This document shows positions 1 to 64,000 of a DNA stretch of 64,000 bases, piece after piece (positions within the stretch are counted from its first letter, which is position 1; every line of letters begins with the position of its first letter). Origin of the DNA: Deltaproteobacteria bacterium (GTDB lineage Bacteria; Myxococcota_A; Polyangia; GCA-2747355; JADLHG01); the NCBI GenBank assembly GCA_020848905.1, contig JADLHG010000054.1, positions 1 through 64,000 of the forward strand. The letters are read 5' to 3'. The notes under the pieces were generated by a model, which was given only the letters and a program-made list of their open reading frames with translations, did not search any database and was not told where the DNA came from. Both the position numbers and the translations under genes were made by a program.

Positions 1-220
1 GCCGCGATCCATCCCGGCAGGCTGTGTCGCGCCTGCGCTCCGGTGCTCACAGCGCCACAAGGCTGCTCCGCTCCGGTGCTCGGCGCTCCTTGCCTGCCGG
101 GCGCCTCGCGGCCAATGCGACCATGTTTGATCACGCAACAACGCGTTTCTGTGTCGACGGGACCCCTGGGCCGCGCGCCTCGACCACCACAACCCGATCA
201 GCGCCTTCCGTGCCGGGCCT

Positions 221-943
221 TCACTCGGCGCGACCGGCTTCCATCTCCGGAAAGTATCGCTCGCGCATCCGGTGGGTGTAGGCCACCAGGTTCGCGTGCG
301 TTCGGGCGTGGTCCTTGAGCTCCGTCGGCACGGGGGACCAGAGGACGTTGGCGAGGAAGGCGAAGACCGTCGCATCCACGGACGAGGGAGCCGCTCCGAG
401 GAGGAACTCGGAGTCGCCCAGCGTCGCGGCGAGCGCGTCGAGGTCCAGCTTGCCGAGGTGGAGCAGCTCGGGGACGCTGTGGCGGCCGACTCCCTGGGCG
501 TGCAGCATCGAGCGCATCTTGCGCCGCACGATGGGCGCGCCGACCACGCGCAGGTAGGCGGGGAGCGAGGAGAAGAAGGCCTCCTTCACCAGCGCCCAGC
601 CCGCGTCGGCGATCCAGCGCTGGTGGACCGCGACGAAGTAGAAGTGCTCCTCGAGCAGGCGTCGCACCGCGTGCCCCTTCGCCCACGCCTCCCGGGAGAG
701 CGCCCCGTCGAGCGGGTCCCCGTAGCGCTCCTTCAGGTATTCGAGGATGAAGCCGCTGTCGGCGACGAGCCGCCCGGCGTCCTCGATGTACGGCATCTTC
801 CCCTTCGGCGCCTTGCGCATCTCGAGGCCGGCCACGACCCGGTAGGGCAGCTCGACCATGCGAAGGTAGGTCTCCACCTTCATGCAGAAGGGGCTCAGGT
901 TGGGAAGGCCCCACGCGGTGGGGAATTGATAGAGCGTGATCAC
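221..943 (-). CDS. glutathione S-transferase family protein
   Basis: 240-aa ORF with GST-like N-terminal thioredoxin fold and C-terminal helical domain. GTG start at 943 sits behind a GAGGAG Shine-Dalgarno sequence. Confidence 0.65.
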   Translation of the reverse strand: MITLYQFPTAWGLPNLSPFCMKVETYLRMVELPYRVVAGLEMRKAPKGKMPYIEDAGRLVADSGFILEYLKERYGDPLDGALSREAWAKGHAVRRLLEEHFYFVAVHQRWIADAGWALVKEAFFSSLPAYLRVVGAPIVRRKMRSMLHAQGVGRHSVPELLHLGKLDLDALAATLGDSEFLLGAAPSSVDATVFAFLANVLWSPVPTELKDHARTHANLVAYTHRMRERYFPEMEAGRAE

Positions 944-979
944 GAGGCGTCTCCTCGGGCCGCGAGTGGCGGAGGCCCG

Positions 980-2365
980 TCACTGACGGTTGAAGGCCAT
1001 GGGGTAACGAACCAGCGCCACGCGCGCGTCCGGGCCGTGATGCTCGCGGGCCTGCGCGAGCGCGTCGGCCAGCGTGGCCGTCGGTACGAAGCCGAGGTGA
1101 CGCACGAGCTCCGGCCGCTCGGCGTGGGCGACGAAGACGCGGGAGGCGTGCCGGAGGCGCTTCAGCGGAAAGGTGGCCATGATCCCGTGCACGGGGTGGA
1201 AGCCAAAGCTATGTCGGTATTTAGCGATATAGCCCGCGTGCTGCGCGTAGCGTGCCTCGTGCGCCGCGCGGATCGCGTAGGGGTCGCGCGAGCTCGAGAG
1301 GATGTCGTTCCAGACCTCGCGGTAGGTGGGGTGGTGCGCCTCGTCCCATTCGTCGGGGCACGGGGTGGCCAGGATCACCGAGCAGCCGGGCTTGCCGAGC
1401 GCCTCGATCACGCCGCCCAGGTAGCCGAGCCCCGTCGAGACCAGGGTGAGGAGCGGGTTCATGCCGGCGTAGGCCGCGTACGGGCTCCAGGCCGGCACTC
1501 CGTAGGCGACGATGTCGGCCTTCTCCGCGAGGAGGCTCCGCCGCGACTGGGTCTGCTCGCGCTGCAGGTCGAGCACCGCCTGCCGCGTGGCGCGCACGCT
1601 GCCGCCCCACATGCGACCCACCTGGAGCGGGTTCGCGAGCACCGTCTCCACCTTGAAGACGTGGTCTTCGCCGAGCCGCGCCACGACGAGCTCCCCCATC
1701 TCGTCGAGGATCTCGTGCATGCGGTTCTTCTCGGTGGACATGGACATCACGTCGGGGCTGTGGTGGTGCCGGATTGAGCGATAGGTCGCGAGACCGACGC
1801 AGATCGACTTCCACCCGCCGTTGAAGGCGCGAAAGACCGACGTGTTGAGATAGACGCATAGGTCGGTTTCGACGGCGAGGCGGTTCAGCTCCACCTCGTA
1901 GCCGTTCGAGGTAGTGCCGAGGTGCACCATGTTCGCCGCGTCCTCGGCGTCGTGGCAGAGGAGCCGTCCCCGGAAGCGCTCGGCGAGCGGCCGGCCGATG
2001 GTGCGCGCGAGCTCCTCGAAGGTGAACTGCCGGTGGAGCGCGTTGGCGCAGAGCAGGGTGATCTGCTCCTCGGCGACCCCGCCGGCGACGAGCGCCGACA
2101 CGATCTGGCCCAGCGCCTCTTCCCAGAGCGGGGCGTAGCAGGGGACCGTGGGGTCGTCGAAGGCCACGGTGACGCGCTTCGCGCGGCGGGCCAGCTCGCG
2201 CAGGGGCGGCCGATCGAGCGGCGTCTCGACGGTGGGTCGCACCGCGGCGGCGAGGTCGCTCTGGGCCGGGATGCCGAGCGAGGCGCCTTGCGAGACCTGC
2301 TCGACCCTCTCGTCGAGGGGAAAAGGCACCATCTGGGTGCCGCAGGGGACCATCACCTCGGGCAT
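980..2365 (-). CDS. LarA-family (lactate racemase-like, DUF2088) nickel-pincer-cofactor-dependent racemase/epimerase homolog
   Basis: About 460 aa with LarA-like N- and C-terminal domains. Start chosen at ATG 2365 (MPEVMVPCG) because GAAGGAG lies 7 nt upstream. The track ORF extends to 2416. Confidence 0.55.
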   Translation of the reverse strand: MPEVMVPCGTQMVPFPLDERVEQVSQGASLGIPAQSDLAAAVRPTVETPLDRPPLRELARRAKRVTVAFDDPTVPCYAPLWEEALGQIVSALVAGGVAEEQITLLCANALHRQFTFEELARTIGRPLAERFRGRLLCHDAEDAANMVHLGTTSNGYEVELNRLAVETDLCVYLNTSVFRAFNGGWKSICVGLATYRSIRHHHSPDVMSMSTEKNRMHEILDEMGELVVARLGEDHVFKVETVLANPLQVGRMWGGSVRATRQAVLDLQREQTQSRRSLLAEKADIVAYGVPAWSPYAAYAGMNPLLTLVSTGLGYLGGVIEALGKPGCSVILATPCPDEWDEAHHPTYREVWNDILSSSRDPYAIRAAHEARYAQHAGYIAKYRHSFGFHPVHGIMATFPLKRLRHASRVFVAHAERPELVRHLGFVPTATLADALAQAREHHGPDARVALVRYPMAFNRQ

Positions 2366-2754
2366 GGGCGCTCCTTCGCGGGGAAGGCGGCGATGGTACC
2401 TCAGGTGCACGGGCACCGGAAGACGCGGTGCGGCATGCAGCGCTGGGCGAGGCGCGTGCGGCCGATCCCCTGGAATTTCTGAGAGCTTGGGAAAGCGCGG
2501 GGCCTATGTAGGCACCTGTACTCTACTGTAATTTAACACCTTCTCGCGATCGTGGGCTAGCCTTTGCCGTTGCACCGCAGTATGCTGGAGCCTCTTCACA
2601 ACCATGGGCGGACACACCGCGGCAGCTCGGGCGAGGGCGCGAGGTCGGGGGATCTCCATGCGCGGGCCCTGACGTTCCTCGCCTGCGGCGGGAGGTCGGC
2701 CGACCGCGCCGGGGTCGTGGGCATCCTTCCGCCACTCTGCTATGTTCCGCCTCC

Positions 2755-3879
2755 ATGTGGTCTTCACGGCTGTTCGTCGTTCCCTTCACGCTCTTTCTTG
2801 CGGTGGCCTGTAGCGGCTCCTCGTCCTCGGAGGACGGGGGTGTGGCCGCCGACCAGGGGCAAGCCGTAGGTGATCGCGGGGCCGCCAAAGAGGGAGGGGC
2901 CACGCGCGACCGCGGGCTCACCGACGGCCGGCTCGGAGATCGGGGGAACCTCCCGCCGGCCGATGCCGGCCCAGAGGCCTGCGACCCCTACGGAGTGCGG
3001 AACCCGGGGGCGGAGGCGCTCATCGGTCCGACGCCGCTCGAGCCGAGGCTGGTCACGCTGCTGGGCGCCGCGAAGAGCGAGATCCTCTTGCTCCTCTACG
3101 AGCTCAGCAAGGACAACGTGCTCGACCAGCTCGAGGCGGCCAAGAAGCGCGGCGTCTCCGTGCGCGTGCTGCTCGACCCGAAGCAGGACGCGAACGACAC
3201 GGCCAAGAAGAGGCTCACGGCGGCGGGTATTACCTTCAAGGACACGCCGAGCCAGTTCACCTTCTCGCATTCGAAGGTGGCCATCGTGGACGGAGCGACC
3301 GCGATCGTGGCCTCGGCGAACTTCAGCTACACGGGGCTCACCTACCAGCGCAACTACGCCGCGTTCCTGAAGGACGCGGCCGACGTGGCGGACCTCAAGG
3401 CCATCTTCGAGGCGGACTGGGCGGGGACCGCGCGACCGGACCTGGCGTGCACGCGGCTGCTCGTCTCGCCGGTGAACGCGCGCCCGAGGCTGCAGAGCTT
3501 CGTGGGCTCGGCCAAGACGCGGCTCGACCTCGAGGTCATGTACTTCACCGACAAGGACCTGCTCGCGGCAGTGAAGCAGCGCGCCGCGGCCAAGGTCCCG
3601 GTGCGCGTGATCCTGGCCGACCCGGCCTGGCAGGACGGCAACCTGCAGACGGCGGCCGACCTGAAGGCGGCCGGCATTCTCGTGCGCTACCTCAAGAAGC
3701 CCGAGGTGCACGCGAAGCTCATCGTGGTGGACAGCGTGGTGTTCGTGGGCTCGCAGAACCTCTCCTACACGGCGATCAACAGCAACCGCGAGGTGGGGGT
3801 GCTGCTCACCGAGACGGCCGCGGCCGCGGCTATCCGGTCGCAGTTCGACACCGACTGGAACGCGAGCACGCCCTTCTGA
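2755..3879 (+). CDS. secreted phospholipase D-family lipoprotein (two HKD motifs)
   Basis: N-terminal signal peptide with lipobox (LAVAC). Two HxK(x4)D motifs are present: FSHSKVAIVDG and HAKLIVVDS. Confidence 0.75.
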   Translation: MWSSRLFVVPFTLFLAVACSGSSSSEDGGVAADQGQAVGDRGAAKEGGATRDRGLTDGRLGDRGNLPPADAGPEACDPYGVRNPGAEALIGPTPLEPRLVTLLGAAKSEILLLLYELSKDNVLDQLEAAKKRGVSVRVLLDPKQDANDTAKKRLTAAGITFKDTPSQFTFSHSKVAIVDGATAIVASANFSYTGLTYQRNYAAFLKDAADVADLKAIFEADWAGTARPDLACTRLLVSPVNARPRLQSFVGSAKTRLDLEVMYFTDKDLLAAVKQRAAAKVPVRVILADPAWQDGNLQTAADLKAAGILVRYLKKPEVHAKLIVVDSVVFVGSQNLSYTAINSNREVGVLLTETAAAAAIRSQFDTDWNASTPF

Positions 3880-4012
3880 CCGCGCGTCTCTGCCGACCGC
3901 TCCTTCCGCGCGACTCGGCCCGTCAAAAAGCAAATTTTTTGCCCCGCGCGCGGAGGCCCTCTAACGTGGGCGCCATCGCACGGAGCGGAGCTGTCCGCGG
4001 AAGGAGGGAGCG

Positions 4013-4273
4013 ATGCCGACCACGAAGAAGACCCGAACGTCGAGCGCCACCAAGGTTCCCGAGACCAGCGCGGTGACGGTCAAGAAAGTCCGCACGCGGA
4101 CGCGTACGCCGCGCCAAGGGGCCGTCGCGCCCCTCGTGGTGCGGGCGCCCGAGGAGCCGAGCTACGAGACGGTCGCCGTGCGAGCCTACGAGCTCTACCT
4201 GGGACGGGGCGGCGCTCACGGCTGCGACGTCGAGGACTGGCTGCAGGCCGAGCGCGAGCTGCGAGACGCGTAG
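4013..4273 (+). CDS. DUF2934-like small protein
   Basis: 86 aa, basic N-terminus, conserved YELYLxRGxxxGxxxxDWLxAEREL-type C-terminus. AAGGAGGG Shine-Dalgarno upstream. Confidence 0.5.
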   Translation: MPTTKKTRTSSATKVPETSAVTVKKVRTRTRTPRQGAVAPLVVRAPEEPSYETVAVRAYELYLGRGGAHGCDVEDWLQAERELRDA

Positions 4274-4281
4274 GGGGAAGA

Positions 4282-5508
4282 TCAATCTGCCGCCGGCGGC
4301 GCGGAGCGGCCGGGCAGCTCGATCCCCGCGGCCTGGCCCAGCGCCAGGAGCTGGCCGAGCGCCTCCGCGAGAAACGACAGCCCACGCCCTTCGCCCGAGG
4401 AGATCTGCGTGATCTGCACCGGGCCGAGGCTCCCCGCGAGGGCCTGCGCCAGCGCCGGGAGGGCGCGGGTCACGAGCTCGTAGCGAATGCGCGCGTCGGA
4501 GACCTCGTTGTCGAGCGCGCGGGTCTGCCGCTCGAGCGCGAGGCGTAGCTCTCCCTGGAGGCGCTCCGCGGCGGCCTGCGTCTCCGCCACGCGCGTGGCC
4601 GACGCGGCGGCTTGCTCGGCGAGCGCGAGGCGAGCCTCCTCCTGCAGCCGGTCGAGGGCGCACTGGGCCTGGGCGCGCTCGCGGGAGTGGGCGTGTTCCC
4701 TTTCGGCTGCGCGAGCGGCGAGCTCGGCGGCCTGCGCGGCGCGGTGCTCGTCGAGGGAGTGCTCGACGTCGGTGAGCTCGCGCGTCCGCGTGCGCTCGGC
4801 CAGGTCGGCGGCGAGCTGGGCCTGCCCCACGCGGGTACGCGCCCCCTCCTGGCTCAGGCGGACCTGCTCGTCGCGCGCTACCAGCGCCAGGCGCGCGCGC
4901 AGCTCGAGCTCGGCCCGGTAGGGGGCCTGGAGCTCGGAGAAGACCTTCTCGCTGAGGATGCGCACGTCCTGGATCGCGATCGTGTCGATCACCAGCCCCC
5001 AGCCCTGGTCAGCCGCATCGTCGGCGCGTCCGAGCCCCGAGACGACGGGGGCGATCTCCTGCAGCAGCTCGGCGGCCAGGCTCTCCTTGCGGCGGGTCAG
5101 GCAGGCCTCCACCGTGAGGCTCGCCACGAGGCGGCGCGCGGCGCCGACGAACATGTCCCGCAGCACGGCCTGGAGCTCGTCGAGTGCCGCCGTGCGCTCG
5201 GAGAAGTCCAGCATGCGCGAGGCGAGCAGGGGGTCGGCGATGCGATAGACGGCCACTCCGGTGACCGCGACGCCCACGCGCTCCGCCGTCACCTGGTCGG
5301 CGACGAAGGTCACGCGCTGGATCGTCGTCGGCAGCACGGTGTAGGTGTCCCCGGGCCAGAGAAAGCGACTCAGGCCCGGGCCGTGGGCGCGCAGGCGTCC
5401 GCGGCGCAGGACGATCAGGTACTCGCTCGGCTTGGCCGAGACGCGGCCCCAGCGCCGGGGACGCGTCGGGCGCGGGCTCGTCGCGGAGCTACGGCTCGGA
5501 TGCGACAT
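4282..5508 (-). CDS. SPFH/band-7 (flotillin-like) protein
   Basis: SPFH domain followed by a long Ala/Glu-rich coiled coil. ATG at 5508 is preceded by AGGAGG. Confidence 0.7.
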   Translation of the reverse strand: MSHPSRSSATSPRPTRPRRWGRVSAKPSEYLIVLRRGRLRAHGPGLSRFLWPGDTYTVLPTTIQRVTFVADQVTAERVGVAVTGVAVYRIADPLLASRMLDFSERTAALDELQAVLRDMFVGAARRLVASLTVEACLTRRKESLAAELLQEIAPVVSGLGRADDAADQGWGLVIDTIAIQDVRILSEKVFSELQAPYRAELELRARLALVARDEQVRLSQEGARTRVGQAQLAADLAERTRTRELTDVEHSLDEHRAAQAAELAARAAEREHAHSRERAQAQCALDRLQEEARLALAEQAAASATRVAETQAAAERLQGELRLALERQTRALDNEVSDARIRYELVTRALPALAQALAGSLGPVQITQISSGEGRGLSFLAEALGQLLALGQAAGIELPGRSAPPAAD

Positions 5509-5762
5509 GTGCAGTCCTCCTGCACAGGGCAAAGTGCACTGCGCGTGCCGCTCGCCGGGCGGGCGAGGGGGCCGAGATCACGCGGTGCGCGCCAGGCGGC
5601 CGCTCCAGGGCGGTGCGTTCGCCCGGGCGGTTGCGCCGAAATCGGGCGGGCGGCGCCGCGTCTCTCTGGCTCGCCGCCGCCGCGAATCCGAGGAGGACAG
5701 CCCGAGGGCGAAAGGCTTGACCGTCCCGAACGCCTTATGCATACTCACGCCGCGTTGTTCAT

Positions 5763-5836
5763 GCACCCATAGCTCAGCTGGATAGAGCATCGGTCTACGG
5801 AACCGAGGGTCGGAGGTTCGAATCCTTCTGGGTGCG
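5763..5836 (+). tRNA. tRNA-Arg (anticodon ACG)
   Basis: 74-nt cloverleaf read by hand: acceptor GCACCCA/TGGGTGC, D-arm GCTC..GAGC, anticodon stem TCGGT/ACCGA with loop CTACGGA, T-arm GGAGG-TTCGAAT-CCTTC, discriminator G. CCA is not encoded. Confidence 0.9.
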
Positions 5837-5849
5837 CGAAGAAGTCGAA

Positions 5850-5881
5850 GCCCCGCTGGCACCTAGCTAGCGGGGCTTTTT
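5850..5881 (+). terminator. rho-independent terminator after tRNA-Arg
   Basis: 8-bp GC-rich stem GCCCCGCT/AGCGGGGC followed by TTTTT. Confidence 0.7.
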
Positions 5882-6286
5882 GCTAGGACCCCTCTGCTCC
5901 CCCGACTTTGACCAAATCTTGACCAAACTCGTCGCCGGTCTCGAGCTTGGCTACCGCCGCCCGAAGGTCGTCCTCCTCGACCACGTTGTAGCGCTCGAAG
6001 ACGGCCCGCGTCCGGTGGCCGGACGCGGCCCCAGAGTCCGCATCGAGACTCCACCGTCAGGGTGGTCTGCCACGAGACGGCGCCACAGGCACCGTGCCGG
6101 AGTGCCATACACGCGGGGCGGAGGATCGAGAACGGACCCAGCGGCCAAGCCCTTGCGCAACGCAAGACTTGCGTCGTTAGGGCTCGGTGCCACTCGCTAG
6201 GTCGGGTCGGCCTCTCTGACGGTTGTCGGAGTCCGACGGCTATGCTATCCGATGTTCATGGGGCGCGTCGTGGGGGGTGGTTGGGC

Positions 6287-9112
6287 ATGACGGTGGACCG
6301 ACGCGGGCCCAAGCCTCCGGGGCCGCCAGACTTTCAATCCCTCTTCGAATCCGCGCCCGCGTTGCTCCTCGCGCTTGCACCCGATCTGTCGATCGTGGCG
6401 GCGAGTGATGCGTACCTCGCAGCCACCATGACCCGAAGGGAAGAGATCCTGGGCCGCGGGATTTTCGAGGTTTTCCCGGACAACCCGGACGACGCCAGCG
6501 CCGATGGGACTAGCAACCTCCGCGCCTCTCTCGAGCGGGTGCTGGCAACGCGCGCTGCGGACACCATGGCCGTCCAGAAGTACGACGTACGCGGTCCGGA
6601 CGGGAGCTTTCAGGTCAAGTACTGGAGCCCGAAGAACGTCCCCGTGCGCTCGGCCAGCGGCGAGCTGCTCTACATCCTGCACCGCGTAGAGGACGTCACC
6701 GAGCTCGTCCGGGCGAGCGAGATGGGCGAAGAGCTGCGCGATCGCACGCGCGAGATGGAGCAGGAGGTGCTTATCCGCAGCCGCGAACTGGCCGCCGCGA
6801 ACCGGGACCTGCGGGACGCGAACGCGCGGCTCGGCGAATTGGACGCGGTCAAGACCGCATTCTTCAGCAACGTGAGTCACGAGTTCCGTACGCCCCTGAC
6901 GCTGATGATCGGGCCCCTTGAGGACGCGCTCAGCGCATCGGAACCAGCGCTCGCGGGCGAGGCGCTGCAGATGGTCTGGCGTAACGCCTTGCGGCTCATG
7001 CGCCTCGTCAACGCGCTGCTCGACTTCTCACGCCTCGAGGCCGGCCGGCTTCAGGCGTCTTTCGAGCCAACCGATCTAGCGGTGACGACCACGTATCTGG
7101 CGAGCGCCTTTCGGTCGGCGGTCGAGCGCGTGGGTCTCGTCCTGGATGTCGCCTGCGACCCTCTGCCAGAGCCGGTCTACGTCGACCGTGGACTCTGGGA
7201 GAAGGTGGTGCTCAACCTTCTCTCGAACGCCCTGAAGTTCACCTTTGAGGGGTCGATCCGGGTGGCGCTCCGCTGGTGCGGCGACCACGTCGAGCTGGAG
7301 GTGCGGGATACGGGGACAGGGATCCCGGGCGAAGAGCTGCCGCACGTCTTCGAGCGCTTTCATCGCATTCAGGGCGCGCGGGCGCGCACGCATGAAGGCT
7401 CAGGGATCGGGCTCGCGCTGGTACACGATCTGATTGCGCTCCACGGTGGCACGGTTCGTGTCGCCAGCACGGTCGGCTCGGGCACGACCTTCACGGTATC
7501 GCTCCGACGAGGCTCTGCGCACCTGCCACCCGGGCGCATCCGCGAGCAGGGTCGCGACGAAGACGCATCAGCCGGCGCCAGGCCCTTCGTGCAAGAGGCG
7601 CTCCGGTGGGCGGGAGGCGCCCCCGTCTCGTTCACGAAGCCCACCACCCTCAATCCAGTTTCCGTCCCGCCGGCAGAGAGAGCGCGCATCCTTGTCGTAG
7701 ACGATAACGCCGATCTCCGCGACTACATGCGGTCCCTTCTCGGCGAGCTCTATGTCGTCGAGACCGCTATCGATGGCCTCGAAGGGATGAAGGCGGCCGA
7801 GCTCCACCGCCCCGACCTCATCCTGAGCGACGTGATGATGCCTCGGATGGACGGGTTCGCCCTGCTCCGGGCCCTCCGCGCGCACGCCACCTTGCGGAGC
7901 GTTCCCGTGATCCTGCTCTCCGCCCGCGCGGGTGACGACACCAACATAGCCGGGCTCGAGGCGGGTGCAGACGACTATCTCGTCAAGCCCTTTTCCGGCC
8001 GCGAGCTTCTCGCGCGGGTGCGCACGCACGTCGAGCTCCTTCACCATCGTGAGACGCTCGAGCGCTTCTTCGCGCTGTCCCTCGACATGCTCTGCGTCGC
8101 GAGTGTCGATGGGTATTTCAAGCGAGTGAACCCGGCCTTCGACGTGCTCGGATATACCGCCGAGGAGCTTACGGCGAGGCCGTTCCTAGAGTTCGTCCAC
8201 CCGGAGGATCGGGCGGCGACGGTTGCGGAGATCGACAAGCTCGCCCACAAGATCCCGACGCTCCACTTCGAGAACCGCTACCGGGGCAAGGACGGGTTGT
8301 ATCGGTGGCTTGCGTGGACCTGCGCTCCAGATCGAACCGGGACGATATTCGCCGTGGCCCGCGATGTGACCGAGGAGAAGCAATCGCGCGAGGCGCTCGA
8401 GCACGCCAAGGAGGCTGCAGACCGGGCAAACCGTGAGCTGGACGCGTTTTGCCACTCCGTGGCACACGATCTGCGCGCACCGCTGCGGAGCCTCGATGGC
8501 TTTAGCCTGGCGCTACTCGAGGACTTCGCCGACCGGCTCGACGACGAGGGGAAGAAGCATCTGTCGTTCATTCGCGAAGCGGCACAGCAGATGGCGCAGC
8601 TCATCGACGACCTGCTCGCCCTCTCGCGAGTGACGCGCAGCGAGCTGGAACGTGAGCCGGTGGACCTCACCGACTTGGCGCGAGCCACCGTATCCCGGCT
8701 TCAGTCCCGACATGCCGGCCGGCGGGTGCACGTGACCATCCAAGAGGGCCTCGCCGGTCTTGGTGACCCACGACTGCTCACCCTTGTGTTCGACAACCTC
8801 CTCGGCAATGCGTGGAAGTTCACGAGCAAGCGCGATCACGCACGCATCGAGTTCGGCGCGCGCGCGCAAGACGGTTGTCCGGTCTATTTCGTTGCCGACA
8901 ACGGAGCCGGGTTCGACATGACGTACGCGAATAAGCTCTTCGGCGTATTCCAGCGGCTGCACGCGGCCTCGGAGTTCGAGGGGAATGGCGTAGGACTCGC
9001 AACGGTGCAGCGAATCATCGGTCGGCACGGCGGACGTGTCTGGGCGGAGGCTGAGGTCGAGCGAGGCGCGACCTTCTACTTCACTCTTCCGGAAGAGATC
9101 CGCTCGTCATGA
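6287..9112 (+). CDS. hybrid sensor histidine kinase with two kinase cores (PAS-HisKA-HATPase-REC-PAS-HisKA-HATPase)
   Basis: First H-box SHEFRTPL with G1/G2 boxes (DTGTGIP, GSGIGLAL). Receiver with DD..D..K pattern. Second PAS, second H-box AHDLRAPL and second ATPase (DNGAGF, GNGVGL). Start could alternatively be ATG 6242. Confidence 0.85.
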   Translation: MTVDRRGPKPPGPPDFQSLFESAPALLLALAPDLSIVAASDAYLAATMTRREEILGRGIFEVFPDNPDDASADGTSNLRASLERVLATRAADTMAVQKYDVRGPDGSFQVKYWSPKNVPVRSASGELLYILHRVEDVTELVRASEMGEELRDRTREMEQEVLIRSRELAAANRDLRDANARLGELDAVKTAFFSNVSHEFRTPLTLMIGPLEDALSASEPALAGEALQMVWRNALRLMRLVNALLDFSRLEAGRLQASFEPTDLAVTTTYLASAFRSAVERVGLVLDVACDPLPEPVYVDRGLWEKVVLNLLSNALKFTFEGSIRVALRWCGDHVELEVRDTGTGIPGEELPHVFERFHRIQGARARTHEGSGIGLALVHDLIALHGGTVRVASTVGSGTTFTVSLRRGSAHLPPGRIREQGRDEDASAGARPFVQEALRWAGGAPVSFTKPTTLNPVSVPPAERARILVVDDNADLRDYMRSLLGELYVVETAIDGLEGMKAAELHRPDLILSDVMMPRMDGFALLRALRAHATLRSVPVILLSARAGDDTNIAGLEAGADDYLVKPFSGRELLARVRTHVELLHHRETLERFFALSLDMLCVASVDGYFKRVNPAFDVLGYTAEELTARPFLEFVHPEDRAATVAEIDKLAHKIPTLHFENRYRGKDGLYRWLAWTCAPDRTGTIFAVARDVTEEKQSREALEHAKEAADRANRELDAFCHSVAHDLRAPLRSLDGFSLALLEDFADRLDDEGKKHLSFIREAAQQMAQLIDDLLALSRVTRSELEREPVDLTDLARATVSRLQSRHAGRRVHVTIQEGLAGLGDPRLLTLVFDNLLGNAWKFTSKRDHARIEFGARAQDGCPVYFVADNGAGFDMTYANKLFGVFQRLHAASEFEGNGVGLATVQRIIGRHGGRVWAEAEVERGATFYFTLPEEIRSS

Positions 9113-9561
9113 CAACCGACAAGGTGATCTTGCTCGTGGAAGACAGCCCACGGGACGAAGCGTTGATCCTTCGGGCGCTGCGCAAGGGGAACATCCTCAA
9201 CCCCATCGTCGTAGCCCGCGACGGTGTCGAGGCGCTCGACTACTGCCTCGGCCGGGGGGCCTACAGCGAGCATCCTCCGCCCGTTCTGCCGCAGGTTGTG
9301 CTGCTCGACCTGAAACTTCCGAAGGTCGACGGACTCGAGGTGTTGAGGACCCTGCGCGCTACCGCGGCGACCAGGCTTCTTCCGGTCGTGGTGCTCACCT
9401 CCTCCGTCGAGGACCAGGATCTGGTCCAGAGTTACAGCCTCGGAGCGAATAGCTATGTCCGCAAGCCTGTAGATTTCGCGCAGTTCATCGATGCCGTTCG
9501 GCAGCTCGGGCTCTACTGGCTCGTCCTCAACCAGAACACACCCACCCTGAGGAGTCCGTAG
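9109..9561 (+). CDS. single-domain response regulator (receiver only)
   Basis: 150-aa REC domain (LLVEDSPRDE ... VLLDLKLP ... K). ATGA start/stop overlap with the upstream kinase. Confidence 0.85.
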   Translation: MTTDKVILLVEDSPRDEALILRALRKGNILNPIVVARDGVEALDYCLGRGAYSEHPPPVLPQVVLLDLKLPKVDGLEVLRTLRATAATRLLPVVVLTSSVEDQDLVQSYSLGANSYVRKPVDFAQFIDAVRQLGLYWLVLNQNTPTLRSP

Positions 9562-9564
9562 TCG

Positions 9565-12500
9565 ATGGGGAAGCCGCTCCGAGCCTTGATCGTCGAGGAT
9601 GTAGAGAAGGATGCGTTGCTCCTCGTCCGGGAACTCAAGCGCGGGGGCTACGATGTCACGTTCGAGCGTGTGGACACCGCCGACGCAATGGGGGACGCTC
9701 TGGCGCGCCGCACCTGGGATGTCGTGCTTTCGGATTACTCGATGCCCACCTTCAGCGCCCCGCAGGCTCTGGCGGTCGTCAAGGCGCACTCGCTCGACCT
9801 GCCCTTCATAATCGTTTCTGGCACGGTGAATGAAGACATCGCCGTGGCGGCCATCCATGCTGGAGCGCATGACTTCATGGCCAAGAACAAGCTCCAGCGC
9901 CTCATTCCGGCCATCGAACGGGAGCGGCGTAATGCCGCCATGCGAGCCGAGCAGGCCACCATGCAACAGCAGCTCCTCCAGTCCCAGAGGATGGAGGCCA
10001 TGGGTCAGCTCGCGGGTGGGATTGCCCACGACTTCAACAACATCCTCGCCGTGATCTTGTCGTACGCCACCTTCGTGCGGGACGCACTGCCCGAGGGGGA
10101 CGAGCGACGTGCGGATGTGGTCGAGGTGCTGAAGGGCGCCGACCGCGCGGCGGGACTCACGCGCCAGCTCCTCGCCTTCTGCCGGCAGCAGCCGGCGGCC
10201 GCGCGGCCCACGGACCTGAACGAGAGTCTCACGCAGCTTCACAAGCTCCTTGTCCGGACCCTTGGCGACGACATCGCACTGAGCGTGCTCCCTTCTGCGC
10301 GACCCGCCGTCGTGCGCATCGATCCGGTGCAATTCGATCAGATCGTCCTGAACCTGGCGGTCAACGCGCGAGACGCGATGCCTGGAGGCGGAGAGCTGCG
10401 CATCGTCGTGCGTAATGACCAGGACGAGGAGGCGAGGCCGGTTGTGCGTCTCAGCGTTTCGGACACGGGCACCGGGATGGACGAGGCGACGCAGCGACGC
10501 ATTTTCGAGCCCTTCTTCACGACCAAGGAGCGCGGCAAGGGAACAGGCCTTGGGCTCGCCACGTGCTTCGCGATCGTCGAGAAGGTGGGAGGGCGGATAC
10601 GCGTCGAGAGTGCACCGGGACGAGGTAGCCAGTTCACCGTGGATCTGCCTCTCTGCGACGAGCCAGCGCATGACCAGGGGCGGGACTGGGACATCCCACT
10701 ACCCGCGAGTGGGGAGGCGGTGCTCGTAGTGGAAGACGAGCCGTCACTTAGGCGCGCGACGGCGCGCGTCCTCGAGCGCGCAGGCTACCGGGTGCAGGTG
10801 GCCTCCGACAGCTTGGAGGCGATGCGGCGGATCGATGCCCTCGGGGATCGTTTGCGCGTCGTCGTCACCGATGTGGTGATGCCGGGGGCGAGCGGCGTCG
10901 ACGTGGCCGCATACGTGGCGCGCACGGCGCCGCATTGCCGCGTCATCTTGACCTCGGGATACTTGACGGACGCGGTACATCGGCGCCAGCCCGAGGAGCT
11001 GCCCATGCTCTGGAAGCCCGTCCCACCGCGTGACCTCCTGAGGGCCGTCGCTCAGGCAATCTCCGAAGGCACGGCATCCGAACGAACGCGGTCCACGGAG
11101 TCACCGGCGAGCCGCCCTGGCGAGCTCGTTCTCGTGATCGACTGCGACGCTCCGTCACGGCGCGCGATTGTGAGCGCTCTCAACACCGCAGGGTACCGTG
11201 CGCTCGAGGCAGAGGCTGTTGCTACTGCTCGGGCCCTGGTCGAGGGCGGCGCGGAGCCAATGTGGATTCTGTGCGAGCAGGGGCTCCTGCATGGCGACGG
11301 GGAGGCGCAGTTTCTCCGGTGGATCGAGGTAGACCGGCCAAACCTCATCGAGCGCGTACTGATCCTGTCCGACCGAGCGACGAACGACGGGTGCTCGCAC
11401 GGGGTCCGATGGCGAGAGGATCTTGTGATCTCCAAGCCCGTGGACGTGAGCGAGTTGCTTTGGCGGTTGGTGCGGACTTCGGCCGACGCGCCGTCGAGGA
11501 CGGAGATAGGCGTCCCATTCGGGAGCTCCGGTGACCTGGCGCAGCAAGCGCGCGCGGGTGGAACGCTACGGCGCAGCGATGCAACGGGAGACAACGAGGG
11601 GGGTCGGGGACACCTGCGCGAGTCCGTTCTCGTGGTGGAGGACGACGAGTCTCTTGCTGGCGCTGTATCTCGTCTCCTCGGTGGCGCGGGTTACGAAGTT
11701 CTCGTCGCCGGGTTGCTGGCCGATGCGCGTAGCGCGCTGGCGGCCAAAGAGTTCGACGTCCTAGTCGTTGATCTTGGGCTGCCGGACGGTGGCGGCCTCG
11801 ACCTGGTTCGTGAGTTGCGCGGCGGGCGGTCGGACGTCCCCATCGTGCTGATGACGGCATCGCCGTCGGTGGATTCGGCTGCTGAGGCAATCCGGTGGCG
11901 GGTCAGCGAGTACCTCCCCAAACCCTTTCCGCCGGACGATCTGCTTCGTGTGGTACGCACGACCGTGGACGGCGGACGCATGGCGCGCGTGCGGAACAAG
12001 CTTCTTGCGGCACGCTTTGGCGGCAACGAGTTCGTGGCGGACCTGCGCGGCACCGAGCAGGCTTTCTTGCGAGCCCTACCGAAGATCTGGATCGCCTACC
12101 AGCCCATCGTACGAGGAGGTGATGGGTCCCTCTTCGGCTACGAGGCGCTCCTCCGCTGCCACGAACCGGATCTGGCCTCTCCCTTGCGGCTGTTTGCAGC
12201 GGCCGAGGTGCTGGGACGGGTCCACGAGGTCGGGCGTGCCGTCCGTGCCGTCGTGGCCTCGACGATGCTCGAACACCGCGAACGCCTGGAGGCCATTTTT
12301 GTCAACGTGCATCCGTCGGAGCTGCGGGCGGACGTCCTGGCTGACAGCGCCGAGGCCCTCCTGCCCCTGGCACGCCGTGTGGTGCTCGAGGTGACCGAGC
12401 GAGCGTCGCTCGACCGGGGCGCGAAGCTCGACGAGGAGCTCGCCCACATCCGAGGTCGCGGTTACCGCCTGGCGGTGGACGACCTCGGCGAGGGCTACGC

Positions 12501-12798
12501 GGGCCTTTCCAGCGTGGCTACCCTCCGGCCGGACATGGTGAAGATCGACATGTCGCTCGTGCGAGACGTCCATCGCGCGGCTCTCAAGCGGGACATTATC
12601 GCTGGGCTCGTCGACACCGCGCGGCGGGCAGGGATCGTGGTGGTCGCCGAGGGCGTCGAGACCGTGGACGAGCGCGACACCCTCGTGACGCTCGGCTGTG
12701 ACCTCCTACAGGGGTATCTGTTCGCCAAGCCGGGGCCAGCATTTCCCGTTCCACGTACGAACTTCAGATCGGATCCTGCCGCGGCATCTGAAGGCTGA
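9565..12798 (+). CDS. multidomain REC-HisKA-HATPase-REC-pseudoREC-REC-EAL signalling protein (c-di-GMP phosphodiesterase output)
   Basis: N-terminal REC. H-box AHDFNN and ATPase boxes (DTGTGMD, GTGLGLA). Three further receiver-like domains, the middle one lacking the phospho-acceptor Asp. C-terminal EAL domain with QPIV, ExLxR, EVTE, DDLGEGYAG, KIDMS, EGVET and QGYLF motifs. GAGGAG Shine-Dalgarno upstream. Starts 4 nt after the response-regulator stop. Confidence 0.85.
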   Translation: MGKPLRALIVEDVEKDALLLVRELKRGGYDVTFERVDTADAMGDALARRTWDVVLSDYSMPTFSAPQALAVVKAHSLDLPFIIVSGTVNEDIAVAAIHAGAHDFMAKNKLQRLIPAIERERRNAAMRAEQATMQQQLLQSQRMEAMGQLAGGIAHDFNNILAVILSYATFVRDALPEGDERRADVVEVLKGADRAAGLTRQLLAFCRQQPAAARPTDLNESLTQLHKLLVRTLGDDIALSVLPSARPAVVRIDPVQFDQIVLNLAVNARDAMPGGGELRIVVRNDQDEEARPVVRLSVSDTGTGMDEATQRRIFEPFFTTKERGKGTGLGLATCFAIVEKVGGRIRVESAPGRGSQFTVDLPLCDEPAHDQGRDWDIPLPASGEAVLVVEDEPSLRRATARVLERAGYRVQVASDSLEAMRRIDALGDRLRVVVTDVVMPGASGVDVAAYVARTAPHCRVILTSGYLTDAVHRRQPEELPMLWKPVPPRDLLRAVAQAISEGTASERTRSTESPASRPGELVLVIDCDAPSRRAIVSALNTAGYRALEAEAVATARALVEGGAEPMWILCEQGLLHGDGEAQFLRWIEVDRPNLIERVLILSDRATNDGCSHGVRWREDLVISKPVDVSELLWRLVRTSADAPSRTEIGVPFGSSGDLAQQARAGGTLRRSDATGDNEGGRGHLRESVLVVEDDESLAGAVSRLLGGAGYEVLVAGLLADARSALAAKEFDVLVVDLGLPDGGGLDLVRELRGGRSDVPIVLMTASPSVDSAAEAIRWRVSEYLPKPFPPDDLLRVVRTTVDGGRMARVRNKLLAARFGGNEFVADLRGTEQAFLRALPKIWIAYQPIVRGGDGSLFGYEALLRCHEPDLASPLRLFAAAEVLGRVHEVGRAVRAVVASTMLEHRERLEAIFVNVHPSELRADVLADSAEALLPLARRVVLEVTERASLDRGAKLDEELAHIRGRGYRLAVDDLGEGYAGLSSVATLRPDMVKIDMSLVRDVHRAALKRDIIAGLVDTARRAGIVVVAEGVETVDERDTLVTLGCDLLQGYLFAKPGPAFPVPRTNFRSDPAAASEG

Positions 12799-13072
12799 GA
12801 GGCGCCGAAGCCGAGCGGCGTCCGTGAGGCTCCCGGAGGCGGATCTACTAGGTCATCCAGAGCCGAACTACCGGAAGCGCGCCCATTGCGTCGCCGCCGG
12901 TGTGGCCGTCAGGGTGAACGACGTAGGCTAGAATGACGTGGTGACATCGCGCCCGGCGCGAGGCGACCGGAGCAGGTCGCGAGGTCGCGCCGCAATAGGC
13001 GCTCCAACCCGGTCGGCGTTCTAGGTCCGGAGGAAGGGGAGGCTGGACTGGAGAGGGATCGAGGGACGGCGC

Positions 13073-16039
13073 CTACTTCTTCTCGCGCGGATAGGGCGGC
13101 TTGTACGGCCTGGAGATGGCGTGCACCTTGTCCGCCGCGAACTGCCGATCGACGCCGTGGCAGGAGGCGCAGGTCTCCTTCTCGTCACCGCTGTAGGGCT
13201 CCGCCGGCGTCGGATCGAAGGTGTTGAGCATGCCGTGCAAGATCGCGCTATCCCGGTCGTGGCAGGACAGGCACGCGAGGCGGCTCGGACGCTGCTTCCA
13301 GTAGTCGGCCTTGGCGTGGCAGGTGGTGCAGTTGCGGATGTCCTGAGGGAAGATGCGCGCGGCGAAGTTGACCGTCGGGTTGTAGGCGGGGGCCACCTCC
13401 AGCGGCTTGTCGAGGTAGTGTCCGTAGTGGACGCCGTGGACGCGGCGCGAGAGGGGCGCTGCGCCGAACCCGTTGTTCGAGTCGGAGTTCTTGGCCCACC
13501 CGGACCTGCCCTTGAGCTGCCGATCGTAGTCGTGGCAGGAGCGACACAAATCCGTGTCGAACTTCACGGCCCAGTAGTTCTCGTGGATCGCGGTGTTTGC
13601 GTGGCAGGAGGAGCAGTTCGTCGCGTTGTACTCATCGACGGCCTTTGTCCCCACCTGGAAGTTCAGCTTCGCCACACCGCCGCAGACGTGGCCGTCGGGG
13701 CAGGTGATGCCCGAGGGGACCATCTCCACGAAGGCGGTGTACGTGCCGGGGGCCAATCCCTTGACGTCATCGAGCTGGTACTCGACGAATCCGTTGGCAC
13801 CGGGGGTGCGCTTGACCTTGGGATCGTCGTCGCGCGGGTCGGCGGGGACGTTGAGATGGTTCGCCGGATAGGAGTCGGTCTCCACCGGCACCGCGATGCC
13901 CGCGGGAAACTCGAGCGCCGACCCCACGGTGCTGGCGAGGACCTCGACCGAGGAGGTCGCTCCTCTCGAGTTGCTCTTGATGGTCAGCGTCGGAGCGGCG
14001 CTGGACCCGGAGGCCGACGCCGTCGCCACGGCCTTGAACGTGGCGTTGGCGTTGAGCCAGGCCGCAGCCTCCGCCGCGGTCGCGGCCGCGAGGTTGGCAA
14101 AGGTCCCGGAGGAGATGGGGATGATGATGGCGGCCCCGCCGTCGATCTTTACCCGCAGGTCTGTCGTAGTGGAGAGACTCCAGGGGCCAGCCTTCTTGCA
14201 GGTGACCGCCGCGCGAATCATCGCCTCGCCTCGAGCCGCCGTGGTCAAGACCGGCATCGCCTGCTGCGAGCGTGGACCGCTGACGAAGAGGTTGAAGCGG
14301 AGCCAGGCGGGCGGCTTGATGGCGGTCGGGTCCGCGATCACTCCCTTGCTGTCCTTGAGCACGATCTTCACCGTCGGAGCCTCGCCCCCCACGTAATGCG
14401 TGCCGTTCGCCGGCGGCGTCATGCTGAGCTCGGCGGTAGGCTGGACGAGCGGCTCGATCTCGTGTGACTTCGCCACGGGCACGGTGCCGTTCGGGCCGTG
14501 GCAGTTCGCGCACGTGCCGTCGGTCTGCTTCCCGCCCAGGTGCACCGCGAGCTGGCACATCCCTGTCGTCGCGTTGCACGTGGATTCCTTGTTGAAGTCC
14601 GCGACGCAATCCGTGCTCTCCTTGCACTTGCCGGCCTTGGGACGTCCCTGTACGCGCGGTGGCGAGAGCACGCCGCTGGCTGCATCGAGGTTGTCGTGGC
14701 AGCTCGCGCAGGCCTGCGTCGAGGGCTTGGTCTTCCACGAGTCGTCGAGGTGGCACTTGGTGCAGTTGCGAGGATTGGCCGGAAAGCGGACGCCCGGGTT
14801 AGAGCCCACGCCGCCCTTGGCCTGGGAGGTGTAATCCCGGAAGTCACCCGTCACGGGATCGATGTTGAAGAGGCTGCTGAGGCCCCTCGTGGGCTCGCAC
14901 ACGTGGGCGGTTCCGGGTGCCCCGCAGCCCCCGCCCATGTGGACGCCGTGTACGCGCCGCACGATCGCGTCGGAGACTCGGTTTGTCGACTGGCAGGGGC
15001 TCTCACCCTGCTTGCCGCAGTAGGCGGCGTAGCCGTCCTGGTTGTGGCAGTTCTTGCAAGTGCGGACAGGATCGGAGTCGATGGCGTAGTTTCCGACGGC
15101 AGCGCCCTCGCGATCGATGTGGTGGAGGTAGGTCATGCCGCTGAGGGCGCCCTTGTGGCAATCGGCGCAGTTGCCGACGATCTCCTTCTCCACCGCGGCG
15201 GCGCCGAGCTGGAGCTCCTGAACCGGGAAGGCCTGGTCGATGGGAAAGTCCTTCGAGATCGCCCAGAAGCTCACCAGGTACGTCCCCGGCTCCTCGGTCG
15301 TGACGGGCTCGAGAGTGTAGGTCAGGACGTTCCCCTTCACCGCGAGGTTGGTCTTCACCGGCTTCTCGCAGGTGGTGGTGCCGCCCGCGGTGGCGCAGGT
15401 CCAGTCGGTTCCGCCCTTGGCGTCGGTCGCGGTCGAGGTGCACGTGTGCTTCGCCGCCGAAACGCTGCACTTCCAGGAATACGCGCCGCCCGGGGTGGGG
15501 AGTGCGGTGAGATCGACGAAGTGATGCTCGGTCGCGGTGCGCGCGGCGCTCACGTTGAGCAGCTTGGACGCCGTCTTCGCCTTCAGCGCGCTGTTCGGAC
15601 CCACCATCATGAGGCGGGCCTGGCTCAGGCCCTCGCGAGGAATCGGAGCGCCGGCCTCGTCGGTGACCGTGATGGTGATGACCGGCCTGTCACCGGGGAC
15701 GAAGTGCGTGCTGTTCGAGGGCTTGGAGACCTCGAGCTTGACCCGCAGCCCGGGGCTGAATCCGGCATTCATGCCATTGGTGCCGTTCGTCCCTGGCGCG
15801 CCGGCGGCGCCGGGGTCGCCCTTGGTCCCGGCGGCGCCGGGGTCACCCTTGGTCCCAGCGGCGCCGGGGTCGCCCTTTTCTCCGGACGTACCGGGCTCGC
15901 CCTTGGCGCCGGGCTCCCCCTTGCTACCGTCGCAGCTCCCGAGGAGACCGATCAACCCGGCCAGCAACACGACCCGGGCGGGCCCGGCCGCCGACCGCTT
16001 GTAGAACGCCAACAGTCCATCGGCCAAAGCTCTCGTCAT
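13073..16039 (-). CDS. lipoprotein decaheme c-type cytochrome with N-terminal collagen-like Gly-X-Y repeat
   Basis: Signal peptide with lipobox LLGSC. About 15 consecutive G-X-Y triplets (GEPGAKGEPGTSGEKGDPGAAGTKGDPGAAG...). Ten CXXCH heme-binding motifs: CADCH, CKNCH, CTKCH, CASCH, CANCH, CSSCH, CRSCH, CTTCH, CLSCH, CASCH. GGAGAG upstream of ATG 16039. Confidence 0.8.
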   Translation of the reverse strand: MTRALADGLLAFYKRSAAGPARVVLLAGLIGLLGSCDGSKGEPGAKGEPGTSGEKGDPGAAGTKGDPGAAGTKGDPGAAGAPGTNGTNGMNAGFSPGLRVKLEVSKPSNSTHFVPGDRPVITITVTDEAGAPIPREGLSQARLMMVGPNSALKAKTASKLLNVSAARTATEHHFVDLTALPTPGGAYSWKCSVSAAKHTCTSTATDAKGGTDWTCATAGGTTTCEKPVKTNLAVKGNVLTYTLEPVTTEEPGTYLVSFWAISKDFPIDQAFPVQELQLGAAAVEKEIVGNCADCHKGALSGMTYLHHIDREGAAVGNYAIDSDPVRTCKNCHNQDGYAAYCGKQGESPCQSTNRVSDAIVRRVHGVHMGGGCGAPGTAHVCEPTRGLSSLFNIDPVTGDFRDYTSQAKGGVGSNPGVRFPANPRNCTKCHLDDSWKTKPSTQACASCHDNLDAASGVLSPPRVQGRPKAGKCKESTDCVADFNKESTCNATTGMCQLAVHLGGKQTDGTCANCHGPNGTVPVAKSHEIEPLVQPTAELSMTPPANGTHYVGGEAPTVKIVLKDSKGVIADPTAIKPPAWLRFNLFVSGPRSQQAMPVLTTAARGEAMIRAAVTCKKAGPWSLSTTTDLRVKIDGGAAIIIPISSGTFANLAAATAAEAAAWLNANATFKAVATASASGSSAAPTLTIKSNSRGATSSVEVLASTVGSALEFPAGIAVPVETDSYPANHLNVPADPRDDDPKVKRTPGANGFVEYQLDDVKGLAPGTYTAFVEMVPSGITCPDGHVCGGVAKLNFQVGTKAVDEYNATNCSSCHANTAIHENYWAVKFDTDLCRSCHDYDRQLKGRSGWAKNSDSNNGFGAAPLSRRVHGVHYGHYLDKPLEVAPAYNPTVNFAARIFPQDIRNCTTCHAKADYWKQRPSRLACLSCHDRDSAILHGMLNTFDPTPAEPYSGDEKETCASCHGVDRQFAADKVHAISRPYKPPYPREKK
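15790..15930 (-). repeat. near-perfect tandem nucleotide repeats encoding the collagen-like G-X-Y tract
   Basis: Unit gcggcgccggggtc(a/g)cccttggtccc occurs three times in tandem on the plus strand. Confidence 0.6.
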
Positions 16040-16087
16040 CGTCAACTCTCCGGGGATAAGGGATGGGGTGGTGCGCGCCCGGCCTAA

Positions 16088-16103
16088 GCAGCTTGCGTGC
16101 CAA
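16088..16103 (-). promoter_or_regulatory. candidate sigma54 (-24/-12) promoter for the decaheme cytochrome gene
   Basis: Minus-strand TTGGCACGCAAGCTGC has GG and GC at the consensus spacing of TGGCACG-N4-TTGCW. It lies about 50 nt upstream of ATG 16039 and next to a sigma54 activator gene. Confidence 0.4.
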
Positions 16104-16271
16104 TGCCGCAGCCTGCGATATCGCTGAGGAACGAGCAGCCGCGGGGCCGAGATGTCGCACGGCACCGGCGTAGCCGGAGTAGGCGCGCCAAAAATATTAT
16201 TCTTTATCGCGGCGTTAACTTGCAGCCGAAATGTCGGCCGCCTCCGGGCGAAAGGTCGGCCCCCTGGCGGC

Positions 16272-17870
16272 CTACCGGGTCCGCTTTAACTTGCTCTGCA
16301 GGGTGCTGCGCGGCACGCCGAGGATCTTCGCGGCGCGATGCAAGTTGCCGCCGGCCTTCTCCTGCGCCCAGTCGAGCACCGCCTGCTGGAACTGCTCCGT
16401 GAGCTGCGGTAGCTCGACAGAGGCCGCCTGGTCGAGGTGGAGTGCAAACGGGAGGGGTTGCTCGTCGGGGGTCTCCCCCCGCAAGTACTCGGGGAGGAAG
16501 GTCGGCGTCACGTCCGGCCCCGGGCAAAGGACGAGGGCCGACTCCATGGCGCGGCGCAGCTCCCTCACGTTTCCAGGCCAGGGATGACGCTGGAGGAGGT
16601 CTGCGGCACCCACCGAGAGGCGCTTCTTCGGCTGCCCCTCGGTGGTCGCCAACAGCGCGAGGAAGTGCGTGGCCAGCAGCACGATGTCCTCGCCGCGCTC
16701 GCGTAGCGGCGGCATATGGAGCCTGAGCCCGTTGAGCCGGTAATACAGGTCGTCGCGGAACCGCTGAGTCCTCACGTGGCCCAGCGATAGATCCGCCTTG
16801 GTGGTCGCCAGCACCCGGACATCCACGGCGATCTCGTCGGTGCCGCCCACCCGAGCGAAGCGGCCCTCCTGAAGCACGCGCAACAGCTTCGCTTGCAGCT
16901 CGATCGGCAAGTCGTCGATGTCGTCGAGGAGCAGCGTTCCTCCGTGGGCTCGTTCGAAGCATCCACGGCGGGACTGCGTGGCGCCGGTGAAGGCGCCTTT
17001 CTCGTGCCCGAGCAACTCGCTCTCGGCGAGCTCTCTCGGGATGGCGCCGCACGCGACCACGACGAAGGGTTCCTGTCGCCGCGGTCCCTGAAGATGCAGG
17101 GCACGAGCCGCCATCTCCTTGCCCGTTCCGGTCTCGCCGACGATGAGGACTGGCGCGGACGCCTTGGCGAAGATGGCGAGGCGCTCATGGACCTTTTGCA
17201 TGGCGGCCGACCTGCCGATCAGCCCCGAGCCACCACCCTCCGCGCTACCCACCAGCGCCTTGAGCGAGGAGAGCTCGCGCCGTGCCGTCGATAGCTCGCG
17301 CAACTGTGCGAGCCGCACCTCGAGCTCCATCGTCCGTTCCGCCACCTTCCGCTCGAGACCGTCTTTGAGGGCTCGCAGCTCCACCTCGAGGCGTTTGCGC
17401 GCAGTGATGTCCCGGACGAAGTGAACGAAGACTGGACGTCCTTCTGCCGTGACGAGTTCGACGGGGTAGACCAGAGACTCCACCCAGCTCCCGGTTCGCG
17501 CGTCGAAGAACTCTCGCTCGGCAGGCCCGCCTTCGGCCACGGACGCCTCGAGGGGGCAGCCCGGAAAGGGCTCGTTGAGCCCGTGCACCTCCCTGGGGCA
17601 ATAGCAGCCGAGCAGCTCCCGGGAGCTGCGCTTGAGGTCTCTCTGCATGGCGCGGTTGCTGGCGAGCACCCTGTGGGCGGAGTCCAGGACCAGCACGTAG
17701 AAGGGCAACGCGTCCAGCAGCGGCTGCAGCAACTCGAGCGCCGCCGGCGGTAGCGGGAGCCCGGGACTCGGGTGTGCGCCGTCGTCGCCTGCTGCCGGCG
17801 CGCGCTGATCAGGTTTAGTCTGCACCGGGTTCGTGACGTTGAGTCTCGCATGAGGGGCCTCGTCCCGCAA
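16272..17870 (-). CDS. sigma54-dependent transcriptional activator (PAS - AAA+ sigma54-interaction - Fis-type HTH)
   Basis: Walker A GETGTGKE, GAFTGA motif, and C-terminal HTH (ILGVPRSTLQSKLK). Track ORF starts with TTG at 17870 and has no nearby in-frame ATG. Confidence 0.85.
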   Translation of the reverse strand: MRDEAPHARLNVTNPVQTKPDQRAPAAGDDGAHPSPGLPLPPAALELLQPLLDALPFYVLVLDSAHRVLASNRAMQRDLKRSSRELLGCYCPREVHGLNEPFPGCPLEASVAEGGPAEREFFDARTGSWVESLVYPVELVTAEGRPVFVHFVRDITARKRLEVELRALKDGLERKVAERTMELEVRLAQLRELSTARRELSSLKALVGSAEGGGSGLIGRSAAMQKVHERLAIFAKASAPVLIVGETGTGKEMAARALHLQGPRRQEPFVVVACGAIPRELAESELLGHEKGAFTGATQSRRGCFERAHGGTLLLDDIDDLPIELQAKLLRVLQEGRFARVGGTDEIAVDVRVLATTKADLSLGHVRTQRFRDDLYYRLNGLRLHMPPLRERGEDIVLLATHFLALLATTEGQPKKRLSVGAADLLQRHPWPGNVRELRRAMESALVLCPGPDVTPTFLPEYLRGETPDEQPLPFALHLDQAASVELPQLTEQFQQAVLDWAQEKAGGNLHRAAKILGVPRSTLQSKLKRTR

Positions 17871-18879
17871 TCGCGGCCCTGGCGCGCGTCGGGGCGGTCG
17901 ACAGCTTCTTCACTGGATCCTCCCGAGAGAGGTGCGGCCGTTCCTCGGGCCTCAGGTCGAGCTTGGCGAGCCGGCCCTCGCAGAAGGGGGACCGTGCCCC
18001 TGTCGTGGACCGCGCGCTGGAGGTCGTAGGCGCCGATGTAGTTGCTTGCCGAAGACCGCGCGCGGGTTCGTGTCGGTCAGCTCGACGGGCGTCCGGGTTA
18101 CGCCTACAGAGGACGCGTTCGGCAAGGCGTCCCGCAGGCGGCGAGCTCGTGAACCGAACGGCTCAAGTCCACGTCACAGGCCGCGAGTCGCGGGCTTGTT
18201 CGATGCCGAGCCGCGTGTCATGCTCCGGGCCTACAGGTGCTGGTGCTCACTCGCCTACCCAGAAGTCGTTCTCCGCGACGGTGTCACGAGGACTCCTGCG
18301 CGAGCCCCTTGCTCTTGGCGGGTTTGCTCGCCGCGCTGCAGGCCGGACTGGTGCCCGAGTCATTGCTGTCCGAGCTTCGCCCTGGACGGGGAGGCGCTGG
18401 TGCCGGGTCATCCTCGCCTGGCGACGCCCCGCAGCAGCTCGCGGGCGTGCTGCCTGGCCATGGTCTCTCCGCTCGAGTGACGAACTCCGTCGGCGTTCGA
18501 CAGCACTCCGCCGCAGCGGCGTGGGCCGTCCCGCATGCGGCCATCCATACGACGCTCAGGCATGCGGCGGCCTGTCTGCACTCGACCATCCACGTGGCGC
18601 GGAGGGGTGCCCCTCCGCGACCGAGAGTCGCCCATTCCGCAAGCACCCCTCGCGGCCCTCCCTGCCAGTCCTAGCCGCTGAAGCGAGGTCAGTGTCGGTT
18701 CGCTCGGCTTACTGACAATCGCCGACGGAGTAGTCGGCGCTACGTCTCCACAACGACGCTGACGCCGCTGCCGCACCGGACCGCGCGGCGCTTGAAGGAA
18801 CCGCCTCGTTCTTTCTTTGTTTCGTCTCGAAGCGGTGCTGTGCAAATGTGAGGCAGAGAACCCTCAAGGGAGTACCCAA

Positions 18880-19035
18880 ATGGCGATCGGGTTGCAGGCA
18901 CTAATCACCACCCTCTTGCTTCTCAAGCGAACGTGCCCAAAGTGCGGGCGGGAGCAGGTGGTGTCGGTAAGTAGGCGAAAGGCAACGATACCGTGCAGGG
19001 CCTGCGGCGGTCCCGTCCCGCCACCCAAGCGCTGA
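18880..19035 (+). CDS. small zinc-ribbon protein (CPKC...CRAC), speculative
   Basis: 51-aa ORF with two CxxC pairs and AAGGGAG 8 nt upstream. Sits in a lower-GC stretch with no other convincing ORF. Confidence 0.3.
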   Translation: MAIGLQALITTLLLLKRTCPKCGREQVVSVSRRKATIPCRACGGPVPPPKR

Positions 19036-19490
19036 GGCGGGAGGCGGGATTGCCAGAAGCATCCGACGCAGCGACCTCGAATCAGGGCGGTCGGCCCTCG
19101 CCACCCCCTTCGGACGAGAAGACACCGGGGCGAGCGTTCGGCGGGACCGGCCCCGGTCAGAGCACCGACCGGCGCGACGCCAACGGACCACGACGCCGAT
19201 GGCTGACGCTTCTCGTCTGGACGAGCACCCTTGCGTTCAGCGGCGCCGTCGCGTTCTCGCACCACTGGCTCGCCGACCTCATCTTGGCGCTGCTTCCCCT
19301 CGCTCTCATGTTGGTCCTCAGCGTCTTCGGTGTCGTCACGTTGTTGCGCGGGAGGTAGCGATGGGCCTTCTCGATCTCATGGTCCCCGGGCGAGACGACG
19401 TCACATCGCGCGCGTTGTCGGGTGAGACAGGGCCGCGCGACTGGGGCGACCAGGTCAGGATCTGAGCTCGGTCCCAGCAGGAGAGGGCGC

Positions 19491-21179
19491 ATGCACAACC
19501 TGCAGATCTTGATGACCTTCGCTGTCGGGCTCGCTGCGGCCCTCATCCTCGCCTATGTCGCGCACAGGCTGAAGCTCTCGCCCATCGTGGGCTATCTGCT
19601 CGCTGGCATCGCCGTGGGCCCCTTCACGCCGGGGTTCGTGGCCGATCGGCTCGCCACGGAGCAATTCGCCGAGATCGGCGTCATTCTGCTCTTGTTCGGG
19701 ACCGGGCTGCGTTTTCATCTGCGCGAGCTGATCGCGGTCTGGCGCGTGGCGGTGCCAGGGGCCTTGCTTCAGAGCGCCGCCTCGAGCATCGCCCTCGCGC
19801 TGCTCCTGTTGGCGCTGGGATGGAGCTGGAGCGCCGGGCTGCTGCTCGGGATGGCGATCTCGGTCGCCAGCACCGTCGTCATGGTTGTGGTGCTGGCCGA
19901 CCGTGGAGACCTCGACGGCCCCATCGGTCACCTCGCGGCAGGCTGGACCGTGGTTGAAGACCTCATCACGGTCGCGCTGCTGCTCGTGCTGCCCATCATC
20001 GTCTTGCGCGAGAGTGGAGGACAGGGTGTCTGGGTACCGCTCGGGCTGACGGCACTCAAAGTCATGGCACTGGTCGCGGCGGTCGTCGTGCTCGGCCGGT
20101 GGATCATCCCGTGGGCCCTGGAGCGCGTCGCACGGACCCGCTCGCGCGAGCTCTTCACGCTCGCCGTGCTCGTCGTCGCGGTCGGCATCGCGGTGGGCGC
20201 TGCACGAGTGTTCGGGGTCTCGGTCACGCTCGGCGCCTTCATGGCCGGACTGGCCGTTGGACGCTCCGAGTTCGCCGCCCGAGCGGCTGGCGACGCGGTA
20301 CCCATGCGCGACGCCTTTGCCGTCCTCTTCTTCGTCTCGGTCGGCATGCTCTGCGATCCACGCGCCCTCGTCGAGGCACCGCTGCTCACTTTGGCGGTGC
20401 TGGCAGTCGTGGTCGGGGGCAAGCCGCTCGCCGCGCTGGCAACGATGCGGCTCCTGAGACGGCCCATGACGATCGCCGTTCCGGTCGCAGCGGCGCTCGC
20501 CCAAGTCGGTGAGTTCAGCTTTATCCTCTGCTCCTTGGCCAGGGAGCTGGGATTGCTCGGCGGCGCCGGCTGGAACGCCATGGTGGCTGCGTCCATCATC
20601 TCCATCGCCGTCAATCCGTCCTTGTACCGTTGGGCCCGTCGGCTGGCGGGCAGAGCCGGAAACCTGATCGGCGACGACGTGCGACGAGGAGTCGTCGATC
20701 CGCGGAGCTGCATCCTGGTGGGCTACGGCCCGGTCGGCAGCACGGTCCATCGGCTCCTCGCTGAACGGGGCGCCGCCGTGACCGTCATCGAGCTCAACCT
20801 CGACACCGTCCGCCGGCTGAGAGAACAGGGGGTCGCCGCAATCTACGGCGACGTGCTTCGGCCGGGGGTCCTCGAAGCTGCGGGCATCGCCACCGCTGGA
20901 AGCTTGATCCTGAGCGCGGACGTCGAAGACGCTGAGGAGGTGATTCGTCAGACACGCAGCGCAAACCCCGGCCTGCGGGTGCTGGTGCGCTGTACCCACC
21001 TCCGTGACGTCGCGTCTCTACGACACGCTGGAGCGTCGGTTGTCGCTGCCGGGGAAGCGGAGGTCGCGGTGGCCTTGGCCGAGGCGGTGTCCGTCGTCAG
21101 TGGAACAGGCGAGGGTTGGCAGCGAGAGGACATCAGACGCCGCCTCTACGACGAGGGACCGCCCCTCGGTGGAGCATAG
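19491..21179 (+). CDS. Kef-type K+/H+ antiporter (CPA2 membrane domain plus C-terminal RCK/TrkA-N domain)
   Basis: About 12 TM helices, then Rossmann motif GYGPVGSTV. GGAGAG before ATG 19491. The track ORF begins upstream at 19422. Confidence 0.85.
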   Translation: MHNLQILMTFAVGLAAALILAYVAHRLKLSPIVGYLLAGIAVGPFTPGFVADRLATEQFAEIGVILLLFGTGLRFHLRELIAVWRVAVPGALLQSAASSIALALLLLALGWSWSAGLLLGMAISVASTVVMVVVLADRGDLDGPIGHLAAGWTVVEDLITVALLLVLPIIVLRESGGQGVWVPLGLTALKVMALVAAVVVLGRWIIPWALERVARTRSRELFTLAVLVVAVGIAVGAARVFGVSVTLGAFMAGLAVGRSEFAARAAGDAVPMRDAFAVLFFVSVGMLCDPRALVEAPLLTLAVLAVVVGGKPLAALATMRLLRRPMTIAVPVAAALAQVGEFSFILCSLARELGLLGGAGWNAMVAASIISIAVNPSLYRWARRLAGRAGNLIGDDVRRGVVDPRSCILVGYGPVGSTVHRLLAERGAAVTVIELNLDTVRRLREQGVAAIYGDVLRPGVLEAAGIATAGSLILSADVEDAEEVIRQTRSANPGLRVLVRCTHLRDVASLRHAGASVVAAGEAEVAVALAEAVSVVSGTGEGWQREDIRRRLYDEGPPLGGA

Positions 21180-21211
21180 AGGTCCCAGCTGCCTGGCACG
21201 GCGCTCGGGGG

Positions 21212-21586
21212 TCAGGCGAGCGGCACGCCCAGCTTGTCGAGCGCGTAGTAGCCGAGCTCTCCGAGGGTGGCCGAGACGGCGTTGGCGAAGAAGGCGAGGC
21301 CCAGGCACCAGAGCGCCGAGGTCCCCTCCCAGCGCTGTCGGCGCGCCAGGGCGTAGAGCAGGACTCCCTCCACGCTCACCGCCACGAGCTCGGCGAGGAG
21401 GCTGTAGTGCACGGGGTTCTGCATCCACTTGGGGAGCGCGAGGAAGATGAACGGGTGGGTCACGAGGTTGATGAGCAGCGTGAAGCCCACCAGGCGCGAG
21501 GCCGAGAGGAAGCGGCGCAGGAAGAGCGCGTAGACCGGTAGCTCGAGCAGATAGGTCGCGGCGAAGATGACGAGCCAGAGCTTCAC
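21212..21586 (-). CDS. small integral membrane protein (4 predicted TM)
   Basis: 124 aa, hydrophobic. GTG start 6 nt after the stop of the upstream lipoprotein gene. Confidence 0.45.
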   Translation of the reverse strand: MKLWLVIFAATYLLELPVYALFLRRFLSASRLVGFTLLINLVTHPFIFLALPKWMQNPVHYSLLAELVAVSVEGVLLYALARRQRWEGTSALWCLGLAFFANAVSATLGELGYYALDKLGVPLA

Positions 21587-21592
21587 GGGACC

Positions 21593-22465
21593 TTACTTCG
21601 CGCAGGTCCCCGAGCAGGCGACCTGGCCGGCCTGCGGGGCGCAGAACTGGCTGGGGTCGGGCGCCGTGGCCTTGGTCAGGAAGGCCACCGGGTCCTGCTC
21701 CAGGCTGGCCTGTCGCGCGAGCTGCCGCACCTGCCGGGTGAGCGTGCGCGCCTTGGCGGCGAAGTCCGCCACGCCGGTGGCCCGATGGGCGTAGGCCTTG
21801 AGCTGCGCCTGGCCGTAGGTGAGGAGCACGGTGGCCGCGTCGTCCTCGAGGTCCTCGAAGAGCGCTTCGTTCTCGGACATCATGTCGCTCTGCAGCACGA
21901 GCTCCCAGGCCACCTCCTTCGACAGCGTGCGCTCCACGCAGCGCAGCTTCGGCTGGCACTGCCGCGCGTTGCCGAAGAAGCCGCCGCACCCCTCGTTCTG
22001 CTCGGAGAGCGTGCCGGAGTGCATGGTGAAGGTGGAGGGCTCGTGCGCCGGGCGCAGCCGGAGCGTCTCTCCGTCCTTGGAGAAGGAGAAGGCGTCCATG
22101 GCCATATAGAAGCCCGTCGAGAGCGGCCCGCCGGTGCGCGGGGTCCAGAAGAGCAGCCACTCGCCGACGCGCGTGACCCAGCCCGCCTCGTAGGTGACCT
22201 CGGTGCAGTTGTTCGCCGTGCAGCGGGAGCGCGCGAAGCCGCCCCGCGGGTCGATGACCAGGCTGACGAGCTGGCCCCGGTAGGCGCGCGTGGTGACGAG
22301 CCCGTAGCTGCCCGCGAGGTTGACGCGGCTCGCGGCGGAGCGCACGGAGCCCTCGTCGGCGCTCTGGCCCACCTCGGCGGGCCCGTCGGCGCCGCAGGCG
22401 CCAAAGGCGGTCAGGCCGATGAGAGCGGCCGCGAGAAGAAGGGGCCTATTCCGGATCGAAGACAT
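21593..22465 (-). CDS. secreted lipoprotein, unknown function
   Basis: Signal peptide with lipobox LTAFGAC. 290 aa. Confidence 0.55.
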   Translation of the reverse strand: MSSIRNRPLLLAAALIGLTAFGACGADGPAEVGQSADEGSVRSAASRVNLAGSYGLVTTRAYRGQLVSLVIDPRGGFARSRCTANNCTEVTYEAGWVTRVGEWLLFWTPRTGGPLSTGFYMAMDAFSFSKDGETLRLRPAHEPSTFTMHSGTLSEQNEGCGGFFGNARQCQPKLRCVERTLSKEVAWELVLQSDMMSENEALFEDLEDDAATVLLTYGQAQLKAYAHRATGVADFAAKARTLTRQVRQLARQASLEQDPVAFLTKATAPDPSQFCAPQAGQVACSGTCAK

Positions 22466-22632
22466 GGTCGTGCTCCACGGGCTTGGCGGGCGCGACGGGC
22501 GCTCGCGTGACCTGATGGGTTCGAGAAAGCTCGCCTCCGTCGGCTTAGCAGGGACCGTGCCGGATCCTTCGCGAGCGACCTCACGATGTTCCGCGCGCGC
22601 GCGGCACCGAAAGTCGGGTACCCGGCGACGGG

Positions 22633-22668
22633 AGGGGTCAGGGAAGGGTCAGGGAAGGGTCAGGGAGG
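22633..22668. repeat. three tandem copies of GGTCAGGGAAG in the intergenic/promoter region
   Basis: Read as ggtcagggaag ggtcagggaag ggtcagggagg, upstream of the lipoprotein gene starting at 22465. Confidence 0.6.
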
Positions 22669-22705
22669 GGAGAACGCGGGGGGACTTGCGCCCCCTTGGG
22701 CCGGG

Positions 22706-23914
22706 CTATAGGCCGCAGACGTCCTTGATGGGATCCGCGCCCGCCGGGAAGTACTGACCCTGCGGCAGGCAGCGCTCCTTGCACCAGAAGAAGGCGCACT
22801 GGCCGGAGCAGGCGTTGATCCCTACGCCCGGCTGGGTCACGTCGATCGTCGCGCAGTGCCAGACCTGATTCCCGTCGGTCCCCCGCGGCAGGCACAGGTT
22901 GACGTTCGAGTAGTACGCGCAGCGGTGGGTCGAGGGGAGCGCCTTGCAGGTCTCGAGGGAGATGGTGCCGCACCAGGCGTTCGCCGCAGGCAGCGGAGCC
23001 GGCTGCACGGGCGTGGTGGGCCCGAGGGCCTCGAGCTCGCTGCTGCAGCAGTGATCGCACTCGGACCAGTTGTAGTTCCGCGTCGAGGGGCCCTTGCCCC
23101 GGCAGGCGCCATACGCGCCGTCATTCGCCCCGCGGTAGTTCTGCTCGCAGATGGCGCCCTTCCACCCCTGCTCGCGCGAGAGCTGGCCGCAGCTCTTGTT
23201 CACCCAGGCCGGCAGCGCCTTGCAGTTGCCGTCGGTGGCCGAGATCATCTGGCAGGTCTGGCCGCTCTCGCAGCGCACGATGCTCGTGTTCCCCGCGCAC
23301 CACTCGTCCTGCTTGCGGTGGGCCGTCCACTTCCAGGTCGAGCCGTACTGCAGGCAGGTCAGCGTATAGGTCTTGCCGTTCATCTGATTGAACCAGAGGA
23401 CGGCCTGACCGGCCTGGCAGGCCTTGCCCGGCTGATCATAGATCGGCGTCGTCGTCGGCGTGGTGGGCGACGTGGTGGACGGCGTCGTGTAGTACGCGGG
23501 GGCCTTGCAGGTCCCCTGGCCGGCCGCGTAAAGCTCGCACTTCGCGGGGGCCGTGCAGCGCACGATCGTGTCGTCTCCGGCGCACCAGTCGCTGACGTCG
23601 CGGTAGGCGACCCACTTCAGCGAGCCGCCCTGGTACTGGCAGGCCATGAGGTAGTTGCGCCCCTTCTTGTCGTTGTACCAGCAGGTGGCCGAGTTCTCGG
23701 TGTAGCAGCCGACGCCGGGCTTCGAGTAGCCGTACGAGGCGCACTGCTCGTTGGTCATGTCGGCCTTGCTGTCGGACATCACGGCCTGCTTGGCCGCCCA
23801 GTCCACCGGGCCGCTGCCCTGCCCCGTCTCCTGGCCGCAGCCGGGAAGCCACGCCGCGCTCCCCACGGTCCCTGTAAGCAGGGTGCAAAGAATTATCGTT
23901 CTGCGCGTTTTCAT
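22706..23914 (-). CDS. Cys-rich secreted lipoprotein with an internally duplicated about 60-aa domain
   Basis: Lipobox LPGC. Two homologous segments (CWYNDKKGRNYLMACQYQGGSLKWVAYRDVSDWCAGDDTIVRC and LWFNQMNGKTYTLTCLQYGSTWKWTAHRKQDEWCAGNTSIVRC). GGAGG Shine-Dalgarno. The track ORF is extended upstream to 24508. Confidence 0.65.
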   Translation of the reverse strand: MKTRRTIILCTLLTGTVGSAAWLPGCGQETGQGSGPVDWAAKQAVMSDSKADMTNEQCASYGYSKPGVGCYTENSATCWYNDKKGRNYLMACQYQGGSLKWVAYRDVSDWCAGDDTIVRCTAPAKCELYAAGQGTCKAPAYYTTPSTTSPTTPTTTPIYDQPGKACQAGQAVLWFNQMNGKTYTLTCLQYGSTWKWTAHRKQDEWCAGNTSIVRCESGQTCQMISATDGNCKALPAWVNKSCGQLSREQGWKGAICEQNYRGANDGAYGACRGKGPSTRNYNWSECDHCCSSELEALGPTTPVQPAPLPAANAWCGTISLETCKALPSTHRCAYYSNVNLCLPRGTDGNQVWHCATIDVTQPGVGINACSGQCAFFWCKERCLPQGQYFPAGADPIKDVCGL

Positions 23915-24431
23915 TGTTATACGCCTCCTACCTGTTACAGGGCACAGCTCCGCCAAGACCGTTCGGCGAAGACAAGCCGCGGTTGTTTGCTGGGCCAGCC
24001 AGCGGGCCACCAAGAGGTGGCCAGGGGTCGTTGGTCGAGCGCGCCCTGAGCACGTCCCGTACCAACCGATCGGGCGGCCAGACCCGCGCCGCGAAACGAT
24101 CTTTACGGCCAGTCGGCCAGCCGGGTCTCCGAATGTCGGACGGATCGACGGAGCCGATCCGCAGATCTGGAAACGCAACGACCGCTGGTCGGCTGCCCCC
24201 AAGTGACCGCAGTGATTGACTCGAGCGGCCACGCAAAAAGACCCGGATCCCCCTGGCGGCGGGAGGGGCCGCGGCGCACCGGTTTCCGGGCAGGGGCCTC
24301 TTTCCGCCGTGCTAGGGCGGCGTGGGCCACGGTTCTGGGCCTCGATCGCGGCCAGCGAAGGTCCCCTTGGCGGTCGGGCCGTTCGTGATGTCGCGGAGCC
24401 TGGCCTGTCGCGTGCAAAGCTGCGCCGTACG

Positions 24432-25109
24432 ATGGCCAACCGACTCGAGCAAGCCCGCAAGAACCCCGATTCGAAGAAAGCCACCATCTTGAAGGCCGCG
24501 CGTCGCATCTTCGCGCGCCGGGGCTACCACGCCACCGGCATTCGCGACGTGGCGGCCGAGGCGGGCGTGGATACGAAGACGCTCTATTACCATTGGAGCT
24601 CGAAGCAGACCCTCTTCGAGGCCGTGCTGGCGGACATCCAGCTCGACTTCGAGAACCTGCTCAAGTACTGGATCAACGCCACGCAGGAGATGGGCTTCGA
24701 GCAGAGCATCGAGATGCTCATCGACAAGGTCATCCCGGCCATCCTGGACGATCCCGACGCCGGCCGCATCGTGCTCCTCTCGATGGTGGACTACGGCATC
24801 GAGGACGCCCAGTGGGACATCCGGTACATGCCGACGCTGCTCGCGACCATGCGCCGCTACGTGGAACGCCGCCTGGGGATCGAGGCGCTGCCGCCGCAGT
24901 TCGACACGGTGGTCCTCGGGGTGGTGAACATGATGATCATGCTCTACGGCGCGAAGAACTATCAGATGAAGGTCCTCGGCGCCGAGACCCACGAGGCCTA
25001 CCGGGAGCGCATCAAGAGCATGGCCCGCTTTTCCATTGCCGCGGCGATGACGGTGATCGGGCAGGGGGTCGCGAGCGCACCGCAGCACGTGCCGGCCATC
25101 GCGCCGTAG
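24432..25109 (+). CDS. TetR/AcrR family transcriptional regulator
   Basis: N-terminal HTH (ILKAARRIFARRGYHATGIRDVAAEAGV) plus helical ligand domain. Divergent from the lipoprotein gene. Confidence 0.8.
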   Translation: MANRLEQARKNPDSKKATILKAARRIFARRGYHATGIRDVAAEAGVDTKTLYYHWSSKQTLFEAVLADIQLDFENLLKYWINATQEMGFEQSIEMLIDKVIPAILDDPDAGRIVLLSMVDYGIEDAQWDIRYMPTLLATMRRYVERRLGIEALPPQFDTVVLGVVNMMIMLYGAKNYQMKVLGAETHEAYRERIKSMARFSIAAAMTVIGQGVASAPQHVPAIAP

Positions 25110-25149
25110 CGCGGGGCTGCGGCCGAGGCGCCGGTCTCGCGACGATCGA

Positions 25150-27132
25150 TCAGTTGGAGCCGCCGTCGGCGCGCGCCGCGGGCCGGCTGTCGCGAGCGGC
25201 GCGAATCGCGGGCCACATCCCCTTTGGCGCGGCGTCCACCGCGGAACCGGCTCCGCGCACGCCGCCATCGCCGCGAGCGGAGAGCCCGGCCTTCGGAGGC
25301 GCGGGCTTCGGTGGAGTGATCCGCCGCGGCACAGCCCTCGAGGGACGAGCCTTCGCCGCCGGCTTCGACCGCGCTATGGCCGCGCCCTTGTCGCCGGCAC
25401 GCCCCGACTTCGCCTCCGGCTCCTCCTCGGACGCACCGTCGGCTCCCTTCGCGGCGTCGTCCTCCGCTGCGCCGCCGTCCGCTGCACCGGCCGCGGCGCT
25501 CGCTCCGTCGCTCGCAGGCTCCGCGCCATCGGAAGTGCGCGTCCCCGCATCCCCGCCGCGCACCACCCCGTCCCCGCTCCGCGCTCCTGCGTCGGGCGCG
25601 CTCGCGTGCCCCGCCGCGCCGGCGTCGTGCTTCGTCGCCAGCGGCGCGCCCACGCCGAGTCGCCCGCGGAGCTGCACGAGCCACGCGGGCCCGGGCTTCC
25701 AGAGATAGAGCGCCGCCGCCACTCCCCCGGCGAGGGCGAGGAGCACCACGAGCAGGCCTACGAAGGGCGAGCGTCCGCGGTGCCGGCCGAGGCCGTACCG
25801 CTCGGCCGTCTCTCCGCCGCGAGAGTGCGAGCGCAGCGGCACGTCGTGCTCGTCATCGAGGGGCAGGCGCGTCGCGGTGTCGTCACGGTCGCGCGGGGCG
25901 AGCTCGTCGTCGAGCCGGGGCAGCCGGGCCGGGGCGCTGTCTCCTCGCCGGGCCTGGGCCGGGATGCGTTCGTCGAGGGCGCGCAGGTCCTGAAGCGTGG
26001 CGTCGTCGGTGGGGCGAGAACGCCGCGCGGGCGGGGAGGGTGTGGGCTGGCGCGCGTCCTCCTGGCGCAGGGCGTGGATCGTGGCGTCGAAGGCCAGCCG
26101 CGGCCGCTGGCTCGGGGAGGCGCGCACCCCGCCGCGCGCGGTGTCGCGGCTGGAGGTCGTGCCCTGCTCCGTGTTGGCCACCGCCTCGTCGAAGGCCAGG
26201 CTCACGTCGTCGCTCAGCTGCGTGCGGTCGAGCTTCTGGAGCCACTCGCCTACGCGCCCGGCCGAGACGACGAGCCGGTGCTCGACCTGGAAGGCCAGCA
26301 GATCCTCCTGCAGCTCCTTCACGTGCTGGTAGCGATCGTCGGGGTCGAGCGTGGTGGCCTTGAGAAAGATGCCCTCGAGCTCGGGCGGGTAGTCGGGGAT
26401 GATGCTGCTCGGCGAGGGGAGGTCGCGTTTCGCGGCGGCGAAGATCATCGCCGTGTCGGTGTTGGCCGGATTGGCCCTGCGCCCGACGGTGACCTCGAAG
26501 AGCAGAAGCCCCATGGCGTAGATGTCCGAGCGGTAGTCCACCGCGTGGCCGCGCGCCTGCTCCGGCGAGAGGTAGGCGAACTTCCCCTTGAGCACGCCCG
26601 CCGCCGTCTGTTGATTCTGGCGCGCGACCTTGGCGATGCCGAAGTCGGAGATCTTCACCGTGCCCGCGTAACCGACGAGGATGTTCGGCGGACTGATGTC
26701 GCGGTGCACGAGGTGCAGCGGCTGGCCGTCGTGTCCGACGGCGTCGTGCGCGAAGGCCAGGCCCTCGCACGCGTTGAGCAGGATGTAGAGCGCGTAGGAG
26801 AGCTCGAGCGGGCCGCTGACCATCTCGAGCATCGTGCCCAAGTCGCGACCGGGCACGTACTCCATCGCGATGAAGTAGATGCCGTCCACCTCGTCGAGCT
26901 CGTAGATCTGGACGATGTTCGGGTGGTCGAGGAGCGCGGCGACGCGGCCCTCGTTCAGGAACATCTCGACGAAGTGCGGGTCGTCCACGAGCGCGGGGCG
27001 GATGCGCTTGACCACGACCTGCTTCGAGAAGCCGGCGATCCCCGGTTGCTGGGCGAGGAAGACCTCGCCCATGCCACCCACGGCGAGCCGTCGAAGAAGC
27101 GTGTAGCGGCCGAACGGCTCCACGACGGACAT
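25150..27132 (-). CDS. Ser/Thr protein kinase with Pro/Ala/Arg-rich linker and C-terminal TM segment
   Basis: GxGxxG loop LAVGGMGEV, VAVK-type lysine, HRDISPPN catalytic loop, DFG, APE. Confidence 0.85.
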   Translation of the reverse strand: MSVVEPFGRYTLLRRLAVGGMGEVFLAQQPGIAGFSKQVVVKRIRPALVDDPHFVEMFLNEGRVAALLDHPNIVQIYELDEVDGIYFIAMEYVPGRDLGTMLEMVSGPLELSYALYILLNACEGLAFAHDAVGHDGQPLHLVHRDISPPNILVGYAGTVKISDFGIAKVARQNQQTAAGVLKGKFAYLSPEQARGHAVDYRSDIYAMGLLLFEVTVGRRANPANTDTAMIFAAAKRDLPSPSSIIPDYPPELEGIFLKATTLDPDDRYQHVKELQEDLLAFQVEHRLVVSAGRVGEWLQKLDRTQLSDDVSLAFDEAVANTEQGTTSSRDTARGGVRASPSQRPRLAFDATIHALRQEDARQPTPSPPARRSRPTDDATLQDLRALDERIPAQARRGDSAPARLPRLDDELAPRDRDDTATRLPLDDEHDVPLRSHSRGGETAERYGLGRHRGRSPFVGLLVVLLALAGGVAAALYLWKPGPAWLVQLRGRLGVGAPLATKHDAGAAGHASAPDAGARSGDGVVRGGDAGTRTSDGAEPASDGASAAAGAADGGAAEDDAAKGADGASEEEPEAKSGRAGDKGAAIARSKPAAKARPSRAVPRRITPPKPAPPKAGLSARGDGGVRGAGSAVDAAPKGMWPAIRAARDSRPAARADGGSN

Positions 27133-27192
27133 GGTACGCCAGGACGGGGGACGCGGGGGAGGGATCCTGCGTGCGCAGCCTCGCACGCGACG

Positions 27193-27981
27193 CTAACGCA
27201 GGAGCGGCGGACCGACGACGAGATCCTGGTTCCCACGAGGCCCGCGCAGCGTCAGGCGATGACAGGGGGCGCGTCCGTCGACGAGCCCCTGGGCGCGGCC
27301 CGGGTCCACGAAGCTGCTCGCGGCGTGGGCGGACCGCTCCCAGCGGGCGAGGTGCGGTTCGGTGCGCTCGTCGGGCTGGCAGTAGCAGAGGTGGTCGAGC
27401 TCGGGCTCGGACGCGTCGTCGCCGTCGTGCACGGCGAGCGTCGGGAAGTAGAGGCGGTCGGACCATCGTCGCGGAAAGTGCAACGCCACCGGAAGGACGA
27501 GCCGCGCCTGCGGCCTACGGAAGTGCGCGAGCAGGCCGCCCCACGAGGTCAGGCGAAGCACGGCGAAGGCGAAGTCGGCGTACTCGGCGAGGCGCGCGAG
27601 GAGCCGGGGCGAGGGGGCGAAGCGCGCGTCCAGGCGCGCGAGGGAGGCCAGGTCGGGTGCGACCGAGAGCTCGAGTGGCGCGATCGCGTGCGCCCTGGGG
27701 GTGCCGCGGAGCGCGCGGGGGGGCGCAGCGGAGGCCGCGCGGGGCAGGGCCGTAAACCCGAGGCCGAGCTCGTCGAAGAAGGTCGGGTAGCTCTGCAGGT
27801 CCAGAAAGCGCACCGCGTCGGCGGCGGTCCCGGCAGGGGTGGGCAGCGGGACGAGCAGGGCCAGATCTTCGCGAGCGGCGACGGTCGCGCTGATCGCGAG
27901 GAGCTGCCCGCCGTCGTCGGCCGCGCGCGCGTAGAGCTGCGTTTGACCGACGGCCGCCACGGGGCGCGTGAAACAGGGCAT
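27193..27981 (-). CDS. hypothetical protein (immediately upstream of the kinase, same strand)
   Basis: 262-aa ORF with no recognisable motif. Placement suggests co-transcription with the kinase. Confidence 0.4.
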   Translation of the reverse strand: MPCFTRPVAAVGQTQLYARAADDGGQLLAISATVAAREDLALLVPLPTPAGTAADAVRFLDLQSYPTFFDELGLGFTALPRAASAAPPRALRGTPRAHAIAPLELSVAPDLASLARLDARFAPSPRLLARLAEYADFAFAVLRLTSWGGLLAHFRRPQARLVLPVALHFPRRWSDRLYFPTLAVHDGDDASEPELDHLCYCQPDERTEPHLARWERSAHAASSFVDPGRAQGLVDGRAPCHRLTLRGPRGNQDLVVGPPLLR

Positions 27982-28133
27982 CTCGTCCGACTATAACGCG
28001 GCCACGGGCCCCCAAGAACACCGACTACCGCCTCTCCGATTTCTCGCGTCCGGGAGAGGCGTTCGCCGGATTCCGCAGGCCCCGAAGAAGGAGGCCGCGC
28101 GCGGATCCGTGGCCCGGCCACGGCTTAGGCTCG

Positions 28134-28149
28134 TGGCACATGCGTTGCT
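28134..28149 (+). promoter_or_regulatory. sigma54 consensus element TGGCACATGCGTTGCT
   Basis: Matches TGGCAC-N5-TTGC. Its GC dinucleotide lies only about 15 nt before ATG 28163, implying a near-leaderless transcript if functional. Confidence 0.35.
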
Positions 28150-28162
28150 CACCTGCGTGGGC

Positions 28163-29578
28163 ATGCACGTGCTGCAGGGTCGCGCGGTATGGCTCGCGCT
28201 TGCGCTCGGGTGCGCCGGCGCGGCGGGCTGCCAGTCCGAGGGAGGCGCTCCTCCCACCGCGCTCGCCGTGGGCGTGGGAGGCAAGGCCGACGGCGTGGCC
28301 CAGGGGTGGGTCGAGTGCATCGCCGAAGCGTGCCCGGTCTACTGGTCCCGCAAGCCGAACCTCGGCCCCGACGAGGACGCGCCCGTGATGAGCGTGCCGC
28401 GCGGGCGACGCATGGGGGTCTACTCGGTGGCGCGCCCCTACGCGGTCGTGGCCTATCCCGACCCCGAGCAAGAGCATGCGGTTCAGCTCGCGGAGGTCTT
28501 CTCCGAGGAGGGGCAGCTCACCTGGCGGACGAGCGGTCTGCCGAGGCCGGGGGAGGCCGTGGTCTGCACCCGCGCGATCGGATGTCCGATCTACAGCACC
28601 GACCGCCCTCTCGGGTCGCCGTCGGGGATGCCCGCGACGACCGCCAGCCAGTGGACCGTGCAAGAGGCGCGGGCGGTGATGGGCGGCGCGACGGTCACGA
28701 CCTTTCCCTACTGGTTCGATGCGAACCGCGTACGCGTGGTCTACGCGACCGACGGCTGGGCTTCGCCCAGCCTGAAGGTCCCGTTCGTGACGCAGCAGCC
28801 GTACGGCGTGGCCTGCGCCGCGGCGGTGATGTCCATGGGCCTCGCGACCTACGGGCAGACGGTGAGTGTGAAGAAGGCCTACGACTGGTTCGCGACCCAC
28901 GGCGGGCTGAACGAGGCGGGCTACGTGGTGAGCGAGCTCATCCCCGATGCGGCCCGCTCTCTCTCGGGGGGCGCGGTGCGCGCGGTCGTCGACTGGTGGC
29001 AGGGCGAAGGGCTCGAGGGGCTCCGGCGGCGCCTGAACCTCGGCATGCCGGCCCACATCTTCGTGAACCACGCGAAGCTGCCGGGCTCGGGGATCACGAC
29101 CAACACGCCGCACAGCGTGCTCGTCACGGGCTACCGCGACGGCGTCTTCACCTACCACAACCCGTGGCGCTCCGTCGGCGGGCAGACGATCAAGGAGGCG
29201 GAGCTCGAGAAGGCCCTGCTCGCGAAGGTCAGCATCAATTACTTCGAGGCGGGGCCGTTCGGGGATTACGTGGAGGCGTTGACCCAGCGCGACCTGGCGC
29301 GGGCCCTCGGGCTCTACGCGCCGGAGCGGGTGGTGGTGAGTCCCTACGGCTTCTATCAGACTGACGCCGAGCTCACGACCTGGTTCAGCGAGCTCCTCGG
29401 CGAGCACCTGCCGGGAGCGGTCTTCACGCTCGAGGAGGTGCGGGGGCGCGGGACGCACAAGGTCCTGCGCTGGACCGCCACCACCGCGGGGGGCGAGGTG
29501 CGCGGCGAGGACACCTTCGGCCTCTTCGACGGGCGCATCCGCTATCAGAGCACCTCCTTCACCGCCGCGGCACCGTAG
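28163..29578 (+). CDS. lipoprotein with possible papain-like/C39-like Cys-His peptidase core, otherwise unknown
   Basis: Signal peptide with lipobox ALALGCAGAAGC. Candidate catalytic Cys (YGVACAAAVMSM) and His (HSVLVTGY). Start chosen at the signal-peptide Met. The track ORF starts at 27968. Confidence 0.55.
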   Translation: MHVLQGRAVWLALALGCAGAAGCQSEGGAPPTALAVGVGGKADGVAQGWVECIAEACPVYWSRKPNLGPDEDAPVMSVPRGRRMGVYSVARPYAVVAYPDPEQEHAVQLAEVFSEEGQLTWRTSGLPRPGEAVVCTRAIGCPIYSTDRPLGSPSGMPATTASQWTVQEARAVMGGATVTTFPYWFDANRVRVVYATDGWASPSLKVPFVTQQPYGVACAAAVMSMGLATYGQTVSVKKAYDWFATHGGLNEAGYVVSELIPDAARSLSGGAVRAVVDWWQGEGLEGLRRRLNLGMPAHIFVNHAKLPGSGITTNTPHSVLVTGYRDGVFTYHNPWRSVGGQTIKEAELEKALLAKVSINYFEAGPFGDYVEALTQRDLARALGLYAPERVVVSPYGFYQTDAELTTWFSELLGEHLPGAVFTLEEVRGRGTHKVLRWTATTAGGEVRGEDTFGLFDGRIRYQSTSFTAAAP

Positions 29579-29592
29579 TTATTGTTGACGCA

Positions 29593-30183
29593 CTAGCGGC
29601 GCCAGAGCGAGTCGGGCGGCGCGTACGGCCGAACGATGTGGGCCAGCGCGGCCGTGTCGCGCAGCGCGGCGTCGACCGCGGGGCCCAGCGGCGGGACCGA
29701 GAGCCGCCGCGCGAAGGCGCTCTGCGCGAGCGGGGTGGCCAGATCCCCGTCGGGGGCGAGGGGGTCTGCGGGGAGCGCGTCGTAGTAGGCGCGATGGTCC
29801 GTGGTGGCGGCGAGGAGCCGGCGCAGACCGTGCTGCTCCGCCCACGCGGCCTGCAGCCGGAGCGTCGCCTGCTCGCGCACCAGGTGCCGCTCGTCGGTGT
29901 TCACGAGACCCCAGTCGGGCAGCGCCCAGCTCGCGGGGCCCTCGACGACCGCGTGGCAGAGCTCGTGAAAGAGGAGCTGCGCCAGGCAATCGTCGGCGTC
30001 CAGCGTCTCGGAGGTGCCGATGGTCAAGAGGCCCGCACCGTCCCAGGCCACGTTCACCTCGGGGGAGCGCGCGACGCGCACGCCGAGCCCCGTGGCCAAG
30101 CCGAGCCAGAGCGTGTCGAGCGGGTCGGCGTAGATCGCCTCCACGCGGCGAGGCGTAGGTCCCGGCAACGGAGAGCGCAGCAT
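29593..30183 (-). CDS. hypothetical protein with HExxH zinc-metallopeptidase-like motif
   Basis: LFHELCHAV motif. 196 aa. Confidence 0.45.
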   Translation of the reverse strand: MLRSPLPGPTPRRVEAIYADPLDTLWLGLATGLGVRVARSPEVNVAWDGAGLLTIGTSETLDADDCLAQLLFHELCHAVVEGPASWALPDWGLVNTDERHLVREQATLRLQAAWAEQHGLRRLLAATTDHRAYYDALPADPLAPDGDLATPLAQSAFARRLSVPPLGPAVDAALRDTAALAHIVRPYAPPDSLWRR

Positions 30184-30272
30184 CGGCGGCCAGCATAACT
30201 GGCCCGCGCGCGAGCGGCCAGGGCCCTAGCCTGGTGCTATATCCTCGCCGGGCCTGTAAAGGAGCTTGGAAC

Positions 30273-30743
30273 ATGGCGCTGGCCACCTTCGGTGCGGGGT
30301 GCTTCTGGGGGGTGGAGGTCGCGTTCCGCGCCGTCGCGGGGGTGACCGGTGCCGCTGTGGGCTACATGGGGGGCGAGCTCGCGCACCCGAGCTACGAGGA
30401 CGTGTGCACCGACGCGACCGGGCACGCGGAGGTCGTGCAAGTCCGGTTCGAGCCCGAGCGGCTGAGCTACGACGAGCTGCTCGAGGTCTTCTTCGCCTGC
30501 CACGATCCGACCCAGCGGAATCGCCAGGGACCCGACGTGGGGCGGCAATACCGCTCGGCGATCTTCGTGCACGGCCCGGAGCAGGAGGCCGCCGCGCGCG
30601 CCATCATCGCGCGACTCACCGAGGCCAAGCGCTTTCCGCGTCCCATCGTCACGACCATCGAGCCCGCCGCGGTCTTCTGGCGGGCCGAGGAGTACCACCA
30701 GCGCTACCTCGAGAAGCGGGGACTCGCGCACTGCCACGTGTGA
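30273..30743 (+). CDS. msrA: peptide methionine sulfoxide reductase MsrA
   Basis: GCFWG active-site motif near the N-terminus. AAGGAG Shine-Dalgarno. 156 aa. Confidence 0.9.
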   Translation: MALATFGAGCFWGVEVAFRAVAGVTGAAVGYMGGELAHPSYEDVCTDATGHAEVVQVRFEPERLSYDELLEVFFACHDPTQRNRQGPDVGRQYRSAIFVHGPEQEAAARAIIARLTEAKRFPRPIVTTIEPAAVFWRAEEYHQRYLEKRGLAHCHV

Positions 30744-30984
30744 TCCGCGCGCGGCGACTCCCGCGGGTTGCCCCGTGATCGACCGTGGCCGCTCCGGTCC
30801 TGGCCCCGCGTGCGGCCGTTCGGGCGGCGGCTGACGCCAGGCGCACGGGCCGCGGCATCGGGCACGTGGCTCGGAAATTCACGCACTTGGCGGCGAGGCG
30901 GGCTCGCCCGGGGCTGGCACCCCCATTGCAATTCTGGCCACCAACGGCTGCCCCTCTTCGGGGCCCGACAGCGGAGGAACGACG

Positions 30985-31857
30985 ATGAGACGCCAACGCA
31001 TGGCTTCGTGCACCGCTCTGGCGGCCATCCTGCTCGTGATGGGCGGCGCGGCGCACGCAAGGGTGATGGAGAACCTATCTACCTCGGGCAACGCGCTGGC
31101 GCAGAAGCTGGCGCAGCGGGCGACGGCGGCGCGTGAGGCGCTCGGCGTCGTGAAAGCCGAAGCGGTCGGCTACCGGGACCGGATGGTCAAAGGGCAGGTA
31201 CCCGCCACGGCGAATCTGGTGACCTACGGTGGCTTCCTGTCGCTCTTCATCGGTCTCGGGGTGGACGTGGGTCTCGGGGTGGTCACCAAAGACGGAAAGA
31301 GCCAGCCAAACCTGCATATAAACTTCCACACGTCGACCTCGAACTACGGGGGGGCCGGAAGGGTCGGTGTCGGGGGACGCCTGTCGATGACGCGCATGGT
31401 GCGTGGCGCCAGCTCGACCGAGCCGGCCAACGTGGTCCCCGTGCTCGAGGATCGCACGCAGGCCCAGCGCCCGGGCTGGGCCTTCGGGCTGGGCGTCGAT
31501 CGCCACCCGTCGGACCAGAATCACTCGTCGGGAAGCGTTACGGACACTACGGTGATCTACCTGCCGGCGCTGGTCATTTCGGACAACGCGCGCGAGAGGC
31601 GGGCCGGCATCTCCATCCCCTTTTTCTTCGGGCTCCCCTCGGCGCCGCTGCGCCAAGCGAACGGCGTGGTGAAGCAGACGGGCCAGATGCTGGCGGAGCT
31701 GGACCGCGCGGAGGCCTCGGGCGATCTGAACAAGCTCCTCAAGGCCGTGAACAAGGCCGAGGGCCACCTCGAGGGCTACCGCACCACGAACGCGGGCATC
31801 TCCCGCCAGCTCACGGCGGTCAGCAACCTGGCGCACTCGCTCGGCGCCGTGGATTGA
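30985..31857 (+). CDS. secreted hypothetical protein
   Basis: Signal peptide (LAAILLVMGGAAHA). GGAGGA Shine-Dalgarno. 290 aa. Confidence 0.5.
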   Translation: MRRQRMASCTALAAILLVMGGAAHARVMENLSTSGNALAQKLAQRATAAREALGVVKAEAVGYRDRMVKGQVPATANLVTYGGFLSLFIGLGVDVGLGVVTKDGKSQPNLHINFHTSTSNYGGAGRVGVGGRLSMTRMVRGASSTEPANVVPVLEDRTQAQRPGWAFGLGVDRHPSDQNHSSGSVTDTTVIYLPALVISDNARERRAGISIPFFFGLPSAPLRQANGVVKQTGQMLAELDRAEASGDLNKLLKAVNKAEGHLEGYRTTNAGISRQLTAVSNLAHSLGAVD

Positions 31858-31921
31858 AGCTGGGCCCCTTGATCGCGAGACGACGAGTCTTCATACAGGC
31901 TCTGCCGCTCGTTCTGGTCCG

Positions 31922-33205
31922 TCACCGCTCCGCCACCCGCACCCCATCGGCCACCCGATCGCTCGGGTAGACCACCACCCGCTCGCCGAGGCGTAGGCCC
32001 GAGAGCACCTGCACCTCGAGGCCACTGCGCGCGCCGACGCGCACCGGGCGCAGGTGCGCGCGCCCCGCATCGAGGACGAAGGCCATCCACTCGCCGCTTC
32101 TGCGAAAGACCGCGCCCGCGGGGGCCACGAGCGCGTCCGCGAGGCGCTGGATGCGGATGCGCGCCTCGACGCGGTAGCCGTCCCCGAGGGGGGCGAGCGT
32201 GGCGAGCGGCTCGTCGAAGTCGATCACCGCGTTCACCCGCTGCGCCTCGACGCCGAGGGCCGAGAGGCGCGTGAAGGCCGAGGGCTCGATGAGCCGGAGG
32301 TGCGCTCGGAGCGCGGCCTCTCCCCCCCAGCGCTCGATCCGCACCGCGGCGCCCGGCGGGATGCGCACGGCGTCGCTCGTGAGGAGCGCGGCCACGACCT
32401 CGAGCCCCGACGCGTCGCCGAGCTCGAGGACCGGGGTGCCGAGCTGCACCACCCCGCCCCCCTGCTGGAAGACGCGCAGCACGCGACCGTCGCTCGGCGA
32501 GGTCACGCCGAGCTGCTCCTCGGCCGGGGCGCCGCCCCGCAGCCGCGTGAGGGCCACGCGCGCCATCTGGACCTGGTGCTCGGCGACGTGGAAGCCGAAC
32601 TGCGCCGAGGTGAGCTCCTCGGCGCGCGCTCGGAGCTCGAGCTCGGCTCGCTCCACGGCCTGCGCGACCGTCGCGCCGCGGGCGGCGAGCTGGCGCTGTC
32701 GCTCGGCCTCGCGGCGGGCGTCGTGCAGTGCGAGCTGCGCGCGCGAGACGGCGGAGAGCGCCTGGCGCTGACTGGCGTGCGCCGCGCCGAAGCGCGCCTG
32801 CGCCTCGGCCCGCGTGCGGGCGTCGAGGAGCGGCGGAGGGAGCGGCACCATGCGGGCCAGGATCTGCCCCTTCTTCACGCGGTCGCCCACGCGCAGCTCG
32901 AGGCGCATCAGGTTGCCGGTCAGCGGCGCGGTGACCGCGTAGCGGTCCTTGACCCGCGTCTGTCCTTCCTCCTCGACCACGAGCTCGAGCACGCCGCGCC
33001 GGAGCCCCGCGAGGTCCACCGGGACGGGCGCCGGCCGCCACGCCACGGCCAGAGCCGCCGCGAGCCCGCCCACGAGCGCGGCGAGCAGCACCAGCCGTAC
33101 CGCGCGCTGCAGCTTCCGGCGGTGTCCCCGGCGGTGCTGCTCGATGGTCTCGGCGCGCGGGAGCGACCCCGCTGGTTCCACCTGAGGTTCGGCTCGTGTG
33201 GTCAT
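31922..33205 (-). CDS. efflux periplasmic adaptor (HlyD/MacA family)
   Basis: N-terminal TM, coiled-coil hairpin, lipoyl/beta-barrel segments. Start is 3 nt after the permease stop. Confidence 0.8.
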   Translation of the reverse strand: MTTRAEPQVEPAGSLPRAETIEQHRRGHRRKLQRAVRLVLLAALVGGLAAALAVAWRPAPVPVDLAGLRRGVLELVVEEEGQTRVKDRYAVTAPLTGNLMRLELRVGDRVKKGQILARMVPLPPPLLDARTRAEAQARFGAAHASQRQALSAVSRAQLALHDARREAERQRQLAARGATVAQAVERAELELRARAEELTSAQFGFHVAEHQVQMARVALTRLRGGAPAEEQLGVTSPSDGRVLRVFQQGGGVVQLGTPVLELGDASGLEVVAALLTSDAVRIPPGAAVRIERWGGEAALRAHLRLIEPSAFTRLSALGVEAQRVNAVIDFDEPLATLAPLGDGYRVEARIRIQRLADALVAPAGAVFRRSGEWMAFVLDAGRAHLRPVRVGARSGLEVQVLSGLRLGERVVVYPSDRVADGVRVAER

Positions 33206-33208
33206 GAC

Positions 33209-35575
33209 TCACTCCCTCGTCTTGAGGACCGCGACCAGGTCCAGCTGGTCCAGCATGCGCCGGACGAGCAGCGCGCTCACCACCCCCGCCCCGATCACCA
33301 CGGCCACCGCGAAGGCGTAGGTGCGCGCGCTGATCACTGTCGGGAAGCGATACTGCTCGGGGTCCACGGTGCTCATCATCCCGTGCGCGAGGGCGGTGCC
33401 GATGAGGAGCCCCGGCCCGAGCGCGAGGAGCAGCTCCGTCGCGAGCTGGCCGAGCAGCAGCGCCGAGACCTCCGCGCGCGAGAAGCCGAGTACCCGCAGA
33501 CTGCCGAGGTCGCGACTCCGCACCGAGAGCGCCACGCGCGCGTTGTTGTAGACCACGCCGACCGCGATGGTGACCGCGAAGAAGGTCAGGATCGCGGTGG
33601 TGAGGCCCATGTTCTCGGCCATCTGCTGGCGCACGCGATCGATCAGCGCCTGCCGCCGCAGCACCGAGCCGACCGCCGGGAAGCGCTTCAGGCGTTCGTC
33701 CACCGCGCGCACGCGCTCCGGGTCCACGGTCAGGAGCGCGGCCGATAGCTGCCCCTGCTCGCCGAGGAGGCGCTCGAGGGCCGCCAGGCGCAGGTGTCCC
33801 TGCAGCCCGAGCGGCTCCTCGGTGAGGCCGGACACGATGAGCGGTTTCGTGCGGCGGTCCCCCTCGCGGAGCTCGGCCAGCACCGTGCCTCCGACCCCGA
33901 CGCCGAGGACGGCGGCCAGCTTGCGCGTGAGCACCACTCCCTCGTTAGGGAGAGGCACGACGCGGGCGGGAAACTCGACCACCTGGCGGAGCGTCACCTC
34001 CGGGCCGTAGCCGAGGAGCACGCTCTCGCGGTGGCGGTGTCCGACGTGGAAGCGCACGGGCACCGCGCGCAGGCCCTCGACGCGCTGGACGCCGGGGAGC
34101 TGGGCCAGCTCGCCGAGCGAGCGTCTCGGCTGCGGGCGAAGGAAGGTGACCGTCAGATCGTCGCGCTGCGCGAGGCTGAACTGGAGGTCCATGAAGTCCT
34201 CGACCGCGTCGTACATGAAGCGCCCTACGACCAGGATGCCGATGGCCAGCGCGATGCCGAGAGCCGAGAGCGCGGTGCGGAGCGGGCGGCGCGTGAGCTC
34301 GCGCAGGATCATCTTCCCCGCCGGTCCGAGCCACGAGAAGAGCCCCGCGCGTTCCAGCCAGGAGGTGCGGTAGCTCGCGGGGGCCGGCGGCTGCATCGCC
34401 TCGGCGGGAGGGAGGCGCATCACCCGCCGGGCGGTGCCGAGCCCGCCGAGCAGCGCCGCGGCGAACGCGGCCAGCGCCGCGGTGGCCACGAGGCCGCCGT
34501 CGAGCGCGAAGGAGAGGTTCGGGAAGCGGAAGTACCGCTGATAGAGGTCCGTCATCCCCTGCCCGAGGTACGCGCCGAGGCCGATGCCGAGGAGCGTGCC
34601 GCCGGCGACGACGAGGACCACGAGCTTCAGGTAGTGCAAGCCGACCTGGCGGCCCCCGTAGCCGATGGCCTTCAGCGTGGCGATCTGCGTGCGCTGGAGC
34701 GAGACGAGCCGGGCCAGCACCAGGTTCAGGAGGAACGCGGCGACGCCGAGGAAGATCACGGGGGTCACGGTGGCGAAGGTGCGGAGCTGGGTGAGCTCGC
34801 CGGTGACGAAGCGGTGCGAGAGCTGTTGCTCGCGGGCGTAGGCGCCGCGGCCGCCGTAGGGCTCGAGCTGGCGGTCCAGCGCGGCGACCACCGCGCGCGG
34901 CGAGGCGCCGGGCTGGAGGCGCACGACGAGGTCGTTGAAGGCCCCTTCCATGCGGAAGGCCGGGCCGAGCTGGGCCCGGTCCATCCAGAGCACGGCGAAG
35001 CGCTTGTCGTCGGGGAAGGCGTCGCCGCCGGAGAGCGCGAAGACGTACTCGGGCGAGAGCGCCACGCCCACCACGCGGAGGCTCCGGCGCTTGCCGTTCA
35101 GGATCGCGGGAAGGCGATCGCCGGGCCCGAGCGCGTGGGCCTTCGCGAAGGACTCGTGCACCAGCACCTCGTCGGGCTGACCGGGCTCGGGGAGGCGGCC
35201 GCGGCGCAGGTAGATGCCGCAGAGCGGGGCGGGGCCGCTCGCGGGGAGCGAGATGAGGCGCGCGCTCGCGAGCTCGGTCGGGGCGGGGAGGGGCAAGCTG
35301 ACGCTCTGCACGATCCGCGGATAGACCTCCGCCACGCCGGGGATGGACTCGATGCGGCGGGCCTCGGCCTCGGGGACGCGCTCGGCGCTCGCGAAGAGAT
35401 CGGCGAAGCGGTAGCGCTCGTAGTAGGTCGTCTGGGCGGTTTCGATCGACGCGTAGGTGCCGCGGGTCGTGATGTACGAGGCCACGCCGCAGGCCACGAC
35501 GAGCGCGATGGTCAGGACCTGCCCCTTGAGCGCGAGCAGGTCGCGCAGGAGCTTGCGGTCGAGCGCGCTCACCAT
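33209..35575 (-). CDS. ABC transporter permease with two FtsX-type domains (MacB-like)
   Basis: Starts [13 protein letters not shown]. Start and ATPase stop overlap in ATGGTGA. The listed 1210-aa track ORF is an artefact that runs on upstream in the permease frame across the ATPase gene, which is read in another frame. Confidence 0.8.
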
Positions 35576-36327
35576 CGCAGCTCCTCCGGGCGCGCGCGGG
35601 CCAGGTTGCGTTCCTCGCGCTGGAGTCGGCCGTCGGCCATGGTCAGCACGCGATGCGCCATGGCGGCGATGGGCACGTTGTGCGTGATCACCGCGGTGGT
35701 GGTGCCGAGCTCGCGGTTCACCTGGTCGATGGCGGCGAGCACGAGCCGGCCGGTCTGGAAGTCGAGCGCCCCCGTGGGCTCGTCGCAGAGCAAGAGGTCG
35801 GGACGCTTGGCGACGGCGCGGGCGATGGCCACTCGCTGCTGTTCGCCGCCCGAGAGCTGCGACGGGAAATGATCGAGGCGGTCGGCGAGTCCGACGAGCG
35901 CGAGCGCCTCCTCGGGGGCGAGCGGGTCGGGCGCGATCTCCGTGACCAGCGCCACGTTCTCGCAGGCCGTGAGGCTCGGGATGAGGTTGTAGAACTGAAA
36001 GACGAAGCCCACGTGCTCGCGGCGATAGCGCGTGAGCTCGGCCTCGCTCGCGGCCGAAAGATCGTGGTCGCGATAGATCACCGTGCCGCTCGTCGGCACG
36101 TCGAGGCCGCCGAGGATGTTGAGCAGCGTGGATTTCCCGCTGCCGGAGACACCGACGAGCGCCACGAGCTCGCCGGCGTAGAGCTCGAGGTCCACGCCGC
36201 GCAGCGCCAGCACGGACACCTCGCCCATGACGTAGGTCTTCGTGAGGGCTCGCGCCTCGAGGACGGCGTGCGGCGGCGCGGCTACCGCGTCGTCGCTGCG
36301 GATGGAGGCGCGAAGAGGGCCGTCCAT
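35569..36327 (-). CDS. ABC transporter ATP-binding protein (MacB-type ATPase)
   Basis: Walker [10 protein letters not shown], signature LSGGEQQR, Walker [10 protein letters not shown]-loop. Confidence 0.85.
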
Positions 36328-36752
36328 GCTGCCAGGTAGAGCAAGCGGAGTGCCACCGTGTGCGAGACGGAGGCCTCGATCCGCGGGGGGAGGGCTGGGG
36401 CGGTGAGAGGCCGAAGACAAGGATCTCGCGGGCCTCGACGCGTGGGGAGGCGCCCGCGCACAAGGGGGGTGCGCCGCGGGCGGCGCGGCCTGGGCCAGCT
36501 TGCGGAGGGTGCGAAGCGCTGCGAGGCGAGGTCCGGTGCGAGCTGACCCACCCCTTGCGCCAGTCGCACGGCCCCGTGGCCAGGCTGGCCCGTACCAGGG
36601 CGCAGCCGGGCCCGCGCCGGCCCGTCGTCGTGGTTCGTCGCCCGGGGGCCGGGGAAGCCGCGGAGGCGCGTTCGGCCGTTGCTCTCCGTCGGGGCGCGCG
36701 AAGATCCTTGACCTGGGGCCCGTGGCACGCGAGATGCTCCCTCTCACGGCAC

Positions 36753-37787
36753 ATGCGGTTCCTCGGCATTGCACTCGGCTTGGCGGTCGTCGCGCAGGGC
36801 TCCCTGGAGCTCTCTGCGCGGGCGGAAGGCTCGTGCGGCAAGGGCGGCGCCTCGGGCGAGAGCCAGCAGAACCTCGGGCAGAGCTACTACAAGGTCAGCA
36901 CCCCGCCCGGCTACGACGGGACGAAGGCCGTCCCGCTCTGGCTCGTGCTCCACGGCGACGAAGGCTCGCCGAGCACCGTCTATCCGAAGTTCTTCGCCCT
37001 GCAGCAGCAGCGCGGCGGCGACTTCCTGCTCGTCACGCCGAAGGCCTATCTCGACGGCGGGAGCTGGTGGCACACGCCGGACCCGCACATCGCCTTTCTC
37101 GATCAGGTGCTGGCCAAGGTGCTGGCCGACTACAACGTGGACAAGGACCGCATCTACCTGGCCGGCTTTTCGGGTGGCGGAAGCCTCTCCACGCGCTACG
37201 GCGTCGAGCGCCAGGACCAGTTCGCGGGGATGCTGCTGCTCGCCGGGGGCTCTCTCGGCACGAGCTACAAGCCGCCCGCCGGCTCGTGCAAGATCCCCGC
37301 GCGCTACGTGATGGGAGACGTGGACAGCCTGCGCTCGATCAACAAGGCGCACTACACGCTCCTGCAGGGCAAGGGGCACGACGTGGTCTGGGTGACGCTG
37401 CCGGGCACGGGCCACGAATGGCAGAAGCTGCTCGCGGAGACGGTGCTCGACGAGGCCTGGGCCTGGATGAAGAGCAAGACGATGTGCGGCACGACGAAGG
37501 CCGGACCGTGCGGCGGCGGTGGCACCGCGGACAGCGGGGTTCCTCCCGTGCGCGTGGACAGCGGCTCGCCTCCGACGAAGAGCGACGCCGGTATCGGACG
37601 CGCCGACCTCGGTCCGGTCGGGTTTTCCGACGGCGCGCCGACCGGAAAGCCCGCCGCGGCCTCTCCTCGCGCCATGCTCGGAGGGTGCGAGGTGGGTCGT
37701 GCCGAGGCGCTGCCCGCACCGACCGCGGCCGCGCTTCTCCTCGCGGTCGGGATCCTGCTACGCAGGTCGCGCCGTCGCCGCCGATAG
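36753..37787 (+). CDS. secreted alpha/beta-hydrolase (esterase/depolymerase-like) with MYXO-CTERM-type C-terminal sorting tail
   Basis: Signal peptide. GFSGGG nucleophile elbow. C-terminus [35 protein letters not shown]. Confidence 0.7.
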
Positions 37788-37994
37788 CCCGCGTTTCTCG
37801 CTCCCCGCCGATTTTTCGACATGCACCGGGGAGGCCACACTGGCCGCTTTCAGTAACGTTCCTCGAGGGATCGCGTCGCCGCGTCGCACGGTGGGGCCTG
37901 CGGGGCCGCCTGGAAATCGGTCAGCCGTCGTTACTGGCTTGAACCCTCGTCTCGCTAACCCGTGGCCATCGTGCGAGATCCGCGGTCGTGGGCG

Positions 37995-38010
37995 TGGCAC
38001 GTCCGTTGCT
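37995..38010 (+). promoter_or_regulatory. sigma54 promoter TGGCACGTCCGTTGCT
   Basis: Perfect match to TGGCACG-N4-TTGCW, about 50 nt upstream of ATG 38061. Confidence 0.5.
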
Positions 38011-38060
38011 CCTCCTACGCTTCCGGCGGGGATTGCCCGTCCGATTTGTAGAGGAGTGAC

Positions 38061-38843
38061 ATGCAGACCCATCGAGCGACGTGTCGTCGCGCGGCGTGGT
38101 GTATCGCCGCCCTGACGGCGAGCCTCGTCCTGGTTTCCGCGCGCGGTGCGTTCGCGCAGAACCTCCAGCAGCAGTGGCGCGCGAAGGCGCAGGCCTATTG
38201 CCAGCAGTTCGGCCTGCCGATGCGGGAGGTGCCGCTCGCGGCGCGCCCCGGCATGTGTCGCATCGTGGTGCCGATCCTCGCCAACACGTATCAGGCCTTC
38301 GAGCAGACCTTCAGCATGGCGAACGGCGCGTTCATCTATCGCGCGGCGAACGACAAGGTCCACGTCACGCTGAACCTGGGGCCGAACGACTTCATGTCCT
38401 ACGGCTACGGCAACGGCGTGAACGGCTACTTCGCGCTCCGCAATCGCGCGGCGAACGGGAACATGAGCCCGCAGCTCGGCGGGGAGTACCAGGTGCTCGG
38501 TCTGCCGGCGCCGGAGTTCAACCACCTGACGAACTTCTGGGCCCAGGACGGCGCGAGCTGGCAGAACTACGCCGCGCGGCGCCCGGGAGCCCAGCAGCGC
38601 GCCGGCTGCATGTGGTGGCTCGTCTCGGCCGAGAGCGGCCCGAACCAGAGCCTCTGGCACCGCTTCGGCGTCAGCCGCTCCGCCACGCCGGCGAACCTCT
38701 TGCCCAAGCTCATTCATGCAGGGAACGAGTGGGTCGGCCCGCTCGGTATCCCGGTAAATAGCATTCAAGAGTTCAACGCCATGAACGATGCGCAGCTGCT
38801 GCGCCCCCCGCCGGGTGGTGGGGCAGCCGACGCGGTTCGCTGA
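38061..38843 (+). CDS. secreted protein of unknown family, paralog A
   Basis: Signal peptide. 260 aa. GAGGAG Shine-Dalgarno. Shares three conserved Cys with paralog B. Confidence 0.7.
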   Translation: MQTHRATCRRAAWCIAALTASLVLVSARGAFAQNLQQQWRAKAQAYCQQFGLPMREVPLAARPGMCRIVVPILANTYQAFEQTFSMANGAFIYRAANDKVHVTLNLGPNDFMSYGYGNGVNGYFALRNRAANGNMSPQLGGEYQVLGLPAPEFNHLTNFWAQDGASWQNYAARRPGAQQRAGCMWWLVSAESGPNQSLWHRFGVSRSATPANLLPKLIHAGNEWVGPLGIPVNSIQEFNAMNDAQLLRPPPGGGAADAVR

Positions 38844-38902
38844 GCGCGACACCCCGTCGTCAGCGCCGGTCGCTCGACTGGCCCGAACGTGGAGAGCCTG
38901 TC

Positions 38903-39685
38903 ATGACCTCACTCGGGGCGAGAGCCCTTCGCGCTGCCTGGTTCCTCGGTCTGCTCGGCGCTGTGACGCTCGTGGGCGGCGCGAGGGTCGCTTCCGCGCA
39001 GAACCTCCAGCAGCAGTGGCGCGCGAAGGCGCAGGCCTACTGCCAGCAGTTCGGGCTGCCCATGAAGGAGGTGCCGCTCGCCGCGCGCCCCGGCCTGTGC
39101 CGGATCGTGGTACCCGTGCTGGCGAACACCTACCAGGCCTTCGAGCAGGCCTTCAACGTGACGAACGGCGCGATGATCTATCGCGCCGCACAGGACAAGA
39201 TCCACGTCACGGTCAATATCGCGCCCGGGGACTACGCGCATTACGGCTACGGCGCGGGCGGGAACGGCTATGCGGCTGGGCGGACGCGTGCCGCCAATCC
39301 CAACATGGCGCCGAACGGTACCGGTCAGTATCAGGTCTTCGGGCTGCCGCAGCAGGAGCTCCAGCACCTCCTGAACTTCTGGGCCGCCGACGGTGCGAGC
39401 TGGAACACGTACGTCGCGCGGCATCCGAACCAGCAGCAGCGGGCCGGGTGCATGTGGTGGCTCGTGCAGGCCGAGGTCGGGCCCAACCAGAGCCTCTGGC
39501 ACCGTCTGGGCGTGAGTCGCTCGGCCTCGCCGGCGAATCTGCTGCCCAAGGTGATCCACGCCGGGAACGAGTGGGTCGGCCCGCTCGGCATCGCGGTGAA
39601 CAGCATCGAGCAATTCAACGCGATGACGGCCGATCAGCTGCTCGGACCTCCGCCGGGGGGCGGGGCCGCGGACGCGGCGCGATAG
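38903..39685 (+). CDS. secreted protein of unknown family, paralog B (tandem duplicate)
   Basis: 260 aa, about 70% identical to paralog A, with an identical AQNLQQQWRAKAQAYCQQFGLPM block. GGAGAG Shine-Dalgarno. Confidence 0.7.
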   Translation: MTSLGARALRAAWFLGLLGAVTLVGGARVASAQNLQQQWRAKAQAYCQQFGLPMKEVPLAARPGLCRIVVPVLANTYQAFEQAFNVTNGAMIYRAAQDKIHVTVNIAPGDYAHYGYGAGGNGYAAGRTRAANPNMAPNGTGQYQVFGLPQQELQHLLNFWAADGASWNTYVARHPNQQQRAGCMWWLVQAEVGPNQSLWHRLGVSRSASPANLLPKVIHAGNEWVGPLGIAVNSIEQFNAMTADQLLGPPPGGGAADAAR

Positions 39686-39734
39686 CACGCTATCGCGGAG
39701 GCGCGTCCTAGCGCGATACGATCCTCGGTAAGCT

Positions 39735-40745
39735 CTACCAGTCCCCGAAGTCGAAGCCCCCGCCGCCGTCTCCGCCGAAGAAGTCCCCCGCCGAGCGTTC
39801 GAAGTCCCCGCCGTCGAGGCCGCCCATCTCGCCGCTCAGGTCGCCGCCCAGGTCGCCGTCGTAGGCCGAGCTCAGCTCCTGGCCGCTCGCGGCCGCCTGC
39901 AGCGAGTCGACGCTCATCGTGTCCGTCGCGCCGAGCGGGAAGCCGGCGTAGTTCACGACCGTGTAGTGCGGCATGAAGGCCCAGGAGAGCATGGAGCTGA
40001 ACATCATCATCGAGAGCAGCCCGGAGAAGGGGCTCGGGTAGTAGCTGTCGTAGGGGTCGTAGCGGTGGTCGGTGGGCGCCACGGCCGGGGGCCGCTGGCC
40101 CTGGCTCGGCTGCTCGACCTTCGCCTCGGCCTCGCGGACGCTGATCTCGGCATCCGCCAGGGTGCCCCGCAGGGCGTCGGCCACGCGGCTCACGAAGGCC
40201 TCGAACTGCGCGCGGTGGGCCTCGAAGATGGCCGGGGTCTTCGTGAGCGGTTCGACCCGCGCGCGGTAGGCCTCGGCCGTCTCGCCGGGGCGGGGCTCGA
40301 AGTCCTTGATGCGGCCGCCGATCACCACGCGGGCCGCGGTCTCGTTGGCGGCGTGCTCGCTGCGCGCCATCACTTCGATGACCGTGTGCAGGCCCGCTTC
40401 CTCGTGCTCCACCACCAGGCGGAGGAGGTCGAAGTTCGTGCCGAAGACGGGCGCGTTGTCGCGGAAGGCGGCCATCAGGTCCGCGAGGTCGTCCGGGTGG
40501 CCCTCCTTGTCCTCGAAGAGCACCTGCTTGTCGATGACCAGCGAGATGGCGTTGGTCGCGCCGAGGCGGGTGAGCGCCTGCCGCGAGCCCTCGACCAGCG
40601 TGGCCGCCTCGAGCGAGGTGCGGACCCGATCCGTGCGCAGGTCGGGCGAGCCGCCGAAGGCCTTCTTCACCTTGTCCCAGAAGCCGGGGTCGCGAAGCAC
40701 CTGCTCGCCGTGAACGCGAATGTCGATCATGCCGTGGAGTTTCAT
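39735..40745 (-). CDS. hypothetical protein with hydrophobic segment and Asp/Gly-rich C-terminal tail
   Basis: 336 aa. C-terminus ...GDLGGDLSGEMGGLDGGDFERSAGDFFGGDGGGGFDFGDW. Confidence 0.45.
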   Translation of the reverse strand: MKLHGMIDIRVHGEQVLRDPGFWDKVKKAFGGSPDLRTDRVRTSLEAATLVEGSRQALTRLGATNAISLVIDKQVLFEDKEGHPDDLADLMAAFRDNAPVFGTNFDLLRLVVEHEEAGLHTVIEVMARSEHAANETAARVVIGGRIKDFEPRPGETAEAYRARVEPLTKTPAIFEAHRAQFEAFVSRVADALRGTLADAEISVREAEAKVEQPSQGQRPPAVAPTDHRYDPYDSYYPSPFSGLLSMMMFSSMLSWAFMPHYTVVNYAGFPLGATDTMSVDSLQAAASGQELSSAYDGDLGGDLSGEMGGLDGGDFERSAGDFFGGDGGGGFDFGDW

Positions 40746-40821
40746 GCTGGAAACTTAGGCTGGATCGGTCGGCGGTGCAACGGGCCGGAAAAAGCGGGCG
40801 AGGGAGGGCCGCGGCGGCGCG

Positions 40822-41640
40822 CTATCGAGACGGCCGCAGGGCGACCGCCGAGAGAGCCCAGGGCTGCGGGGTTCCGGTCTGGCTCCAGCGGAGCTTCAGG
40901 TCGGCAGCTCCCGGCGCGCTGCTCGAGGCGCCTTCGTTGTGCTCCGACTTGACCGACCAGCGGCGGGACTGGCCAGCGCCCGGGGCGAGCTCGGCGTCCT
41001 TGAACTGCGCCGTCACGACGTCCACCGCGAGCTGGCCGGTCTCCGACGGGAGCGGCAGCTCGAGGTCCTTCGCGTCCCCGGTGGCGCCCGCGCCCGTGCC
41101 CACGAAAGGGGTGGCGGGGTCCACGCCGGCCCAGCTCGTCACGCCGATGACGAAGTGCTGCACGCGATCGACCTCGACGCGCAGGGGTTGCTTGCCGCTC
41201 GGTGGCGCGACGAGATACCAGAGCTCCGTGCGCGCATCGGCGCCGGCGCCGTCGTGGCGAAGCTTCTTGAGGGGCGTCCCGGCGTAGGTGACCGAGACGA
41301 CCGTCGCATCTCCCCGGGCCGCGAGACCGAGGAGCAGGAGGCGATTTCCGTCGGTTCCGGTGGTGTGCTCGACGCTGAGCTCCTTCGCCCCGCCCCCCCC
41401 CGGCGGCACCGCGGCCGTGCTCGCGCTGTCGAAGACGATGCCCGTGGGGGGCGTCGGCCCGCGCTGGTCGCCGGAGACGACCTGGCCGTCGGAGGTGGGA
41501 CCCGGGAGCTGGCCGTCGTGGCGCAGGGGGGAGATCGCGCCGTCGAGGGGGCGCGACTTCTTGTTCCCCGCGCACGCGGCGCACAGGAGGCCGCAGACGA
41601 GGACGGGGAGCAGCGGCCGAGAGCGACGAGCCAGCGTCAT
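40822..41640 (-). CDS. lipoprotein, unknown function
   Basis: Lipobox LLCAACAG. ATG overlaps the upstream stop (ATGA). Track ORF extended to 41877. Confidence 0.5.
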   Translation of the reverse strand: MTLARRSRPLLPVLVCGLLCAACAGNKKSRPLDGAISPLRHDGQLPGPTSDGQVVSGDQRGPTPPTGIVFDSASTAAVPPGGGGAKELSVEHTTGTDGNRLLLLGLAARGDATVVSVTYAGTPLKKLRHDGAGADARTELWYLVAPPSGKQPLRVEVDRVQHFVIGVTSWAGVDPATPFVGTGAGATGDAKDLELPLPSETGQLAVDVVTAQFKDAELAPGAGQSRRWSVKSEHNEGASSSAPGAADLKLRWSQTGTPQPWALSAVALRPSR

Positions 41641-41999
41641 CGCCGCCGGCGGAGCCAGAGCGCGAGGGCGAGGAGCGCCGCGGCCGGAAGGAGCGTGCCG
41701 TATGGCGCCCAGTCGTCTCCTGCGCCGCCGTCTCCTGCGCCGCGGCCGAGCGTGCAGCCGCCGCGTTTGCCCGAGCTTTCGCAGGAGAGGCAGGTGCCGA
41801 CGGCGTTCCTCGGCCTGGAGCACAGCTCCGCCGGCTGCCTGACGCATCGGCCGTTCGGGTAGTAGCTCGAGGCGCACGAGTCGCCCTCTCGCTTGCCATC
41901 ACAGACGGCCCAGGGTGCCGGGGCGTTGGCCCGGGCCTCCGAGAAGGCCAGCGCGACCAGACAGATCGGCAGGAGCAACGGGGAAAGCTTCGATCCCAT
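41637..41999 (-). CDS. small Cys-rich secreted protein with MYXO-CTERM-type tail
   Basis: Signal peptide. Ten Cys. C-terminus GGCTLGRGAG...LLPAAALLALALWLRRRR. GGAGAG Shine-Dalgarno. Confidence 0.55.
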   Translation of the reverse strand: MGSKLSPLLLPICLVALAFSEARANAPAPWAVCDGKREGDSCASSYYPNGRCVRQPAELCSRPRNAVGTCLSCESSGKRGGCTLGRGAGDGGAGDDWAPYGTLLPAAALLALALWLRRRR

Positions 42000-42141
42000 G
42001 CGGACTCTCCGGAAGAGCGCGGCGATCATACCAGAGCGCCGCCGGCAGTTGGATTGCAGGATTGACCCGTCCATGGCTTCACAGTTCAGGGTAAGGGAAG
42101 TGGCCGTCGCGGTGGCGACCGGCACCGGAAGGAGACGAACG

Positions 42142-42336
42142 ATGACGAGCGCGAACTTCGGCAAGGAGGCCTGGGTGGAGCTGTTTCACGAGGTAGGCCT
42201 CGACGACGAGGCGATGCACCGCTGGCACGTGGCCTTCGAGAAGAGGTGGCCCGAGGCCCACGGGAGTTTTCTCGCCTGGCTCGGGCTCGGGGAGCCGGAG
42301 GTGGAGCGGATTCGCACCTGGTCCCGGGCGGGGTAA
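42142..42336 (+). CDS. stand-alone 64-aa protein homologous to the C-terminal domain of the adjacent MerR regulator
   Basis: KEAWVELFHEVGLDDEAMHRWHVAFEKRW...EVERIRTWSRAG aligns with residues about 117-175 of the next gene. AAGGAG Shine-Dalgarno. Confidence 0.45.
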   Translation: MTSANFGKEAWVELFHEVGLDDEAMHRWHVAFEKRWPEAHGSFLAWLGLGEPEVERIRTWSRAG

Positions 42337-42351
42337 GCTCGTCGGCGGCGC

Positions 42352-42888
42352 ATGCAGACCATCAGCCAGCTCGCGCGGCGCTTCGGCCTCTCCCGGAGCA
42401 CCCTGCTCCATTATAGCCGCATAGGCCTCCTGCGTCCGGCGCGACGCACCGCCGCGGGTTATCGGCTCTACGGAGAGGCCGATATGCGGCGGCTGGAGGC
42501 GATATGCCGCTATCGGGAGGCGGGGCTCGGGCTGCGCGAAATCCAGCAACTGCTCGACGGCGGAAGCGGCCGCACCGTCGAGCTCCTGGAGCGGCGGCTG
42601 GAGGAGCTGAACGGCGAGATCGCCGCGCTTCGCGAGCAGCAGCGGCTCGTCGTGGCGCTGCTGAAGAACCCGAGCCGGCTCGGGAGCGCGCGGGCCCTGG
42701 ACAAGGCGGCGTGGGTCGCGCTCCTGCGCTCTACCGGCCTCTCCGAGGAGGATATGCGGCGCTGGCACGTCGAGTTCGAGCGCCTCTCCCCCCTCGGACA
42801 CCAGGACTTCCTCGAGTCGCTGGGCATCCCCGCCCCGGAGATCGACGCCATTCGAGGCTGGTCGCGGGCGGCGCGGGCTGGCGGGTAG
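42352..42888 (+). CDS. MerR-family transcriptional regulator
   Basis: N-terminal HTH_MerR (ISQLARRFGLSRSTLLHYSRIGLLRP...GYRLY), coiled-coil dimerisation helix, and C-terminal effector domain. Confidence 0.75.
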   Translation: MQTISQLARRFGLSRSTLLHYSRIGLLRPARRTAAGYRLYGEADMRRLEAICRYREAGLGLREIQQLLDGGSGRTVELLERRLEELNGEIAALREQQRLVVALLKNPSRLGSARALDKAAWVALLRSTGLSEEDMRRWHVEFERLSPLGHQDFLESLGIPAPEIDAIRGWSRAARAGG

Positions 42889-43044
42889 ATCTGCCTCCGG
42901 AGGGGTCGGTGGACGCCAGTTCCGCAGCCCGGCGCCCACGCGGGCCTCGGCCGGACGCGGGGTTGCGTGCGGCACGCCGGGCCCACCTCCTGGCACGGCC
43001 GCTGCACACTCCTCGCCCATCGACCGTCGTCGACCGAGCGTGTC

Positions 43045-44010
43045 ATGCCCCTCAGCCCCGGTCGGCTCCTCCCCTGGCGGGCGCTCGCCGCCTGCTCGGC
43101 CCTCGCCCTGGGCTTGGCCCTGGTCCTGGCCGCCCCGCGGCTCGAGGCGCGGCGCGAGCTCGCAGCTCCGACGGTAGCCTCGCTCGCCGCGCACGCCCTC
43201 GGCTCGGAGGAGTCGCGGCGCCCCGAGAACGCCCGGCGGCTCGCCGATTACAAGAACGCGCTCGGTAGCACGAGCTCTCTCTGGGTCTTCGAGGCGCGCG
43301 ACCATCGGCGGCCGGCGAGCTCCGGTGCGGGCCTTCACAAGGGAGGGCTTTCCCGGTTCGACGAGCAGGTGCTGCTCATGCGCCGCGGGGACCGGCTGCG
43401 CTTCCGTTCCGCCGCGGGGACCACCCGCGAGGTCGTGCTCGGTCGCTTCCTCGGCGCGGGGAACGCCTCGCAGATCTACGCGCTCGAAGGCCAGCCGGAC
43501 CGCGTGCTGCGCGTGCCCCTCGTCGCGGGCGACGCACGCACACGTCTGGCCGATCCCATCGCCTTCGGCCTCGAGCGCCTGGCGCAGTTCACGTCGCCGC
43601 CGAAGGCCCGAGGCGTGCGTCACGCCCGGGTCTTCGAGGCGGGAGAGGGCTACGTGATCCAGGAGCGCATCCCCGGCACCCTCAACGGCCGCACCTTCCT
43701 CGAGGGCCACGCGAAACTCTTCGCGCAGTTCGACGCCGCTCCGCCCACGAAACGCGAGGCGACCGGCCTTTCGCGCTTCTTGCTGTTCACCGAGCTCGGC
43801 TGGCGCTTCCGCATGCTCCCCGGTCGGGTGGGGCAGCTCCTCGCTCGCCGCGAGGCCCTGCAGCGCGCGGTGCTGGCCTCGGAGAGCGTCGAGGTCTATG
43901 CGCATCGCGAGGGCGAGAGTCCGTCCCGACGCGCGGCCAAGCTTCGGCTCGCCGCGCGGCAGTTCCTCTTCGACGAGCGCGCGAAGGAGTGGGTGCTCGT
44001 GGACTGGTAG
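43045..44010 (+). CDS. secreted hypothetical protein (possible atypical kinase-like fold)
   Basis: Signal peptide. Gly-rich loop-like LGRFLGAGNASQIYAL followed by RVLRVPL. Confidence 0.5.
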   Translation: MPLSPGRLLPWRALAACSALALGLALVLAAPRLEARRELAAPTVASLAAHALGSEESRRPENARRLADYKNALGSTSSLWVFEARDHRRPASSGAGLHKGGLSRFDEQVLLMRRGDRLRFRSAAGTTREVVLGRFLGAGNASQIYALEGQPDRVLRVPLVAGDARTRLADPIAFGLERLAQFTSPPKARGVRHARVFEAGEGYVIQERIPGTLNGRTFLEGHAKLFAQFDAAPPTKREATGLSRFLLFTELGWRFRMLPGRVGQLLARREALQRAVLASESVEVYAHREGESPSRRAAKLRLAARQFLFDERAKEWVLVDW

Positions 44011-44061
44011 GGGCGTGCGCGCAGCCCGCGTAGGCCGCGGGAGCGCGGGCGGGCCGAGCCC

Positions 44062-45003
44062 CTAGTCCACGATGCGGTAGCCGCGTCGCGACGGATAGTC
44101 GAAGCGCAGGTAGAGCAGGTCGAGCCGCGGCACGCGCACCTCCTCCTGCGTCTTCTCGATGAGGAGCGAGTAGGGGTCGTGGAGCTGGGTCACCCGTAGC
44201 CCGCCCACGGAGCCGATCCACTCCGCCACCGGCACCTTCCGGCCCCGGGCGTCCTCGAGGCGGGTGTCCGCATCGAAGGTCACGTAGGCGCGGCCCCCCA
44301 CCTTGAGCATCGAGGCGTAGGTCGCGAGCACGCGGTCCAGTCGATCCGAGTAGGCGAAGGCGCCGAAGACGTCGGTGATCACGTCCACCCGGCCGAAGAG
44401 CGCGCGCCGCTTCTGCTCGGGGAGCTGCTCGATGGGCCCTTGCCCGACGTAGCGGAAGCGATGGTGGGGGAGCGCCTGGTAGGCGAGCAGGGAGAGGGCC
44501 TTGAAGAGGTTCCGCGTGGGCAGCGAGAGGCCGACGGCGACGAGGCGGGCCTCGCCCCCGAGCTCGCGGTAGTCGCGCTGCGCGCGAGCGTACCCGGCCC
44601 CCGCGTCGACCCAGACCGCGTCGCGACCGAGCCCGAAGAGATGGGCGCCGAGCGCGGAGCCCTGCTTCACGAGGGCGTTGTTGGCCTTCGAGAGCGGGCC
44701 GCGGAGGCGCCGCGGCGTGCTGCCGTCGAAGGGCCGGAGCCCCGGGATCCCCGCCGGGCTCGAGAACTCGCTCGCGTAGTGGTGGAACCGCCGCTCGAGC
44801 TCCATGTAGCGGTCCTTGCGGGTCCGCTTCAGAACCTGCGCTACCTCCTCGCGGGGCACCTCGGCGGAGGCGACCCCGACGGAGAGGCAGAGCAGCAGGG
44901 TGGCGGCGGCCCAGGGGCTCCCGCGGCGCGCGCACCAGCCGCGCGCGCACCAGCCGCGAGCACCGGGATGGGCCCCGGCACGCGTCGAGACGACGGAGTG
45001 CAT
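44062..45003 (-). CDS. secreted protein with class-I SAM-methyltransferase-like motifs
   Basis: Signal peptide (AAATLLLCLSVGVASA). Motif I-like VWVDAGAGYA. Motif II-like VDVITDVFGAFAY. Track ORF extended to 45813 through a region covered by a better plus-strand gene. Confidence 0.4.
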   Translation of the reverse strand: MHSVVSTRAGAHPGARGWCARGWCARRGSPWAAATLLLCLSVGVASAEVPREEVAQVLKRTRKDRYMELERRFHHYASEFSSPAGIPGLRPFDGSTPRRLRGPLSKANNALVKQGSALGAHLFGLGRDAVWVDAGAGYARAQRDYRELGGEARLVAVGLSLPTRNLFKALSLLAYQALPHHRFRYVGQGPIEQLPEQKRRALFGRVDVITDVFGAFAYSDRLDRVLATYASMLKVGGRAYVTFDADTRLEDARGRKVPVAEWIGSVGGLRVTQLHDPYSLLIEKTQEEVRVPRLDLLYLRFDYPSRRGYRIVD

Positions 45004-45318
45004 GCCGTGCGCCGTTGCAAGGGCCAAACCGCAGGGCAGCGGAGTGCGAGCTCGAGTCCTTTCGGTAGGCTGCGCGTCGGTGGGGGCCGTGCTCCCCCTG
45101 CGGTGTGCTCCGAAAACGCGCGGAGGGTGTGAGATGCGCCGCCAGCCTACGCGGCCCCTCGGGACGTCGGGCGCCCGTCCTGGGAGGCTCCACCCCGATC
45201 GAGGCCCCAAGCCCCAGGGCGGTCCGCGATCCCGCACGCCTTTCCCTCGAAGGATCACCGCCGCGCGTGCCCGGCACGCAACCTGCTCACTGACGGGGTC
45301 CGAACGAGGAGGTGCCTT

Positions 45319-46080
45319 ATGCATTCGCTTGCCCGAGCTGGATTGGCCATCGCCCTGGGCTTCGGTCTTTCGGCGACCCCGTGGCTCGAGAGAGAGGCCC
45401 GCGCCTGCTCCCAGCCCGACACGAACACGAGCGCGGACGGCGTCGCGCCGGGGAAGCCCGGGCAGCAGCCGCCCCTCGAGCCGGCTCCCGGCGGGACGAC
45501 GGGCGACGAGAGCGCGGTCCCGGCCGACGAGCCGGTGGTCTTCAGCTTCAAGACGGGCTACGACACCGACGCCGACCCGAACAAGAGCGCCTACTACGGC
45601 CACCCGCACCGCGCCTACACGCTGGTTACGGTGACCGACCAGACGACGGGCAAGGTCGTCGTCTCGCAGCGCGTGGCGGTCTGGGACTACGACGCGCTGG
45701 CCGCCGGGACCAAGCAGCGCGGGGACGCCTTCGAGCGCGTGGGTCAGCTCACGGTGGCCAAGCTGCCGGCGGGCAAGTACGAGTTCCGCACGCAGGCCGT
45801 CTTTGCCATGCACGACAAGGAGACGGTGGGGCCGGCCTCGACGCGCCTCTTCTCGGCGACGAGCGTGGAGCCCGCGGGCTCGACCGCCACCGGAAGCTCA
45901 GGGCTCGTGCAGGCGCCGACGCCGTCGGGCTCGACGCCGGAGACCCTGCCGTCGCGCGGCGATCACCAGCTCGCGGGCGGCTGCTCCGTCGGCAGCGACG
46001 CGCGCGGCTCGAGCGGCCTGGTCGCGCTCCTCGCTCTGCTCGCGCTGGTCGTGATGCGTCGACGCCGCGCGCCGCGCTAA
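45319..46080 (+). CDS. secreted protein with MYXO-CTERM-type tail
   Basis: Signal peptide. C-terminus GGCSVGSDARGSSGLVALLALLALVVMRRRRAPR. Confidence 0.65.
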   Translation: MHSLARAGLAIALGFGLSATPWLEREARACSQPDTNTSADGVAPGKPGQQPPLEPAPGGTTGDESAVPADEPVVFSFKTGYDTDADPNKSAYYGHPHRAYTLVTVTDQTTGKVVVSQRVAVWDYDALAAGTKQRGDAFERVGQLTVAKLPAGKYEFRTQAVFAMHDKETVGPASTRLFSATSVEPAGSTATGSSGLVQAPTPSGSTPETLPSRGDHQLAGGCSVGSDARGSSGLVALLALLALVVMRRRRAPR

Positions 46081-46121
46081 GGGCTCGCGCCCGAGGCTCG
46101 GGACTGCGCTATGCTGGGAAG

Positions 46122-47423
46122 GTGCGGCGTGGCCACGGGCATCGCGGGAGCTACGGAGCGTCGTTGGCGGCGGCCCTGGCGATCGTCGCGTGTGCCGGGT
46201 GCTCGCGCCTGGGATTCGACCGGACGCGTGGCGCGGCGGACGCCGGCGTGGCAGAGGACGGCCCGGGGTTCGTGACCGACGGATGGAGCCGGGATGGCCT
46301 GGCACTGCATGACGCGACGGCCGGGGCGCGCGACGGGGCGCGCGGGGATGGGGCGGCGGGCGACGGAGCCGGGACCGACGGGAGCCCCTACGGCGGCACG
46401 GCCTGGTGGGACGCGAGACATCCGTACCGCAAACTCCTCACGGTGCCCGCCGGCGCGGTCACCGCGGACCTCCTCGACTTCCCCGTGCTCGTCTCGCTCG
46501 CCGGAGATCCGGACCTTCGCGCGCAGGTCACGGGGCCGAACGATCTGCGCTTCGTCTCCGTGGATGGCGCGGTGGTCTACGAGCACGAGGTCGAGTCCTG
46601 GTCGGCGTCGAGCGGGGCGCTCGTGGCCTGGGTCAAGCTCCCTCGACTGGCCTCTGCTACGGGTGCGCGTTTCTACCTCTACTTCGGTCGCGCCGCGGCG
46701 CCGGCCCCACCCGCGGGCCGCTCCGTCTGGTCAGCGTATCGGCTCGTCTATCACCTCGCCGACCCGATGGGAGGGGCGGTGCGGAACGCCGCGTCCGAGA
46801 TCTTCGACGGGACGGCCACCGGGACCGTCAGCGTCGTGGGGCGCGTCGGGAGCGCGCGCCGCTTCACCAGTCTGGCCGACGGCGTGAGCGTCGCGGGGGC
46901 GAGCGCGCTGGTCTCGGGAGCTCCGCGCTTCAGCCTCTCCTTCTGGCTCTTTCCGGACTACGCAACAGACGGTGCCGTGAGCCCGGCCATGGAGCCGCGC
47001 GTGTTCGAGCAGCTCGGTCCGTGGACGGCGGGCCGGCTGATCCGGTTCGGCTCGACGCCGCCGGGGTGGTTCCTGCTGCAGGTCGACCTCGAGCTCGTGG
47101 GCGGGACCGAGTACGCGCAGGTGCCCGTGCGGCGGGCCGGCTGGACGCACGTGGCGCTCGTATTCGATGGAAACACCGTCCGGACCTATTCGGACGGACA
47201 GCTCGCGAACACCTACGCCGCGGCGGGTAAGCAGGTGCCGGTCGCTCGCGACGAGCACTTGACCCTCGGGCACACCACGTTCGGTCGGCCATCCTTCATC
47301 GGCAGCCTGGACGAGTTCCGTCTCACCCTCGACGCCCGCAGCAGCGCGTGGCTCTCGGCGGAACGCGCGAACGCGAGCGCGCCGCAGACTTTCGTCACGG
47401 TAGGAGCGCTCGAGCAAAAATAG
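46122..47423 (+). CDS. lipoprotein with DUF2341-like and LamG/concanavalin-like domains
   Basis: GTG start giving MRRGHGHRGSYGASLAAALAIVACAGCS (lipobox). Conserved YRKLLTV...LDFPVLVSL...DLRF...WVKLP...FYLYFG pattern, then a Laminin-G-like segment. Start assignment uncertain. Confidence 0.5.
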   Translation: MRRGHGHRGSYGASLAAALAIVACAGCSRLGFDRTRGAADAGVAEDGPGFVTDGWSRDGLALHDATAGARDGARGDGAAGDGAGTDGSPYGGTAWWDARHPYRKLLTVPAGAVTADLLDFPVLVSLAGDPDLRAQVTGPNDLRFVSVDGAVVYEHEVESWSASSGALVAWVKLPRLASATGARFYLYFGRAAAPAPPAGRSVWSAYRLVYHLADPMGGAVRNAASEIFDGTATGTVSVVGRVGSARRFTSLADGVSVAGASALVSGAPRFSLSFWLFPDYATDGAVSPAMEPRVFEQLGPWTAGRLIRFGSTPPGWFLLQVDLELVGGTEYAQVPVRRAGWTHVALVFDGNTVRTYSDGQLANTYAAAGKQVPVARDEHLTLGHTTFGRPSFIGSLDEFRLTLDARSSAWLSAERANASAPQTFVTVGALEQK

Positions 47424-47498
47424 GCTGCGACCCGAGCCTTCGAGCTGGCCCTCCGTGGAAGAGCGGCGTGCAACGCGCCGCGAAGGAGGGTCACCATC

Positions 47499-48728
47499 AT
47501 GCGATCGATTGCCAGCTCCACGCTGCTCTGCGCGCTGCTCCTGACCGGCTGCAGCGACGACTCGTCCGTCGGGTCTTCGGGTGGGGGCGACGCAGGCTCC
47601 GGCGGTGACCAGCGCGTCCGGCGCGAGGACCCGCTCGGGACCTCCGACGCCGGACCCTCACGGGACGGGGGGAGGGGGCGTGCGGACGCTCGCGGGAGGG
47701 CCCTCGACGGCGCCGCACCGGACGGTCGCGCGGCGGCCGGCGATGGCGCGCTTTCAACGGTCACCAACTCGGGCAAGACCTGCACGACGCCGAGCGCCTG
47801 TTCCGGCAGCGAGCAATGCACGAGCCTGCCCGACTGGACGGGAGGGCTCTGCCTCGGGCGCTGCCAGAAGGCGGGCGAGAGCTGCCCTACCGCGGGGCTT
47901 GGTCAGCTCTCGGCCTGCCTCTTCTCCGATGCGGCCGAGACCGACTGGCGCTGCGCGTACGTGTGCGAGCTGAACGGGCAGAAGTACGCCTGCCCCGAGC
48001 CCGCCACGCAGGACTGCGCCGCGTCCTCGCAAGCGGGGCTCAAGCTCTGCCGGCCGAAGGGTGGCGGGAGCTGCACGCCGAGCTGCACGGGCAAGCGCTG
48101 TGGCCCCGACGGCTGCGGCGGCACCTGCGCGCCGGGGTGCGGGAGCGCCGAGACCTGCCAGCCCGAGGGGACCTGCAAGGCGGGGACGGTGGGCGGTGAC
48201 CCGGCCGGGGTGGACCGCACGAGCTGCATGGGCGTCGCGTCGTCGAGCGGCTCGGTGCTCAGCGCCACGCCCAAGGTCACGAGCGGGACCGTGCTCACCG
48301 ATCCGAGCGGAGCGCTGCGCCTCGTGCTGCTCCCCGTGCCCCTCGCCACGGGGAGCCTGACGATAGGCCTCTATTTCTTCCCGATCGCGGGGCAGCTCAG
48401 CTATCCGCCGAACGGAGCCGTGGGGTGCGCCCTGCTGCGCAAGACGGCGAGCGGCTGGTCCACCGTCGACAAGACGCAGCTCTGCGAGCTCACCTTTTCG
48501 GTGCTCAAGCACGCCTCGGCGCCGAAGAGCTGCGACGGCACGCTAGCCGGCGTCTATCGCGGTATATTTACCGGTAATCAGGTTCTGGCCGGAACCTTCT
48601 ATCTGCCGTCCGACGTCGCGGCGAGCCAGATCAAGCAGCCCTCGTGTCGGCCCATGAACAGCATTTGCAAGCAGCATAGCGACTGCTGCAGTCAGTCCTG
48701 CTCTCCGGTGCTGGGGGTCTGTCAGTAG
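47499..48728 (+). CDS. Cys-rich secreted lipoprotein
   Basis: Lipobox LLTGCSDD. Gly/Asp-rich linker. About 30 Cys. GAAGGAGGG Shine-Dalgarno. Confidence 0.65.
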   Translation: MRSIASSTLLCALLLTGCSDDSSVGSSGGGDAGSGGDQRVRREDPLGTSDAGPSRDGGRGRADARGRALDGAAPDGRAAAGDGALSTVTNSGKTCTTPSACSGSEQCTSLPDWTGGLCLGRCQKAGESCPTAGLGQLSACLFSDAAETDWRCAYVCELNGQKYACPEPATQDCAASSQAGLKLCRPKGGGSCTPSCTGKRCGPDGCGGTCAPGCGSAETCQPEGTCKAGTVGGDPAGVDRTSCMGVASSSGSVLSATPKVTSGTVLTDPSGALRLVLLPVPLATGSLTIGLYFFPIAGQLSYPPNGAVGCALLRKTASGWSTVDKTQLCELTFSVLKHASAPKSCDGTLAGVYRGIFTGNQVLAGTFYLPSDVAASQIKQPSCRPMNSICKQHSDCCSQSCSPVLGVCQ

Positions 48729-48737
48729 CGGGCTAAC

Positions 48738-50468
48738 TCAGGGCTGCAGCTTCAGCACGTCCACGCGGTGGATGATCTCCTTGTTGGTGATCCAGAGCGC
48801 GTGGCGGACGGTCTTGCCCTCGCGACCGTAGTCCATCCAATTCTCCCCGCCGAACAGCCCGGAGGATGGAGCGCGCGAGGAGTCCCAGGTCAGGACCACC
48901 GGCCGCTCCTGGCTGGCGCCGATCGGCGCGATGAGATCCTCGATCCCGCTGCGGCTAATCGTCTGCGAGTAGCGGATCTCGCTCCACACGGACTTCGGGC
49001 TCCAGCGGTCGCCGGCGGTGTAGAAGTAGTAGTCGCGCTCCGCGACGTCCGCGGGCAGCGCCTCGTTCCGTCGCGCGGCCGACTGCACCGCCACCCGCAC
49101 GTCCCGGTCCTTGCGTCCCGCCGTCACGATCAGCTCGCCGATCACCCGGTCTCGGGTGTTGCGCGCCGTCGGGAGCGGCTCGAAGTAGCGCACGCCCCCC
49201 TTCTCGCGCATCCAGCCCACCTGCTGGCTGCCGCCGCGCTGCTTGTCCCAGAACGCCGCGACCTCGCCGTCGATCTTCTTCAGGCGCAGCGCGCCGCGCC
49301 CGAAGACGAAGGACATCCAGTGGCTCGGCGTCTTGAACTTGGCCCAGTACCCATCGAGCCCCTTGAGCGAATCCACGCGGACCGGCTGGCCCTGGTGGTC
49401 CACGAGCTCGGTGCGGCGGAAGAAATCGTCGGCGACCTGCCAGGCCGCCTCGGGCACGGTCTTGCGCTTGAGCGCACGCTTCTGGGTGCGCACCCAGGTG
49501 TTCCGCTCGTGGCGGGCCTGCACCGCGTTCTTCAGGCCCGGGCCGAAGACGGCCACGCTGTACTTGGCAATGCCACCATCGACGAGCAGCCGATGCTGCG
49601 CCCACTGTCCCTCGGGGAGCGGGTTGCCCTTGGCGTCCTTGCGTGACCGCCAGGAGACGGGCAGCGGTCGCTCGTTTTCGTTCGCGCGGTTGAACTCGGG
49701 CCGCTCGAGCGCCAGGGCCACCTCGGCGTCGGAGGGCGCGTAGGGGCTCCCCGCGCGCCCCTTTCGACCCTTCGCCGGGCGCAGCACGCGCCGCAGGACC
49801 TCGGGCAGTCCGGCGTCGACCGACTCGAGCATGCCGGAGGAGGGCGGAATCGAGTTGTAGACGCGTTCGCCGGTCTTCCAGTGGTAGGTGGCGGTCTCGA
49901 AGGCCGTGCGATAGAGCCCGTCCTCGGTGGTTTCCCACGACCGCGCCGGGTCGGGTCGCCGGTAGTCGCTGGCCTCGAGATTTAGCTGCTTGATCAGCGC
50001 CTCCCCGATCGACTGGTTGCGCAGCTGGACGGCCTCCGTCGTCGGCACGAACTGCGCGCGCCGGCCGCGGCCGAGGATCACGCCCAGTGGGCGCGCCTGC
50101 TCGAGGCTCGCCCCCCAGAGGACCTGCGTGCCGCCGGCGACGGACCGATAGTGCGCCTCGCCCGGCCCGAACATGGCGGCCAGGACGCCCGCGGGAGTGA
50201 CGCCCTTCGCGTAGTAGGGCTCGAGACCCGAGAGCCCGACAGTCAGCGGGTTCTTGGCCACCAGCCGCCCGTTCTCCTGCCGGTAGCCCGAGAACTGGGC
50301 CAGGTGATCGGCCACGAGATAGATGCGGCGCTCGGCGGTCTTGCCCGTGCGCCGGAGCTCCGTCCCGGCGGGGCCTTTGGGCTGGGCCGCCTGGGCGCTG
50401 CCGCCCGAGGCGAGCAGGGCCAGAAGGAACGCCTGAAACAACCTGGGTGCGTGTCGCGTAGGCCGCAT
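48738..50468 (-). CDS. secreted hypothetical protein (576 aa)
   Basis: Signal peptide LLALLASGGSAQA. AGGAGAA Shine-Dalgarno. Confidence 0.55.
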   Translation of the reverse strand: MRPTRHAPRLFQAFLLALLASGGSAQAAQPKGPAGTELRRTGKTAERRIYLVADHLAQFSGYRQENGRLVAKNPLTVGLSGLEPYYAKGVTPAGVLAAMFGPGEAHYRSVAGGTQVLWGASLEQARPLGVILGRGRRAQFVPTTEAVQLRNQSIGEALIKQLNLEASDYRRPDPARSWETTEDGLYRTAFETATYHWKTGERVYNSIPPSSGMLESVDAGLPEVLRRVLRPAKGRKGRAGSPYAPSDAEVALALERPEFNRANENERPLPVSWRSRKDAKGNPLPEGQWAQHRLLVDGGIAKYSVAVFGPGLKNAVQARHERNTWVRTQKRALKRKTVPEAAWQVADDFFRRTELVDHQGQPVRVDSLKGLDGYWAKFKTPSHWMSFVFGRGALRLKKIDGEVAAFWDKQRGGSQQVGWMREKGGVRYFEPLPTARNTRDRVIGELIVTAGRKDRDVRVAVQSAARRNEALPADVAERDYYFYTAGDRWSPKSVWSEIRYSQTISRSGIEDLIAPIGASQERPVVLTWDSSRAPSSGLFGGENWMDYGREGKTVRHALWITNKEIIHRVDVLKLQP

Positions 50469-50665
50469 GGTGTTCTCCTGGGCGGCGAGAGAGCACGGCT
50501 CGTGCCAAGCGACAGAAGCAAAAACGCGTTATGTCATAGTTGTTTGAGCGCTGTGCAGACAGACGTTGGCGGCCCCCGTCCCCTGCCCTCCTGGCCGCTC
50601 TCCTGGCCAGGGGCGCCCCTGCCAGGCTATGCTACGGGCCGAACCCGTACCTGGAGCGATTTCCG

Positions 50666-50860
50666 ATGCTGAAGAAGATGATCATCTCGCTGGCCGCCGG
50701 TCTGACCCTCAGCCTGGCTGCGATGCCGGCCGCCGACGCCTGCCCCTGCAAGGGGGACAAGAAGGCCGACTGCGCCTGCAAGGGCAAGGGCGCGAACGGC
50801 GCGTGTGAGTGCGCGAAGGGGGGCAAGGGGGCCAAGGGCGGCGCCGAGAAGGGCAAGTAG
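50666..50860 (+). CDS. small secreted Cys-rich peptide (CxC repeats, Lys/Gly-rich)
   Basis: 64 aa. Signal peptide MLKKMIISLAAGLTLSLAAMPAADA, then CPCKGDKKADCACKGKGANGACECAKGGKGAKGG. Confidence 0.45.
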   Translation: MLKKMIISLAAGLTLSLAAMPAADACPCKGDKKADCACKGKGANGACECAKGGKGAKGGAEKGK

Positions 50861-50982
50861 CGCCCCTCCGATTCTCGACGGGCCTGCCTGGCGAGGGGGA
50901 CCAAGCAGGGCCTGGCTGAGCACTCCTTTCCAAGCGATAAAACGCGATCTTAGCCGACCCGCGGGTTGGCCCTCGCCGTGCA

Positions 50983-51657
50983 ATGCGCCAGGGCGGGATG
51001 CAGCTCCGTCGCGCCATCGTGCTCGCGTTCGTGCTGGTCGGCTGGGCCGGCCCGGCGCTGGCTCGCCAGGTCGAGAACCTCGAGACACGCTACCCGCGTG
51101 GCGAGTCGATCGGCGTGGGCGCGGGCAAGGAGGTCTTCGCCGTGGTGGGGCGGCCGGAGCTCGCGCTCGTCGTGGCGCGCATGCACCCCTGGGCGCTCGA
51201 CCACTGGAAGCAGGAGCTACGGCTGCAGAAGGTCTTCGCGCGGCTCGGCTTCCCCGTGGTGGAGGTGCTGGAACTCGGGAAGAGCGGCGACGGCCGTCCG
51301 GCGATGGTCCAGCCCCGCTACGCGATGGGGACCAAGGACTACTGCGTGCGCGGAGGACGGCGTCTGGTCAGCGCGCGCACGGCGAGTGACTGGGCCCGAC
51401 TGCTCGAGCTCGGCGAGCGCCACGGGATCTGGCCGCAAGACCCGCAGGGGCTGCTCGGCTTCGACGGCTCGCTCGTGCTGGCCGACTTCGGCTACGGGCT
51501 GAACATCTGGGGACGCGGTTCCCCGGAGCGGGAGGCGGCGCTGCAGGAACTTCGTTCGTCGGGCTCCCAGCCGCCACGGATCGACGGAGGCCGTCCGTAC
51601 GTGCTCCAGCTCTACGGCCTCATGCTGGCGGACGTCACTCCGCCGGCTCCACGCTGA
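50983..51657 (+). CDS. secreted hypothetical protein with kinase-like motifs
   Basis: Signal peptide. IGVGAGKEVFAV ... HGIWPQDPQ ... LADFGYG. Confidence 0.45.
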   Translation: MRQGGMQLRRAIVLAFVLVGWAGPALARQVENLETRYPRGESIGVGAGKEVFAVVGRPELALVVARMHPWALDHWKQELRLQKVFARLGFPVVEVLELGKSGDGRPAMVQPRYAMGTKDYCVRGGRRLVSARTASDWARLLELGERHGIWPQDPQGLLGFDGSLVLADFGYGLNIWGRGSPEREAALQELRSSGSQPPRIDGGRPYVLQLYGLMLADVTPPAPR

Positions 51658-51672
51658 CCGTCGGGGCGACCC

Positions 51673-53256
51673 ATGCAGAAAGAACTTCTCCTCGGAGATG
51701 AGGCGGTGGCCCAGGCCGCGCTGCACGCGGGGATTGGCGGCGCCTTCGCCTACCCCGGTACTCCGGCCACGGAGATCTTCGAACACGTCGAGCGGGTCGT
51801 GCGCCGGCACGCGCTGCCCGTGGCTACCGTCTGGTCCACGAACGAGAAGGTGGCCTACGAAGAGGCCCTCGGCATGTCCTACGCGGGACGCCGCGCGCTG
51901 GTCTCGATGAAGCACGTCGGGCTGAACGTGGCCGCGGACCCGTTTCTCAACTCGGCCCTGAGCGGTGTGAACAGTGGATTGGTCCTGGCGGTGGCCGACG
52001 ACCCCGGCATGCACTCCTCGCAGAACGAGCAGGACAGTCGGGTCTACGGAGATTTCGCCCAGGTGCCGATCTTCGAGCCCGCCACGCAGCAAGAGGCCTA
52101 CGACCTGACGCTCAAGGCCTTCGCCGCGTCGGAGGCGCTCGGGCTGCCGGTGATGCTCCGTCTCGTGACGCGGCTCGCGCACAGCCGGGCCGGGGTCGCG
52201 CCGCACGGAGCGCCCGTCGAAGGCGCGGCGCTGCCGCAGCGACCGCTCCCCGACCCGAGCAACTGGACCCTCGTCCCGGCCAACGCGCGGCGGCGCTTCG
52301 CCGAGCTGACGCGCCTGCAGGCGCGTCTCGTGGCCGAGTCGGAGTGCGCGCCGGAAAACGAGCTCATCCTGGCGGGGCGGCGCGGGGTGATCGCCGCGGG
52401 GCACGCGGTGACCTACGTGCGCGAGGCGCTGGGTGGCGCGACCGATCGCTCGCTGCTCAAGGTCGGCCGCTACCCGCTCCCCGTGGCGCGGATCCGCGAG
52501 CTCGTGGACCACTGCGACGAGCTCCTCGTCGTCGAGGAGAGCTACCCCTTCATCGAGCGCCGGCTGACGGGGCTCCTCGGCCTGCCGGGGAAGGCCGTGC
52601 GCGGCAAGCTCACCGGGGACCTCCCCCCGACGGGCGAGCTGACTCCCGAGCTCGTGGCGCGAGCGCTCGGCCTCGAGACGCGCGCGACGGGTACGGCGCT
52701 TTCGGACCTCGCGAACCGCCCGCCCCAGCTCTGCCGGGGTTGTCCGCACGCCGACTCCTTCAAGGCCCTCGTCGAGGCGGTGGCCACCTTCGCGAACCCG
52801 CTCCTCTTCAGCGACATCGGCTGCTACACCCTCGGCGTGATGCCGCCGTATCGCGCGGTCCACGCCTGCGTGGACATGGGCGCCTCGATTGCCATGGCCC
52901 ACGGCGCGGCGCGGGCCGGGGCCTACCCCGTCCTCTGCACCATCGGCGATTCCACCTTCGGGCACTCCGGCATGACGGCGCTGCTGAGCGCGCTGCACGA
53001 TAACGCCGATTGCACGGTGCTCCTCCTCGATAACTCGGCCGTGGCCATGACCGGCGTGCAGCCGAGCCACACCACGGGGGAGCGACTCCTCGCCATCCTG
53101 CGCGGGCTCGGCGTTCCCGAGGCCCACTTGCACGTGATCGAGCCGCACCCGAAGCACCACGCGGAGAACGTGGCGCTGCTCAAGCAGGCCATCGCCCACC
53201 GCGGGCTGAGCGTGGTGGTGGCCGAGCGCGCCTGCATCCACCTGAAGACCCACTGA
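51673..53256 (+). CDS. indolepyruvate/2-oxoacid:ferredoxin oxidoreductase alpha-subunit-like (TPP-binding)
   Basis: N-terminus MQKELLLGDEAVAQAALHAGIGGAFAYPGTPATEI is typical of IorA-type enzymes. CRGCPH motif. GDSTFGHSG TPP-binding region. Confidence 0.75.
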   Translation: MQKELLLGDEAVAQAALHAGIGGAFAYPGTPATEIFEHVERVVRRHALPVATVWSTNEKVAYEEALGMSYAGRRALVSMKHVGLNVAADPFLNSALSGVNSGLVLAVADDPGMHSSQNEQDSRVYGDFAQVPIFEPATQQEAYDLTLKAFAASEALGLPVMLRLVTRLAHSRAGVAPHGAPVEGAALPQRPLPDPSNWTLVPANARRRFAELTRLQARLVAESECAPENELILAGRRGVIAAGHAVTYVREALGGATDRSLLKVGRYPLPVARIRELVDHCDELLVVEESYPFIERRLTGLLGLPGKAVRGKLTGDLPPTGELTPELVARALGLETRATGTALSDLANRPPQLCRGCPHADSFKALVEAVATFANPLLFSDIGCYTLGVMPPYRAVHACVDMGASIAMAHGAARAGAYPVLCTIGDSTFGHSGMTALLSALHDNADCTVLLLDNSAVAMTGVQPSHTTGERLLAILRGLGVPEAHLHVIEPHPKHHAENVALLKQAIAHRGLSVVVAERACIHLKTH

Positions 53257-53269
53257 GAGAGACGACGCC

Positions 53270-56248
53270 GTGGAGCACAACATCCTTCTCGCGGGCGTGG
53301 GGGGGCAGGGCATTCTCTCGATCGCGCAGGCCATCTCGGGGGCAGCGCTCCGGCGCGGGCTCGAGGTGCGCCAGGCCGAGCTGCACGGCATGAGCCAGCG
53401 CGGCGGCGTGGTGCAGGCGCACCTCCGCATCGCCGACCACGTGCTGCACAGCGACCTCATCCCCGCGGGGCGCGCCGACCTCCTCATCTCCGTCGAGCCG
53501 CTCGAGGCGCTGCGCTACGTGCACCTGCTCGCCGACGGGGCGTCGCTCGTCTCGAGCGTCAACGCCTTCGTCAACCTCACGGGCTATCCGGCCGTCGAGG
53601 GGCTGCTCGCGCGACTCGCGGCGCATCCGCGCCACGTGCTCATCGACGCCGAGCGCCTCGCGCGGGCGGCCGGCTCGGGGCGCGCGGCCAACGTCGTGCT
53701 CCTTGGCGCGGCCTCGCTCTTCGTCGAGCTCGCCGCGGACGAGCTCGAGGCGGCGGTGGCCGGGCTCTTCGCCGAAAAGGGGGGCGCGCTGGCTGAGGCC
53801 AACCGGCGGGCCTTTCGCTTCGGCCGCCACGCGGCGCGCACCTACCTCGACGGCGTGGCCCGCGGCGCGAGCTCGGCCGCGGTGCGCCACTTCATCGAGA
53901 CCCTCTCCCCCGAGCACCTCGCCGCGGCCGAGCGCCCCGACGAACCGGTCTTCCCCGTCGAGCCCTTCGAGGAGCGGCTCTCGGGGGCCGAGGAGCACGC
54001 GGTGGCCCTGTCGCTCAAGGCCGCGCTGGCGGAGGGCCGCACGCAGCTCTTCGAGCACGAGGTCTACACCATCGTGCAGCTCGTGGGGGCCATCGCGCCG
54101 CCCGAGCACCTCTTCGTCAGCCACCACGAGCTCCCCACCGACGAGGCGCTGGCGCAGCTCCCGGGCGACCAGGTGGTGCTGAAGGTCGTCTCTCCGGAGG
54201 TGGTGCACAAGAGCGACGCCGGCGGAGTCGTCTTCGTGCGCAAGGACGGCGACGTCGTACGCGCCGCGCTCGACCGACTCTTCGCGCGTCACGCCGAGGC
54301 GGACGTGAGGGGGGTGCTGATCGTCGAGCGCGTGCCCCAGGCTGCCGCGGGTCTCGGGAGCGAGCTCTTCGTCGGACTGCGGGCCACGCGCGAGTTCGGC
54401 CCCGTGCTCGCGGCGGGGCTCGGCGGGCTCGATACCGAGTACCTGGCGCAGAAGATGCGCCCCGGGCTGGCGGTGGCCAAGGCCCTGGCGAGCGAGGTCA
54501 CGGCCGAGGAGTTTCTGACCCTCTTTCAGCGGACGGCGGCCTACGAGCTGCTGGCGGGGCGCGTGCGCGGGCACGAGCGGTTGGTCGGCGACGGAGAGCT
54601 CGTGCGCTGCTTCCGCGCCTTCCTGCTCCTCGCCCGCCACTTCGCCACCGCGCGCGACGAGGGGCCGTCGCTCGTCGAGCTCGAGGTGAACCCCTTCGCC
54701 TTTCGCCACGCGCGGCTCGTACCGCTCGACGGGCGGGGACGCCTCGGGACCGCGGCGCGCGCCAAAACGCCCAGGCCGCGGCAGAAGCTCCGCGCGCTCC
54801 TCGAGCCCGGGCGCGTCGGAGTGATAGGCGTCTCGAGCTCCGCCGCGAGCTTCGGCCACATCATCCTCTCCAACGTGCAGCGGGCGGGTTTTCCGCGCGA
54901 GCGGCTCACGGTGATCAAGCCGGGGGTCACCGAGCTCGACGGCGTGGCCTGCGTACCGAGCCTGACGGCTCTCGAGGAGCCCGTCGATCTCCTGGTGGTC
55001 GCGGTGGGAGCCGAGCAGCTCCCGGCGATCGCGAAGGAGGTGGTGGAGAGCGGCAAGGTCCAGTCGGCGATTCTCATCCCGGGGGGGGCCGGCGAGACGA
55101 AGGGGAGCGAGGCGCTGGCCGAGGAGCTGCGGCGGATCGTGGCCTCAGGTCGCGCGCGTCCCGACGGGGGCCCGCTCTTCCTCGGGCCGAACAGCCTGGG
55201 GGTCGTCTCGCGCCCCGGCCGCTACGATACGTTCTTCGTGCCCGAGAGCCGCATGGACAAGCGCTTCGAGGCGCGGGCGCGTCCCGTCGCACTCGTCTCG
55301 CAGAGCGGGGCCTTCATCGTCAGCCGCCTGAGCAACCTGGAGACGCTCGACCCGGCCTTCGCCATCTCGATCGGCAACCAGCTCGACCTGACGCCGGCCG
55401 ACCTGCTCTCGGCTCTCGCGGAGCGCAGCGACGTGAAGGTCGTGGCGATCTACGCCGAGGGCTTCGGCGACGAAGAGGGGCTAGAGCTGGTGCGGGAGAT
55501 CGACGCCGCCACGCGGCGGGGCACGCAGGTGCTCTTCTACAAGGCCGGGCGCACGGCCGAGGGGCGCAGCGCGGCCGCGGGGCACACGGCGTCGGTGGCC
55601 GGCGACTACGACGTCTGCACCGCCGCCGCGACCGAAGCGGGGGCGCTCGTCACGGACACCTTTCGCGAGCTCGAGCAGCTCCTCGAGCTCTGCGCGTTCC
55701 TCTGTGACAAGCGGCCCGCGGGGACGGCGCTCGGTGCGATCTCGAACGCCGGCTTCGAGGCGGTGGGGATCGCCGACGCGCTCGTCGGACCGCGGTGGCA
55801 GCTCACCTTGCCCACGCTAGCGGCCGGGACGATGGAGGCGCTGCGCGCGGCCCTCGAGCTACACGGCCTGACGCGGCTCGTGACGCCCAGGAATCCGCTG
55901 GACCTCACCCCGATGGCCACCGACGCCGCGTACGAGGCGGCGGCGCGCGCCTTCCTCGCCGACCCCGGTCTCGACGCGCTGGTGGTCGGGATCGTGCCGC
56001 TCACGGCCACCCTGAAGAGCGTGCCCGGAGAGCTCGCCTCCGAGGAGAGTCTGGCCCGCCGCCTGCCCGCGCTGCTCGCCGGCTCGGACAAACCGCTCGT
56101 GGCGGTGGTGGACGCGGGGCCCCGCTACGAGCCGCTCGTCTCGGCGCTACGCGCGGGAGGCGTCCCGGTCTGTCGCTCGGCGGATCAGGCGATCCGTTCG
56201 GTGGGCCGCTACCTCACGCAGCATCAGACCGTCTGGAGCCGGCGCTGA
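53270..56248 (+). CDS. fusion of an IorB-like gamma/beta subunit with NDP-forming acyl-CoA synthetase domains (ATP-grasp plus CoA-binding/ligase-CoA)
   Basis: N-terminal about 190 aa MEHNILLAGVGGQGILS (pyruvate/ketoisovalerate-OR gamma-like). Middle ATP-grasp segment (VVLKVVSPEVVHKSDAGGVVF). C-terminal CoA-binding Rossmann segment (RVGVIGVSSS...PGGAGET). GTG start. Confidence 0.75.
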   Translation: MEHNILLAGVGGQGILSIAQAISGAALRRGLEVRQAELHGMSQRGGVVQAHLRIADHVLHSDLIPAGRADLLISVEPLEALRYVHLLADGASLVSSVNAFVNLTGYPAVEGLLARLAAHPRHVLIDAERLARAAGSGRAANVVLLGAASLFVELAADELEAAVAGLFAEKGGALAEANRRAFRFGRHAARTYLDGVARGASSAAVRHFIETLSPEHLAAAERPDEPVFPVEPFEERLSGAEEHAVALSLKAALAEGRTQLFEHEVYTIVQLVGAIAPPEHLFVSHHELPTDEALAQLPGDQVVLKVVSPEVVHKSDAGGVVFVRKDGDVVRAALDRLFARHAEADVRGVLIVERVPQAAAGLGSELFVGLRATREFGPVLAAGLGGLDTEYLAQKMRPGLAVAKALASEVTAEEFLTLFQRTAAYELLAGRVRGHERLVGDGELVRCFRAFLLLARHFATARDEGPSLVELEVNPFAFRHARLVPLDGRGRLGTAARAKTPRPRQKLRALLEPGRVGVIGVSSSAASFGHIILSNVQRAGFPRERLTVIKPGVTELDGVACVPSLTALEEPVDLLVVAVGAEQLPAIAKEVVESGKVQSAILIPGGAGETKGSEALAEELRRIVASGRARPDGGPLFLGPNSLGVVSRPGRYDTFFVPESRMDKRFEARARPVALVSQSGAFIVSRLSNLETLDPAFAISIGNQLDLTPADLLSALAERSDVKVVAIYAEGFGDEEGLELVREIDAATRRGTQVLFYKAGRTAEGRSAAAGHTASVAGDYDVCTAAATEAGALVTDTFRELEQLLELCAFLCDKRPAGTALGAISNAGFEAVGIADALVGPRWQLTLPTLAAGTMEALRAALELHGLTRLVTPRNPLDLTPMATDAAYEAAARAFLADPGLDALVVGIVPLTATLKSVPGELASEESLARRLPALLAGSDKPLVAVVDAGPRYEPLVSALRAGGVPVCRSADQAIRSVGRYLTQHQTVWSRR

Positions 56249-56371
56249 CCGCGCGCCTCGGCCTTCACAAGACGATCGGCTCGTTCCGTGCCGGGCCCTA
56301 CACGGTCGTTCACGCCGGTCGATGAAGGGTACGGTCCTCGTTTCGTCCGTTACCTCTCGAGGAGGCCGCCC

Positions 56372-56983
56372 GTGCACGTCGATCCGGACTTCTTGCCCCT
56401 CATCGTGGGATTCTCACCCGACGCGCTAGAACGCCAGGAGGGCGCGATCTACGGGCTGTGGGGTGATCTGCGCCTGGCCTACTTCAACGGCAGCTACGAA
56501 CGCTTCGCCGCGGCGAACGAGGGACGCCGGATGCTCGACGCCTGGCCGCTCGGTCGCTCGGTGCTGGACGCGGTGGCCGAGCCCCTCGTGTCCTTCTACC
56601 GCGAGCTCTTCGGGCAGACGCTCGTCTCGGGCCAGCCGCGCTCCCACGAGTACGAGTGTCCGAGCCCGACGCTGCGGCGGACCTTCCGCATGGACGTGTA
56701 CCCGGTGACGCGGAAGGAAGGCCTGCTCGTGGTGAACAGCCTCCTCGTCGAGGCGCCGCACGCCGGGGACGGAGAGCCGGCGGGTCCGCGCGAAACCTAC
56801 CGCACCGCGGACGGACTCATCGTGCAGTGCGCCCACTGCCGGCGCACCCGGCTCGGGCGAAACGACGACGTCTGGCACTGGGTCCCGGCCTTCGTGCGGA
56901 CCCCGCCCGAGGAGACGAGTCACGGGCTCTGCTACCCGTGTTTCGCCCACCACTACCCTGAGCCCGAGGAGGGCGACGCGTAG
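56372..56983 (+). CDS. hypothetical protein with C-terminal Cys/His cluster
   Basis: GTG start with GAGGAGG 5 nt upstream. CAHC...CYPC motif. Its 3' end overlaps the convergent methyltransferase gene by about 30 nt. Confidence 0.4.
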   Translation: MHVDPDFLPLIVGFSPDALERQEGAIYGLWGDLRLAYFNGSYERFAAANEGRRMLDAWPLGRSVLDAVAEPLVSFYRELFGQTLVSGQPRSHEYECPSPTLRRTFRMDVYPVTRKEGLLVVNSLLVEAPHAGDGEPAGPRETYRTADGLIVQCAHCRRTRLGRNDDVWHWVPAFVRTPPEETSHGLCYPCFAHHYPEPEEGDA

Positions 56984-58557
56984 GGCCTGAAGTCGCGCCC
57001 GAGCAGCGCGACGAGCGACGGGACCGGCACGCGTCCGAGCTCGCGCGGCTCGAGCTTCTGCAGGCCGCCGCCGTAGACGCGCCCCTCCCCTTGTAGCGCC
57101 TGTGGGTCGAGGGCGCGGAGCGCGCTCCAGAGCTCTCGACCGAGGCCGGGTCGGCGGGCGAGCTCCGCGGCCAGCGCGGGTCGGGGGTAGAGGAGCAGGT
57201 AGACGTTCGGCACCGTGGCGAGCGAATGGTTGAGCAAGAAGCGGAACGGTCGGCGCTCGCCGTGTCGCACGGCCGCGCCGCGGCCCATGTACGTGCACAC
57301 GATGGGGGCGGGGAGGCGCTGCTCTTGCGCGTACCAGGGGCGGCGGTGCCGGCAGAGGTAGCGTGACGCCGCGCGGGCCTTGCCCTCCTCGAGGTAGCGG
57401 TAGAGCGCGCGCGAACGGCGCCTCACCTCCTCGAGCGACCACGCGCAGTCGAGGAGCACGAGCCGCGGCGTGACGAGGGGTGCGCCCGTCGCGTCCGCGG
57501 CGATCTCGTCCAGCTCGCCGAGAAAGCGGGGGCCCGGCAGGATCGGGCGCAACACTTCCGGGGGCAGGCCCAGCGCGCGCGCGCGTTCCGCCTCCAGGAT
57601 GAAGTAGCGGTTGTCGCCCGTGGCGATTCCCCGACGGACCTCGAAGAGCTCCGCGAGCCGCGGGGTGTGGTCGGCGACGCTCGATCGAGGCGCCTGCCCG
57701 AGGCGCGGCCACTTGTCCGCGCGCGCGAGCTCCTCCGCCGACGCGTCCAGCCGCGCGGAGGGCCGGGCGAGCGAGTCCCCTTCGGTGAGCTCCACCCGAT
57801 GCCCCGCGCCCGGCGGCTCCTTGCGGTAGGCCAGCACGGCCGAGGTCACCAGCGCATCGCCGAACTGTTCTTCGTCCGGGCGGAAGCGATGCAGGCGGAG
57901 CAGCGTGACGCGCTCGGCCAGGTACCGCCTGAGCGGCGCCCCCCAGGCCACCTCGCAGACCTCCGCGGGCAGAAGCCACACGGCGACTCCGCCGTCGCGC
58001 AGCCATGGATCGGCCAGCCCCACGAAGTAGCCGTAGAGCCCCGCGAGCCCGCCGAGCCGCATCCCCGAGGCCGCCTCGCACCGTCGCCGGAGCCGCGTCT
58101 TGTCCGCTGCGGACAGGTGGTGGTGGCGCGAGTAGGGCGGGTTGCAGACGAGGAGGTTCGCGCGCTCGGCCTCTCGCGTCGGCGCGGTACGCCGCGTGAA
58201 GTCTCCCTGCACGAGCTCGAGCGCGCTCCGTCGCCACAGCCGTGCCGCGGGCCCGGCGTAGTGCGCGTCGCGCTCCACCCCGCGGGCCCAGGCGATGCGC
58301 GGCGGCTCGAGCTGCGCGCGCAGCGCCTCGTAGAAGGCCCCCGTGCCGAAGGCCGGGTCGAGAAAGCGCACGCGCGGCCCAGGCGGCAGCCACGCGAGCC
58401 CGAGTCGCACCACCTCGCGCGCCAGGCCGGGCGGCGTGGCGAACTGCCCGAGCCGGTTACGCTCGGTCGCGCTCTTACGCCCGTCGAGCTCGGCCTGCAG
58501 CGCGAGCCGTCCCCCGTCGACGCCGCTCCCCTCCCTTCTCGGCGTGCCTGTCCGCAT
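56953..58557 (-). CDS. Eco57I-family N6-adenine DNA methyltransferase
   Basis: FATPPGLAREVV, DPAFGTGAF (SAM motif I), NPPY (motif IV), and a C-terminal TaqI-C-like region. 534 aa. No adjacent nuclease or restriction partner recognised. Confidence 0.75.
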   Translation of the reverse strand: MRTGTPRREGSGVDGGRLALQAELDGRKSATERNRLGQFATPPGLAREVVRLGLAWLPPGPRVRFLDPAFGTGAFYEALRAQLEPPRIAWARGVERDAHYAGPAARLWRRSALELVQGDFTRRTAPTREAERANLLVCNPPYSRHHHLSAADKTRLRRRCEAASGMRLGGLAGLYGYFVGLADPWLRDGGVAVWLLPAEVCEVAWGAPLRRYLAERVTLLRLHRFRPDEEQFGDALVTSAVLAYRKEPPGAGHRVELTEGDSLARPSARLDASAEELARADKWPRLGQAPRSSVADHTPRLAELFEVRRGIATGDNRYFILEAERARALGLPPEVLRPILPGPRFLGELDEIAADATGAPLVTPRLVLLDCAWSLEEVRRRSRALYRYLEEGKARAASRYLCRHRRPWYAQEQRLPAPIVCTYMGRGAAVRHGERRPFRFLLNHSLATVPNVYLLLYPRPALAAELARRPGLGRELWSALRALDPQALQGEGRVYGGGLQKLEPRELGRVPVPSLVALLGRDFRPYASPSSGSG

Positions 58558-58613
58558 CGCCGCCCGACTCTAGGTGTTCGCCGCGAAATAACCAGCGCAT
58601 TCCGCGGTGGGCC

Positions 58614-59093
58614 CTACGTGCGAGCGCTCTTCACCTCTACCACGCGCAGCCTCGGCGTTCCGGCTGCGTCTTCGGGTGCGGCCCCCGCGGCCGCGAGCAA
58701 CGTTCCTTGATCGGTCTCGGCCTCGGGACGTCGGCGCCGGGACCGCGTCCCCGGCTGGGGGCTCGCCTCGCTCCGCGGCCCTCTATCGGAGGGGCGCAGC
58801 GCCAGGGCGGCCACCTTCTCGGCCAGGGCCGGGTCTCCCTCGGCGTACACCCGCGCGTAGGCCAGGGCGCGCGCGGCGTGCTGCTCGAGCGCGGCCTGCG
58901 CGGCGGCCACGGCTTCGGTCGCCGCGGCGAGATGCGTCTCGAGCTCGCGCTGCTCCCCGGTCGCTCGCTGCAGCGCCTCCTCGGCGCGCTGCAGGCTGGC
59001 CTGGCTCACGTCGGGGAAGGCGACGGCCGACAGCTCCTCGTCGAAGAGTGTCAGCACCCTTCGCACTCCCTTGGGGACGGGGTCTTCGAGCAT
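58614..59093 (-). CDS. hypothetical coiled-coil protein upstream of the methyltransferase
   Basis: 159 aa from ATG 59093, with GAGAGGG upstream. Ala/Glu-rich. Confidence 0.35.
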   Translation of the reverse strand: MLEDPVPKGVRRVLTLFDEELSAVAFPDVSQASLQRAEEALQRATGEQRELETHLAAATEAVAAAQAALEQHAARALAYARVYAEGDPALAEKVAALALRPSDRGPRSEASPQPGTRSRRRRPEAETDQGTLLAAAGAAPEDAAGTPRLRVVEVKSART

Positions 59094-59265
59094 CACGGGC
59101 CCTCTCGGTTGCGGCAACGAAACGGTCTTGGAGACTGCTTGTCCGTATCGTTATGAACAAGTGTTCAGTATCCGTCAAGCCCGCATTCGCGATCGAACGC
59201 AGGTTGCGTCGAGGCCGGCCGGGCTCCGGGGCAACGGGGCGGGCGGCCGGGCGGTCGATCCTGGC

Positions 59266-60432
59266 GTGCGGTGCATCCCTCGCGGTGCCGTCTGCCTGGC
59301 CGTGTCGATCGGAGCGCATGCTCTGGTGCTGCCGGTGCTCGCCTGGACCGACTGGAGCGCGCGCAGCGCGGTGGGATCTTCCGGCCGGTCGCTTTCCTCG
59401 GTGGTGGAGCTCGAGCGCGTTCCGGCGCAGACGGTACCGGGAGAGGTGCGCCCCGTCACGTCGCAGCGGCTCCCGACGCCGAGGCGCCCCGTCACGCGGC
59501 GGGGTCTCGACCTCCGGAGCCGCGTTTCCTCGGGCGCGCGCGGTGCGGGGCCACGCACGCGCGACCAGGTCGAGCCTGCCGGGGTTACGCCCTCCCCCGC
59601 CGAGGGTACGCCCGCCGCCCTCCCGGCTCCTTCCGGCCTGTTGCGGATGCGGTCGCGGCTCGAGCTCGCTCCGTCGCTCGAGGCGCTTGCCGAGCTGCCC
59701 CGTCGGGCCCACCCGGCGCAGGCCGATCCTCTGTCGGGCCGGAGCGCGTCCGGGTCGGCCACCTCGTCTGCCGCGACGCGCGCCGCGCTAGCCGAGCGGG
59801 TCAGGCGCCTCCTCGCGACGGATCTGGCGCAGCATCACGCGCGGTCCGGGCGCGTGTCGCCGCGCCTCTTCGAGGTAGCTCGTCGCGCGGACCAGCTCTT
59901 CACCGTCGACTGGGAGCTCGTCCGGGGAGATCGCGCGCACCTCGGGTCGATCAAGCGTGGGCTCGCCTCCTTCGTCTACGGCATCTGGGACGGCTGGCAG
60001 AAGGCGCTGGGCGCGCAGTCCAGGTCGCACCGCGAGGCCAGGGGTGCGGTCGAGGCGCCGCAGCGGCTCGAGGCCTACGCGGCGGCGGCGGAGGCCGCGG
60101 CCGAGCGCGCCGACGAGCTCCGGGCTACCTACTGCATCGAGACCGACGGGCGGGAGGTCCGGCTGACCCTGGCCTCGCGCTCCGGGCGGCGTCCCTTCGA
60201 CCGCATCGCCGAGCGGGCCCTGCGCACCGCGCTGCGGCTCGAACCGGAGGGGAGCCCCCCGCTGCCCGCTGCCTGCTATCGCTTCACGGCGCGCTTCCAC
60301 CGCGTGCCGCCGTTGCCGTACGTCGGCTGCAGCTTCGACGAGGTGCTGCTGAAGGCGGCCTGCTTCTACCCGTTGAAGCGGATCCTGCGGACGAACGTCG
60401 AGCTGGTGAGCGCAGCGCCGTCCACCGAATGA
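59266..60432 (+). CDS. hypothetical membrane-anchored protein
   Basis: GTG start chosen to avoid overlap with the divergent upstream gene. Single N-terminal TM (AVCLAVSIGAHALVLPVLAW), then Pro/Arg-rich linker. Start uncertain. Confidence 0.35.
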   Translation: MRCIPRGAVCLAVSIGAHALVLPVLAWTDWSARSAVGSSGRSLSSVVELERVPAQTVPGEVRPVTSQRLPTPRRPVTRRGLDLRSRVSSGARGAGPRTRDQVEPAGVTPSPAEGTPAALPAPSGLLRMRSRLELAPSLEALAELPRRAHPAQADPLSGRSASGSATSSAATRAALAERVRRLLATDLAQHHARSGRVSPRLFEVARRADQLFTVDWELVRGDRAHLGSIKRGLASFVYGIWDGWQKALGAQSRSHREARGAVEAPQRLEAYAAAAEAAAERADELRATYCIETDGREVRLTLASRSGRRPFDRIAERALRTALRLEPEGSPPLPAACYRFTARFHRVPPLPYVGCSFDEVLLKAACFYPLKRILRTNVELVSAAPSTE

Positions 60433-60464
60433 GCTCGGTCGGCATTCGCTCGGGTGGGATGAGG

Positions 60465-60556
60465 CGGAGAGAGAGGGATTCGAACCCTCGGTGGGGATTT
60501 AAAGGCCCCACACTCGCTTAGCAGGCGAGCACCTTCGGCCTCTCGGTCATCTCTCC
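60465..60556 (-). tRNA. tRNA-Ser (anticodon GCT)
   Basis: 92-nt minus-strand cloverleaf: acceptor GGAGAGA/TCTCTCC, anticodon loop CTGCTAA, long variable arm (TGGGG-CCTTTAAAT-CCCCA), T-arm GAGGG-TTCGAAT-CCCTC, discriminator G, then CC. Confidence 0.85.
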
Positions 60557-60673
60557 ATTCAAGTCCGGGGGCCCGTGCGCGCGGCCCGAAAACCTCTATC
60601 GCGCGAGCCAAACCCCCCGACATCTAGCCGACCCGGCCCCAAAAAACAAGACCTCACTCGGATCCGCCTTGCG

Positions 60674-62194
60674 TCAGTCCAGCTTGATCCGCGCGTAGTC
60701 GAGCGTCGTGCGCCGTTCGTGAATCTCGCGTCGCCCTGTCCGGCGCTCCACCTGCTGCCGCAGCTTGGGAAAGAAGCGGAGCAGGTCGTCGGCCCGGAGT
60801 ACCGCGGGCAACGGCTTCGTCTCCTCGGTCAGGACGACCCCCATCGAGGCCCCGGCGTCCAGGTTGCCGTGGAAGCCGTGCCGGGCCGACTCGTCCACCC
60901 CAGTGATCGTGCGAAACCCGCGCGAGGCGTACGGGCGCTTGAAGGCGAAGACGACGTCCGCGGGGTACTTGATGCCCACCGGCAGGAGCGCCGTGCGTGC
61001 CCGGTAGATGACGTCAGGGAACGGGCTCCGGGCGCCCGCGGAGTAGAGCGCCTCGTCCGTGACCTCGAGGTATTTCCTGCCGTCCGCGACATGCTCCCGG
61101 CCGGTCACGTTCTTGATCCCCAGCGCTGCGAGGTCGTGCCCCTCGGGCAGGTAGTAGGCGTTGGTCCCCGCGTGGTGCGCGCCGTGCAGCGGGCGCTTCC
61201 CCGCCACCCACACGCTGAACCACTGCAGCTCTCCTGCCGGATCGAACTCCCGATCGGGGCGCGAGCGCGACACGACCGCCTCGGCGTAGGGGCTCTGCGA
61301 GAGCCGCTCCGCGACGTCGTCGGCGAGCGCCAGCTCCGTGTGCAGTGAGACGTAGCTGACGGGGGTGTGCAGGATGGGGACCGCGTACGGGCCCGCCTCC
61401 CGTCGCCCCTCCGCGAAGGAGTCCACCACGCGCACCTGCGCTTGCTCCATGACGTGCCGGATGTCGATGAAGTCCCCCGGCGCGGCGGGCACGAAGTCCA
61501 TTCCGTGATCCGACACGAGCGTGAAGACGAACCGCTGCGCGGGGTGGTCGCGGCGAAACTTCTCGATACGACGCCAGAGCTCGAGGAAGGCGACCTTCAC
61601 GTGCGCAGCCGGCCGCATGTGGCCCATCACGTCGATGTCGAGGACGTAGCCCACGAAGACGGGGTTGTGTCGCACGCGCCCGCCCAGCACGTAGAAGAGG
61701 TTGTCGAGCGACTCCATCAGACTGAGCTCGAGCGAGCCGTAGCTCCACACGGCGTCGAAGTACCCATCTGCGTGGTAGTCGAAGACCTTCAGGTAAGGTG
61801 GCCCCTCCCAGGGGGTGCCGCGGAGCGGGGGGATGCCGTGCGAGATGAGACCCGTGTAGCCCACGTTCTGCAGCGCGTCCTTCTCCGGGTTGAAGTAGTG
61901 CAGCTCGTAGCCGTTCATGCGCTCGGTGCGCAGGATGCGGCTCCAGGCGATGTCGGAGGTGCTGGGGAAGGTGGAGACGAACTGCACCGCCTGCCAGCCC
62001 TGCGAGGGGATCTGCCCCGCGGCCATCGACTCGGTGACGGTCTTGAAGGCCAGGCCATCCACGGCCAGGTAGACGTGGACCACGGGGTTCTTCTTCGGGT
62101 CGCCGTCGACCGGAAGGCTGTTCATGAAGGCGTAGTGCTCCCAATCGCAGGCCCCGAGGAGCAGCAGGGCGCCCGCGAGCGCGACGCCGCGCAT
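60674..62194 (-). CDS. alkaline-phosphatase-superfamily lipoprotein (type I phosphodiesterase/nucleotide pyrophosphatase-like)
   Basis: Lipobox LLLGACD. Metal-ligand-like DxH and HG motifs (VSDHGMDF). GGAGGCG Shine-Dalgarno. Start is 15 nt after the OMP stop. Confidence 0.6.
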   Translation of the reverse strand: MRGVALAGALLLLGACDWEHYAFMNSLPVDGDPKKNPVVHVYLAVDGLAFKTVTESMAAGQIPSQGWQAVQFVSTFPSTSDIAWSRILRTERMNGYELHYFNPEKDALQNVGYTGLISHGIPPLRGTPWEGPPYLKVFDYHADGYFDAVWSYGSLELSLMESLDNLFYVLGGRVRHNPVFVGYVLDIDVMGHMRPAAHVKVAFLELWRRIEKFRRDHPAQRFVFTLVSDHGMDFVPAAPGDFIDIRHVMEQAQVRVVDSFAEGRREAGPYAVPILHTPVSYVSLHTELALADDVAERLSQSPYAEAVVSRSRPDREFDPAGELQWFSVWVAGKRPLHGAHHAGTNAYYLPEGHDLAALGIKNVTGREHVADGRKYLEVTDEALYSAGARSPFPDVIYRARTALLPVGIKYPADVVFAFKRPYASRGFRTITGVDESARHGFHGNLDAGASMGVVLTEETKPLPAVLRADDLLRFFPKLRQQVERRTGRREIHERRTTLDYARIKLD

Positions 62195-62208
62195 CTTCGC
62201 CTCCGCGG

Positions 62209-62976
62209 TCAAAAGAGCAGCCCGACGTCGAAGAGCGGCTGCCCTTGCAGGCCGTCCACGCTCGCCCGGTACACGTAGCCGATGCGCGCCTCGAACCAGC
62301 GGTAGTGGAAGCGGTACGACGCGCCGAAGACGCCGAAGTTGTGGTCCCAGAACCCGACCTCGCCGCCGTGCAGGAAGAAGCCGTGGTACTTGAAGGCCAA
62401 AAACTCGAGGGAGAGGTAGTTCCCGACGGTGACGCCCCCCTGCACCGGTGCGTCGCCCATCGTGTTGAGCACGGTGAGGGTGTTGTGCGCCGCGAGCCAC
62501 TTGGTCACCTTCCAGGTCGCGGAGAGCGAGAGGGGGAGGGCGAAGACCGTGAAGTTCGGGTTGTGGAGCCAGGAGGTGTAGCTCGACGAGACGAAGGCCT
62601 CGCTGGCCCCGGGGAGCACGACGAAGAGGGCCACCTGCGCGGTCAGGCTGAGCGTGCGGCGACGATAGAGCGACACCTTGGCGTGCACGTTGGGGACGCG
62701 GAAGATCAGCTCCGAGGGCTTCACGCCGACCTGGATGGCGTCGAGGATGCCGAACTGCGCCTGCCGATAGCTGAGCACGAAGTGACGGTGGCCGAGCAAC
62801 AGGCCGTTGTCTTCCCAGATGGGGTAGAGCCCGTTCGGCGCGTGGAGGTAGTCGGAGGAGAGAAGTCCCGGCGCGTCCACCGGGGGGCCGTCGGCCTCGA
62901 CGCGCGGCGAGGCCAGCAGGGTCGCCAAGGCCAGGCCGCAAGCGAGCGGTATGAGCGCGCAGTGTCGTGAGGTCAT
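62209..62976 (-). CDS. outer-membrane beta-barrel protein
   Basis: Signal peptide. Alternating amphipathic strands. C-terminal ...DVGLLF, an aromatic terminal residue. Confidence 0.5.
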   Translation of the reverse strand: MTSRHCALIPLACGLALATLLASPRVEADGPPVDAPGLLSSDYLHAPNGLYPIWEDNGLLLGHRHFVLSYRQAQFGILDAIQVGVKPSELIFRVPNVHAKVSLYRRRTLSLTAQVALFVVLPGASEAFVSSSYTSWLHNPNFTVFALPLSLSATWKVTKWLAAHNTLTVLNTMGDAPVQGGVTVGNYLSLEFLAFKYHGFFLHGGEVGFWDHNFGVFGASYRFHYRWFEARIGYVYRASVDGLQGQPLFDVGLLF

Positions 62977-63066
62977 GGGATCGCGGGCGAGCCGCTTCGT
63001 CTCCTGGCGAGCGGGACCGACAGAGCATGATAGGGAGAAAGCCTCGCACCGCAAGGGCCAACTACC

Positions 63067-63480
63067 TCATGAGCGCGTTGCCCCCTGCGTGAGCCCGAAG
63101 ACGTAGGTCCCGGCGAGCAGCCCCGCCAGCGTGAAGAGCGAGCCGAGCTTCCCCTCGCCGAGCATCGCGAGCGCGGTCCCCGGGCACGCGCCGGCCACGC
63201 CCCACCCCGCGCCGAAGAGGATCGCCCCCGGAACGAGCGTCCTCCGGTAGGCCTTGCCCTTGGGAGGGAGCGCCTCCCCGCCGAGGAGAGAGCGCGCCCC
63301 GAGGCGCTTCAAGAGCTGCACGCCGACGAGGCCCACCGCCCCCGCCACGGCGATGACCCAGAGGAGCTGCAGATGGCTGAAGAGAAAGAGCTGCGGGTAG
63401 AAGTCGTAGGTCGTGGCGCCCGCCCGACTGAGCAGGAAGCCGAAGACGACGCCGAGCGGCAGGAAGACGAGCTTCTGCAT
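63067..63480 (-). CDS. YeeE/YedE-family (sulfur-compound transporter) half
   Basis: GWGVAGACPG motif. 4 TM. Confidence 0.7.
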   Translation of the reverse strand: MQKLVFLPLGVVFGFLLSRAGATTYDFYPQLFLFSHLQLLWVIAVAGAVGLVGVQLLKRLGARSLLGGEALPPKGKAYRRTLVPGAILFGAGWGVAGACPGTALAMLGEGKLGSLFTLAGLLAGTYVFGLTQGATRS

Positions 63481-63484
63481 GGGG

Positions 63485-63991
63485 CTACCCTCCGTGTCCG
63501 GTCAGACGAAAGAGCGCTTGCACGGCCGCCGTTCCTCCGACGAAGAAGCCGGCCGCGGCGAGGAGGCTCGGTGGGTTGAGCAGCGACACTCCCGCGATGG
63601 CGTGCCCGCTCGTGCACCCGTCGGCCATCCGCGCGCCGAGACCCATCAGCGCGCCACCCGCGAAGAGCACCGCGCCCTTGGCCCACACCGCCGACGGCAG
63701 CACCTGGTCGTAGAGGCGGCCGAGGGAGAAGCTGGCCACCAGGGGCCCCGGTGAGCTCAGCGCCGCGAGCAGACCTCCGAGCGGAATGCCGAGCAAGAAC
63801 CAGAGGCGCCAGTTGAACGGGTCGGCGTAGGGGCCCGTGCGGAAGAAGCTCCGCCTCGACGCGAGGGCGCACACGTTGCCGAACCCCGTCGACACGCCGA
63901 GCGGCTGCCCCGAGAGCCAGAGCTGCGCGAGTCCGTAGAGCCCGATGCCGATCCCTCCGATCCATCCGCTCCAGACCACCACCTCAGTCAT
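63485..63991 (-). CDS. YeeE/YedE-family half
   Basis: ADGCTSGH motif. 4-5 TM. Adjacent to its partner half, 4-nt gap. Confidence 0.7.
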   Translation of the reverse strand: MTEVVVWSGWIGGIGIGLYGLAQLWLSGQPLGVSTGFGNVCALASRRSFFRTGPYADPFNWRLWFLLGIPLGGLLAALSSPGPLVASFSLGRLYDQVLPSAVWAKGAVLFAGGALMGLGARMADGCTSGHAIAGVSLLNPPSLLAAAGFFVGGTAAVQALFRLTGHGG

Positions 63992-64000
63992 CGTGACCCT

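Follow-up and report, generated by a model that had tools for sequence, protein, structure and literature searches.

Organization of the gene pair

The locus at 51673..56248 in the window (the whole 64,000-nucleotide stretch of DNA analyzed here) raises the question of whether one polypeptide can join a subunit of a 2-oxoacid:ferredoxin oxidoreductase (OFOR) to an ADP-forming acyl-CoA synthetase (ACD), and what such a protein would do. The sequence-only reading had placed here an indolepyruvate oxidoreductase (IOR) alpha-subunit gene followed by a GTG-initiated, 992-aa IorB-ACD fusion, and the open reading frames at these coordinates, together with the Pfam and NCBIfam assignments, bore this out. 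The first gene, iorA (51673..53256, + strand; 527 aa, ATG start), encodes the IOR alpha subunit with OFOR domains I, II, and VI, matched in Pfam by POR_N and TPP_enzyme_C. Its stop is separated by 13 nt from the GTG start of the fused gene iorB-acd (53270..56248, + strand; 992 aa; stop TGA at 56246-56248), whose N-terminal MEHNILLAGVGGQG fits the family consensus MxQNxILAGVGGQG. Scanning 50.4-57.2 kb for promoters and terminators found none, such a scan being uninformative in a genome of 72% GC.

Domain HMMs run on the 992-aa product returned the IorB and ACD content that had been claimed, with Pfam matches to POR/gamma at aa 11-186 (6.7e-29), ATP-grasp_5 at aa 252-489 (4.5e-26), CoA_binding_2 at aa 516-625 (1.5e-14), and Succ_CoA_lig at aa 672-807 (9.2e-32). 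IorB comes first, then a linker of 60 aa, and then a single-chain ADP-forming acyl-CoA synthetase that is complete and has the subdomain order [3-4-1-2-5]. On the + strand, the IorB or OFOR gamma (domain III) module (aa 1-192, 53270..53845; PF01558 and NF005324) is followed by the conserved junction (aa 193-252, 53846..54025; delimited by alignment, AF2, and the gene breaks of unfused relatives), the ATP-grasp subdomains 3-4 of the ACD (aa 253-489, 54026..54736; PF13549 and structure alignments), subdomain 1, a Rossmann-type CoA-binding domain (aa 516-625, 54815..55144; PF13380), subdomain 2 (aa 672-807, 55283..55690; PF13607 and structure alignments), and subdomain 5, the CoA-ligase domain (about aa 815-985, 55712..56224; alignment to 9y43 and 4xyl_A).

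Authenticity and distribution of the fusion

A frameshift or assembly join at about 53.8 kb, which had been named as a danger to the proposal, was looked for and not found. The GC3 value stayed at 0.90-1.00 in each 50-codon block, including aa 151-300 across the junction, NCBI contains an identical protein (P0001), and the same four domains occur in at least 120 independent full-length homologs (56-65% identity). As judged from these sequences, the fusion is real and subject to selection.

The survey of related genomes showed the fusion to be recurrent, with two further fused lineages in addition to the at least 120 main-type proteins. The expectation that the enzymes are separate polypeptides elsewhere also held: most relatives are unfused, with three-gene operons among them, and the fused form makes up a few clusters at 50% identity beside many unfused ACDs of 730-800 aa. 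The three fused lineages differ in linker length, the two non-main ones having shorter linkers, and occupy different positions on a crude neighbor-joining tree, whose placements are indicative only; since fused lineages with other linker lengths sit elsewhere on this tree, the pattern suggests that fusion arose at least three times independently. The idea that all contig matches with full query coverage were fusions was rejected, as ORF parsing and BLAST revealed mostly three adjacent genes; only L003 and L004 are fused among them, and L014 looks frameshifted. No published account of an IorB-ACD fusion was found in the literature searched, in which coverage of subscription journals was thin and absence is not proof. 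The IOR-to-ACD pathway and gene neighborhood are themselves already known from publications.

The oxidoreductase half

Across the 27 IorA sequences compared, the TPP-binding motif G425-D426-S427...N454 was invariant, as were four cysteines (C354, C357, C384, and C521), which are the predicted ligands for a single, proximal [4Fe-4S] cluster. IorA scored 470.8 bits against TIGR03336 (IOR_alpha), below the cutoff of 650.9, and covered model positions 2-534 of 595; since the match stops at position 534, the C-terminal dicluster region is absent, and no ferredoxin-type dicluster domain is present in the protein. The sub-cutoff score reflects the bacterial subtype and not a defect, and IorA keeps every cofactor motif and is 41-57% identical to the IorA of ordinary iorAB loci. 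A short IorA lacking the ferredoxin domain was considered as a fusion-specific trait and rejected, the same form being found beside ordinary unfused iorB in Bacteroidales, Chlorobiaceae, Ignavibacteriae, and others (mostly 530-545 aa, without a CxxCxxCxxxC motif). In archaea, IorA is a longer protein with a ferredoxin-type dicluster domain, in line with the 595-position TIGR03336 model, whereas the IorA of this locus is of the single-cluster type.

In the fused protein, the PF01558 gamma module that marks IorB lies at aa 11-186, here fused and not stand-alone, and the NCBIfam IorB equivalog NF005324 matched aa 1-192 with 244.3 bits, above its curated cutoff of 222. The loop G9-V-G-G-Q-G14 of this module is invariant and is a putative CoA P-loop; OFOR domain III is known to hold CoA via a P-loop (PMC8091585). 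StOFOR from Sulfolobus tokodaii is likewise a two-subunit enzyme with one [4Fe-4S] cluster, without an intramolecular ferredoxin domain, and dependent on external ferredoxin (PMC5020499), but in it the alpha subunit, and not a downstream enzyme, carries the gamma domain, and it has broad specificity for pyruvate and 2-oxoglutarate. A PDB sequence search for a solved IOR structure found none. Activity on indole-, phenyl-, and hydroxyphenylpyruvate is a family-level guess, because IorA falls below the trusted cutoff of TIGR03336.

The acyl-CoA synthetase half

The ATP-grasp region holds K305, the first catalytic histidine H313 (codon 54206-54208), and the ELEVNPF motif (E470-F476), while subdomain 2 holds S679-G680, E730 (YAEGF), and H772 (codon 55583-55585) on the phosphohistidine swinging loop. 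In the alignments, H313 corresponds, by counting, to H69 of Nmar_1309 and H68 of ckcACD1 beta (4xyl_B), H772 to H503 of Nmar_1309 and H254 of ckcACD1 alpha, and E730 to E462 of Nmar_1309. The sequence-only reading had held that loss of the catalytic histidine or ATP-grasp residues would undo its proposal; these residues were present, and H313, H772, E730, K305, the SQSG and ELEVNPF motifs, and the IorB GVGGQG loop were invariant among 43 diverse members, G771-H772-T773 being invariant as well.

All five ACD subdomains are present and were confidently modeled by AF2, the model being a monomer that informs domain confidence only. Subdomain 5 (pLDDT 83-95) aligns to the C-terminal parts of 9y43 (to residue 684) and 4xyl_A (to residue 431) and, by analogy, would complete the partner chain's active site within the ACD dimer. 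The pLDDT below 50 in loop 762-771 is consistent with a mobile swinging loop. [quoted passage not shown] Nmar_1309 differs in being a stand-alone homodimer without an OFOR module that acts on a small hydroxy acid in the CoA-ester-forming direction of a CO2-fixation cycle. The NCBIfam ACD equivalogs for acetate, 3-hydroxypropionate, and 4-hydroxybutyrate gave about 200 bits against cutoffs of 567-1300, which places the fusion outside those three named specificities. The ACD half is predicted to be homodimeric and to catalyze the reversible reaction acyl-CoA + ADP + Pi = acid + CoA + ATP.

The junction and gene neighborhood

The linker (aa 193-252) is gap-free in the family alignment, with a top-residue frequency of 0.71-0.83, and is predicted to contain helices to about aa 218, a low-confidence coil at aa 219-238 (AF2 pLDDT 41-55 for aa 221-240), and a helix at aa 239-254 leading into the ATP-grasp domain. 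The coil bears the motif E221-x-P-x-x-P-x-F228 in 98 of the 120 main-clade members.

Unfused iorA-iorB-acd operons were found in seven other loci (Vicinamibacterales, Myxococcales, Bdellovibrionota, Anaeromyxobacteraceae, Spirochaetes, Bacteriovoracaceae, and one unclassified MAG), and their stop/start breaks map onto the linker of the query. Such operons (L005-L012) share all three modules and their order with the query locus, the ACD being already a single beta-then-alpha chain, at 29-42% identity to the query for the ACD and 40-51% for IorB. The cultured Lutimonas saemankumensis DP2N0-7 (L077) also has an unfused version. Some unfused IorB proteins, as in L007, already bear a C-terminal extension resembling the first half of the linker, whereas the E-x-P-x-x-P-x-F coil motif is absent from the unfused operons, in which a stop and restart intervene between IorB and ACD. 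L005 and L006, both close relatives, have iorB and acd in one frame, with a stop codon and 6-69 nt as the only separation.

The iorA and fusion pair was kept in all eight family loci with upstream sequence (L001-L004 and L087-L089 of the main clade, and L084 of the P0152 lineage), while other neighbors varied. No conserved ferredoxin, aminotransferase, transporter, or regulator was found around the main-clade module. In the P0152 lineage, the second gene upstream of iorA encodes a class I/II aminotransferase, the only other nearby one being 6-7 kb off in L089. Multihaem cytochrome clusters adjoin the module in two of the seven main-clade loci with gene annotation (those named being the window, L001, L002, and L087-L089).

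Proposed function and alternatives

We consider it fairly probable that the gene pair encodes one bifunctional complex that converts arylpyruvate to arylacetyl-CoA and then to arylacetate and ATP, with CoA recycled. This is supported by the domain content and the IorB equivalog score, by the invariance of catalytic residues in both halves and their alignment to defined residues of 9y43 and 4xyl, by an intact IorA with its four invariant cysteines and TPP motif, by the co-occurrence of iorA with a recurrent fusion and the existence of unfused operons, by the aminotransferase upstream in the P0152 lineage, and by published accounts of the sequential OFOR-to-ACS route, clostridial neighborhoods, and CoA binding by domain III. 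The sequences establish the architecture, intact catalytic residues, conservation, recurrent fusion, and operon ancestry of the pair; its substrate class, direction, quaternary structure, and any channeling are what we infer. Against the bifunctional reading stands the lack of a conserved ferredoxin, aminotransferase, or transporter neighbor in the main clade, and OFOR domain III forms the outer "wings" of the dimer (PMC5020499), which makes it hard to see how two tethered ACD halves would meet as an obligate dimer.

Most simply, the complex would be (IorA)2(IorB-ACD)2. IorA and the IorB module would form a bacterial-type, single-cluster, indolepyruvate-family 2-oxoacid:ferredoxin oxidoreductase that turns an aryl, possibly another bulky, 2-oxoacid and CoA into acyl-CoA by oxidative decarboxylation, with an external, ferredoxin-type acceptor taking up the electrons. 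Tethered C-terminally to the OFOR module that grips the nucleotide end of CoA, the ACD would convert acyl-CoA, Pi, and ADP to free acid, CoA, and ATP via an acyl-phosphate and a two-histidine phosphoryl relay, from H772 on the swinging loop to H313 in the ATP-grasp site. The net reaction would be arylpyruvate + ADP + Pi + 2 Fd(ox) -> arylacetate + CO2 + ATP + 2 Fd(red), with local recycling of CoA. It is reasonable to suppose that the fusion may channel the CoA thioester toward substrate-level phosphorylation or in the opposite direction. A bolder version, which we hold to be distinctly unlikely, treats CoA as a quasi-prosthetic swinging arm whose thiol shuttles between the TPP and ACD sites with true acyl-CoA channeling, the E-x-P-x-x-P-x-F coil docking within a closed ring or filament; such a ring or filament of alternating IOR and ACD dimers could form because the ACD homodimerizes while the gamma domains sit at opposite tips. 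If this assembly were real, the apparent origin of the fusion on at least three occasions would reflect selection for it.

The proposed complex uses the same two families as IOR and ACS II of Pyrococcus and Thermococcus, which lead from 2-oxoacid to acyl-CoA to acid and ATP (PMC9986279; see also PMC3942289), and in Thermococcales the sequence of an OFOR and an NDP-forming ACS in substrate-level phosphorylation is established (PMC9986279). The archaeal pair consists of separate complexes, with ACS an alpha2beta2 heterotetramer in the order alpha(1,2,5)/beta(3,4), whereas here IorB is joined to a single-chain [3-4-1-2-5] ACD. In Clostridia, ADP-forming ligases adjoin genes of the IOR and VOR clusters, and one of these ligases, beside a VOR-cluster homolog in C. 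difficile, accepts phenylacetate, hydroxyphenylacetate, and indoleacetate (PMC13285125). The fusion is an unsurprising variant of this known two-enzyme route to ATP from amino-acid breakdown.

The same complex might run backwards, with the ACD activating arylacetates or other acids at the expense of ATP, which becomes ADP, and the IOR reductively carboxylating the thioester to a 2-oxoacid for amino-acid synthesis or salvage. ACD reactions are reversible, and Nmar_1309, the closest solved homolog with the same subdomain order, makes CoA esters in vivo, which counts against the ATP-forming reading; IORs serve anabolism in methanogens, and a Bacteroides IOR paired with an AMP-forming arylacetate-CoA ligase was proposed to be biosynthetic (PMC13285125). 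The aminotransferase neighbor of the P0152 lineage is compatible with either direction. However, reductive carboxylation requires low-potential reduced ferredoxin, ADP-forming ligases beside IOR/VOR-type genes are treated as an ATP-yielding alternative to Pta/Ack (PMC13285125, PMC9986279), and the putatively predatory or proteolytic lifestyle of the carriers (Myxococcota, and Bdellovibrionota for an unfused operon) would suit amino-acid catabolism; we regard the reverse direction as unlikely, if worth keeping in mind.

It is improbable that the OFOR half is not aryl-specific and takes branched-chain, methionine-derived, or non-proteinogenic 2-oxoacids, making the "indolepyruvate" label misleading. 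The IOR_alpha score of IorA, the spread of the ACD superfamily to 3-hydroxypropionate, 4-hydroxybutyrate, DMSP, and ferulate, and the automatic naming of one fusion-family member for feruloyl-CoA point that way, whereas the above-cutoff IorB score, the identity of IorA to ordinary IorA with complete cofactor motifs, and the fusion of alpha and beta in IorA, an organization described for the IOR cluster (PMC13285125), argue for the label. Non-synthetase uses of the ACD fold exist, and Pat-type proteins (9it0, 9isq) are among the structural homologs; even so, it is highly improbable that this part is a non-catalytic appendage for regulation or CoA sensing, comparable to the ACD-like domain of the protein acetyltransferase Pat, given the invariant residues aligned to those of active enzymes, the complete set of five subdomains, and unfused orthologs that are stand-alone ACDs. 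An artifact joining adjacent genes, which a single error could produce in one assembly where iorB and acd share a frame, as in L005 and L006, is effectively refuted by the at least 120 independent full-length fused proteins recovered from numerous samples by several sequencing centers, the two further fused lineages, the gap-free linker with its own motif, and the continuous GC3.

Implications and annotation

The fusion serves as a natural "Rosetta stone," indicating that bacterial IOR-type enzymes may pass acyl-CoA directly to, or take it directly from, ADP-forming acyl-CoA synthetases, and it would extend an archaeal and clostridial energy-conserving route to Acidobacteriota, Myxococcota, and Planctomycetota. 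The two-gene module could convert aromatic 2-oxoacids to arylacetates such as phenylacetate and indole-3-acetate with a gain of ATP, a capacity of interest for pathway engineering and for the production of auxin and phenylacetate in soils. The fused protein would also be a good specimen for structural study of acyl-CoA release by OFORs. Hundreds of proteins of about 1000 aa are named only "indolepyruvate oxidoreductase subunit beta," hiding the predicted ATP-forming enzyme; these database names cover the IorB part and ignore the ACD two-thirds of the protein. One family member is auto-named feruloyl-CoA synthase.

Identification of a covalent IorB-ACD fusion

The window encodes an indolepyruvate:ferredoxin oxidoreductase (IOR) alpha subunit gene, iorA (51673..53256, + strand; 527 aa, ATG start), and, 13 nt past its stop codon, a 992-aa gene with a GTG start (53270..56248, + strand), both exactly where the sequence-only reading had placed them, in a module region of ~72% GC. 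Pfam profiles, all well over gathering thresholds, identified POR_N and TPP_enzyme_C in the 527-aa protein and, in order, POR/gamma (aa 11-186), ATP-grasp_5 (252-489), CoA_binding_2 (516-625), and Succ_CoA_lig (672-807) in the 992-aa protein. In NCBIfam, aa 1-192 scored 244.3 against the curated cutoff of 222 for the IorB equivalog, and the remainder matched ADP-forming acyl-CoA ligase models, but far under their model-specific cutoffs. Both profile sets thus agree with the proposed joining of an IorB-like N-terminus to the ATP-grasp and CoA-binding/ligase domains of an ADP-forming acyl-CoA synthetase (ACD).

The fusion is real. GC3 was 0.90-1.00 in each 50-codon block across the 992-codon frame, including the junction blocks (aa 151-300: 0.94, 0.98, and 1.00), and therefore the reading frame is unchanged at the junction. 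NCBI lists the identical protein under a Deltaproteobacteria MAG. The 120 top-ranking database matches, drawn from JGI, ENA, NCBI, and Logan assemblies of Acidobacteriota, Thermoanaerobaculia, Myxococcota/Deltaproteobacteria, and Planctomycetota (Phycisphaerae), were all 913-1062 aa long, shared 56-65% identity with the query, and carried all four Pfam domains; in their alignment, the junction (aa 193-252) was gap-free and as conserved as the catalytic domains. Neither objection raised by the earlier reading, a sequencing artefact at the junction or loss of catalytic residues, therefore undermines the fusion.

Catalytic machinery of both halves

Across 43 diverse members of the fused family, the G9-V-G-G-Q-G14 loop of IorB, the ATP-grasp residues K305, H313-K314, E470/E472/N474-P475, and D487, and the later ACD residues S677-Q-S-G680, E730-G-F, and G771-H772-T773 were invariant, so that the histidine and ATP-grasp residues on which the C-terminal part had been questioned are present. 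[quoted passage not shown] By residue counting along the alignments, H772 lines up with H503 of Nmar_1309 and H254alpha of ckcACD1, H313 to H69 and H68beta, respectively, and E730 to E462 of Nmar_1309. In Nmar_1309, H69, H503, and E462 are assigned to a two-histidine phosphoryl relay and its stabilisation; this obligate homodimer has the subdomain order [3-4-1-2-5], which it shares with our ACD half, and has an active site to which one chain contributes subdomains 1 and 2 and its partner subdomain 5 (bioRxiv 10.1101/2025.09.22.677778). The AlphaFold2 model from the family alignment was reasonably confident (mean pLDDT, 81.7; pTM, 0.68), with low confidence in the swinging loop (aa 762-771), as would be expected of a mobile element. 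IorA, 41-57% identical to IorA from ordinary loci, is also intact, with C354, C357, C384, C521, and the GDS...N TPP motif invariant. Its short, ferredoxin-less form was rejected as a hallmark of the fusion system because ordinary bacterial iorAB loci carry equally short IorA.

Rarity and origin of the fused form

When representatives clustered at 50% identity were searched exhaustively, the fused form proved rare. Apart from fragments, it was confined to the main clusters P0121 and P0122 and to two distant clusters at 36-37% identity, P0148 (951 aa) and P0152 (941 aa), whereas unfused ACDs of 730-800 aa with the same subdomain order were numerous. The linkers of P0148 (~44 aa) and P0152 (~16 aa) are much shorter. 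Because the three fused lineages occupy three different places on a crude neighbour-joining tree of the ACD part, fusion may have arisen independently at least three times. The [3-4-1-2-5] order has been described as unique for Nmar_1309 (bioRxiv 10.1101/2025.09.22.677778); it is common in bacteria, being found in unfused loci (L005-L012) and, as single-chain proteins of 730-800 aa, in most of the best 150 representatives (P0123-P0270).

A species-level genome scan gave many loci with a tblastn match over the whole query. That these were all fusions was rejected, as ORF parsing resolved most into three adjacent genes, iorA-iorB-acd, in Vicinamibacterales, Myxococcales, Bdellovibrionota, Anaeromyxobacteraceae, Aminicenantes, Spirochaetes, and Bacteriovoracaceae. 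The fusion recurs in related genomes, yet IOR and ACD are usually separate polypeptides, as the earlier reading had supposed. Unfused IorB aligns with query aa 1-190 (to 227 in L007) and unfused ACD (723-784 aa) from aa 245-260, and therefore the gene break falls exactly within the query linker. In L005 and L006, iorB and acd even share one frame, 6 and 69 nt apart. In an Aminicenantes MAG (L014, 6001-8927), tblastn showed the ACD downstream of iorB broken across three reading frames, which could stem from indel errors in long reads or from decay of the gene.

In Flavobacteriaceae, iorAB lies 17 to ~1300 nt from an ACD with the reverse domain order (alpha-then-beta), and IOR has thus been paired with either ACD architecture. 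Examples are L015, L037, L054, and the cultured Lutimonas saemankumensis DP2N0-7 (L077, 4306-9980), an experimentally tractable unfused counterpart.

Proposed function

The chemistry, both enzyme families, the order in which they act, and the proximity of their genes are already known. In Thermococcales, 2-oxoacids derived from transamination are converted to acyl-CoAs by 2-oxoacid:ferredoxin oxidoreductases (OFORs), including IOR, and NDP-forming synthetases cleave these with substrate-level phosphorylation (PMC9986279). Clostridial ADP-forming ligases (PF13607) often neighbour IOR- and VOR-cluster genes, and a C. difficile ligase tied to a VOR-cluster homologue (Cd3c) accepts indoleacetate as well as phenylacetate and hydroxyphenylacetate (PMC13285125). 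In OFORs, the P-loop that binds CoA belongs to domain III (gamma) (PMC8091585), and single-cluster OFORs that lack an internal ferredoxin domain rely on external ferredoxin (PMC5020499). Taken together, these facts make a single complex the best reading, in which IorA and the IorB module would produce arylacetyl-CoA and the tethered ACD would cleave it to arylacetate and ATP, regenerating CoA on the spot. We infer its direction, substrate, and channelling. Operation in reverse is a serious rival, given that Nmar_1309 works in that direction in vivo (bioRxiv 10.1101/2025.09.22.677778) and that a biosynthetic role has been proposed for Bacteroides IOR (PMC13285125).

In the literature searched, no description of a covalent IorB-ACD fusion was found, and databases name the fused proteins just 'indolepyruvate oxidoreductase subunit beta'. 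The fusion is of the Rosetta-stone type and recurs; useful and tidy as it is, it would not greatly surprise a specialist.

Linker and gene neighbourhood

In the AlphaFold2 model, the linker (aa 193-252) is predicted to form helices to ~aa 218, a low-confidence coil (219-238), and a helix (239-254). Its first half resembles extensions found at the C-terminus of IorB in some unfused loci with an associated ACD (L007; also L006 and L009). Of 120 main-clade members, 98 have an E-x-P-x-x-P-x-F motif in the coil; unfused relatives and the other fused lineages lack this motif. A conserved motif within a predicted disordered segment suggests a docking element for some partner.

Each of the eight loci with upstream sequence (L001-L004, L084, L087-L089) encodes a short IorA immediately 5' of the fusion, and no other neighbour is conserved across them. 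In the P0152 locus, a class I/II aminotransferase is encoded two genes upstream of iorA. In L089 (14228-18609), another lies 3-7 kb downstream of the module together with a second two-subunit OFOR (POR and POR_N fused, plus a TPP_enzyme_C subunit). A cluster of cytochrome b (Ni_hydr_CYTB) and multihaem cytochrome c adjoins iorA/iorB-acd in L001 (3786-6772) and L088 (11238-18689), two of the seven main-clade loci with gene annotation; this might point to respiration as an electron sink for the reduced acceptor, or might be coincidental.

In the window itself, almost all large ORFs at 44000-51657 and 56288-63061 lacked a Pfam or NCBIfam match, the exception being a 703-aa Laminin_G_3 and DUF2341 protein (45312-47423). 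The 534-aa ORF directly downstream of the module (56953-58557, - strand) had no match in the Pfam search. It contains an NPPY motif (LLVCNPPYSRHH), matches a PrmC-type methyltransferase weakly (E 5e-5), and may represent a diverged protein resembling N6-adenine/glutamine methyltransferases. A small ORF (50540-50860, + strand; listed as 106 aa), without a family match, may encode a secreted metal-binding peptide, as its product has a hydrophobic segment resembling a signal sequence and, after it, a tail rich in Cys, Lys, and Gly (CPCKGDKKADCACKGKGANGACECAKGGKGAKGG).

Follow-up and report, generated by a model that had tools for sequence, protein, structure and literature searches.

Does the adenine DNA methyltransferase encoded at this locus belong to a defence module built with its neighbours, or is it an orphan? 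The first-pass annotation allowed both readings. The elements it described, a 534-aa adenine methyltransferase, neighbouring protein genes and a tRNA-Ser gene, are all present, none of them more than a few bases from where it placed them. We call the four open reading frames the block, and the whole 64-kb stretch of DNA that was analysed the window. The block and its features are given here in order of position.

56372..56983 (+): 203-aa protein with a PAS domain and a C-terminal Cys4 zinc ribbon; context, not a partner
56953..58557 (-): open reading frame of the gamma-class N6-adenine DNA methyltransferase (P0001), 534 aa
57674..57675 (-): site of a 51-nt in-frame indel in the methyltransferase gene, from strain comparison
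57940..57969 (-): methyltransferase substitution cluster at near-invariant family positions, PSEFMDVNYG to PAEVCEVAWG, residues 197-206
58132..58143 (-): methyltransferase motif IV (catalytic), NPPY, residues 139-142
58339..58359 (-): methyltransferase motif I (SAM binding), DPAFGTG, residues 67-73; columns invariant in the family
58614..59093 (-): 159-aa helical protein, 56 nt upstream of the methyltransferase gene on the same strand; context, not a partner
59152..59168 (-): LexA (SOS)-box-like putative operator CTGAACACTTGTTCATA, 59-75 nt upstream of the 159-aa gene
59266..60432 (+): 388-aa protein with an N-terminal hydrophobic membrane anchor (IT371_23290 in the NCBI record); context, not a partner
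60463..60556 (-): tRNA-Ser(GCT), 3' end facing the block, 30 nt past the stop codon of the 388-aa gene

The methyltransferase has the domain order of the gamma class, with motif I N-terminal to NPPY and a C-terminal target-recognition domain (residues 300-520). The first-pass annotation read NPPY correctly, but its F-x-G-x-G motif does not hold: motif I is strictly A-x-G-x-G, and the family consensus is DPAIGTG. Its Eco57I-family label is likewise sound at the level of the Pfam domain and hides the specific family, that of the XamI-type type II methylases. Against PF07669 (Eco57I) the protein scores 19.4 bits, under the gathering score of 25.3. Homologues at 50% identity pass this cut-off, and the PADLOC type II methyltransferase model (MTase_II, PDLC03328) matches the protein over its full length (E = 9e-117), so the low score reflects divergence and not a different family. 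PF22837 (M_Eco57I_C) is assigned to it in precomputed annotation.

The AlphaFold model of the methyltransferase has a pLDDT of 82.3, falling below 50 at residues 289-295, and shows the two-domain fold of the solved members. Foldseek matches include M.BseCI (PDB 7qw5, recognition site ATCGAT; E = 2e-22, TM ~0.65), CamA (PDB 7lt5; E = 4e-22, TM ~0.69) and M.TaqI (TCGA; E = 2e-15, of the order of 1e-15). M.BseCI and M.TaqI share both the two-domain fold and NPPY with our protein, but at only 17-18% identity, and they belong to functional restriction-modification pairs with different recognition sites.

Sequence homology places the methyltransferase in the family of methylases from XamI-type type II restriction-modification systems. 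These systems combine a PF07669 and PF22837 methylase with the endonuclease RE_XamI (PF09572) and act at GTCGAC. The family comprises about 5,000 homologues of around 525 aa carrying both Pfam domains. The nearest are 50-57% identical to our protein, with none closer than 57% among 5.8 billion proteins, and those adjoining RE_XamI are 50-53% identical, in alignments that cover more than 94% of the length. The likeness to XamI-type methylases extends to equal length, full-length homology and the order of motif I, motif IV and C-terminal recognition domain, and our protein keeps 155 of the 176 columns conserved in the family; it differs in being the most divergent member sampled.

RE_XamI is a PD-(D/E)XK type II endonuclease (PMC3424549), and its gene is the usual neighbour of these methylases. 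We surveyed 68 metagenomic loci that encode a homologue and retain enough upstream DNA. A full-length RE_XamI gene lies directly upstream of the methylase in 56 of them, nine hold internally truncated remnants and three hold none. The endonuclease gene is directly upstream in all four Tepidimonas-type loci as well, and a homologue on a Psychrobacter plasmid adjoins a gene annotated as "XamI family restriction endonuclease". The locus described here differs from these systems. A tblastn search with the family's cognate endonuclease as query gave no match anywhere in the 64-kb window, bearing out the earlier statement that a restriction partner is missing, and the four reading frames take up all the coding space of the block. 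L147/P0053, the closest relative, is solitary too, adjoining aroA in a probable alphaproteobacterium, and the pair is nested within endonuclease-linked clades. Solitary methyltransferases are common: 48% of surveyed prokaryotes have one or more (PMC4752239).

We therefore favour, as the likely explanation, an orphan type II gamma-class enzyme derived from a XamI-type (SalI-isoschizomer) system whose endonuclease gene was lost or never co-acquired. This is one of the options raised in the first-pass annotation, and it agrees with the absence here of a gene that is directly upstream in 56 of 68 informative loci. Judged from its sequence, the enzyme is probably still catalytically active. By family and predicted fold, the N-terminal Rossmann domain would bind SAM through DPAFGTG, and the target adenine would be flipped into the NPPY pocket. 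Site recognition, most likely of GTCGAC, would fall to the C-terminal M_Eco57I_C domain, and both strands of the palindrome would be methylated. Lacking an endonuclease, the enzyme has no means of restricting DNA that enters the cell; it would probably mark the chromosome and render it immune to XamI/SalI-type endonucleases arriving on mobile elements, and it may have a regulatory role.

The target GTCGAC, as in XamI/SalI systems, is possible by analogy: the partner family's name suggests this specificity, and the extrapolation spans a sequence identity of about 50%. GTCGAC is depleted in the window (observed/expected 0.54), but the values at unrelated high-GC control loci (0.19-1.03, pooled 0.74) bracket this one, so the depletion is uninformative about specificity either way.

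The orphan enzyme might instead be a decaying relic, catalytically weak or dead, whose endonuclease was lost and which is now under relaxed selection. The divergence of the protein speaks for this. It is altered at 21 of the 176 columns conserved in at least 90% of sequences, more than any other of the 83 family members compared (median 3; 12 in the solitary L147), and 16 of the 21 fall in the catalytic half. The near-invariant PSEFMDVNYG segment carries a cluster of six substitutions. As the most divergent of the 83, the enzyme may have reduced activity or altered specificity. A length polymorphism points the same way, the sister strain (L062) having 17 additional residues after residue 294. 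This indel is, however, in frame and falls in the disordered linker that joins the catalytic and target-recognition domains (the segment of pLDDT below 50), in an otherwise confident model. Motifs I and IV are also retained, along with the 155 conserved columns, and the reading frame is intact in both strains, which are 99.2-99.6% identical and share the same context. Neither strain carries a frameshift or stop codon, and their codon differences are six synonymous against three non-synonymous. With the host-like GC3 of the gene (0.91), these observations indicate that the methyltransferase is probably maintained, and we regard decay as unlikely.

A second alternative makes the enzyme a domesticated regulator, possibly inducible by DNA damage. 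A putative LexA-controlled promoter would drive the 159-aa gene and the methyltransferase gene together, and methylation would track the SOS response. The element CTGAACACTTGTTCATA includes a perfect 14-nt palindrome, sits between TTGACG and CATAAC, and matches the M. xanthus SOS box CTRHAMRYBYGTTCAGS at 15 of 17 positions. Boxes with three to four mismatches occur upstream of homologues of the 159-aa gene in at least three other lineages; the background rate for matches with three or fewer mismatches is 0.05 per 200 nt. The methyltransferase gene begins just past the 159-aa stop codon, and we found no terminator-like structure in the 56-nt gap, an arrangement in which the element may control a transcript of both genes.

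Orphan methyltransferases of this fold can be regulators, as with CamA, the solitary m6A enzyme of Clostridioides difficile that is among the top structural matches. CamA, though, is only 14% identical to our protein and has an asymmetric recognition site; its conservation also extends throughout its species, and a sporulation phenotype is known, whereas for our enzyme only two near-identical strains, its sole known relatives within its own lineage, are available for comparison. The genomes nearest to the host (61-63% identity in IorB) lack the entire neighbourhood. Dam and CcrM are, like our enzyme, solitary adenine methyltransferases in a chromosomal, non-mobile context. They belong, however, to the alpha and beta classes and not to the gamma class, and they are conserved across whole classes, while our gene is known only from the two near-identical strains and its family is otherwise endonuclease-linked and horizontally mobile.

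The box, moreover, goes with the 159-aa family, and each lineage has a different gene downstream of its family member, so the methyltransferase looks like a passenger. The local intergenic regions also contain no GTCGAC site. We consider domestication as a regulator somewhat less probable than decay. A narrower version is slightly less probable again: an orphan GTCGAC-type methyltransferase captured behind a putative LexA-controlled gene whose small Myxococcota product may bind DNA, such that chromosome methylation would rise with SOS. The link is a weak lead. A genuine link would make this an unusual example of DNA methylation that can be induced, a damage-inducible epigenetic mark and not a restriction-modification leftover.

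The remaining alternative is a functional restriction-modification or defence system, its nuclease being unlinked or one of the uncharacterised neighbours. The window covers only a portion of the genome, which leaves room for an unlinked endonuclease; neither the 388-aa nor the 159-aa protein has an assigned function, and GTCGAC is somewhat depleted, though not distinctively so against the controls. The three neighbours do not behave as partners, which runs against the earlier idea that the methyltransferase is the methylation arm of a module built from them. In the homologous loci examined, none of the three families was found beside a methyltransferase homologue. Homologues of the three proteins occur elsewhere in unrelated surroundings that lack a methyltransferase, and no PADLOC model matches any of the three. 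The 203-aa protein belongs to a large family whose fold, a PAS sensor with a zinc ribbon, led us to reject it as a nuclease; its gene, with AGGAGG 6 nt ahead of a GTG start, is convergent with the methyltransferase gene and overlaps it by 31 bp. The 159-aa protein is short and helical with a basic tail. It represents a Myxococcota family with a RALAYARVYAE motif and, in most members, an AT-hook-like RRGRPxK. The 388-aa protein is lineage-specific, with only two remote homologues and the membrane anchor, and a 172-nt spacer separates its gene from the divergent 159-aa gene. A multi-gene system of the MADS, BREX or DISARM type was also rejected, as the mad2/MADS2 matches to the methyltransferase cover the generic catalytic domain only (E = 1e-9; 17 bits against a 720-bit cut-off). 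A working defence system is thus very improbable.

A tRNA-associated genomic island was rejected too, in agreement with the first-pass annotation, which had held that the locus is not a classical island. No integrase or transposase was found among about 40 reading frames scanned in the window, and the block contains no att-like direct repeat of 14 nt or more of the 3' part of tRNA-Ser. There is no compositional anomaly: the GC content (0.70-0.76) and the GC3 of the four reading frames of the block (0.87-0.91) are host-like. From their sequences and contexts, the 203-aa, 159-aa and 388-aa genes and tRNA-Ser are ordinary host genes that flank the methyltransferase by chance.

The main consequence is for annotation, and beyond that the result has little weight: [quoted passage not shown] is the appropriate label for the gene, in place of "candidate new defence module". 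The survey also offers a small, clean example of type II systems decaying into solitary methylases, since loci with a full-length endonuclease gene, with a truncated remnant of it and with none occur together in one family.

The window is approximately 70% GC, and its real reading frames are marked by GC3 values of 0.86–0.94. Every gene that the first-pass annotation had listed for the methyltransferase block was found, as follows.

Genes of the methyltransferase block
56372–56983, plus strand: 203-aa protein, with AGGAGG 6 nt ahead of its GTG start
56953–58557, minus strand: methyltransferase, 534 aa
58614–59093, minus strand: 159-aa protein, 56 nt upstream of the methyltransferase
59266–60432, plus strand: 388-aa protein, NCBI model IT371_23290 ("Deltaproteobacteria bacterium" MAG)
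60463–60556, minus strand: tRNA-Ser(GCT)

The four ORFs occupy the whole interval, so no space is left for an unrecognized gene.

Motif I (DPAFGTG) and NPPY are seen directly in the methyltransferase sequence, and the PADLOC type II methyltransferase model covers the protein end to end (E = 9e-117). Its match to Pfam Eco57I reaches only 19.4 bits, short of the 25.3-bit cut-off; its top PDB sequence match is M.BseCI, and its matches to MADS2 and mad2 are limited to the generic catalytic domain. The AlphaFold model, based on an alignment of 21 family members (pLDDT 82.3), resembles M.BseCI and CamA, both full-length gamma-class adenine methyltransferases (E of about 1e-22, TM 0.65–0.70), and also matches the structure of M.TaqI, likewise gamma-class. 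A search of 5.8 billion proteins returned, besides the protein itself, approximately 5,000 homologues. These are about 525 aa long, contain both PF07669 and PF22837, and share at most 57% identity with it. A phage origin was rejected, as 50,697 phage records contain no homologue.

Most members of this family are encoded beside a restriction endonuclease. RE_XamI (PF09572) belongs to the PD-(D/E)XK type II enzymes and is patchily distributed (PMC3424549); in the literature searched on XamI specificity, the family is mentioned only in a PD-(D/E)XK census. The RE_XamI gene lies 2 nt upstream of the Tepidimonas-type homologue P0012 in all four contexts read. We obtained 80 metagenomic loci with the family alignment and then scored them by tblastn; 68 have at least 1 kb of upstream sequence. 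A full-length XamI-family endonuclease gene lies directly upstream of the methyltransferase in 56 of these 68 loci, only a 3' stub of it remains in nine (approximately six independent events), and three (L093, L120 and L147) have no such gene at all.

Loci with an intact methyltransferase and an endonuclease stub upstream of the methyltransferase match
L090, L091, L102, L105, L119, L122, L127, L128, L130

The stubs cover endonuclease residues 289–320 in L090 and L091, and 152–320 in L122 and L128. These relatives are snapshots of restriction-gene decay inside one family. Plasmid copies of the methyltransferase family are present in cyanobacteria, Deinococcus, Psychrobacter, Acinetobacter and Corynebacterium, one of them with a neighbour annotated as a "XamI family restriction endonuclease".

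Neither RE_XamI nor a remnant of it was matched by tblastn anywhere in the 64-kb window. By neighbour-joining, the closest partner of the window methyltransferase is L147/P0053, which is solitary too and overlaps aroA by 4 nt; its contig looks alphaproteobacterial, with acnB-like, FYDLN_acid and aroA genes around the methyltransferase copy. The pair sits inside endonuclease-linked clades. This nesting, together with the alphaproteobacterial-like setting of L147, indicates that the window enzyme derives from a mobile restriction-modification family and became solitary, and is not an ancient housekeeping methylase. A vertically inherited orphan clade is rejected because the sister copy lies among these apparently alphaproteobacterial genes. 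The window enzyme is best explained as a gamma-class adenine methyltransferase that survives as an orphan of a XamI-type restriction-modification system. The first-pass annotation had offered two readings, an orphan or regulatory methyltransferase and the methylation arm of an uncharacterized defence module. The absence of RE_XamI from a position that it usually occupies in homologous loci supports the orphan option.

The defence-module reading is unsupported, since the 203-aa, 159-aa and 388-aa proteins were found in none of the methyltransferase loci examined and have their homologues elsewhere. The 203-aa family has 1,159 cluster representatives and five invariant cysteines (C96 and a C-x2-C...C-x2-C set), and its model (pLDDT 93.7) places a PAS domain at the N-terminus and a Cys4 zinc ribbon at the C-terminus. 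Approximately 80 members of the 159-aa family were detected, Archangium and Polyangiaceae among them; a RALAYARVYAE helix is conserved, and most members carry an AT-hook-like RRGRPxK. The genes flanking its homologues differ in each of five other lineages and include no methyltransferase, and the two homologues of the 388-aa protein, both remote, lie in other gene contexts. Pfam, NCBIfam and PADLOC gave no match for any of the three. The neighbours are best explained as unrelated host genes rather than partners.

The 172-nt divergent spacer ahead of the 159-aa gene contains a perfect 14-nt palindrome, TGAACA-N2-TGTTCA, which occurs once in the window. The SOS box consensus of M. xanthus is CTRHAMRYBYGTTCAGS (PMC9705874).

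LexA-like boxes in the window and before 159-aa homologues
59152–59168, minus strand: LexA-box-like operator CTGAACACTTGTTCATA, with 15 of 17 positions agreeing with the M. xanthus consensus, 59–75 nt before the 159-aa start
56298–56314, plus strand: second LexA-like box CTACACGGTCGTTCACG, 2 mismatches, 58–74 nt upstream of the 203-aa gene
L065, 4935–4951: box before a 159-aa homologue
L150, 1444–1460: box before a 159-aa homologue
L063, 4833–4849: box before a 159-aa homologue
L152, about 1490–1506: box before a 159-aa homologue

The CTGAACACTTGTTCATA box is flanked by TTGACG and CATAAC. Upstream of 159-aa homologues, the box reads ACTGAACATCTGTGCACA in two Archangium-like lineages and CTG(A/G)TTGTATGTTCAGC in two Polyangiaceae-like lineages. 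Matches with up to three mismatches have a background of 0.05 per 200 nt in the same loci; the related boxes and this rarity make SOS regulation of the 159-aa family plausible. No box was found upstream of a 388-aa homologue. The second box stands at the same spacing from its start codon as the 159-aa box does, and the 203-aa homologue in L149 has no intergenic region upstream. A further LexA-like match at 20199–20216 lies inside a transporter gene and was taken as chance.

An SOS-inducible methyltransferase, transcribed by read-through from the 159-aa gene, is conceivable but unlikely. The spacer between the two genes has an ordinary fold (z = 0.22), and with no terminator-like structure there, read-through into the methyltransferase may occur. 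Searches for sigma-70 promoters and intrinsic terminators gave no match in 56000–60800.

It is quite unlikely that the methyltransferase is a dead relic. That reading draws on 21 altered positions among the 176 columns with a conservation of 90% or more in 83 family members, against a median of 3 per member, a 95th percentile of about 9, and 12 in the solitary L147; the catalytic half accounts for 16 of these changes, among them those that turn PSEFMDVNYG into PAEVCEVAWG. Against it stands the near-identical sister strain L062 (ENA ERZ27258500; 99.2–99.6% identical, same gene order), whose methyltransferase differs by six synonymous and three non-synonymous codons and a 51-nt in-frame indel at 57674/57675 (L062 2593–2643). 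The 17 extra residues in L062 fall in a disordered inter-domain linker, and the window protein has the length normal for the family. The codon counts are small but suggest continued constraint between the two strains, and the orphan enzyme is probably still active. Its divergence fits either relaxed or altered selection after endonuclease loss.

XamI is an isoschizomer of SalI, with the site GTCGAC, and by family analogy the window methyltransferase is possibly GTCGAC-specific. The window contains fewer of these sites than expected, 22 against 40.7; the O/E of 0.54 is inside the range of 24 unrelated high-GC loci (0.19–1.03; pooled 0.74). GTCGAC avoidance as a footprint is therefore rejected and gives no evidence of past restriction. 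The most under-represented palindromic hexamer is the PvuII site CAGCTG (7 against 26 expected, O/E 0.27), which is also low in unrelated high-GC loci (O/E 0.45).

The block had been described as no classical island, and this holds: scanning approximately 40 window ORFs revealed no integrase, transposase or defence gene, no repeat of the tRNA-Ser 3' end or other island-boundary repeat was found, and the methyltransferase gene resembles the host in both GC and GC3. The scanned ORFs include GST, LarA-like, PLD, SPFH, multihaem cytochrome, TetR and MerR regulators, Ser/Thr kinase, MsrA, HlyD, IorA and an IorB-ACS fusion. When contigs were scanned with this flanking fusion, 57 loci matched; their identity does not exceed 63% and none carries any of the neighbouring genes, so there is no empty site to compare. 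The fusion (992 aa, 53270–56248, plus strand) joins subunit B of an indolepyruvate/pyruvate ferredoxin oxidoreductase (POR) to an ADP-forming acyl-CoA synthetase (ATP-grasp_5, CoA_binding_2, Succ_CoA_lig) and is kept at 50–63% identity, mainly in Planctomycetota MAGs. Elsewhere, a 1030-aa protein (13073–16165, minus strand) has both collagen-like repeats and multihaem cytochrome domains of the MtrC/MtrF type. A 219-aa gene (50998–51657, plus strand; L062 8660–9319) is assigned PF26324 (HopBF1_kinase) in the sister strain's precomputed annotation, and the window ORF has no Pfam match at E up to 0.001. The 92-nt tRNA-Arg(CCT) called by ARAGORN at 12488–12579 (plus strand) scores below the gathering score of the Rfam tRNA model and is thus probably a false positive.

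The small AT-hook-like 159-aa family may belong to the SOS regulon, as its upstream boxes suggest. Regulatory orphans are recognizable by promoter sites that stay reproducibly unmethylated (PMC4752239). About half of the prokaryotes in that survey have solitary type II methylases; to this already common class the window methyltransferase adds one more member.
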